From Macrostomum lignano (lineage: Eukaryota): DNA of 42,457 nt. The notes under the pieces were generated by a model that was not told where the DNA came from, did no database searches, and saw nothing but the letters and a program-made list of their open reading frames with translations. The position numbers and the translations under genes are program-made. The first letter of the stretch is position 1. Each line of letters begins with the position of its first letter. The stretch covers positions 1-42,457 of the forward strand of contig NIVC01004545.1 in assembly GCA_002269645.1 (NCBI GenBank), read 5' to 3'. This document shows, piece after piece, positions 1-42,457 of this stretch.

Positions 1-335
1 TGATCTTCTTCTATCAGCGCCCCCCACCGTGGCGAGCCAACAAAGAATACAATAAAAAATTAAGTAAAGTACATGTACTTTGAAGTAGCTTCTGACTTTT
101 GCTTTGACATCTCAGAAACCCCCCTGTAATCTCAGTTATTGTGAGCCTTGACGTCTCAGTAATTCTCCCCAGCACAGCACTACAGCTTCATTTAATTTTT
201 ACATGACACCTTTCATGTCTGACATGACGTTTCTTTTGATTTTTACATTACGCTTCTTTATTCTTCCATGATGCTTCTTAATTTTTTAAATGACACTTTC
301 ATTAGTTTTTATGAGGCTTCTATGATTTTTTCATG

Positions 336-1136
336 ATGCTTCTATGATTGTTTACATGACGCTTCTATGATTGTTTACATGACGCTTCTATGATTGTTTA
401 CATGACGCTTTTATGATTTTTTACATGACGCTTCTATGCTTGTTTACATGACGCTTCTATGATTGTTTACATGACGCTTCTATGATTTTTACACGACGCT
501 TCAATGATTTTTACATGGCGCTTCTATGATTGTTTACATGACGCTTCTATGATTGTTTACATGACGCTTCTATGATTGTTTACATGACGCTTCTATGATT
601 GTTTACATGACGCTTCTATGATTGTTTTCATGACGCTTCTATGATTGTTTACATGACGCTTCTATGATTGTTTACATGACGCTTCTATAATTGTTTACAT
701 GACGCTTCTATGCTTGTTTACATGACGCTTCTATAATTGTTTACATGACGCTTCTATGATTGTTTACATGACGCTTTTATGATTTTAACATGACGCTTCT
801 ATGATTTTTTACATGACGCTTCTATGATTGCTTGCATGACGCTTCTATGATTTTTTACATTACGCTTCTATGCTTGTTTACATGACGATTTTATGATTTT
901 TTACATGACGCTTCTATGCTTGTTTACATGACGCTTCTATGATTGTTTACATGACGCTTCTATGATTTTTACACGACGCTTCAATGATTTTTACATGACG
1001 CTTCTATGATTGTTTACATGACGCTTCTATGATTGTTTACATGACGCTTCTATAATTGTTTACATGACGCTTCTATGATTGTTTACATGACGCTTCTATA
1101 ATTGTTTACATGACGCTTCTATGATTGTTTACATGT
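336..1136. repeat. 23-bp minisatellite (CATGACGCTTCTATGATTGTTTA)n, about 35 units
   Basis: Tandem 23-mers with point variants, read directly. Confidence 0.97.
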
Positions 1137-1256
1137 TTACATTACAACTTATCGGCCAAAAGTTTCCATCAGCCCAAAACCCTTTTTTAATTAGCACAAG
1201 GTGCTTATCTTTTGAAGCACAAACTCAGCACCACTAACCTTAACAACACTTTTCCA

Positions 1257-1535
1257 AGATTAGCAACGCTGCTCAGATTAGCACTACTTCCCCCCAGATT
1301 AGCACTACTCCTCAGATTAGCACTACTTCCCCCCAGATTAGCACTGCTCCTCAGATTAGCAATGCTCCTCAGATTAGCACTACTTCCCCCAGATTAGCAA
1401 CGCTCCTCAGATTAGCACTACTTCCCCCCAGATTAGCACTGCTCCTCAGATTAGCAATGCTCCTCAGATTAGCACTACTTCCCCCTAGATTAGCACCCCT
1501 ACCCCTAAATTAGCACTCCACTCAGATTAGCAACA
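1257..1535. repeat. CAGATTAGCA-core minisatellite (18-22 bp variable units), block 1
   Basis: Constant core CAGATTAGCA alternating with variable C-rich spacers (CTACTTCCCCC, ACGCTCCT). Confidence 0.95.
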
Positions 1536-2019
1536 CTTTACAAGACTTTGTCAGTAATGGTCTCTGAAAATTAGCGCATACAATAGAATTGCACTGCTGT
1601 AGAAGATTAATGCAGTCCCAGAATAATATAATTAAATGAACATTTCGTAAAATCTGCGTCAATCTGCATTGGAGGTGACATCAATGTTGTCACAAGTTTT
1701 GGGGATAAATTTTCTACTTCAATGCAGACTCGAATTGCCCAACATCTGCTTTGCCTCTACAACGCGGCTATTTTCGAAGAGAAGCCTTTACTGCTCCCTT
1801 GAGAATTCTCATTCATCCCCCCAGCATTCTGCAGTTCTCCAAGCAAATATTTGAATTTTTAAGGTAAAATCCAAGGTCACTAAAATTTTAAGGTGAAGAA
1901 TTTTGCAAGTTTAAAAAAAACGCGATCAAATTTGATTGAGGCATTCAGTATTAAATGCGTCATTCACAAACAGACAAAAAAGGTAGGACTTTTAGTATAT
2001 TAGAAAATTATATATTAGC

Positions 2020-2515
2020 ACTATTTCCCCAGATTAGCACCACTCCCCGGATTAGCACCATTCCCCCAAAAGTAGCACCTTCCTTAGATTAGCACTACTT
2101 CCCCCAGATTAGCACTACTTCCTCCAGATTAGAACTTCTTCCCCCAGATTAGCACCACTCCCCCAGATTAGCACCACTCCCCAGATTAGCACTATTAGCA
2201 CCTCTCCCCCAGATTAGCACTATTAGCACCACTACCCAAAAATTACCACCACTTCCCCAGATCAGCACCACCCCCAGATTAGCACCACTCCCCAAAAATT
2301 AGCAGAACTTCCCAAAAACTAGCACAGTTTTATACAAAATTAGCATCGCTCCCCCAGATTAGCACCGCTCCTCAGATTAGCATTACTGAGCCCCAGACTC
2401 CCCCCCCCAGATTAGCACCACTACCCCTAATAATTAGCACTCCGCCGCTCAGATTAGCAACACTTTGCCAAGATTAGCACTACTCCTCCAGATTAGCACC
2501 ACTCTTCCAGATTAG
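2020..2515. repeat. CAGATTAGCA-core minisatellite, block 2
   Basis: Same core, more degenerate spacers. Confidence 0.9.
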
Positions 2516-2595
2516 TAATGCTCTCTGCAAATTAGCACATACTCACAATAGATTGGCACTGATCTAAAAGATTAATGCAGTCCCAGAATAATATA

Positions 2596-3354
2596 GCTTT
2601 TTGCAGCTTATTTGGGCTTACGCGCATTTAATTTAATCCAATATACATTTGCCAATGTAACAGAGCTTATTGTCTATGGTAGAAAGGCTGCCACAGCGGC
2701 ACTTAATTTAGTCCAACAAGCATCAATTTGGTCCAAATGCTTGTGAGCCAATGGCAAACTCTTGCCTTCTCGCAACCGCCTAAGGTTTGTTGCGCACCGC
2801 TGGAATGTCAGCGTCTGTACCAGCAATTTTCAGTCGCTTTTCCAGAGCTCTGCTGATAGTCCAAATCTGATAACCAACTGGAACTTTTCCTTCAACTTCT
2901 GCTGCATTTTCTGCTCCGTCAACAAAGGGTTCGTCTCAATTGCATTAAGTAGCAGTTGGACCTGAGTCTCTAGCAACTTGCCTTGGCGATTGCCACCTTT
3001 CACAGGCGACCTATGCCAGAAGTGGTTTCAACACGCTGATGGATGCTGTAAACCATCTTTCTTCTACAATATATTCAGCAACCTTGCAATGTCCTTTGGG
3101 TATTCACCTCTGTTGATTGCTTTGACCACAAGCCAGTGGCATTCGTTCGACGACCTAGCATGGTTCACAATTATGGAGCTGATCTTGCTCCTCCGCAACA
3201 GTTGCAAATGAAGCTATGGACCAAATTGATGCTTGTTGGACTAAATTAAGTGCCGCTGTGGCAGCCTTTCTACCATAGACAATAAGCTCATTTACTTTGG
3301 CAAATCAATTTGGATTAAATTAAATGCACGTAAGCCGAATGGGCTGCAAAAAGC
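2596..3354 (-). mobile_element. Non-autonomous Tc1/IS630-type DNA transposon, ~140-bp TIRs, TA (or TATA) target duplication
   Basis: TIRs 2596-2735 and 3217-3354, inner 73 bp perfectly inverted (2663-2735 / 3217-3289). TA on both flanks. Empty paralogous site cagaataatata|attaaatgaac at ~1620-1642. Minus-strand interior encodes a broken transposase HTH N-terminus (KDIARLLNI...KGGNRQGKL...TNPLLT...WTISRALEKRL...IPAVRN). Confidence 0.85.
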
Positions 3355-3947
3355 TATATCATTCAATGAAAATTTCAAAATTTCAAAGTTATAGGGATAC
3401 TTTTCAGCTTCAATGCAGACTCCAATTGCCGACCATCTGCTTTGCCTCTACAACGCGGCTATTTTCGAAGAGAAGCCTATACTATTCCCTCAAGAATTCT
3501 CATTCATCCCCAAGCATTTTGCAGTTCTCTCGGCTGGCTCCTCAGTCTCAGCAAACTTACAATGATCCTTTCAACAATTTAAAACATTTCTCAGCATTTA
3601 GTACGACTCATTAATCAGTGTTCGATACATATCGGCGGACTTTTGCACAACTCAGGATTTAGCTGTGCCTATGCCTTCAGCAGTTTAGCAGCATTGTCTG
3701 CATTTTAGCAATTCCATACTTTAAATGGAGCTAGGCAACACCCATTGATGAGATCAGCCAGACTTGAAGCAGTTTTACATATCAATTTTTCTTAGTGGCT
3801 TGTGCCAATTAGCAAAAATAATTAATTGCTTTACTTAATAAAAAATTTCAATCGCTATTAATCAATATCAATATTAATCGAAAGATTTTCTAATTAGTCC
3901 ATGCATAATTTACAAATAAATATAAATTAATTCAAATTTAATTGTTC

Positions 3948-4019
3948 GCAGCGAGGTGGATTCGAACCTGGGACCTTACGCCTAGCCTAAACCTAGTGCC
4001 TACATGCGGCCACTCCGCC
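3948..4019 (-). pseudogene. tRNA-derived sequence (SINE head or tRNA pseudogene)
   Basis: Minus strand GGCGGAGTGGCCGCATGTAGG (A-box-like) ... GGTTCGAATCC (B box), 72 bp; acceptor stem pairs poorly. Confidence 0.65.
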
Positions 4020-4547
4020 TATTGATGGAAAGGCGAGAAAATCAGCCATATAAGCTTCGACACTGCAGTCAAATACATAGCAGTGATGGGCTGCTCAGTG
4101 CGCAGGCAGAGCCAATGCACAGTTGAGTGAAATCTATAAATAGCAATTGTCTATGCAGTCCGCCATTCAGCTAGGGTCAGAGGAATGTACACACAGCCAC
4201 TGAGCATTTTTTCTCTCCCTTGCACACTGTAGCCAGTATTGAAACTTGGAGAAAAAAGTTATGGCGCAATCTCAATTGGAGTTTCAATTCAGTCAGTCGA
4301 GATTTTGACCTTTTCTAGCCTCCCATTAAAAGCATAAGGAAAACTCGTTTTTCGAATATTTAATCCACTTAGCACGGAAGCAAATATTTGAAAAATTTTA
4401 GGTACAATCCTTGAAAAAATTTGCAGGTTTAGAAAAAAACGCGATCAAATTTGGTTGAGGCATTCAGTATTAAATGCGTCATTCACAAACAGACAGACAA
4501 ACAAACAAAGGTAGGACTTTTAGTATATAAGATTTAGTATATTTAGA

Positions 4548-5038
4548 CTAGCTAATTAGAGCTGGCTGCCAGCAGCCAGAATAATTTTTTTATTGCCCCC
4601 CTTTAAGTGGAGCGGAGTGAGTTTTCTTATCAGTTGGCTCTGGCGCAATCAATTAAGATTGACTGTGAAGTTTCTCGCTGATAAAATTTGCATTGAATTC
4701 GCCCATTTAAAACTGTTTTTCGAATATTTAATCCCTTTAGCATTGAAGCAGATACAAGAAATTTTAACCGTCTTCTTTCCAGACAATTTTGAATCTTTTG
4801 GCGAAAACGCGATCAAAATCGGTGAAGAATTGCAATCTCTAGAGCGTTATGGACAAGCATACAAATATTAGAGATTTAGTATATTTAGACAAGCAAACAT
4901 ACAAACCTTAGAGATTTAGTATATTTAGAAATCTCTAGAGCGTTATGGACAAGCAAGCAAGCATACAAATATTAGAGATTTAGTATATTTAGATTAGATG
5001 GACAAGCATACAAACCTTAGAGATTTAGTATATTTAGA
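4548..5038 (-). mobile_element. Short non-autonomous Helitron-like element with stacked 5' ends
   Basis: Minus-strand 3' end: hairpin CTGGCTG-CTGG-CAGCCAG, then CTAG|T (CTAG at 4548-4551). 5' end A|TCTAAATATACTAAATCTCT repeated four times between 4872 and 5038. Confidence 0.65.
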
Positions 5039-5190
5039 TAGATAGATTGGGGTGGCTGTTGTTAAACCTCACTTATAATAAATCGGATCGTTGTTTGTCA
5101 GTGAACTTAGCACTGTCGTCTCGCCTCGCATACTCTCAGCTCTTGACTTGCTCTTTTTAACAACTGTCTTATCTAAACATCTCCAAAAGC

Positions 5191-5229
5191 TGCCCTAAAG
5201 ATAATCGAAATGGTCGAAATGCATTGGCA
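5191..5229 (+). ncRNA. Decayed minimal type I hammerhead ribozyme (Penelope-type)
   Basis: TGCC CTAAAGA T AATC GAAAT GGTC GAA ATGCAT T GGCA. Helix I TGCC/GGCA and the GAA are retained; core is mutated from CTGAAGA. Homologous to the copies at 9418 and 24464. Confidence 0.6.
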
Positions 5230-5235
5230 TATACT

Positions 5236-5672
5236 CTGGTGGTCAACACAGAAAACCGTCGTGCTCTTCCTGCCGGACGACATCGAGGCTGCAAATTTGT
5301 GCCGAGGCGCTGATGGACAGGCGGCAGAGCTTCCGCGTTGTCAACAGTTCGTCTACCTCCGTGGTCTGATTTTCGGCGTCCGCGAAGGCTTGCGGCGTCG
5401 CCGCGGGCTTGCCTGGGCTGCCTTCCATTCTGTGAGGGCAGTCCTGCAGTCCGAGGACCTACCTGACCGCCAGAGGATGGCATTCTTCCAGGCGGTGGTC
5501 GAAACCGTCCTGTTGTAGAAAGCTGAGACCTGGACGCTGACGGATTCACTCGAGCAACAAGTTGACGCGGCGCCCACTGGCCTAATGCGCGCCGTCTTTA
5601 AGATCGGCTACGAGCAAGTGACCAACGCGCCTTTGTATCACCGCGCCGGCCTGGTCCGCCCAAGCAGTCTGA
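5236..5672 (+). mobile_element. RTE-like non-LTR retrotransposon fragment (RT C-terminus), degraded
   Basis: LVVN-QKTVVL...FVYLRG...RRGLAWAAF...RMAFFQAVVETVLL*KAETWTLTDSLEQQVDA...VTNAPLY matches the LINE pattern GLxVNxxKT...FKYLGS...SVLLYGxETWTL. One stop and one frameshift. Confidence 0.8.
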
Positions 5673-5922
5673 GTCTCTCTCCGGTCTCACTGTCGCTTTC
5701 CGGATTCGCAAAGCCCATAACTCTCGCCACGGCGCCCCAACGACCGTAGAGCCTGTCGACAGAGCTCTTCCATTTCTGGCTCAATAGGCGACATCGAATG
5801 AGACTTTTTAGCTCCAGCAGATTGAGAATGCGAGCTTCCAACTCTTCTGGAATAGACTGGTTAAACAGCTTCGTTTGCTGCTGTTGCACTGGCTCTGGAT
5901 CCTCGACGTCAGCCTCAGGCAT
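5638..5922 (-). pseudogene. F-box motif ORF truncated by the LINE fragment
   Basis: SIPEELEARILNLLELKSLIRCRLLSQKWKSSVD fits the F-box consensus LPxE(I/L)xxxIxxxLxxxxLxxxxxV(C/S)KxW. The last ~10 codons are antisense LINE sequence. Confidence 0.7.
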
Positions 5923-6722
5923 AGTTTTAGACGAGTTAACTTTTGTATATGCGACTAGCGCATTGCATATACACTTGAAATAAGCGGATTAAGAAATGAA
6001 GTACAATAAATTTGTAAAAAGCAGTTATAAATAATCAGAGATCATCCCCATACACTCTCCGCATACGAGAATAGTATATTCGTTTCGAAGGTGACGGATC
6101 GGCCCAACTGCCCTTGCCGACATACATGTACAAGGCGCTAGGGGGCTATAGAAGCTTTTTTATTCATGATGACTGGATATAGTTGTAGTGCTATTGGCCG
6201 CATTTGTAACGTTTTTTACATGTAACTAGTCCCGACAAAGCGTTTCGTTAAGTTTCAAAATTGGAAGGGAATATTGTTGTCGTGACGTGAATCCTGGCTA
6301 CGCGCCTGGTTCGAGCTCGTAATGTTTTTCTACAGCAAAAATTGAACTAACGATGCTTAGGTAAATTGCGGTAGTGACGATGTAGAGTAAAATAAGACAG
6401 ACGATTGAATCATATCGTATATTTCAAATTAATGGATTAATAAGAGTCGAAAAACAGTAAGTTCGACACAGGAACCAAAGCTAAATAAAACCAAAACTAA
6501 CTTAATAGATGGGGTTGAGTCCAGATGAAAGAAAGGTAGGAGTGCGCGGCTGAGGAAAGAGGCAAAATTGAAGAGCCAATCAGAAGGCAGCGAGGGAGAG
6601 AATTTTACAACTGAACTACTTACTGGACAGAGGGAGAGAAAACAGAGTAAGCACAGGCGAGTGCAGATCACCTGAAGAGATGTATTTTAGAAACATTGGA
6701 GAAATTTTAAAAACAATGTCAC

Positions 6723-7854
6723 TCAGTAAACTTTTTTCTTTATTGAATAGGATCTCATTTCTGTCACTCGCCAGCGTCAATTCTTCCTCATCGCGTCCCA
6801 AAGCTTGGCGAAGTTGACGGGGGCTGGCGGCTCCCCCATGGCAAACAGGCTCACCGAGACCTGCACAGTAAACGGAGAGCCGTAGCAGTCCATAAACTCC
6901 AGCTGATTTGGATCCACATCAATTCTATCAACTTTCCACTCGGACTCGTCTAGGATCTGCCAGCCGTCGCAGTCTGTCCAGTCAGGAAAGGTGAGGAAGA
7001 ACCAGAAAGCTCCCCGCTCCGACTCGTCAAGGATGTCCACAACTCGCCTCGCTGTGGCTCTGAGCAGGATCTCTTCAAATGGGGGGTTGAGCACCCAGCC
7101 GCCTGGATGCTGCATCAGGTCTATGTGAAAAAAAGTCGCCCAGACTGCCGAATGGGCTGTCAGTGTCAGGGAACAGGCTGCAGAACTTTGCTCCCTGCCG
7201 ACCCAGCAGCTGATAGTTGAGGGGCGAAGCGAAGCCCTCGTGAGCGGCTTCGCCCAGCTCGAACAGGGCATCGAAAGCTTTGGGGCAGAGGCTGGACTCG
7301 CCGCCTCTGAACATTCTCAGGCTGTGGTAGCGAAGGCACACCAGCGCGGCCCGCTGCTCACCGCGAAGCTCGACCAGCTGCTTGACTCGCTTGCTCCTAG
7401 GCGTCCAGAATTTCCCAAATATGATGCGGCCTCGACTGCCGGCCTCCTCGTATCGCAGCTGCACAGTTTGCTCCTCCTTTGCGATGTCACTCTCTCCCTG
7501 TAGAAACTGATCGATCATGGACAGCAGCGACTCTACCAAATGCGTCGCTTCGTCGCTCGACATGTCGGTGAAGCTCCCGCAGAACGATTTCACGAACTCA
7601 TCTTTGCTTCTGTTGTCGCTCAACTTCTGTGGCAGCAGACGGAATGTCTCGGACATTTGCTGACCATCGGTGGTCTGCATGGTGATGAGCCAACGACCGA
7701 ATTGAATTTCTGTCCTTTTCTGCTGATTTCTATGCTCAGCTGGCTGAAACCGTTGAGTGCGTTTCTTGAGCCAACTCACGAGTCGGTCTATTTCCCTAAA
7801 CTGGGAATACTCGAGCAGCAGTTTGACGTGAAGGTTTTGTTCTTCATCAGCCAT
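6723..7854 (-). pseudogene. PCIF1: PCIF1/CAPAM-like methyltransferase copy 1, +1 frameshift in an A-run at ~7128-7134 (pseudogene or read error)
   Basis: ORFs 7075-7854 and 6777-7271 join into a protein collinear with 20792-21922. A7 run here vs A6 in copy 2. In-frame TGA at 6777-6779. Confidence 0.85.
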
Positions 7855-8179
7855 AGTAAACTTCTATCATTGCCTTCTCACCTTAGGTCCTGGTTTTATG
7901 CTATCAGTTTTTTTCGTTTTTCGCTTTTCATTTTGTTTCTTTTTGGCTTTGAGATTTGGACTCGGTTTGTCAGCATCCGAACTGAAGTGTACGCTATGTT
8001 TTTCGAAACCCGCCCTCACGACTAAATGTACACATTTTGTAGCCTTTATACTGGTAACTGGGCTATTTTTAGCAGATTTCGAACTATTTTTCAACAAAAA
8101 CAATTCCTAAGAAATTCGTCATTGAAAGCAGGCGTAGAATAATACATACGAAGGAAAGAGGCAAAAACTGCGTACTGGT

Positions 8180-9151
8180 CATACATTTTATATTCCCCAG
8201 ATAAGTCACTCAGCGACCACAAGCATGCCCATAAAGCCTTTGTCTTTCTTAAACATTTTTGGGACTTATCAGGTATCATGTCTATAGCTTGTGCGCCTAT
8301 TAAGGGTTTTTAAAGGCATATTTAGCTATTTTCAGTATAAGGCTTTCAAATGTTGTATGTTTCACTTGAACCAGCGAGTGAATAACCAAATACTAGATTG
8401 TTATTAAAACAGTTAAACATTTGAACGAAGTACAAGAAACGATAAACATCCAAAGGTTTTAACAATAGTGAAGCTATTGTGAAGAGCTTGCTACAGTGTG
8501 AAGTGTGAAGTGTGAAGAGCTTGCTACTTGCTACTTGCTATAGTGTGCTACTGTAGCTAGTTAAACGTGTGTTATAAGATTGACTTCTTGTTTAATCGGT
8601 CTCCACCAGTTCTGTTGAAGCCGACTGAGAGGTAACGCATCCTTTGGCAGTCGGGTCCCCAAACTGTGCTGCGTTCCGTTGTTCATTCCGCATGCAGAAG
8701 GTTTAAAGTGGATATCGGAGTGGAGACTGTATATCTTTGTGTTATGTTTTCCTGACATTCTGGAGATCGACTTCGGTGTCGCCAATCCACTTCTGGGCAG
8801 CAGAGTCACTCTTAAGGAAGTTGTACAGCGAGATTTTGACTCCATCATCTGTTGATGGTGATAATTTATGTGTGCTGCAGCCTCGAACACAGAAGCACCT
8901 CGAATTCAGCACTCGTCTGCCTATTTGTTTGATAGCAAAGTGCAAGGACGAGATGACTGGTGAACTTTGTATTTGTTGCGAATATTTTTGTAACCACCGC
9001 AAAAATATACGTCTATGTCCCTTTAAGCTACTGACCTCAGACTTGTCTCAAGCGCTGTCGGATTGATTAAATTTTTCTTGCAATTTGCGCGGTCGGTCTT
9101 TTCCTATTGAAAGCATTGAGAGTGGCGTATCTAGGGAATATAAGATCTATG
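8180..9151 (-). mobile_element. Non-autonomous P-element/THAP-family DNA transposon (972 bp)
   Basis: 32-bp TIRs (8180-8211, 9120-9151; 27/32 identical, CATAGATCTTATATTCCCTAGATACGCCACTC). 8-bp TSD GTACTGGT/GTACCGCT. Empty site with a single GTACCGCT at 24218-24225. Broken THAP domain at ~8630-8905 (CVRGC...ISLYNF...KWI...HFKP...RLPKDALP). Confidence 0.85.
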
Positions 9152-9417
9152 GTACCGCTAATCAAGACTAAGTATGAGATCATACCAAAACTGTAATAAA
9201 TCATGTATTCTCAGATTGCTTGACCCACAAATTGTGAGCAACATGTACCAGTAGGCTCAGAAGCGGAATAAAAAACGACAGCTGACAGAAAGAAATCTCA
9301 TTAAAAAAGTATTTTTTTGCATTTTAAAAGCAGAATTAAAGGAAAGGATTCCGGCTTACACAGTAGTAGATGAATAAAGGAAGAAAACAAATATTAATTT
9401 TTTAATAAAAACGTATA

Positions 9418-9456
9418 TGCTGATACGTTTCGATAATTTCGGTCATCTTAAGGGCA
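9418..9456 (-). ncRNA. Decayed hammerhead ribozyme 3' of the Penelope endonuclease
   Basis: Minus strand TGCC CTTAAGA T GACC GAAAT TATC GAA ACGTAT C AGCA, ~140 bp downstream of the GIY-YIG remnant. Confidence 0.65.
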
Positions 9457-9596
9457 GCTTGGGCAGCTCGTACAAAAATTCCGGCCTAGATAGAGGGGCA
9501 GAGAGAAAGAGAGAGAGGGAGAGTAGGGTGCATTAGCGTTCTGACTAGCTAACTGCCAGTTCAAATTATGCTTTTGAGCTTAAATGTAAATGGCCT

Positions 9597-9970
9597 CTAA
9601 AGACTGCAGAAATCAATAATGTTAAACAAGTCGAGTGGGTTGCTGTTACAACATGAATCACACGTGAGCAGGTGTTCCTGGATGGCTGATCTTTTAGTCC
9701 CATTCTCCTTGACCCGTGTGTACAGGCGTCGCTTCGTTTTCCCTATGTAAAAGATACTCTGGTTATCATAGCACTGAAACTTATAAAAAACAAAATTTGC
9801 AGTAAGTGGTCGACGGACACGGGATTTCAACCTGCAGACTTGAGATGCTGCAGATAGTGAGACACCTGATCCTGAGCTGAATGAATAAACTTTTTTGAAC
9901 GGTTTTTTCATATTGTAAAACTCCATAGAATACAGGCAAAGAACGGCAGCACAATGATAGGTCTGCTAGT
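9597..9970 (-). mobile_element. Penelope-like element GIY-YIG endonuclease remnant
   Basis: LKSRVRRPLTANFVFYKFQCYDNQSIFYIGKTKRRLYTRVKE...SAIQEHL matches the PLE pattern VVYKFxC...YIGxTxRxLxxRxxEH. Confidence 0.85.
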
Positions 9971-10206
9971 TTGTTTTCAGCCACAAGCATTGGGCAGTCG
10001 CACAAATTATACTGTACATCGTCTTGCTTTGAAAAAATACAAAAGACTGTTGTTGGGCCTAGTGCGTGGGGTTCTGAGTGCGCTTTTACTCCGTGTATCG
10101 TTTGTGATTTTAACTCTGTGTGTGCTCATCGTCCATGGCTCACGCTCTTTGCACGTCTTTGCTCAATCGTGACTTTAATGTACATTGTTGGTGTTTTAGT
10201 TCTTGA

Positions 10207-10240
10207 CTAGCAATCTAGCGCCCCCCTTCGGGGTGGCCAA
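10207..10240 (-). mobile_element. Helitron-like 3' terminus
   Basis: Minus strand GCCACCC-CGAA-GGGGGGC hairpin followed by CTAGATTG-CTAG|T. Confidence 0.6.
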
Positions 10241-10560
10241 TAAGCAAGGGACGAATCCTTTAAAATGAAAAAAAATTCTTAGGGAGGGGGGCTAGAAATC
10301 GAATTCTCATTTTAATTCTGGGCTTATGTACCAATAAAACATGCTTGTGCAGAATTTTATAACAGACATTGAAATTCAACCATACTTGCCTTCTTTCAGA
10401 GCTACTTCTACCAGTGCGCTCCAGTACGCTACCAGTACCCTTGTAAGCCTTGACATGTCAGCAATCCCCCCCCCCACAAGCCTTAACATATCAACTCCCC
10501 CCTTGACATCTAAGCGATGCCCCCATAAGCCTTGAAATCTTAAAAAATCTGTCTACTTTC

Positions 10561-10599
10561 TAACCCTAACCCTAACCCTAACCCTAACCCTAACCCTAA
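10561..10599. repeat. (CCCTAA)6 telomere-like microsatellite inside a dispersed repeat
   Basis: Six exact TAACCC units. A decayed counterpart lies at ~11845-11892 in a sister repeat copy. Confidence 0.9.
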
Positions 10600-10880
10600 A
10601 GCATTGAAATTTCAGTAATTCTCTCTAAGAGTCATTATAGCACTACTACAGCATTATAGCGATTCCCTGCAAGCCTCGACATCGTAGGGATTCCCAAATG
10701 AATCTCTTAACTTCGACATGAAGCTTCTTTTATTTTTTACATTACGCTTTTTCTATCAGCGATCCCTCCCGTGAGGAGCCAACAAATAACATAATAACTT
10801 TTTTTCAATAAACTACATGTAGCTTCTGACTTTAGCCTTGACATCTCATTTATTCCCCCGTGAGCCTTGACATCTCAGCT

Positions 10881-11755
<875 letters not shown>

Positions 11756-12413
11756 CCCCTCGTAAGCCTTGACATGTTAGCGATGCCCCCCATAAACCTT
11801 GAAATCTAAAAAATCCCCTGTTAACTTTGAAACCCGCTAAAATCTAACCCTCAACCCAAACCTGACCTAAACCTAACTTTCACCCAACCTAAAGCCTTGA
11901 AATCTCAGCAATTCTTCTTCCCTAAGCCTTGGCATTTAAGTGATTCCTTCTTTAAGAATCACAGCACTATAACGATTCCCTCCAAGCTTTGACATCGTAG
12001 CAATTCCCAAGTGAATCTTTTAAGTTTGACATGACTTTTATTTTATGTATACATAGTGCTACTTTTATTTTTACATGACTCTTCTTCTATCAGCGCCCCC
12101 CACCGTGGCGAGCCAACAAAGAATACAATAAAAATTAAGTAAAGTACATGTACTTTGAAGTAGCTTCTGACTTTTGCTTTGACATCTCAGAAACCCCCCT
12201 GTAATCTCAGTTATTGTCTGTGAGCCTTGACGTCTCAGTAATTCTCCCCAGCACAGCACTATAGCTTCATTTAATTTTTACATGACACCTTTCATGTCTG
12301 ACATGATGTTTCTTTTGATTTTTACATTACGCTTCTTTTATTCTTCCATGATGCTTCTTAATTTTTTAAATGACACTTCCATTAGTTTTTTATGAGGCTT
12401 CTATGATTTTTTC

Positions 12414-13545
12414 ATGATGCTTCTATGATTGTTTACATGACGCTTCTATGATTGTTTACATGACGCTTCTATGATTGTTTACATGACGCTTCTATGATTG
12501 TTTTCATGACGCTTCTATGATTGTTTACATGACGCTTCTATAATTGTTTACATGGCGCTTCTATGATTGTTTACATGACGCTTTTATGATTTTAACATGA
12601 CGCTTCTATGATTGTTTACATGACGCTTCTATGATTGCTTGCATGACGCTTCTATGATTTTTTACATGACGCTTCTATGCTTGTTTACATGACGCTTTTA
12701 TGATTTTTTACATGACGCTTCTATGCTTGTTTACATGACGCTTCTATGATTGTTTACATGACGCTTTTATGATTTTAACATGACGCTTCTATGATTGTTT
12801 ACATGACGCTTCTATGATTGTTTACATGACGCTTCTATGATTGTTTTCATGACGCTTCTATGATTGTTTACATGACGCTTCTATAATTGTTTACATGGCG
12901 CTTCTATGATTGTTTACATGACGCTTTTATGATTTTAACATGACGCTTCTATGATTGTTTACATGACGCTTCTATGATTGCTTGCATGACGCTTCTATGA
13001 TTTTTTACATGACGCTTCTATGCTTGTTTACATGACGCTTTTATGATTTTTTACATGACGCTTCTATGCTTGTTTACATGACGCTTCTATGATTGTTTAC
13101 ATGACGCTTCTATGATTTTTACACGACGCTTCTATGATTGTTTACATGACGCTTCTATGATTGCTTGCATGACGCTTCTATGATTTTTTACATTACGCTT
13201 CTATGCTTGGTTACATGACGCTTTTATGATTTTTTACATGACGCTTCTATGATTTTTACACGACGCTTCTATGATTGTTTACATGACGCTTTTATGATTT
13301 TAACATGACGCTTCTATGATTGTTTACATGACGCTTTTATGATTTTTTACATGACGCTTCTATGCTTGTTTACATGACGCTTCTATGATTGTTTACATGA
13401 CGCTTCTATGATTGTTTACATGACGCTTTTATGTTTTTAACATGACGCTTATATGATTGTTTACATGACGCTTCTATGATTGCTTGCATGACGCTTCTAT
13501 GATTTTTTTACATGACGATTCTATGATTTTTTACATGACGCTTAC
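12414..13545. repeat. 23-bp minisatellite, about 49 units
   Basis: Same unit as 336-1136. Confidence 0.97.
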
Positions 13546-14148
13546 ATAATTTTTTTCTTGTCTTGGCGTTAAAAAGCTTTAATTGAAAAAACTCTACTCT
13601 CTAAAAATTCGAACCATCATCCCTGCATTTAGCAGTTTAGTCTGTTTACCTTTAGGCTGAACATGAATTTTAGCATTTATATATAATTCAAAAGTTTCAA
13701 AACTCCAAGCATAGAGTAAATCACACGAGGCAGTTCTGACATAATCAATTTCTCAGTCAGTCAGTATCAGTTAACAATATGGTTACGCAATCTAAATCAA
13801 GTCTGGTGCTACGCTTCCACACTGCATTTTCAATACGGTGACGCAATTCAAGTCGGAGTTACAATTCAGTTATGATGCAATCTATTTCAGAATCAGAATT
13901 CAACCAGTCAGTTTTTTCTCTAGCATTCTTACAATGCATTTCAAGTCGAAAAGTTTGCTTGACCTTTACAAAAATGCATGTTTTTCGAATATTTAATCCC
14001 TTTAGCATCGAGCAATTTCTTAGCCAATATACATGTACCGTCCCGGGGAAATTTCTGATCGAACAGTGCAAATTCGAACAAAATCAGTCAAGCCATTCAG
14101 GAGAAAATCGATTTCGTACAAACAAACATCACATTTTTAGTATATGGA

Positions 14149-14176
14149 CTAGCCATTAGCCCCCAGCTGGGGGGCC
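14149..14176 (-). mobile_element. Helitron-like 3' terminus abutting a 5' terminus (head-to-tail junction)
   Basis: Plus strand ttttagtatatgga|CTAG ccatta gccccc-agct-gggggc: hairpin plus CTAG next to a TATACTAAAA 5'-end motif on the minus strand. Confidence 0.55.
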
Positions 14177-14389
14177 TTATAAATGACACCAAGTGGTTTT
14201 TATTTTGGTCCAATGGTAACCATAATTACCATTTCCATTAATCAAAAATTACTTTTTCTTATTTTTGCAAAAACAAAAACTTATCGGCCAAAAGTTTCCA
14301 TCAGCCCAAAACCCTTTTTTAATTAGCACAAGGTGCTTATCTTTTGAAGCACAAACTCAGCACCACTAACCTTAACAACACTTTTCCAA

Positions 14390-15660
14390 GATTAGCACCG
14401 CTGCTCAGATTAGCAACGCTCCTCAGATTAGCACTATTTACCTCCCCCCCCCAGATTAGCAACGCTCCTCAGATTAGCACTATTCCCCCCAGATTAGCAC
14501 CGCTCCTCAGATTAGCACTACTTCCCCCCAGCTTAGCACCGCTCCTCAGATTAGCAATGCTTCTCAGATTAGCACTACTTCCTCCCAGATTAGCACCGCT
14601 TCTCAGATTAGCAACGCTCCTCAGATTAGCACTACTTCCCGCCAGATTAGCACTGCTCCTCAAATTAGCACTACTTCCCCCCCAGATTAGCACCGCTCCT
14701 CAGATTAGCACTACTTCCGTCTAGATTAGCACCCCTACCCCTAAATTAGCACTCCAGATTAGCAACGCTCCTCAGATTAGCACTGCTCCTCAGATTAGCA
14801 CTACTCCTCAGATTAGCACTACTTCCCCCCAGATTAGCAACGCTCCTCAGATTAGCAACGCTCCTCAGATTAGCACTACTTCCCCCTAGATTAGCACCCC
14901 TACCCCTAAGTTAGCACTCCAGATTAGCAACGCTCCTCAGATTAGCACTACTCCTCAGATTAGCACTACTTCCGTCTAGATTAGCACCCCTACCCCTAAA
15001 TTAGCACTCCAGATTAGCAACGCTCCTCAGATTAGCAACGCTCCTCAGATTAGCACTGCTCCTCAGATTAGCACTACTCCTCAGATTAGCACTACTTCCC
15101 CCCAGATTAGCACTACTCCTCAGATTAGCACTACTTCCCCCCCAGATTAGCAACGCTCCTCAGATTAGCAACGCTCCTCAGATTAGCACTACTTCCCCCT
15201 AGATTAGCACCCCTACCCCTAAGTTAGCACTCCAGATTAGCAACGCTCCTCAGATTAGCACTACTTCCCCCCCAGATTAGCAACGCTCCTCAGATTAGCA
15301 ACGCTCCTCAGATTAGCACTACTTCCCCCTAGATTAGCACCCCTACCCCTAAGTTAGCACTCCAGATTAGCAACGCTCCTCAGATTAGCACTACTTCCCC
15401 CCAGATTAGCACTGCTCCTCAGATTAGCAATGCTCCTCAGATTAGCACTACTTCCCCCTAGATTAGCACCCCTACCCCTAAATTAGCACTCCAGATTAGC
15501 AACGCTCCTCAGATTAGCACTACTTCCCCCAAGATTAGCACTACTTCCCCCCCAGATTTGCACTTCTCCCCCCAGATTAGCATCGCTCCTCAGATTAGCA
15601 CTACTCCCGCCCAGATTAGCACCCCTACCCCTAAATTAGCACTCCACTCAGATTAGCAAC
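14390..15660. repeat. CAGATTAGCA-core minisatellite with higher-order repeats
   Basis: About 1270 bp vs ~280 bp in unit A. Marker ATTAGCACCCCTACCCCTAA recurs at ~14725, 14890, 14980, 15200, 15330, 15460, 15615. Confidence 0.95.
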
Positions 15661-16149
15661 ACTTTACAAGACTTTGTCAGTAATGGTCTCTGAAAATTAG
15701 CGCATACAATAGACTTGCACTGCTGTAGAAGATTAATGCAGTCCCAGAATAATATAATTAAATGAACATTTCGAAAAATCTGCGTCAATCTGCATTGGAG
15801 GTGACATCAATGTTGTCACAAGTTTTGGGGATAAATTTTCTACTTCAATGCAGACTCGAATTGCCCAACATCTGCTTTGCCTCTACAACGCGGCTATTTT
15901 CGAAGAGAAGCCTTTACTGCTCCCTGGAGAATTCTCATTCATCCCCCTAGCATTCTGCAGTTCTCCAAGCAAATATTTGAATTTTTTAAGGTAAAATCCA
16001 AGGTCACTAAAATTTTAAGTTGAAGAATTTTGCAAGTTTAAAAAAAACGCGATCAAATTTGATTGAGGCATTCAGTATTAAATGCGTCATTCACAAACAG
16101 ACAAACAAAGGTAGGACTTTTAGTATATTAGAAAATTATATATTAGCAC

Positions 16150-16650
16150 TATTTCCCCAGATTAGCACCACTCCCCGGATTAGCACCATTCCCCCAAAAG
16201 TAGCACCACTTCATTAGATTAGCACTACTTCCCCCAGATTAGCACTACTTCCTCCAGATTAGAACTTCTTCCCCCAGATTAGCACCACTCCCCCAGATTA
16301 GCACCACTCCCCCAGATTAGCACTATTAGCACCTCTCCCCCAGATTAGCACTATTAGCACCACTACCCAAAAATTACCACCACTTCCCCAGATCAGCACC
16401 ACCCCCAGATTAGCACCACTCCCCAAAAATTAGCAGAACTTCCCAAAAACTAGCACAGTTTTATACAAAATTAGCATCGCTCCCCCAGATTAGCACCGCT
16501 CCTCAGATTAGCATTACTGAGCCCCCAGACTCCCCCCCCCAGATTAGCACCACTACCCCTAATAATTAGCACTCCGCCGCTCAGATTAGCAACACTTTGC
16601 CAAGATTAGCACTACTCCTCCAGATTAGCACCACTCTTCCAGATTAGTAA
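16150..16650. repeat. CAGATTAGCA-core minisatellite, block 2 of unit B
   Basis: Near-identical to 2020-2515. Confidence 0.9.
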
Positions 16651-16727
16651 TGCTCTCTGCAAATTAGCACATACTCACAATAGATTGGCACTGATCTAAA
16701 AGATTAATGCAGTCCCAGAATAATATA

Positions 16728-17487
16728 GCTTTTTGCAGCTTATTTGGGCTTACGCGCATTTAATTTAATCCAATATACATTTGCCAATGTAACAGAGCTT
16801 ATTGTCTATGGTAGAAAGGCTGCCACAGCGGCACTTAATTTAGTCCAACAAGCATCAATTTGGTCCAAATGCTTGTGAGCCAATGGCAAACTCTTGCCTT
16901 CTCGCAACCGCCTAAGGTTTGTTGCGCACCGCTGGAATGTCAGCGTCTGTACCAGCAATTTTCAGTCGCTTTTCCAGAGCTCTGCTGATAGTCCAAATCT
17001 GATAACCAACTGGAACTTTTCCTTCAACTTCTGCTGCATTTTCTGCTCCGTCAACAAAGGGTTCGTCTCAATTGCATTAAGTAGCAGTTGGACCTGAGTC
17101 TCTAGCAACTTGCCTTGGCGATTGCCACCTTTCACAGGCGACCTATGCCAGAAGTGGTTTCAACACGCTGATGGATGCTGTAAACCATCTTTCTTCTACA
17201 ATATATTCAGCAACCTTGCAATGTCCTTTGGGTATTCACCTCTGTTGATTGCTTTGACCACAAGCCAGTGGCATTCGTTCGACGACCTAGCATGGTTCAC
17301 AATTATGGAGCTGATCTTGCTCCTCCGCAACAGTTGCAAATGAAGCTATGGACCAAATTGATGCTTGTTGGACTAAATTAAGTGCCGCTGTGGCAGCCTT
17401 TCTACCATAGACAATAAGCTCATTTACTTTGGCAAATCAATTTGGATTAAATTAAATGCACGTAAGCCCGAATGGGCTGCAAAAAGC
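16728..17487 (-). mobile_element. Tc1/IS630-type TIR element, duplicate of 2596-3354
   Basis: Same TIRs, TA flanks and interior. Confidence 0.85.
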
Positions 17488-18080
17488 TATATCATTCAAT
17501 GAAAATTTCAAAATTTCAAAGTTATAGGGATACTTTTCAGCTTCAATGCAGACTCCAATTGCCGACCATCTGCTTTGCCTCTACAACGCGGCTATTTTCG
17601 AAGAGAAGCCTATACTATTCCCTCAAGAATTCTCATTCATCCCCAAGCATTTTGCAGTTCTCTCGGCTGGCTCCTCAGTCTCAGCAAACTTACAATGATC
17701 CTTTCAACAATTTAAAACATTTCTCAGCATTTAGTACGACTCATTAATCAGTGTTCGATACATATCGGCGGACTTTTGCACAACTCAGGATTTAGCTGTG
17801 CCTATGCCTTCAGCAGTTTAGCAGCATTGTCTGCATTTTAGCAATTCCATACTTTAAATGGAGCTAGGCAACACCCATTGATGAGATCAGCCAGACTTGA
17901 AGCAGTTTTACATATCAATTTTTCTTAGTGGCTTGTGCCAATTAGCAAAAATAATTAATTGCTTTACTTAATAAAAAATTTCAATCGCTATTAATCAATA
18001 TCAATATTAATCGAAAGATTTTCTAATTAGTCCATGCATAATTTACAAATAAATATAAATTAATTCAAATTTAATTGTTC

Positions 18081-18152
18081 GCAGCGAGGTGGATTCGAAC
18101 CTGGGACCTTACGCCTAGCCTAAACCTAGTGCCTACATGCGGCCACTCCGCC
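18081..18152 (-). pseudogene. tRNA-derived sequence, duplicate of 3948-4019
   Basis: Identical sequence including the B box GGTTCGAATCC. Confidence 0.65.
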
Positions 18153-18680
18153 TATTGATGGAAAGGCGAGAAAATCAGCCATATAAGCTTCGACACTGCA
18201 GTCAAATACATAGCAGTGATGGGCTGCTCAGTGCGCAGGCAGAGCCAATGCACAGTTGAGTGAAATCTATAAATAGCAATTGTCTATGCAGTCCGCCATT
18301 CAGCTAGGGTCAGAGGAATGTACACACAGCCACTGAGCATTTTTTCTCTCCCTTGCACACTGTAGCCAGTATTGAAACTTGGAGAAAAAAGTTATGGCGC
18401 AATCTCAATTGGAGTTTCAATTCAGTCAGTCGAGATTTTGACCTTTTCTAGCCTCCCATTAAAAGCATAAGGAAAACTCGTTTTTCGAATATTTAATCCA
18501 CTTAGCACGGAAGCAAATATTTGAAAAATTTTAGGTACAATCCTTGAAAAAATTTGCAGGTTTAGAAAAAAACGCGATCAAATTTGGTTGAGGCATTCAG
18601 TATTAAATGCGTCATTCACAAACAGACAGACAAACAAACAAAGGTAGGACTTTTAGTATATAAGATTTAGTATATTTAGA

Positions 18681-19107
18681 CTAGCTAATTAGAGCTGGCT
18701 GCCAGCAGCCAGAATAATTTTTTTATTGCCCCCCTTTAAGTGGAGCGGAGTGAGTTTTCTTATCAGTTGGCTCTGGCGCAATCAATTAAGATTGACTGTG
18801 AAGTTTCTCGCTGATAAAATTTGCATTGAATTCGCCCATTTAAAACTGTTTTTCGAATATTTAATCCCTTTAGCATTGAAGCAGATACAAGAAATTTTAA
18901 CCGTCTTCTTTCCAGACAATTTTGAATCTTTTGGCGAAAACGCGATCAAAATCGGTGAAGAATTGCAATCTCTAGAGCGTTATGGACAAGCATACAAATA
19001 TTAGAGATTTAGTATATTTAGACAAGCAAACATACAAACCTTAGAGATTTAGTATATTTAGATTAGATGGACAAGCATACAAACCTTAGAGATTTAGTAT
19101 ATTTAGA
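18681..19107 (-). mobile_element. Short Helitron-like element, duplicate of 4548-5038 with one fewer 5'-end repeat
   Basis: Same hairpin and CTAG at 18681. 64 bp shorter (duplication offset falls from 14133 to 14069). Confidence 0.65.
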
Positions 19108-19259
19108 TAGATAGATTGGGGTGGCTGTTGTTAAACCTCACTTATAATAAATCGGATCGTTGTTTGTCAGTGAACTTAGCACTGTCGTCTCGCCTCGCAT
19201 ACTCTCAGCTCTTGACTTGCTCTTTTTAACAACTGTCTTATCTAAACATCTCCAAAAGC

Positions 19260-19298
19260 TGCCCTAAAGATAATCGAAATGGTCGAAATGCATTGGCA
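19260..19298 (+). ncRNA. Decayed hammerhead ribozyme, duplicate of 5191-5229
   Basis: Identical sequence. Confidence 0.6.
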
Positions 19299-19304
19299 TA
19301 TACT

Positions 19305-19741
19305 CTGGTGGTCAACACAGAAAACCGTCGTGCTCTTCCTGCCGGACGACATCGAGGCTGCAAATTTGTGCCGAGGCGCTGATGGACAGGCGGCAGAGCT
19401 TCCGCGTTGTCAACAGTTCGTCTACCTCCGTGGTCTGATTTTCGGCGTCCGCGAAGGCTTGCGGCGTCGCCGCGGGCTTGCCTGGGCTGCCTTCCATTCT
19501 GTGAGGGCAGTCCTGCAGTCCGAGGACCTACCTGACCGCCAGAGGATGGCATTCTTCCAGGCGGTGGTCGAAACCGTCCTGTTGTAGAAAGCTGAGACCT
19601 GGACGCTGACGGATTCACTCGAGCAACAAGTTGACGCGGCGCCCACTGGCCTAATGCGCGCCGTCTTTAAGATCGGCTACGAGCAAGTGACCAACGCGCC
19701 TTTGTATCACCGCGCCGGCCTGGTCCGCCCAAGCAGTCTGA
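19305..19741 (+). mobile_element. RTE-like LINE fragment, duplicate
   Basis: Identical to 5236-5672. Confidence 0.8.
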
Positions 19742-19991
19742 GTCTCTCTCCGGTCTCACTGTCGCTTTCCGGATTCGCAAAGCCCATAACTCTCGCCACG
19801 GCGCCCCAACGACCGTAGAGCCTGTCGACAGAGCTCTTCCATTTCTGGCTCAATAGGCGACATCGAATGAGACTTTTTAGCTCCAGCAGATTGAGAATGC
19901 GAGCTTCCAACTCTTCTGGAATAGACTGGTTAAACAGCTTCGTTTGCTGCTGTTGCACTGGCTCTGGATCCTCGACGTCAGCCTCAGGCAT
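19707..19991 (-). pseudogene. F-box motif ORF, duplicate
   Basis: Identical translation to 5638-5922. Confidence 0.7.
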
Positions 19992-20791
19992 AGTTTTAGA
20001 CGAGTTAACTTTTGTATATGCGACTAGCGCATTGCATATACACTTGAAATAAGCGGATTAAGAAATGAAGTACAATAAATTTGTAAAAAGCAGTTATAAA
20101 TAATCAGAGATCATCCCCATACACTCTCCGCATACGAGAATAGTATATTCGTTTCGAAGGTGACGGATCGGCCCAACTGCCCTTGCCGACATACATGTAC
20201 AAGGCGCTAGGGGGCTATAGAAGCTTTTTTATTCATGATGACTGGATATAGTTGTAGTGCTATTGGCCGCATTTGTAACGTTTTTTACATGTAACTAGTC
20301 CCGACAAAGCGTTTCGTTAAGTTTCAAAATTGGAAGGGAATATTGTTGTCGTGACGTGAATCCTGGCTACGCGCCTGGTTCGAGCTCGTAATGTTTTTCT
20401 ACAGCAAAAATTGAACTAACGATGCTTAGGTAAATTGCGGTAGTGACGATGTAGAGTAAAATAAGACAGACGATTGAATCATATCGTATATTTCAAATTA
20501 ATGGATTAATAAGAGTCGAAAAACAGTAAGTTCGACACAGGAACCAAAGCTAAATAAAACCAAAACTAACTTAATAGATGGGGTTGAGTCCAGATGAAAG
20601 AAAGGTAGGAGTGCGCGGCTGAGGAAAGAGGCAAAATTGAAGAGCCAATCAGAAGGCAGCGAGGGAGAGAATTTTACAACTGAACTACTTACTGGACAGA
20701 GGGAGAGAAAACAGAGTAAGCAGAGGCGAGTGAAGATCACCTGAAGAGATGTATTTTAGAAACATTGGAGAAATTTAAAAAACAATGTCAC

Positions 20792-21922
20792 TCAGTAAAC
20801 TTTTTTCTTTATTGAATAGGATCTCATTTCTGTCACTCGCCAGCGTCCATTCTTCCTCATCGCGTTCCAAAGCTTGGCGAGGTTGACGGAGTCTGGCGGC
20901 TCCCCCATGGCGAACAGGCTCACCTTGACCTGCGCAGTAAACGGGGAGCCGTAGCAGTCCTGAAACCCGAGCTGATTTGGCTCCACATCAATTCTGTCAA
21001 CTTTCCACTCGGACTCGTCCAGGATCTGCCAGCCGTCGCAGTCTGTCCAGTCAGGAAAGGTGAGGAAGAACCAGAAAGCTCCCCGCTCCGACTCGTCAAG
21101 GATGTCCACAACTCGCCTCGCTGTGGCTTTGAGCAGGATCTCTTCAAATGGGGGGTTGAGCACCCAGCCGCCTGGATGCTGCATCAGGTCTATGTGAAAA
21201 AAGTCGCCCAGACTGCCGAATGGGCTGTCAGTGTCAGGGAACAGGCTGCAGAACTTTGCTCCCTGCCGACCCAGCAGCTGACAATTGAGGGGCGAAGCGA
21301 AACCCACGTGAGCGGCTTCGCCCAGCTCGAACAGGGCATCGAAAGCTTTGGGGCAGAGGCTGGACTCGCCGCCTCTGAACATTCTCAGGCTGTGGTAGCG
21401 AAGGCACACCAGCGCGGCCTGCTGCTCACCGCACAGCTCGACCAGCTGCTTGACTCGCTTGCTCCTAGGCGTCCAGAATTTCCCAAATGTGATTTGGCCT
21501 CGGCTGCCGGCCTCCTCAAATCGTAGCTTCGGGGTTTTCTCCGCCTTTGCGATGTCACTCTCTCCTTGTAGAAACTGATCGATCATGGACAGCAGCGACT
21601 CTACCAGATGCGTCGCTTCGTCTTTCGACATGTCGCTGAAGCTCAAGCAGAGCGATTTCACGAACTCAACTTTGCTTCTGTTGTCGCTCAACTTCTGTGG
21701 CAGCAGAGGGAATGTCTCGGACATTTGCTGACCATCGGTGGTCTGCATGGTGATGAGCCAACGACCGAACTGATTTTCTGTCCTTTTCTGCTGATATCTA
21801 TGCTTAGCTGGCTGAAACCGTTGAGTGCGGTTCTCGAGCCAACTCACGAGTCGGTCTATTTCCCTAAACTGGGAATACTCGAGCAGCAGTTTGAGGTGAA
21901 GGTTTTGTTCTTCATCAGCCAT
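20792..21922 (-). CDS. PCIF1: PCIF1/CAPAM-like cap-adjacent adenine N6-methyltransferase homolog, 376 aa, intronless, no WW domain
   Basis: Motifs in order FGRWL...PLLP, LRYHSL...P(K)AFDAL, GFASPLNC, FCSLFPDTDSPFGSLGDFF, NPPFEE, F(L)TFPDW parallel recalled human PCIF1 FNRWM...PLLP, ECFASPLNC, YCSAFPDTDGYFGSRG, NPPFCEE, FIVFIPEW. Symbol is a family-level call; orthology is not shown. Confidence 0.9.
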   Translation of the reverse strand: MADEEQNLHLKLLLEYSQFREIDRLVSWLENRTQRFQPAKHRYQQKRTENQFGRWLITMQTTDGQQMSETFPLLPQKLSDNRSKVEFVKSLCLSFSDMSKDEATHLVESLLSMIDQFLQGESDIAKAEKTPKLRFEEAGSRGQITFGKFWTPRSKRVKQLVELCGEQQAALVCLRYHSLRMFRGGESSLCPKAFDALFELGEAAHVGFASPLNCQLLGRQGAKFCSLFPDTDSPFGSLGDFFHIDLMQHPGGWVLNPPFEEILLKATARRVVDILDESERGAFWFFLTFPDWTDCDGWQILDESEWKVDRIDVEPNQLGFQDCYGSPFTAQVKVSLFAMGEPPDSVNLAKLWNAMRKNGRWRVTEMRSYSIKKKVY

Positions 21923-22299
21923 AGTAAACTTCTACCATTGCCTTCTCACCTTAGGTTCTGGTTTCATGCTATCAGTTTTTTCGTTTTTCGCTTTTCATTT
22001 TGTTTCTTTTTTGGCTTTGAGATTTGGCCTTGGTTTTATCAGTGTCTCAACTGAAGTGTACGCTATGAGTACACTTTGGATAAAGGGAGAACTTACTATC
22101 CCCCAACTCTGCTCTTTACAGCAATCCATTGTTCTCAAAAAGTGGAACTACGTTTGCCTATACGTGGATCCAACAGTACTCAAAATCTCTTACCTAATCT
22201 AGTTGCTATTGACAACCATTTCATTCTCTCTATAGTGTCTATTGTATAATATACTGAGAAAAATTGCTAGAGCTCTACCTACTAAAGAGCCGCAGATCC

Positions 22300-23438
22300 A
22301 ACATTAGCAAAGCTGTATCCTCTCTGAGCATGGCTGGGGAAAACATTAGAACAGAATTGACCGACGATTTGGAAGGTCTGTTGACAAAAGATAAAACTCA
22401 AGTAAAAAAATTTCCTTGAAGAACTTTTGAGAGAGATTCCTGATGAAAGAAAAGAATATTGGTGCCAGAGAGTCAATTCAAGTTGGGACTTGGAAGGATC
22501 ATTAATTTTACTGGAAGACCTCTTCACTGGAGACGATAATGAAGAAGAAGAATTGAAGAAGAAGAAAGAAGAGATGGAACAGAGAACGCAAAGGAAGATC
22601 AAAGAACTGAAGCAGAATTTGAAGAACTAGGTAGTGAAAGGAAAACTGAATGTGATCTGCAACCCAGCGCTTGAGAGCTTTCACTACGATCGAAGGAAAG
22701 CTCTAAGTGAGTCAAGGATAAATGTCACTATTAATAACAATTCGAGGAACATAATCTTCTATGCAATTCAAGCTGGCCAGATTTTTCTACAAGTCAAACA
22801 GAAGTTGAATCGAAGTGTCATGATGGCAACTTATATGGAGCACAAGGATATTTAGTTGTCAGTCAATGAGAGTTTAGGGGCATGGTCGTGCTTGCGGCCA
22901 AGCCAAATCGAGCGCTTGTATTTTGGAACTGAAAGAAGGCATACACACTGAAAGATGGTATTGATATACTAGCTTACAACTCAAAGGATGAACAAAGTTT
23001 GAACATACCAGGGTAGACACAGTTTAAGCACATACGTATTGGCTGCATTAACGAATCATAAGGCATAACACTAAGGGTGCCTTCATGAAATTTCTGGAAG
23101 GAAAGGACAATGGACAACAAAAGATTGGCATCAAGAAGGCAAGTGCCTACTTCTTCATGAAGCTAGCAAAAGTTTCCGAGAACTACCCAACAATTCAACA
23201 AATTGCTATGCCGCTCCGAGAACTCCAAGCGATTTTGCCGGTGTACCGGTATTTTCGAGAGTATGGCCCGGAAACCCGGCCGAGACGGCTAGTAGCGGCA
23301 GTCACTCAGCTCCGGAAGCGTCGAGAAGGGTCGGCCCGACTAGGTGATGACGTGCGACTCAACCGGATTCGCCGCCTTGCCGCGGTGTGCGGATGGTCGG
23401 GACGGCAGCTGCCGGAACTATTTTGTCTGCCGTTTTAG
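22300..23438 (+). pseudogene. Degraded coding-like segment of unknown family
   Basis: Consecutive same-strand ORF pieces (22427-22630, 22634-22855, 23085-23438) separated by stops or frameshifts. No motif recognised. Confidence 0.3.
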
Positions 23439-23690
23439 TTGCGAATCTTTTCTATGCGCGCGTATACCTATTAAAATTTTCTTAATTGTATGCATGCGCA
23501 TGTGTTGCATGTTTTCCTAACGAGTCGTGTACGGTGTTTGTTTTATTTTAATAAAACTTTCAAGATCCAAAAATTATTTTCTTACTAATAGGTTCAAATT
23601 TTTTTTGTTTTTTTATTAGTCCAAGGGAGTTTTGGTAGGGCTCCTAGAATTCATCGGTTATTACGCTAATTATTATTAATTTCTCAAGTC

Positions 23691-23897
23691 TCAAGACATT
23701 TGCTGACCATCGGTGGTCTGCATGGTGATGAGCCAACGACCGAACTGATTTTCTGTCCTTTTCTGCTGATTTCTATGCTTTGCTGGCTGAAACCGTTGAG
23801 TGCGTTTCTCGAGCCAACTCACGAGTCGGTCTATTTCCCTAAACTGGGAATACTCGAGCAGCAGTTTGACGTGAAGGCTTTGTTCTTCATCAGCCAT
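23691..23897 (-). pseudogene. PCIF1: PCIF1-like copy 3, 5' stub (68 codons)
   Basis: MADEEQSLHVKLLLEYSQ...TDGQQMS then TGA at the breakpoint. Upstream flank is homologous to units A and B. Confidence 0.9.
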
Positions 23898-24463
23898 AGT
23901 AAACTTCTACCATTGCCTTCTCACCTTAAGTTCTGTTTTCATGCTTTCAGTTCTTCGCTTTTACCTTTTTATTCTGTTTATTTTTCGTCTTTAGGATTTG
24001 GCCTTGGTTGGTCAGCATCCGAACTAAAGTGTACGCTGTTTTATGAAACCCGCCTCGCAATATTTAATGTACACATTCTATAGCCTTTATAAGAGCGTAA
24101 TATAGGGCTATTTTAGCAACGTTTGAATTATGCTTCAACAAAAACAATTTCTAAGAAATTTTACGTCTAAAGCGGTCATCCAATTTTTTGCACGTGAAGG
24201 AACGGGGCTTAAATTGTGTACCGCTAATCAAGACTAAGTTTGAGATCATAGCAAAACTTTAATAAAACATGTAATACCAGATTGCTAGGGCTAGGCTAGC
24301 AAATAATGAGCAACATGTACCGGTAGGCTAAGAAGCGGATTTAAAAACGACAGCCGATTCAAAGAATTCCTATTAATTTTTTTCGTTCTAACTGGCTTAT
24401 TAAACAGTAGCTAGAAGAATTAATTAAAAAACAAGCATTGAATATTTAATCAAAGAATCTATA

Positions 24464-24502
24464 TGCCAATGCATTTCCACAATTTCGGTCATCTTCATCG
24501 CA
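24464..24502 (-). ncRNA. Decayed hammerhead ribozyme
   Basis: Minus strand TGCG ATGAAGA T GACC GAAAT TGTG GAA ATGCAT T GGCA, at the position paralogous to 9418-9456. Confidence 0.6.
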
Positions 24503-24689
24503 GCTTATACAGATGTATTTGAAGACAGCACAATGCGCAGTAATATTTCTGCAGCAAAAAGTCCGGCTATGATAGAGGGGGCATAGAGGGGCAGAGAGAT
24601 AAAGAGAGTAGGGTGCAGTAGTCAGAAGTGTACACCCCATCCTAGAATACGTTGAGTTGTCGGCTGTCACCCCCTTCCATGGCAAACAG

Positions 24690-25040
24690 ACAGTTCAAAT
24701 TATGCGTCTGAGCTTTAATGTAGCTCGCACATGGCCTCTAAAGTACTCAGAGTGTGTTCAAGACGGCAGGAATAAATAACATTAGCCTAAAAACTCGTGA
24801 GGGTTGCCGTTACAACACGAATCACACGCGAGAAGGTGCTCTTGCTGAGCAAGAAATTCTTGCTGACAACTCAGCTCTGATGATCAGGGGAATTCCGTGC
24901 ATGGTTCGGACAAGGACCACTAGAAGTTACCGTTGCTTTTATTTACGCTGTAAGGCTACTGAGCATCACGCATCACCTCCAGCATCTAGGTTTATATATT
25001 GTAGATTACAGTCGTTTCGGGGACAAGACCATGGGACCCT
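24690..25040 (-). mobile_element. More decayed Penelope remnant, paralog of ~9560-9700
   Basis: Minus strand QEHLLACDSCCNGNPHEF vs QEHLLTCDSCCNSNPLDL; shared DNA gttcaaattatgc...atggcctctaaag. Confidence 0.6.
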
Positions 25041-25494
25041 TTAGTGACAGTCCTTTAGGTGAAAAGCATAATTTTATCGTGGTTATAAGTATTGCTTAGT
25101 GTTAAAACTTGAAAAGTTAAGATTTTTATCCAAATTGTATTTTAGATCAGACAAGTATCGTTTTATTTATTAATAGTATTGTTATTATTATTAATAAACA
25201 GACGCTGGCACAATGAGTCACGAAGAAAACGGTGGACAAAAGTTGAGTCCAGCCTAGCAGACTGAGGGGTAAGGCCCAGAGCCTGCAAATCAGAGAGAAA
25301 AGTGTCAGTCAGAGTTGTGGTGCAGAGACCCCTAAAAATTTTAAACTTTTGCTTGCTGGCAGCTTGTACAATACAAAGAAGTGTAGAAAAATATTATCAG
25401 CGGAGTAAATATTTAAGTTGAAATAAGAAGGTTTAGAAAATGGTTTAGAGCAACTCATTTTGGTACTCATCGTTTTATAAATCAGCGCAGCTTG

Positions 25495-25898
25495 TCACGG
25501 AAATTCGAATCCGTAGGCTAAAAATTCGCAGATGGTGACCGGAACAGCCTGCAGGTTGAGAACTCTAATTCTGCTGCCATAACCAAAGCAACTGAAGTTG
25601 GCAATGGAGAATGGAGTGCTCAGCACCACTCTCTCGCATTCCACACCGTTTACCAGCAGTGAGAAGTTGTTGAGTCGTTCTGAGCAGCAGTCTACCCTGT
25701 TGTAGATGGTGACTTGGGTGACGAGAGCGGCTTTCGCTAGGTACGCCTCCCACCACTGGTTTGGCTGATTATTTGTATGAGTGCAGTGCTCACCAGGATT
25801 TATTTTTTGACCAGTGCCTCCATCAATAGCTCTGGTGCAGACTCTGTCCCCAGCTGTGGTGCTCTGCTCGCAAGAAGGGATTTGCAATCGGGATATCC
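25495..25898 (-). CDS. Exon 2 of secreted lectin gene: F-type (fucolectin, F5/8C-fold) domain
   Basis: Acceptor ttatttttcAG at 25900-25899, phase 1, in frame with exon 1. Exact fucose-binding signature H-x26-R-x-D-x4-R (CTHT...NRVDCCSER). Stop at 25495. Confidence 0.93.
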
Positions 25899-25922
25899 CT
25901 GAAAAATAATAAAATTAGAAAA

Positions 25923-26472
<550 letters not shown>

Positions 26473-26493
26473 TGTATGTAAGCAAGTACTCAC

Positions 26494-26791
26494 GGAAATT
26501 TCGCACGTAAACATCCGTTGGTACGTTGGCAGACTTTAGAAAGCTCCGGAAGAAAGCGGTGGTGTTGAACAGGTGGCACGCATTCGGACTCCAATAGAAT
26601 CCAAAGCAGCCAAATCTCAGGGCGCACAGCATCGGGCAGTGGAAGTCGGAGACAACGGGCGCCAGCTGAAGAAATTCAGTAGGTACCTGGTTGCTGGTGC
26701 TATTAGCAACGATGAATGTCTGTCTACCTGGACAGCTGGCAACTACTAAGGTAAGCGAGGCAACGCAAGAAATCAGGAACAGAAGCAGCAT
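26494..26791 (-). CDS. Exon 1 of lectin gene: signal peptide + PAN/apple-like domain
   Basis: MLLLFLISCVASLTLVVAS hydrophobic leader; C-x3-C-x5-C-x-G-F-x6-C-x-L (CPMLCALRFGCFGFYWSPNACHL); donor GTGAGT at 26493, phase 1. Spliced product is 233 aa. Confidence 0.88.
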
Positions 26792-28341
26792 AGTTTCCGG
26801 GCGGTTGTTCGTCTGGGTTGACGCAAACAGTGTTCTGAACTCTTAGGTAACAGCTGATCTTAGAAATTCTAGTGTACGCGAGCATTTATCAAGTCACTAA
26901 AAATCCTTTCCTAGTTTTGTACCTATATCCTTCATCTTTGCTTTTAGCCAATCAGCCAAACTTACTAAGTTACTAAGAGTGACAGGAGCGTGTGCGACAA
27001 TAACTGAGTTTGCTGAGGCGTGAAGGCGCCAAAAATGTCGAGATTCGTTGAGACGATTAAACTGAGTTTCGCTTTGTGCGCTCTGCCTACCTGCTGTTAT
27101 TGTCAGCTATGGACTCGCATGAGTTCATCGCAGAAAAAACATCTGTCATGGAGTAGCAGTGGCATTTTCAGAATCCAAGGCAAAAATTATGCACAAGAGA
27201 AAGGCCTCGAGTAGTAAGTATTGAAGCCTGTTGTTTTCGCGAACTGATGGATTCACAGAGGCGACAGTACCTTTCCTGATGTCGTTTTCCTAGCAGTATT
27301 ATTGCCTCTAATATGCAGCTGAATTCAGCTGTATTGGCATATTGCAACAATCCATTCGGGCAGTCACCATGACTGTGATGTTTAGCTAAGCTTCAGAGAT
27401 ATAGCTGTCAATGGATAGCAACTGTGAGGTGCGATAGACATGCAAGGTGAGATCGAGTTGCATACCTACTCTACCCTTGCCATTGGCAGGCCACCTTGCA
27501 GAGAGTCAGGCGTATTTTCTACTAATTCTGGAAAAACGTTTTGGAATTCATTTTCAGGAAAAACACATTTTCGCTGAGAAACTCACAATGAGTCAATATT
27601 TTCGCCCGTTTTCACATTTCGTATCAGCGTCAATTTTACACAACAGTAAAAGAAAATAGCTTCTTCAAGGGCTACACAGAGGCTGAAAAATAGAGATGAG
27701 AGAGAGAGGAGGAGAGAGAGAATATTACCACAATGAACTATTTTTGCCCAAAGGTCTGTGCACATCACCTAGGTGACCACAAGGCCCAGATCTGTGAACA
27801 GACCTGTAAACAAATCTTTAAGCAATATAAAAGCAGAAACTTTAGCTCAAGAGCAGCTTCTAATTGCAAGTTGTCTCAAAGGCATCAGAGAAAGATACAC
27901 CTTTTGATCGATCATTGTTATTAATTAATATTTATTACTTCGCTGAAGCACTGCCGGACCAATTGGAGACTCTCGAAATGGCGGGAAGTTCTTGTAAATA
28001 AACGAATTTCGTATTCAATTAATTAAATCGAGTATTCAATTAATATTCCGAGAAAAATAAACCTAATTTTTTATGAATACTTCATTTTCCAGATTTTTTC
28101 CTTTTGACATTGCTCTTAATCGCGGGCACCGTTCCAGAAATTACCTGCCAAACAAGACGTGAGGAAGCCTGTTTTCTCTTGACTTGTTAACCGTACGTAA
28201 TTAGTTAAAGAAACTGGCAATTTTGCTTCGAGCAAGAGCACTACATAAAAACGTCATATAAATTACTAAAGTAAGGGCAAATCATAATGTCACTCTCGTC
28301 TGATTGAGGCCTAACTCACGGCTTTCTCCGTTTCACTGCAG

Positions 28342-28734
28342 CCAAATACTGCTCCGGATTTGTTCATCTCACAGCGGGGAGTGGCGAGATCGTTAGCCAC
28401 TCAACTGCCGGTGCGTCGGATTACCTCAACAATATGAATTGCACCTGGCAAATAGTTGCACCTGTGGGTGAAAGGATCGCTGTGTGGTTCACTTACATTA
28501 ATCTTCACTTTTCACGCGATTCGCCGCGTAGCCGGGACTACGTGGAAATGTTTGAAGGAATGAGCACATCGCACCGCACGTCCTCCATCAGATGCTTCAC
28601 TGGAATCGGATGGAGACCAACCAGGATGCCTCCTACAGTCGTGTCAACTTCAAACGCTTTAACTGTGCGCTTCATATCTGACGGCAGTGCAACAGATAAA
28701 GGCTTCAGACTTCGTTATGAAGCCAAGGTCATTC
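28342..28734 (+). CDS. Internal exon encoding a CUB domain
   Basis: Acceptor tttcactgcAG, donor GTAAGT at 28735, 393 bp phase 1-1. CSG...SGEIVS...Y(L)NNMNCTWQIVAP...DYVEMFEG...VVSTSNALTVRFISDGSATDKGFRLRY. Confidence 0.92.
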
Positions 28735-29065
28735 GTAAGTTTTTACAATCTATTCTGGTTCAATTCGCCAGTTATAATACTATATAATTTTAATCATTTC
28801 TTTGCACGAGTATCCAGTATCCGAAAAACAGAAGCCATTATAATTTAACGATTTGTGTAAGGACTCTGGGAAAGTTATGCAAATTTGTTGTGTCGTCCCA
28901 GGCCAATTAAAGCATTCCTAAGTCTCCGTGAAAATCACGGTAACATAAAATTCAAGCATCTACTTAAATTGTTGGATAGTCCATCTCTGCTGTTTTCAAG
29001 TTTCTGAGCTTTTAATTTTTCAATAAAAAATTAATACTGTATTCAATACCCACTCGTGCTTTTAG

Positions 29066-29448
29066 CGCACAACGGCTCATGCGGTTCGATCCAGTTTCTG
29101 GATGCGTCAAACACATCGGGAGTGATCCCCAGTCATCAGGGTCGAGCTGGTGGCATGCTTTACTCATCGAACATGACGTGCGAGTGGCAACTTCCACAGA
29201 TTCCAGGCCTCACAACCGACGTGACCCTCCTGAACATATCGCTTGCCAAAGGGGACAGCATGTGGCTGACTGCAGCCGCTGCCTCCGGTCCAGGACGCCG
29301 CACCTTCCATGTTGCACTCGACTGGAATACGATCAGCATCAATAGGACACTCGAGCCAGCTGTCGACGTTCGGATGCACTTTAAATCGGACAGTTATTCA
29401 GAATCAACGGGCTTTCTGATCCACTTCCGCCTATATAATGGTGAATAA
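29066..29448 (+). CDS. Exon encoding a second, divergent CUB domain
   Basis: Acceptor gcttttAG at 29064-29065, phase 1 and in frame with the previous exon. CG...SGVIPSH...YSSNMTCEWQL...VRMHFKSDSYSESTGFLIHF. Ends at TAA 29448 or at a possible donor GTGAAT at 29441. Confidence 0.85.
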
Positions 29449-31260
29449 TGAATAGTTTCTACTAAGTTTTATACAAAGTATTAGCAACACAGATCACTTC
29501 ATTTACACTCAAACACATAACAGTGAAGCAGCCGACACCACAGCCACAGCCACAGAATGGTGTAAAACTGGGGAGAGGAAAAGTTTCTCAGAAATAGTTT
29601 CAGTAGATAGTAAGCAGACTTCGGTTAGGAGCTTGAATATTTACTACCACCTATTGAATAGTACGAGCCATGATATTTCCACCGCGCATGCAAGATAAGG
29701 CAGTTGCAGATCGATGTACTCCTAAAAAAGGTTCTGTCAAGAGTGTCTCTGAATTCTCCCGATGACTTCTACGCTTGAGAAAGACCCAGACATGCCAGAT
29801 GTCGTTGCTCACGTCTGAGAATCAGGAAGGCAAGCCATTCCCCCAAAAGTTATCGCTGTGTTATTGTACCAGTGAAGGCCCATCCCTCCCATTCACTCAT
29901 ATTATTTGGACAACTTGTGTCGCAAAGTGTAGCAATTAAGATTCTTGATGCGCAATTTACAGCCATTTAAAATCGGACTTTACTGCCATTACAGCCTCGG
30001 AGGAACCTAAAGTTACTTGGACGGACAATCCACTCCCATCAACCGGCCCGGAGTTGTCTTCAAATCTTGTCAACATTTTTGCTGTTGCCTGTTTTTCCTT
30101 TGCGGTTGGTTGGCTGGTTAGCGTTGCCGTTTGAAGCTCGTAAGAGTTTGGTTGAAATGGCCAAGGCTGCATGACAAAAAATCCAAGTTTGATATAATAA
30201 ACATGAATCTCTCATCAACCTCTCATTTTGGCTCCATAAATTTATTTTGAACTTATCAGCTTTCGCATTATACTCGCAAAAACTTAAAATCAGTTTCCTT
30301 AAGACGAAAAGAATGAAAAAATATTAATGCTATGTTTCATTTTTTCTGTAACAATCGATTTTGTTTATTTTTTATTGGTTAAAACTGGATCTCATTTTTT
30401 TAATTACCGTCTCTTTATTTTCCTGTTCTTTTCTGGATTACATAAAATTTCCAGTGAAAAATTTGTGACTGTATCACTGAATCATAATATATTTGCATGT
30501 TACTTTAATATCAAGCGCGCTTATTCGGCTCTCAAATCGGTCTTCCCGTATAGTTTCATATAATGCTACGATACGACCGGATACTGTGGAAATTTTGAAG
30601 GGTATAAAAAGCTCCAAGAACAAATACGATTCTGTATCTGTGTTTGCCCATCCCATTGTCGTTTGCAGTGTTGCCTATATTTAAAAAACTGCAAGCAAAC
30701 AGCCGAAATGCAAATTTTGTTCGTATTTATTTTGCGTCTATCTACACGGCGTGTAAAATACTACACCTAAATCAGTATGTAATTTTGGTCTTGACTGACG
30801 CTCTAATGTCAATTTACATCACAAATAATAAATACATGTGTATAGACTATAGTCTCTGCAGAATGTAGCTATTGCACGACACAAACACGAAAAAGACGAT
30901 GACAATGTACTTTCCGGCTTTGCAACCGTGCTATCAGTAGCCCGTCTATTCCTAGTTTCCATCTAAACTGTATGTTTTCTAGGCCGCTTGCCTCGACACA
31001 GGAAACATAGACATTAATCTAAAAATTCGCATGCACAGTACGATAAAGAATTGTATGCCCCCACTAGCCTCCAACACAAATGAAACTGAGTAAAGTCGAT
31101 ATAATCTCCATTATTTCCTCAAACTGTAGAACTTTTTTTCGAGAATAAAAGGATCGGCGCAAACAACATGGCAAATATTTAATAGTATACTAATAGACGA
31201 GAATAGGAGTAAAAGTTTTTTGCCCAGTAGACGACAGGGCCGTGAGTATGAGAACGTTAC

Positions 31261-31746
31261 TCAAGGACTCCTCAAGTGGAAGGACGGGACGAGAAGATGT
31301 ACATTTGTATATTTCCTGTGGCTAAAAGCCATTAAAATGGACGGCTCAGCTCATCGATTTTATGGGTCTGTTTTATCATTCTTAGCTGACTGTATATAAC
31401 AATATGTGTTATTGAAATGATAAAATAGATTCATAAAGCCAATAAATCGAGCCGTGCCATGCGTTTTATGGTTTTTAGGTACATGGAATGTACGTAGAAT
31501 AAAAAACTAACATAGAATCCTAAATTTTCTAAATGAAAAGGTTTATGAACATCGATAGAGCAATAAGAAAGGCACGTACAACATATCAAAAGATGAACAC
31601 TGGGTCTGCCTCCTATCGAAGGCAATAACAATTGTTGTCCTGAAAATGAAAACTTCCTATCTCCGTCGTGTATTTTTCGGAAAAACTGCCTTCTAAATTT
31701 TTCAAAGAAACGAGATTTACCGTCCCTCTACTTGAGGAGTCCTTGA
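31261..31746. mobile_element. Foldback/MITE-like element
   Basis: 27-bp terminal inverted repeats (25/27; 31261-31287 and 31720-31746), an inner imperfect inverted pair (~31322-31381 / 31414-31478), and flanks CGTTAC / CGTGAC. Confidence 0.5.
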
Positions 31747-32329
31747 CGTGACAGTAGGATTTAAAAACTCCCATATCGAAGGTGAGAACGAGGGGTTTGG
31801 TGAGAAGGGAACAGTCTAGTAGTTCGGCAAGAATCCTTTTTGGAAAAGACAATCGGGGCATACTGCATCGTCAAAAGAAAGAAACATTTTGATTAAAGCT
31901 TGACCCGTTTCGGTGAATCAAAAGTATTGCTAGCTAACACTGACACATCCTTAAGTCATAAGTATCGGATTAATTTTTTACTTCGTGAATTTAACAAACC
32001 TAAATCTGAGTATAAGTTTATGCAATCAGCTAAATCAGCAGTACTCTAGAGATAGTATCTAGAATAGTCTTAAACCTGAACTAAAACGCCCAGAGGCAAA
32101 ACAACACAAGATTAACACCGCAGCGTTTCCGCTTTTGAAACTTGTCTCGTTTAAGAAACATTTTTTTATTCAGCTTTTTCGATCCACTCCGAACAACAAA
32201 GCCGGAACTCGCTGAATGAAAAAGTTCAGAATTGCTTGCATCGCATCCCGAGCGCTATATCAATTCAAACTGCTTAAGCTAACTTTTTAATAACACCTGT
32301 CATCTTGCCCCGATGGATGTAATGTGGCT

Positions 32330-32555
32330 TGTGTAATATTTATATTCGCGCCATATTTATATTATTTCATCAAGATGCTCGTATGGGTTATGATTTAAGT
32401 ATCAGATTAAACATGCCTTTTGAGGGAGTTATTTGTATAAATCACGAGGGCCTGAGGCCCGAGGGATTTATGAAAATAACTCCTGAAAAAGGCATGTGTA
32501 ATCTCCTATAAACCATAGACATAAAGACTTTACGGGATATTATTGAATATTACCA
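32330..32555. repeat. Imperfect palindrome (MITE-like) centred on GGGCCT-G-AGGCCC at 32454
   Basis: Arms CATGCCTTTTGAGGGAGTTATTTGTATAAATC and GATTTATGAAAATAACTCCTGAAAAAGGCATG are symmetric about 32454; weaker symmetry extends outward. Confidence 0.7.
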
Positions 32556-33254
32556 AATAAAATCCCGGAGAACGCAAATATTGTCACGGAAAGTCTTAAT
32601 TTCTATGGATTATCTTTAAATCATTGTAACCGTATGGCAACTCTATTGTAATATTTTCTATTTATAAATATGCTCTTATAAAAAAATAAGGCAGCACCGG
32701 TTTCAACGAAATATAGGCTTTTCTATGGTCTTGTTCGATCTACTCACAAAAAAGCTTACTGAAAAAAGCTTCTTTTGTCTCCTATTTCGAATGCTGAATC
32801 AAAATTCTGGAAGCGCTACAAACTTTTAAAGATCTATTGTTAAGAGACAAGAAAATAAAAAACTAACGGTTACCAAGGGAACATTGGTGAATAACTAATA
32901 CGCTCGTATAACATAAATGATTTAAGTCTGGAGCAGTCATTTTCCATAGTTCAGTTGCGAGTTGATATTTTTAACGAATATTAAAGTCGATGCTTGACGT
33001 TTTGGTGATTTTAAAAGGTGTTGTGAAGTTAGGCGTTGTGAAAATAGATGCTTAACTTATGCACTGTGAATTTTAGGGCTTGTGAAACTCCACTATGCAA
33101 GTAAACATTCATGGATGGCGGAAAAGTGGAGGTGAGAAAAGATCGGCGAGAGAAAGAAAAACGAATCGGATCGCAAGCAGCAAAAATACGACGCTCGTAT
33201 TGGCCTCGGACTACCGCTGCACTAAATATAATGCAGAAAATTAACATATAATCT

Positions 33255-33857
33255 ATAATGATTCTCAGAGAATATATCATGATTCTCAGAGAATATATAA
33301 TGATTCTCAGAGAATATATAATGATTCTCAGAGAAAATATAATGATTCTCAGAGAATATATAATGATTCTCAGAGAATATATTCTATAATGATTCTCAGA
33401 CAAAATATAATGATTCTCAGAGAATATATAATGATTCTCAGAGAATATATTCTATAATGATTCTCAGAGAATATATTCTATAATGATTCTCAGAGAATAT
33501 ATATTCTATAATGATTCTCAGAGAATATATTCTATAATGATTCTCAGAGAATATATTCTATAATGATTCTCAGACAAAATATAATGATTCTCAGAGAATA
33601 TATAATGATTCTCAGAGAATATATTCTATAATGATTCTCAGAGAATATATTCTATAATGATTCTCAGAGAATATATAATGATTCTCAGAGAATATATTCT
33701 ATAATGATTCTCTGAGAATATATAATGATTCTCAGAGAATATATATTGATTCTCAGTTAATATATAATGATTCTCAGAGAAAAATAATGATTCTCAGAGA
33801 ATATATAATGATTCTCAGAGAAAAATAATGATTCTCAGAGAATATATAATGATTCTC
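33255..33857. repeat. Minisatellite of 21-bp (ATAATGATTCTCAGAGAATAT) and 26-bp (+ATTCT) units
   Basis: Read directly; each unit contains the inverted repeat ATTCTC-A-GAGAAT. Confidence 0.95.
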
Positions 33858-34113
33858 TCGGTCAAAACGCCAAGGGATTTCAACTGAAGCACCGAAATGA
33901 AGCCCGAAGTACAGCTTCAAATCAAACCCACTGCGATCGGTAACTGGCCGGGCCAGTCAACTTTGAATGATGAGGTCCACCCTAGTCTAGAGCCTCAAGT
34001 TGACGAAACTGAAAGAATTCAAGTGAATTCTATTCCTTTTGCGCAACGAAGGGACCTGGATGGAGTTCTTCAGCCTTCTAATTGACTGACTGATCCGACA
34101 GGTTTATAATATA

Positions 34114-36354
34114 TGATGTAACCACGCTCTGGTCGCGGGATAGGGCAGGGGAACTTTTTCGAAAGTGCCTCCTATCGCCGTGCACCCCCTGCACAGAGCT
34201 GTTGAGACTCGGCCAGGTCTTCGACCAGGCCTGGAGACTCCCGCTCTGCTGCAACCCCCCCCCCCTCCTGCTGCCTTGGCTCCGTCTCCCCTGCCGCCAC
34301 ACTTGCCTTTCCGGAGCTCCCCCTCCCTCTTTGTACCTCCCCCTCTACCTCATCTCCCCTGCGCGCCTCCCTATTCTCTATGCACTCTTCCTGTCTCCCC
34401 TCTTTTTTGCCCCTTTTCGCCCTATTTTCCTGCGCTGTCCTCCCTTTCTCTGCGTCTACTTACAGTATTTTGTGCGCTCACCGTCACCCCATCCCTTCTC
34501 AAACTCCCAAACGGTGACGCAAGTCGTGTGACCCCTTCTTCCCCTCGATGACTCATCGATGACTCATCACCCTCTCTTGCGCAACCTTTTCTCACGCCAT
34601 TGTTCTCCTCCCCAAATTTCTCATGCGACACCCACCCCACCTCCGCTTCTATTGTTCTCATTTTTGATTCTTTTGTTCTCTTTACCCCCACCAATTATCA
34701 CATTTTCTCCGATTTTCTCTTTCTATTGTTCTCGTTTTCGCACCTAATTATCACCTTTTCCCCAATGTTTGCTTTTCTATTGTTCTCGATTCTCCCCAAT
34801 TATCCCCGATTTCCAATTCCTTTGTTCTCGACCCCAGCCCCATTGTTCTCAATGTTTGCTTGCGCAACACTCCCGCGACCTCCCGCTGCGCCAATTATCC
34901 CCCCACCCCACCTCCGGATTGCGCAATTCTCCCATTTCTCATGTTGCTATGCCGGTCTCATGACTCTCATCATGACTCATTCTGACGTCATTCTGCCGGC
35001 GGCCAATCAGAGAGAGGGAGTCATGGAAATGACCTTGGAGCGGCGGCTGGGAAGGCTATATAAGGAAGCGGTTTTCGGCAGGAGAATGCTAAAACCCGCC
35101 TTTTCGGCCCGGTTCGACCTTCGGGCTCCTCATCTTTCTTTGGACTTGCTGTCAGACGTAGCTCTGACCTATTCGTCTATAGGACGAACCTCTGCCGGTC
35201 CGCGGTCTGATACCGCTAAGTTATCTTCAGCTCCCCAAGTGAGCTCGCCTATCGGCCCGCGGTCTGATACCGCCCAGCATCATCAGCATCGCCTGATCTA
35301 CATCAGCGCCTCGTCGCTTCAGCGCATCGCCGCTTCACTGTCTGCCTGACTGCAGCCTACAGCCGCCCTCGTCACTCCGCCTCTCTCTCTCTCTGTGCAG
35401 CTGCCGGTAAGTTCCTGTTACTAATTTGTGCTCTAATCGCCTTGCTTATCCGGGGTTTGCCTATTTTGCCCTTGCTTGACTAGAGAGCTGAGCCGATTGG
35501 GATACCGTAAAGTTTTGCTGTATTTTACTCAATAGTGAAGCCGCCTAAATTGCCTGATTATTTGCCTAAGGGCCTAATTATTAACTATTAACTAACCTCA
35601 TCATTATTCACTCTTTCACCATCATTTCACTCATGGCTTGCTAAGCCTTTCTCCCGTGGTGGCAAAGCATAAGGAAGTGTGGGTAAGCTAATGGCCTCTC
35701 CCCGTGCAAAGCTCGCCTGTGAGTGCGTGCTGCGGGGCCGTGTGTGCGTGCAGTAGAGGGATTAGCGAGTCTTGGCACAGAATGGCAGTAGGAAGGTTGC
35801 AACCCCATGCTGACGCGTCCCTTCGCCCTGAGCAATCTAAACTATAGACAGTACATGTTCGCCTCATACTACTCTTAGTAATCAAAGTCGCAAGTCAGCC
35901 TCGCTCACAGCCACAAAGGATCCCCTGCTGGGAAATCCCCCAGATTGAGCCCAGAGTTCCCGATCATGCCCCAAGCAGAGTCCCTGTACTCGGCTGCATG
36001 TGTCTCCCCTGTTAGCCTAAATCTCCTGGTAACCATCCCAGGCGGGGCTCTAGCCTCGAGAGGTCTGGTAGAAAGATCCAGGTGCGCCAGGTCACATAGA
36101 GTGGTGGCAGCCACTCGGTCATACTCTGACCGAGTGACCAACTATTGCACCTTGGCTACAGGTGGGGTCCATGTGGGTCCTTGGCCCTCTGGTCACAAAG
36201 CGCTACCAAAGCTATCAATCATGTGAGCGGGACAGTCTGGTGCTGGAGGTCCGTCAGGTCATTGCCCGGTCATAGGCAGCCTACGGTCATTGCCCCCTCT
36301 AGTTATGCGTTCGTCTCTCAACGGATCGGACAGGCGACAAGGGCGGTTACATCA
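34114..36354 (+). mobile_element. 2241-bp TG...CA element (solo LTR, or Ginger-like non-autonomous TIR element) with 4-bp TATA TSD
   Basis: TGATGTAACC (34114-34123) / GGTTACATCA (36345-36354) are a perfect inverted pair. TATA at 34110-34113 and 36355-36358. GC-richer than flanks; no RT, integrase or transposase motif seen. Confidence 0.7.
34549..35063 (+). promoter_or_regulatory. Pol II promoter inside the TG...CA element
   Basis: TGACTCA at 34549, 34560 and 34973; TGACGTCA at 34983; CCAAT at 35003; TATATAA at 35057. Confidence 0.6.
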
Positions 36355-36593
36355 TATATCTATATTCTAGAGAGTGACCGAACCCAATAAGTGTTTTGAA
36401 CTGATAATTAGATAAAAAGATATGCAATATCCAGTGTTCCCAGGTACTCGTAATGAGCTCTCTATCGAATGTTTAAGCAGCATCTTGAGGTAAAACTACA
36501 GGGCCTGGTTGCATAGACCTGTTTGTTTGATGCAACGATTTTTATTCAATATATTTGCTGCAGAATTAGTTGTTGTTGTGGTTATTCTTTTAA

Positions 36594-36780
36594 TAATTGC
36601 AACTCGTGGGCGATGAGCTTGCAAAAAGTGAGATACCTTCCACTTCGACATGGCAACTCTCACTCGGCTGCCGTATTTGTAGCAGGTAAAGTTGAAATTT
36701 GAAGTAGAGAATGGAGCTGTCAGCTAGGTTCACGCGATTGCACTCGACGCTGTCGATCTGCAGTGAGCGAGAAGTTCTGG
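36594..36780 (-). pseudogene. F-type lectin remnant (C-terminal half)
   Basis: NFSL-QIDSVECNRVNL...FSTSNFNFTCYKYGSRVRV...LTFCKLIAH aligns with NFSLLVNGVECERVVL...FSIANFSCFGYGSRIRV...VTICEFLAY; frameshifts. Confidence 0.7.
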
Positions 36781-36851
36781 ATGTTTTCTCTAGATGGAAT
36801 CAGAGTTTTGGCAGCTGTTAGTGGCCTGCTTTCTATGGCCCAACGATCAAC

Positions 36852-36930
36852 CAATGAACCTTGAATAACATCAATGAACCTTGATTAACATCAATGAACC
36901 TTGAATAACATCAATGAACCTTAAATAGCA
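36852..36930. repeat. 20-bp tandem repeat AATGAACCTTGAATAACATC, about 4 copies
   Basis: Read directly. Confidence 0.9.
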
Positions 36931-39504
36931 CCATCAAATAAAGCTTCGAGTACATATACGTACATGTAAGGCATCGCAAAGCCAATAGCATAAACCAGCT
37001 CAAAACATACATGCATTAACGCAACTTTATCATCAGAGACAAGTTATCATCATTCCCGACTTCCGGACTCCTATCTGGTGGGATGATAAAAATGAAACCG
37101 TACAAGCAAACATGGATTGGCAAATATTAGGAAGTATTTCTTTTTCATGCATGTATGTACCCTGCCAATTTTGTAAATTAAATAGACCGGATATGTGTAA
37201 TTCTAAATGTCACTATATGATAAATTTCGTCCGCACGTGGGATTTTGGGAACTGACGCAAATAGAGGTTGTATTTTTGCATTTTTTTATTCAAGTCGTCT
37301 TGCCTGTTTCAAATCCTCTTTCCTAAAACACAACCTGCTCACTTGGCTTAACTCTATGCTAACTTTAGCGGGTTTTATATTGTCCCAACTCCTCAATCGC
37401 ATGAAAACAATAAAAATTGAACTCCAACACCTTAAACCAGCGTTCCTCATCTTTCACTAGTTGGTTTCCGTGAACATTCTCCAAGTGTCTACAAATCATT
37501 TTTACCAGATTTCAGTCTCTTATCCCCAATAATTCTTGCAAACAAAAATTCTAACACCTAACTAACCCAGTTGCTCAGACTTTTGTTGCACAAGCACTCT
37601 TCGAAAATTTGGAATTTTAGAGGGTCATACTGTATTATACTAGAATACTAGAATATACAGGATATAGTAAGCAACATTTGAACTAAAACAACTATAAAGT
37701 GAATGCTATTACAGAATGACCTGACTATACTCAGACAACTTGAATGCACAGTAACCGTATAACTGCTGGTAATTTATTTTTTAAACAGCTAGACTACTTT
37801 CGTAGTGCGACCTTTTTATGAAAAAAAATGCTGAAAACAAAAAACATATATTTCAAGCTACCATCAAGGTATAGTTGTTCAGTCTGAAGCTTTAGCAAAA
37901 ATGAATGATATAAAATGTTGGACTGTTATAGATACGCTCGTATTTAACTTGCTCTGGAGGACTAGAAGTCTAGAACGATATCGCTGAGTGTAACCATATT
38001 GCTGGTCTGAGAGTATGAGATCCATCCGTTAATGATTAATCCATTAATTTTAGACCAGGAGCTCTCAGAAACCTGTTCCCATCCTTTACTCTTAGGCAAC
38101 TAGATAAACTCTGCTACCACTTTAGATTTTCGGGAACATGCATTAGGGAGAAATGTATCTACAAGTATCTACTTGCAGAGACATTGCTGAAAGCAAAATT
38201 ATAGCTAAAAGCAATTCCAGGTGAGTGGACAAGTGGGCCGCTTTACTGAAAAACTACGCGCCAGCAAGTTATGCTAGGAATAAAATTCTGCTTCAAGACT
38301 CTACCTGTAGCGTTTGAATGATACAGTTCTGAAGTACATTAATTTATAGTTTTTTTTCAACAGCAAATGTTTGAAGAGATGATAAAATTCCCAGAGCATA
38401 TATAGAAAGAACTTAATACTATAGTTGAAGTTAAAAACGAATTTAAACAGATTGCGTCCGACAATTTTACGACAATGGGACTCTATATTCGCGATTTGTG
38501 TAATTTATTGATTAAACTAGTAAATTAAGATAGTAAAAAACTAAAAGAATCGACATTTTTATTTATAGCTTAATGAATATTTTTTGTTTCGGGCGAGATG
38601 AGATACTCGTAAAAGGTTCTTCTGTTGTGTTTTTAGTTAATTGATTTGATTCAGTTAGTTGGATACACTTGGATCTCGCTCAATATATTTATAGTCAAAG
38701 CATGCACGATGTACATTACTCAATCGTTAGCTAACATTGGCACGTTAAACTGAACACTGATTGTGCAATAACTTCTCAATAGATGTCAAAGCAAACTATT
38801 CAATGAGTCAACATGCAACTAAATCACGTTGCACTGTCACAACATCTTTTAATTTTCTGCAAATAACTTAACAGTAAACAACAACAGTTCTACGGAGAAA
38901 GTCTTTTCCGCGAAACTTTGATCTGAATTAGTTATTCCGGAGGCGAGTTATTAAGCTTATAATAGTAAATTTAACACAAATCAAACTTAGGAGCATCATT
39001 GGCAGGAAGAGCGATGCGCGGAAGGCAACCACCGTGAAAGCAGCGGCTCGAATTGAGTTTTAATTTCTATATGTATCTAGGGAAAATCGGTGAGCTATAT
39101 GCTATGCTGCAATGTCCCCCTGAATCTCTTTATTACGATTTACTAAGATTTAGGGACAACTATGGACCCCGATACACAGAGGGATTGAGAGAGAGAATGC
39201 AGGCGACACAGGCAGGACAGACAAGCTGGGGTTTTAAAACTGGTTAAATGACTCCACAAGACAACGCAAATTGGCTTGTCTGCCAAACTTTGTTTTATAC
39301 ATGTACGACGCATGACATGTGCTACAATTTTGCATTGAAATTGCGAGCGAGAGTATATCATACTACATTCCTAAGCTCAATATCCCGTGATGGAACAACT
39401 TTTTGGCGGAAAACTTACAGTTGTTTACCGTAGAATTGTTGAATTAATTACAGTAATCATTTAAAATATCTTTTTCGACGACCGTTATTTAAAGAAACTA
39501 GTCA

Positions 39505-39800
39505 CTCACTGGAAACGAATCAACGTTACTTCGAAGCATCCTGCGCCCATACTAATGACAACTCAAGCGAATGGTGTTAGGCGCAACTGCTTAGACCTGC
39601 TGTAGTCACCAGCGTCACAATTTGAAACAGGCAGGACTGCTGTTCTGACCGGTTCAACCAGTTCTTGCAGGTGGACGGTTGTCGAGTGCTTGAATGTGAA
39701 TCGAAGCGCAGCGGTCTCAGTTTCAAATTTCTGTTGTCCCGGCTGCGGCAAAAGAATGAGATTACAGTAGCACCATCACCTTTCAAAAGAGCTCTGATCC
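39505..39800 (+). pseudogene. F-type lectin pseudogene
   Basis: TNQRYFEASCAHTNDNSSEWC*AQLLRPAVVTSVTI*NRQDCCSDRF; H-x26-RxDx4R spacing kept; stops and a frameshift before VECLNV...SNFCCPGCGKRMRLQ*. Confidence 0.85.
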
Positions 39801-40151
39801 CCCTGTTATGACTGTCTCCTAACGATTCTATCAACCTCTCCAATCGCCATCTTTAATTGACGGTTGTTCCAGGAATAGCTCCTTGAATTGCTGTTGAAAC
39901 GCAGAATCAATTTTCTGATGATGAAGCTGTAGAAATAACTTCTCCTAACAATTTTCCAAGGTCGATATGAGGAATTATAAGTTCTTTCGATTATTCCCTT
40001 CTCTGGCCCCAATTCCCGGGCTGAGAGCTCGTTTCTTGGCCGAGGAAGAGAGGAGGGAGTCAGGAGAGGGTGGTGTGGACAGATTTTTTTTAAAGGTCTT
40101 CAGACAGAACTAGTTTCAAATTAAAGCAAGGATGGACGAAGACATAGTGAG

Positions 40152-40590
40152 TCGTTTTCGCGAACGCCGATGGGAAGGCACACACTGACTGGCATAGTAA
40201 AGACGCTCATCAAGGACGTTGCACCTGACAACAGTACCCGCTATACCAATCAGTCTTCAGTAGACATGCACCACGGGTCTGAATGAGGCAGGAGTGCAAC
40301 GTGCCGACACGACATTGCACGTGTCACCGGTCACAACAGCTCCGCTATTGAGCGGTACATGGCGCCTCGCTATCGCAGCAAAAACACCACCGTGCAATCA
40401 TCGCTGGAGTGCAATCTATGGCCACAACTTTCGTCAGCATGAGCTCCGTAACGGTAGCAGAGTCGTCTACCTATTCGCATGAATTAGCAATGGCAGTGAG
40501 GACCACACTATCAGTCTTGGCAGCTCGGCAAAGAAGATGCGGATCGAGGTGTGTGGCAACAGTAACAAGGTCTCCATCAGCTTTGAGTGA
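40152..40590 (+). mobile_element. Degenerate Crypton-type tyrosine recombinase C-terminal fragment
   Basis: PMGRHTLTGIVKTL...YTNQS(L)R-TCTTGLNEAGV...DIARVTGHNSSAIERY matches YR motifs PxGxNxL...TNHSLRxT...TGHxS...Y; frameshifts present. Confidence 0.65.
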
Positions 40591-41728
40591 GTGACATTCA
40601 GTTTGATTACTAAGGCCTGATCTGCTTCGCGTCGAATTGTGCATCGCATGCATCAAATATACGCAGTGTTTACCCTATGTTCGTGTTGCTATTTTGGCAA
40701 TACTATACGTTTATTTGGCCTATAGCCAATCATTTCTTTGGCCCTGAAAAAAGCAATTGAACCATAGACAGATACGGCCCAGCCAAGTGGGGAAGAATCT
40801 ACGTAGCTTTTGGCTCTATGGGCGCTCTCCAAACTTTGGTTTTTTCCTAGTCCGCACTTCTTCAAGCCCTAACCATGGAGGAAAGAGTGGAGGAGGACTT
40901 TCCTCCATTGCCCTAAGAGAGAAGAACAAAATATTATTACGCAGAATATATCAATGACTAAAAACTTTTGCTATTATACGATGCATCTATCATCCAGTTT
41001 TATCATGCGTAAATGTCAGTCCTGCATTCCTGCGCGCTATTTGAAAAGCGAATTTCATAGCTTACCAAAAGATGGCCTTGTTTCCCGAAAATTAAAACAT
41101 TAGCCATATTTGGCTCTCGTAAATTTTACTCTACTGTCGCTGTTTTGTGTCTAATTCTACGTGGACAACTCAAAGTAGCTCAAAGCGCATACTCGGGAAT
41201 GCAAAATACGAGCGACAAAAGGGAGCTAGTTAATTGCTTCCATTGACAAAAGCTGAATGAAAAAATAGCATGGAGCTTTCGCAAAGCAGCCAAATTTTGC
41301 TACTGAATTGAAGTGTCAGCTCTTGAAAGCAAGTTCAGGCAAGCGTTTATTTAGTAAAACGATAGCTCAGAACCAGCCTCGCGAAAAAAGCGACACAATG
41401 AAAACAATGCGCTGAGCGGCAATTCATTTTGAGAAGTGTCTTTACTTTTTATACTCTTTCAAAAAGCCTTTTCGAGACTTCAACCTTGAAGCTTTAGAGG
41501 CTTTTTAGAAAAAAAGTATTTCTAAGTGACAAGGCAGTTGTTACGCTTCATGGCCTCCAAAAAAGCACTTCTCCATGCAAGTAGCAATACTCAGATGAAT
41601 ACATCTACTACATCAAGTACATCTGAGTATTCATTCCTGGCTACCTTTTAGTGGGTCAGAGATACGCCTATTTATTTATTTATAGACATCTATTGCTGAA
41701 AATTACTCGATCTTATGTGCAATTCCAG

Positions 41729-42097
41729 CGGTTTCGAGTCTGCACGCATTGAAATGTACACAAAGTTCAACCGTTGCTGACCGAGTCTGCCAAAAAGCCT
41801 TCGAGGCAACACCAATCGTGACTTTTCAGGCGAGTCCTGCACCCACACTGACTATAGTGTGAACGAGTGGCGGGAAGCTGAGCTGCCCAAAGCAGCTCTC
41901 GTCTCCATCGTCACCATCTACGAGTACATGTACAACAGACAGGTCTGCTGTGTTGAAGGGCTCAACCATGCAGTTCTTACTTCAGCTAGACGGTTTCGAG
42001 TGCAACCGAGTGATCCTCAGCTCACCATTTTCGATTGAAAACTTCACATGTTAGGGCTACGAATTTGCGAATTCTGGTCACAGGATTCGAGTTTCCA
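41729..42097 (+). pseudogene. F-type lectin pseudogene, complete exon-2 equivalent
   Basis: Phase-1 acceptor attccAG at 41727-41728. VSSLHALKCTQSSTVADRVCQKA...SCTHT...NEWREAELPKAALVSIVTIY(EYMY)NRQVCC...DGFECNRVILSSPFSIENFTC*GY...GFEFP; frameshifts, stop, insertion and deletion. Confidence 0.88.
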
Positions 42098-42457
42098 AAG
42101 ATGAAATTAGCTCACTGATGTAGTCGTTTTTAATGAATTCAAACAAATTTGTAACAGATTTCATCAACCATTTCTTGCAACAATAACAGAAACTTATGAT
42201 TATTTTAGCTATAGCTGAAGAAATATTATCATGTGTCTTTATTTTGCATTATAATGTTCCGTCTATTAAAGTGCAAACTCAAGCAGAAGGACAGGAAAAT
42301 GCGAGGCCCAACGTTTATCGTTTATATGTTTTGATTTTCTTATAGCCCGATTGATATTCGCATTGAACAATCTTTGCACAGATTGTCCATTCGAGATTGT
42401 GAAATAGAATTAGAATCCTGTAATAGAATCCTAATTTTGAAACAAAAATCTCTATGA

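What the first reader, a model, noticed from the sequence alone, without database searches (positions are those of the whole stretch)
20792..21922. Stand-alone, WW-less, intronless PCIF1/CAPAM-like m6A methyltransferase expanded as a tandem array
Seen: a 376-aa ORF keeps the SAM-binding and catalytic motifs (FASPLN, FPDTD-FGS-G, NPPF, PDW) and a shortened helical region. It has no WW domain and no intron, while neighbouring genes have introns. Three copies lie within 17 kb. Known: canonical animal PCIF1 makes cap-adjacent m6Am, is recruited by its WW domain to Ser5-phosphorylated Pol II CTD, and is usually single-copy. Inferred: this may be a lineage-specific family uncoupled from Pol II, acting on other capped RNAs (spliced-leader RNA, snRNA, transposon or viral RNA), arising by retrocopy or horizontal transfer and now under birth-and-death turnover. 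This is the best candidate for an undescribed system here.
Basis: partly seen in the sequence, partly recalled or inferred. Interest (0 to 1): 0.82.

Follow-up and report, generated by a model that had tools for sequence, protein, structure and literature searches.

The report
Giant-virus-type PCIF1-like gene in flatworm
A flatworm (Macrostomum) gene encodes a short cap-adenosine-methyltransferase-like protein that groups with giant-virus versions rather than with the normal animal enzyme, but the copies at this locus look damaged or only weakly constrained.

Summary
The 376-aa single-exon ORF at 20792-21922 (minus strand) is real. It is a PCIF1/CAPAM-fold methyltransferase: Pfam PF12237 E 1.4e-26, AlphaFold pLDDT 91.7, best PDB fold match CAPAM. 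No WW domain is encoded anywhere in the window. The source is Macrostomum lignano or a close relative.

The "three copies" are unequal. One is intact. One has a T6-to-T7 frameshift and an early stop. One is only a fragment covering codons 1-68. The first two lie in a 14-kb tandem segmental duplication.

The gene is not a trimmed animal PCIF1. Canonical PCIF1 forms a 100%-bootstrap clade that excludes every Macrostomum paralogue. These paralogues share indels, length and profile scores with WW-less proteins of giant viruses and metagenomes.

M. lignano has at least four such paralogue groups, three of them in tandem arrays. One has introns, and all sit among ordinary animal genes.

The subfamily at this locus evolves almost neutrally (omega 0.7-1.15). 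The intact ORF uniquely carries Val in place of a Glu that is invariant in the other 229 aligned sequences.

Family-level function is probably CTD-independent N6-methylation of cap-adjacent adenosine. This copy may be weakened. Expression and activity are untested.

The parts
20792..21922 (-). Copy B: the intact single-exon ORF (376 aa plus stop). It has an N-terminal helical domain (aa 1-165) and a PCIF1/CAPAM-type methyltransferase core (aa 166-356). The tail, aa 357-376, is unconstrained.
   Evidence: The tail has low pLDDT, and the three copies end differently after aa 356.
21755..21769 (-). FGRWL motif (aa 52-56) in the N-terminal helices. Arg54 is nearly invariant in the family and aligns weakly with FNRW(L/M)L of CAPAM.
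21305..21307 (-). Codon 206, GTG (Val), where every other family member has Glu (GAG in copy A and in the reference-assembly copy).
21284..21304 (-). GFASPLN motif (aa 207-213), a motif-I-like SAM loop.
21197..21253 (-). FCSLFPDTD...FGSLGDFF motifs (aa 224-242). Just upstream, the LLGRQGAK segment is present in the short/viral-type forms and absent from canonical PCIF1.
21146..21157 (-). Catalytic NPPF motif (aa 256-259).
21923..22067 (-). Conserved 5' flank shared by copies A and B, the fragment and the reference contig. It contains an in-frame TAG at 21932-21934.
6726..7854 (-). Copy A, 95% nucleotide identity to B. It has a +1 T (T6 to T7) at about 7128-7134 after codon 240, and a TGA at 6777-6779 (codon 359).
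23688..24160 (-). Third 'copy': 5' flank plus codons 1-68 only (CDS part 23694-23897). Homology stops at 23688.
22068..23687 (.). About 1.6 kb of unrelated sequence between the fragment and copy B. It is absent from the reference M. lignano contig, where the upstream region joins the gene directly.
12076..22067 (.). Unit 2 of the tandem segmental duplication. It holds minisatellite arrays, an F-box gene and copy B. It is paired with unit 1 at 1-7998.
1..7998 (.). Unit 1 of the tandem segmental duplication. It carries copy A and a second F-box exon at 5641-5988.
19710..20057 (-). F-box domain exon of the gene immediately downstream of copy B on the same strand. It is co-duplicated with the PCIF1-like gene.

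Best explanation
The ORF is a resident single-exon gene of Macrostomum (lignano or a close relative). It belongs to a flatworm-expanded family of short, WW-less PCIF1/CAPAM-fold methyltransferases. The nearest relatives of this family are the stand-alone PCIF1-like proteins of giant viruses (Nucleocytoviricota) and uncultured environmental sequences, not the canonical WW-containing eukaryotic PCIF1.

Shown: the fold, the motifs, the lack of a WW domain, the clade placement, the tandem duplication, and the decay of the neighbouring copies.

Inferred mechanism at family level: the helical domain and the Rossmann domain form a CAPAM-like groove. That groove binds a capped 5' end and transfers a methyl group from SAM to N6 of the cap-adjacent adenosine through the NPPF loop. 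Recruitment by the Pol II CTD is not involved. The enzyme would therefore act on already-made capped RNAs, as the viral homologues presumably do in cytoplasmic factories.

Inferred history: acquisition by horizontal transfer, or descent from an old WW-less paralogue, early in the Macrostomum lineage. This was followed by amelioration, intron gain in one paralogue, and repeated tandem duplication with birth-and-death turnover.

This locus sits at the decaying or fast-evolving end of the family. One copy is frameshifted, one is truncated, and the intact copy has E206V at the invariant motif-I-like glutamate. It may therefore be a weakened enzyme or a non-catalytic cap/RNA binder.
For: Family and fold:
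- Pfam PF12237 E 1.4e-26.
- PDB sequence match to CAPAM, E 1e-18 with the 5-sequence profile and 1e-31 to 1e-29 with the 95-sequence profile.
- AF2 model with pLDDT 91.7 and pTM 0.90.
- The Foldseek PDB top six hits are all CAPAM (E 2e-14 to 3e-12, TMq 0.50-0.61). The next hit has E 9e-3.

Viral-type affinity:
- BFVD top hits are PCIF1-like proteins of Bodo saltans virus, Pithovirus LCPAC101/103/LCDPAC01, CroV (362 aa, TM 0.66/0.68), TetV-1, Hokovirus and Salmon gill poxvirus.
- 25 loci lie on IMG/VR giant-virus contigs of 6-957 kb (most over 40 kb), some matching aa 5-375.
- Metagenomic relatives sit in dense ORFan contigs with HNH, TGS1-like Methyltransf_15 and glycosyltransferases.
- None of the 25 Pfam families displayed (of 29) for the best 95 library hits is WW, and none of ten long hits scanned singly has one. 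Fusions are to FtsJ 2'-O-methyltransferase (6), glycosyltransferase family 8 (GT8, 5), poxvirus-type poly(A) polymerase and RNA polymerase subunits.
- The canonical clade has bootstrap 100 and excludes all Macrostomum domains. The Macrostomum clade plus 3 unknown sequences has bootstrap 72.
- Shared indels.
- Profile scores for this ORF are 141 bits on the viral profile versus 89 bits on the canonical profile.

Residency in the animal genome:
- The gene is linked to CUB, F5/8C and F-box exons.
- Paralogues lie next to ferrochelatase, Aminotran_5, Ank and LRR genes, and Mlig021227 has 4 introns.
- Coding GC is 0.55, host-like.

Turnover and decay.
Against: - No expression data and no biochemical data are available.
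- Cap specificity rests on fold similarity and on viral FtsJ and poly(A)-polymerase fusions, not on identified cap-contact residues.
- Deep nodes of the tree are unsupported (bootstrap 0-1), so neither the donor nor the direction of transfer is resolved.
- Two sequences inside the Macrostomum clade (P0007, P0008) look like eukaryotic transcripts of unknown organisms. An old eukaryotic WW-less paralogue therefore remains possible.
- Omega of 0.68-1.15 among the three recent copies is not distinguishable from neutrality.
- E206V argues against full activity of this copy.
Confidence: 0.55

Rival explanations
1. The copies at this locus are non-functional relics. On this reading the Mlig030305 subfamily is a recently duplicated, neutrally drifting set of pseudogenes-in-the-making, and any family function is carried by other paralogues such as Mlig000263.
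For: - Omega is 0.68-1.15 among copy B, copy A and the reference copy, not different from neutral (binomial p 0.3-0.8).
- Copy A is frameshifted and has a nonsense codon. The third copy is truncated.
- Copy B has Val at a Glu that is invariant in 229 of 229 other sequences. Copy A has N50I and C214Y, and the reference copy has E202K, all at conserved columns.
- Mlig000263 units show omega 0.11-0.32, which is clear purifying selection.
Against: - Replacements among the three copies still avoid family-conserved columns (Fisher p 0.02, Mann-Whitney p 0.004).
- Two of the three ORF-breaking lesions fall in the last 20 codons, beyond the folded domain. The third is a homopolymer length change that could be a long-read sequencing error.
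- The 356-codon body is open in all three copies.
Confidence: 0.3
2. The tandem array is partly an assembly artefact. Paralogous or homeologous copies of a repeat-rich, recently duplicated genome may have been mis-joined or collapsed, so that the true locus holds one gene.
For: - 4.4 kb of flank (16250-20685) is 100% identical to the other unit, while the adjacent 1.4-kb gene cassette differs by about 5%.
- The units are bounded by long minisatellite arrays.
- The frameshift sits in a homopolymer.
- The reference contig shows a single copy with a different upstream junction.
Against: - Tandem pairs or triplets of other paralogues occur in independent reference contigs, so tandem duplication is a family habit.
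- A mosaic of identical and diverged segments is also what gene conversion produces.
Confidence: 0.15
3. It is the methyltransferase domain of, or a gene derived from, a DIRS1-type tyrosine-recombinase retrotransposon. The DIRS1 methyltransferase (MT) domain belongs to the PCIF1 clade.
For: Iyer et al. place DIRS1 MT domains in the PCIF1 clade (PMC4738411). The gene is multi-copy and intronless.
Against: - No RT, RNase H or tyrosine-recombinase domain was found in 112 ORF segments of the window, nor by tblastn with the long multidomain hits.
- No RT family appears among the displayed domain partners of the best 95 relatives.
- DIRS1 MT domains are reported to be catalytically degenerate, whereas NPPF and the other motifs are intact here.
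Confidence: 0.03
4. It is the 3' part of a canonical PCIF1 whose WW exon lies upstream, or a retrocopy of such a gene.
For: An AG lies directly before the ATG-proximal sequence and could serve as a splice acceptor. The gene is intronless, and an AATAAA sits at the end of the ORF.
Against: - No WW-like coding segment exists in any frame of the window, including 20.5 kb upstream.
- The protein starts where the full-length viral and paralogous proteins start.
- The phylogeny, the indels and the profile scores all exclude the canonical clade.
- No poly(A) remnant is present, and homology between the copies runs on past the 3' end.
Confidence: 0.03

Closest known systems
Vertebrate PCIF1/CAPAM (human 6IRV/6IRW, zebrafish 6IRX-6IS0), the cap-specific m6Am writer
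   Same: It shares the Rossmann methyltransferase core with the FASPLN, FPDTD, FGSxG and NPPF motifs. It also has an N-terminal helical domain packed on the core, including a conserved RW(L/M)L helix. CAPAM is the only strong fold match in the PDB.
   Different: - It has no WW domain and no long linker.
- The helical domain is about 130 residues shorter.
- Identity is 15-17% in the structural alignments.
- There are three diagnostic indels in the core.
- It falls outside the 100%-supported canonical clade.
- It is single-exon and multi-copy.
- The intact ORF has Val at the invariant Glu.
Stand-alone 'PCIF1_WW domain' proteins of Nucleocytoviricota, including CroV E3T4I2, Hokovirus A0A1V0SFI2, Bodo saltans virus, Pithovirus LCPAC/LCDPAC MAGs, Tetraselmis virus 1, Salmon gill poxvirus and giant-virus metagenome-assembled genomes in IMG/VR
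   Same: They have the same length class (315-440 aa) and the same two-domain architecture without WW. They share the core indels, and the sequence matches are colinear over the full length. TM-scores reach 0.70 (query-normalised) and 0.74 (target-normalised). A profile built from viral loci scores this ORF far better than the canonical profile does.
   Different: This gene is encoded in an animal chromosome among animal genes, with host-like GC content. One paralogue carries spliceosomal introns, and the family is expanded in tandem arrays. Identity to the viral proteins is only 25-40%. The viral proteins have no published functional characterisation that I could find.
Drosophila Pcif1 and other catalytically dead PCIF1 proteins
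   Same: They set a precedent for PCIF1-fold proteins that have lost catalysis yet keep a function. The paralogue Mlig015920 has GPPF instead of NPPF, and this ORF has E206V.
   Different: Fly Pcif1 is a canonical-clade, WW-containing, single-copy gene that acts through the Pol II CTD (PMC10158991, abstract seen). Here the NPPF motif is intact and there is no WW domain.
DIRS1 retrotransposon methyltransferase domain
   Same: It belongs to the same PCIF1 clade of group-2 N6-adenine methyltransferases according to PMC4738411, and it is multi-copy.
   Different: It is not embedded in a polyprotein, and no RT or tyrosine recombinase lies nearby. The catalytic motifs are retained.

Membership tests
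Canonical PCIF1/CAPAM orthologues | N-terminal WW domain that binds the Ser5-phosphorylated Pol II CTD | tested here: not met
   Pfam finds only PF12237. No WW-like segment exists in any frame of the window, best E 0.17. An in-frame stop lies 4 codons upstream of the ATG.
Canonical PCIF1/CAPAM orthologues | Groups with animal and other eukaryotic PCIF1 in a phylogeny | tested here: not met
   In the NJ tree of 233 domains, the canonical clade of 39 sequences has bootstrap 100 and excludes all Macrostomum domains. The result comes from a distance method on 179 columns.
PCIF1 clade of group-2 (M.TaqI/M.EcoKI-like) N6-adenine methyltransferases (Pfam PF12237) | Methyltransferase core with a catalytic NPPF/Y loop and the FASPLN and FPDTD...FGSxG motifs | tested here: met
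   PF12237 scores 93.6 bits against a cut-off of 31.1. Motif positions are and column statistics.
PCIF1 clade of group-2 (M.TaqI/M.EcoKI-like) N6-adenine methyltransferases (Pfam PF12237) | Invariant glutamate at the end of strand 1 (E-x-F-A-S-P-L-N) | tested here: not met
   This ORF has Val206. Glu is present in all 229 other sequences that have a residue there, including copy A and the reference copy.
PCIF1 clade of group-2 (M.TaqI/M.EcoKI-like) N6-adenine methyltransferases (Pfam PF12237) | CAPAM-type helical domain packed against the methyltransferase core | tested here: met
   The AF2 model has pLDDT 91.7. Whole-chain Foldseek matches go to CAPAM only, with TMq 0.50-0.61. The domain is shorter than in CAPAM.
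PCIF1 clade of group-2 (M.TaqI/M.EcoKI-like) N6-adenine methyltransferases (Pfam PF12237) | m7G-cap-dependent N6-methylation of the first transcribed adenosine | not testable with these tools
   This needs enzyme assays. The cap-contact residues of CAPAM were not available in the texts I could read.
Short WW-less PCIF1-like proteins of giant viruses and metagenomes | Full-length colinearity in the 300-450 aa class with no extra targeting domain | tested here: met
   IMG/VR loci match aa 5-375 and 12-357. CroV, Hokovirus and the poxvirus proteins give TM 0.6-0.74.
Short WW-less PCIF1-like proteins of giant viruses and metagenomes | Shared core indels: 5 extra residues after SPLNxxx, 2 extra residues before GxW/F, and no 'GVGLYE'-type insert | tested here: met
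   Alignment.
Short WW-less PCIF1-like proteins of giant viruses and metagenomes | Scores better on a viral-only profile than on a canonical profile | tested here: met
   141.3 bits versus 89.5 bits for this ORF. All 11 Macrostomum domains behave the same way.
Short WW-less PCIF1-like proteins of giant viruses and metagenomes | Encoded in a viral genome | tested here: not met
   The window and the paralogue loci carry ordinary animal genes, introns and host-like GC content.
DIRS1 retrotransposon MT domain | Embedded in, or adjacent to, RT/RNase H and tyrosine-recombinase ORFs | tested here: not met
Processed retrocopy | Poly(A) remnant and target-site duplications at the ends of the intronless copy | tested here: not met
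   No A-tract follows the AATAAA. Homology between the copies continues for kilobases downstream. Target-site duplications were not searched for exhaustively.

The most novel reading that the evidence does not exclude
An animal lineage (Macrostomum) captured a giant-virus-type, CTD-independent cap-adenosine methyltransferase and turned it into a fast-turning-over, tandemly arrayed multigene family. Some members are enzymes and some are catalytically dead binders. The family could mark or read the 5' ends of a special RNA class, such as spliced-leader trans-spliced mRNAs or SL RNA, or it could take part in a conflict with viruses or transposons.
Probability: 0.2. Interest if true: 0.75.

Novelty: new variant of a known kind. 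Interest (0 to 1): 0.45.

Why it matters
[quoted passage not shown] Two things seen here appear to be uncharacterised in the papers I could search.

First, there is a large clade of short, WW-less PCIF1-fold proteins: 2,949 cluster representatives at E<=1e-3. It is centred on giant viruses and often fused to cap 2'-O-methyltransferase or poly(A) polymerase. Second, an animal carries an expanded family of that clade.

If these proteins are active, they would show that cap m6Am can be written away from Pol II. They would also give a compact, 360-aa cap-adenosine methyltransferase for study. Finally, they would document a gene exchange between giant viruses and an animal.

For this particular locus the practical message is caution. 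The one intact copy carries a unique substitution at an invariant residue, and its neighbours are broken.

Tried and rejected
- The word-indexed homologue search with the single protein found only 4 Macrostomum proteins. With the 95-sequence profile it returned only 10, because of the candidate cap.
- The first IMG/VR scan used patterns from the Macrostomum-only alignment and found nothing. The broader alignment worked.
I replaced it with a local six-frame WW HMM and regex search.
- tblastn of all 157 retrieved proteins, including long multidomain ones, against the window found nothing outside the three PCIF1-like copies. I therefore dropped the DIRS, polyprotein and viral-island readings.
- Rfam found no RNA family in the window.
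- The literature gave no paper linking PCIF1 with Macrostomum or Nucleocytoviricota beyond a passing Kaumoebavirus annotation, and none of the ten top-ranked flatworm papers mentions PCIF1. Boulias et al. 2019 (PMC6703822) was not held.
- Cap-contact residues of CAPAM could not be extracted from the open reviews, so conservation of the cap pocket was not scored.
- I could not test whether M. lignano also has a canonical WW-PCIF1. No eukaryotic genome collection was available, and the listing of the best 120 of 584 canonical hits showed none.
Full report
**Observation**

The minus-strand ORF at 20792..21922 encodes 376 aa. Pfam matches only PF12237, with E 1.4e-26 at 93.6 bits against a cut-off of 31.1, over aa 168-321. 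PF12237 is named 'PCIF1_WW' but models the methyltransferase core.

A five-sequence profile matches human and zebrafish PCIF1/CAPAM in the PDB at E about 1e-18. The match covers the FASPLN, FPDTD, FGSxG and NPPF blocks. With a 95-sequence profile the E-values are 1e-31 to 1e-29.

An AlphaFold model built on a 95-sequence alignment is confident, with mean pLDDT 91.7 and pTM 0.90. Only the last seven residues fall below pLDDT 50. Its six best PDB matches are all CAPAM chains, with E 2e-14 to 3e-12 and TM normalised to the query of 0.50-0.61. The next hit is at E 9e-3.

The feature is therefore real and far beyond chance. It is a PCIF1/CAPAM-fold protein with a helical N-terminal domain and a Rossmann core.

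**Completeness, WW domain and introns**

- The stop-to-stop frame begins only three codons before the ATG, with TAG at 21932-21934.
- The closest database protein is M. lignano Mlig030305g1, 92% identical and 361 aa. It is encoded by a contiguous 1086-bp gene.
- Viral homologues align colinearly over aa 5-375.
- A WW HMM built from ten textbook WW sequences, plus a W..W..P regex, found nothing credible in any of the six frames of the 42-kb window. The best E was 0.17.
- The N-terminal helical region is shorter than in CAPAM. About 50 residues lie between the conserved N-terminal helices and the core, against about 180 in zebrafish CAPAM. A weak alignment links the family motif 'ERWL' (FGRWL here, aa 52-56) to CAPAM 'FNRW(L/M)L'.

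The description 'WW-less, single exon, shortened helical region' stands.

**The copies**

tblastn and self-BLAST show a tandem segmental duplication with a period of about 14.1 kb. Window 1-7998 corresponds to 12076/15361-22067.

- Copy A (6726-7854) is 95% identical to copy B at the nucleotide level. It has an extra T in a T6 run after codon 240 and GGA>TGA at codon 359.
- The third 'copy' (23688-24160) is only the 5' flank plus codons 1-68.
- Compared with the reference contig NIVC01004180.1, the window has about 1.6 kb of unrelated sequence (22068-23687) between that fragment and copy B.
- The three near-identical genes (B, A and the reference copy) end differently after residue 356: at 376 aa, at a stop in codon 359, and at 361 aa after a 4-bp deletion. 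The folded protein therefore ends near residue 356 and the tail is free to vary.
- The 4.4 kb downstream flank (16250-20685) is 100% identical between the units, while the 1.4-kb gene cassette differs by about 5%. This points to gene conversion or to an assembly problem. I could not decide between them.

**Organism and residency**

All named hits are from Macrostomum lignano. Flanking DNA is 95.6-98.6% identical to an M. lignano contig.

The window also carries a CUB exon (28308-28784, plus strand) and an F5/8-type-C exon (25498-25914, minus strand). An F-box exon (19710-20057, minus strand) is co-duplicated with the gene, and there is a THAP hit. There is no RT, integrase or recombinase. Coding GC is 0.55, similar to the neighbouring exons.

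Other paralogues sit beside ferrochelatase, an aminotransferase, ankyrin genes and LRR genes. Mlig021227 is split by four introns. The gene is a settled resident of the animal genome, not contamination and not a recent viral insertion.

**The family within Macrostomum**

There are at least four paralogue groups.

| Group | Structure | Catalytic motif | Omega between copies |
|---|---|---|---|
| Mlig030305 (this locus) | Intronless; two copies plus a fragment here | NPPF | 0.68-1.15 |
| Mlig015920 | Intronless; two tandem copies 6.7 kb apart | GPPF in place of NPPF | 0.47 |
| Mlig021227 | Four introns | NPPF | not measured |
| Mlig000263 | 1283-aa model that fuses three tandem intronless units | NPPF | 0.11-0.32 |

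**Relationship to known PCIF1**

An exhaustive profile search found 2,949 cluster representatives at E<=1e-3. The best 150 are mostly 300-450 aa. None of the 25 Pfam families displayed (of 29) for the best 95 hits is WW, and none of ten long hits scanned singly has a WW domain. Their fusion partners are FtsJ (6), glycosyltransferase family 8 (GT8, 5), poxvirus-type poly(A) polymerase, RNA polymerase subunits, XRN, RNase III and a kinase.

Where genomic context could be read, relatives lie in dense, intron-free, ORFan-rich contigs of 46-290 kb. These carry an HNH endonuclease, a TGS1-like Methyltransf_15 and glycosyltransferases. A further 25 loci are on IMG/VR giant-virus contigs and MAGs.

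The best BFVD structural matches are PCIF1-like proteins of these viruses:
- Bodo saltans virus
- three Pithovirus-like MAGs
- CroV
- Tetraselmis virus 1
- Hokovirus
- Salmon gill poxvirus

I built a neighbour-joining tree from 233 core domains, 179 columns and 100 bootstraps.
- Canonical PCIF1 from animals, Phytophthora, a cryptophyte and a chlorophyte forms a clade with bootstrap 100. It excludes every Macrostomum domain.
- The 11 Macrostomum domains cluster with three unnamed sequences (bootstrap 72), among viral and metagenomic sequences.
- Deeper nodes are unsupported.

Other evidence agrees. Three indels are shared by Macrostomum and the short forms and are absent from canonical PCIF1. 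Every Macrostomum domain scores 50-80 bits higher on a profile built only from the IMG/VR loci than on the canonical profile. For this ORF the scores are 141 and 89 bits.

The gene is thus not a WW-deleted animal PCIF1. It belongs to the short, WW-less clade otherwise known from giant viruses.

The direction of transfer is not resolved. Two sequences inside the Macrostomum clade (P0007, P0008) look like eukaryotic transcripts from unknown organisms. One has a GC-rich CDS with AT-rich flanks (P0008), and the other has a terminal AATAAA (P0007).

**State of this subfamily**

Pairwise omega among copy B, copy A and the reference copy is 0.68-1.15, indistinguishable from neutrality (binomial p 0.3-0.8). 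Even so, replacements avoid family-conserved columns (Fisher p 0.02, Mann-Whitney p 0.004). Two of the three ORF-breaking lesions lie beyond the folded domain.

Most telling is the Glu that precedes GFASPLN. It is Glu in all 229 other aligned sequences that have a residue there: canonical, viral, metagenomic, the other Macrostomum paralogues, copy A and the reference copy. In the window's only intact ORF it is Val, GTG instead of GAG at 21305-21307. From my recollection of M.TaqI motif I (LEPACAHG), this Glu should contact the methionine part of SAM. That is an inference, not a test.

**Mechanism**

Shown: CAPAM fold, intact NPPF loop, no CTD-binding module.

Inferred for the family: SAM-dependent N6-methylation of the cap-adjacent adenosine of capped RNA without Pol II tethering. 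This rests on the fold and on viral fusions to cap 2'-O-methyltransferase and poly(A) polymerase.

For this copy, activity may be reduced or lost. A non-catalytic role has a precedent in the catalytically dead fly Pcif1 (PMC10158991).

The substrate proposals (SL RNA, snRNA) have no support in the window. Rfam found nothing and a recalled SL sequence did not match.

**Comparison and novelty**

Iyer et al. (PMC4738411) describe the PCIF1 clade as usually WW-fused and as including the DIRS1 methyltransferase (MT) domains. DIRS1 is excluded here.

Database annotations already label the viral and Macrostomum proteins as 'PCIF1 WW domain-containing'. I found no paper that analyses the short viral clade or its presence in a flatworm. 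One Kaumoebavirus paper even states that no viral homologue exists.

I rate the finding a new variant of a known kind. It is of moderate interest as a family, and lower for this particular, apparently degenerating locus.

Noticed in passing
window 16250-20685 versus 2120-6616: 4.4 kb of the duplicated unit is 100% identical between the two copies, while the adjoining 1.4-kb PCIF1-like cassette (20700-22067) is about 5% diverged. This suggests recent gene conversion or an assembly or polishing artefact.
   Followed up: partly
window 19241-20057 (-) and 5172-5988 (-): An F-box gene lies about 0.7 kb downstream of the PCIF1-like gene on the same strand. Its F-box domain is in the 19710-20057 exon. 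It is duplicated together with the PCIF1-like gene and is also present in the reference contig.
   Followed up: partly
L034 3280-4395 and 10001-11116 (M. lignano NIVC01003467.1): Paralogue Mlig015920 is a tandem pair, 89.5% identical at the protein level with omega 0.47. Its catalytic motif is GPPF instead of NPPF, so it is probably a catalytically dead PCIF1-like protein.
   Followed up: partly
L032 8453-15017 (M. lignano NIVC01002568.1): The 1283-aa gene model Mlig000263 is really three tandem intronless PCIF1-like units joined by predicted introns. These units are under clear purifying selection (omega 0.11-0.32) and have very high GC3 (0.86).
   Followed up: partly
proteins P0016-P0021, P0044, P0136 and loci L002-L029, L035, L036: Short-form PCIF1-like domains in giant-virus-like contigs are repeatedly fused to FtsJ 2'-O-methyltransferase, glycosyltransferase family 8, poxvirus-type poly(A) polymerase or a protein kinase. 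One sits 2 kb from a TGS1-like cap hypermethylase. Several of these contigs are GC-rich (0.59-0.67).
   Followed up: partly
window 10881-11755 and 25923-26488: There are two very long perfect tetranucleotide microsatellites: (ATAG) x219 and (TAAG) x141. They create spurious long ORFs of 304 and 322 aa.
   Followed up: no
window 222-1135, 12301-13543, 1257-1532, 14452-15658, 16142-16647, 33250-33857: Several minisatellite arrays are present: a 23-bp unit ACATGACGCTTCTATGATTGTTT, 18-20-bp CAGATTAGCAC... units, and a 21-bp unit. Some of them bound the duplicated units.
   Followed up: no
window 16718-16874 / 17343-17497, and 2586-2742 / 3211-3364: A pair of 157-bp inverted repeats (about 92% identical) lies about 470 bp apart inside each duplicated unit. 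This may be a foldback or MITE-like element.
   Followed up: no
window 25498-26791 (-) and 28308-28784 (+): There are exons of secreted-type animal genes. One ORF starts with a signal-peptide-like, Cys-rich N-terminus followed by an F5/8-type-C (discoidin) exon. A separate CUB-domain exon is also present. One ORF segment gave a THAP-domain hit (E 2.6e-4), but I did not locate it.
   Followed up: partly
L030 (SRR21676451 contig) and L031 (JGI 3300078644 contig): Two transcript-like sequences from unknown organisms (P0008 and P0007) fall inside the Macrostomum PCIF1-like clade. This suggests the short form also exists in other eukaryotes.
   Followed up: partly
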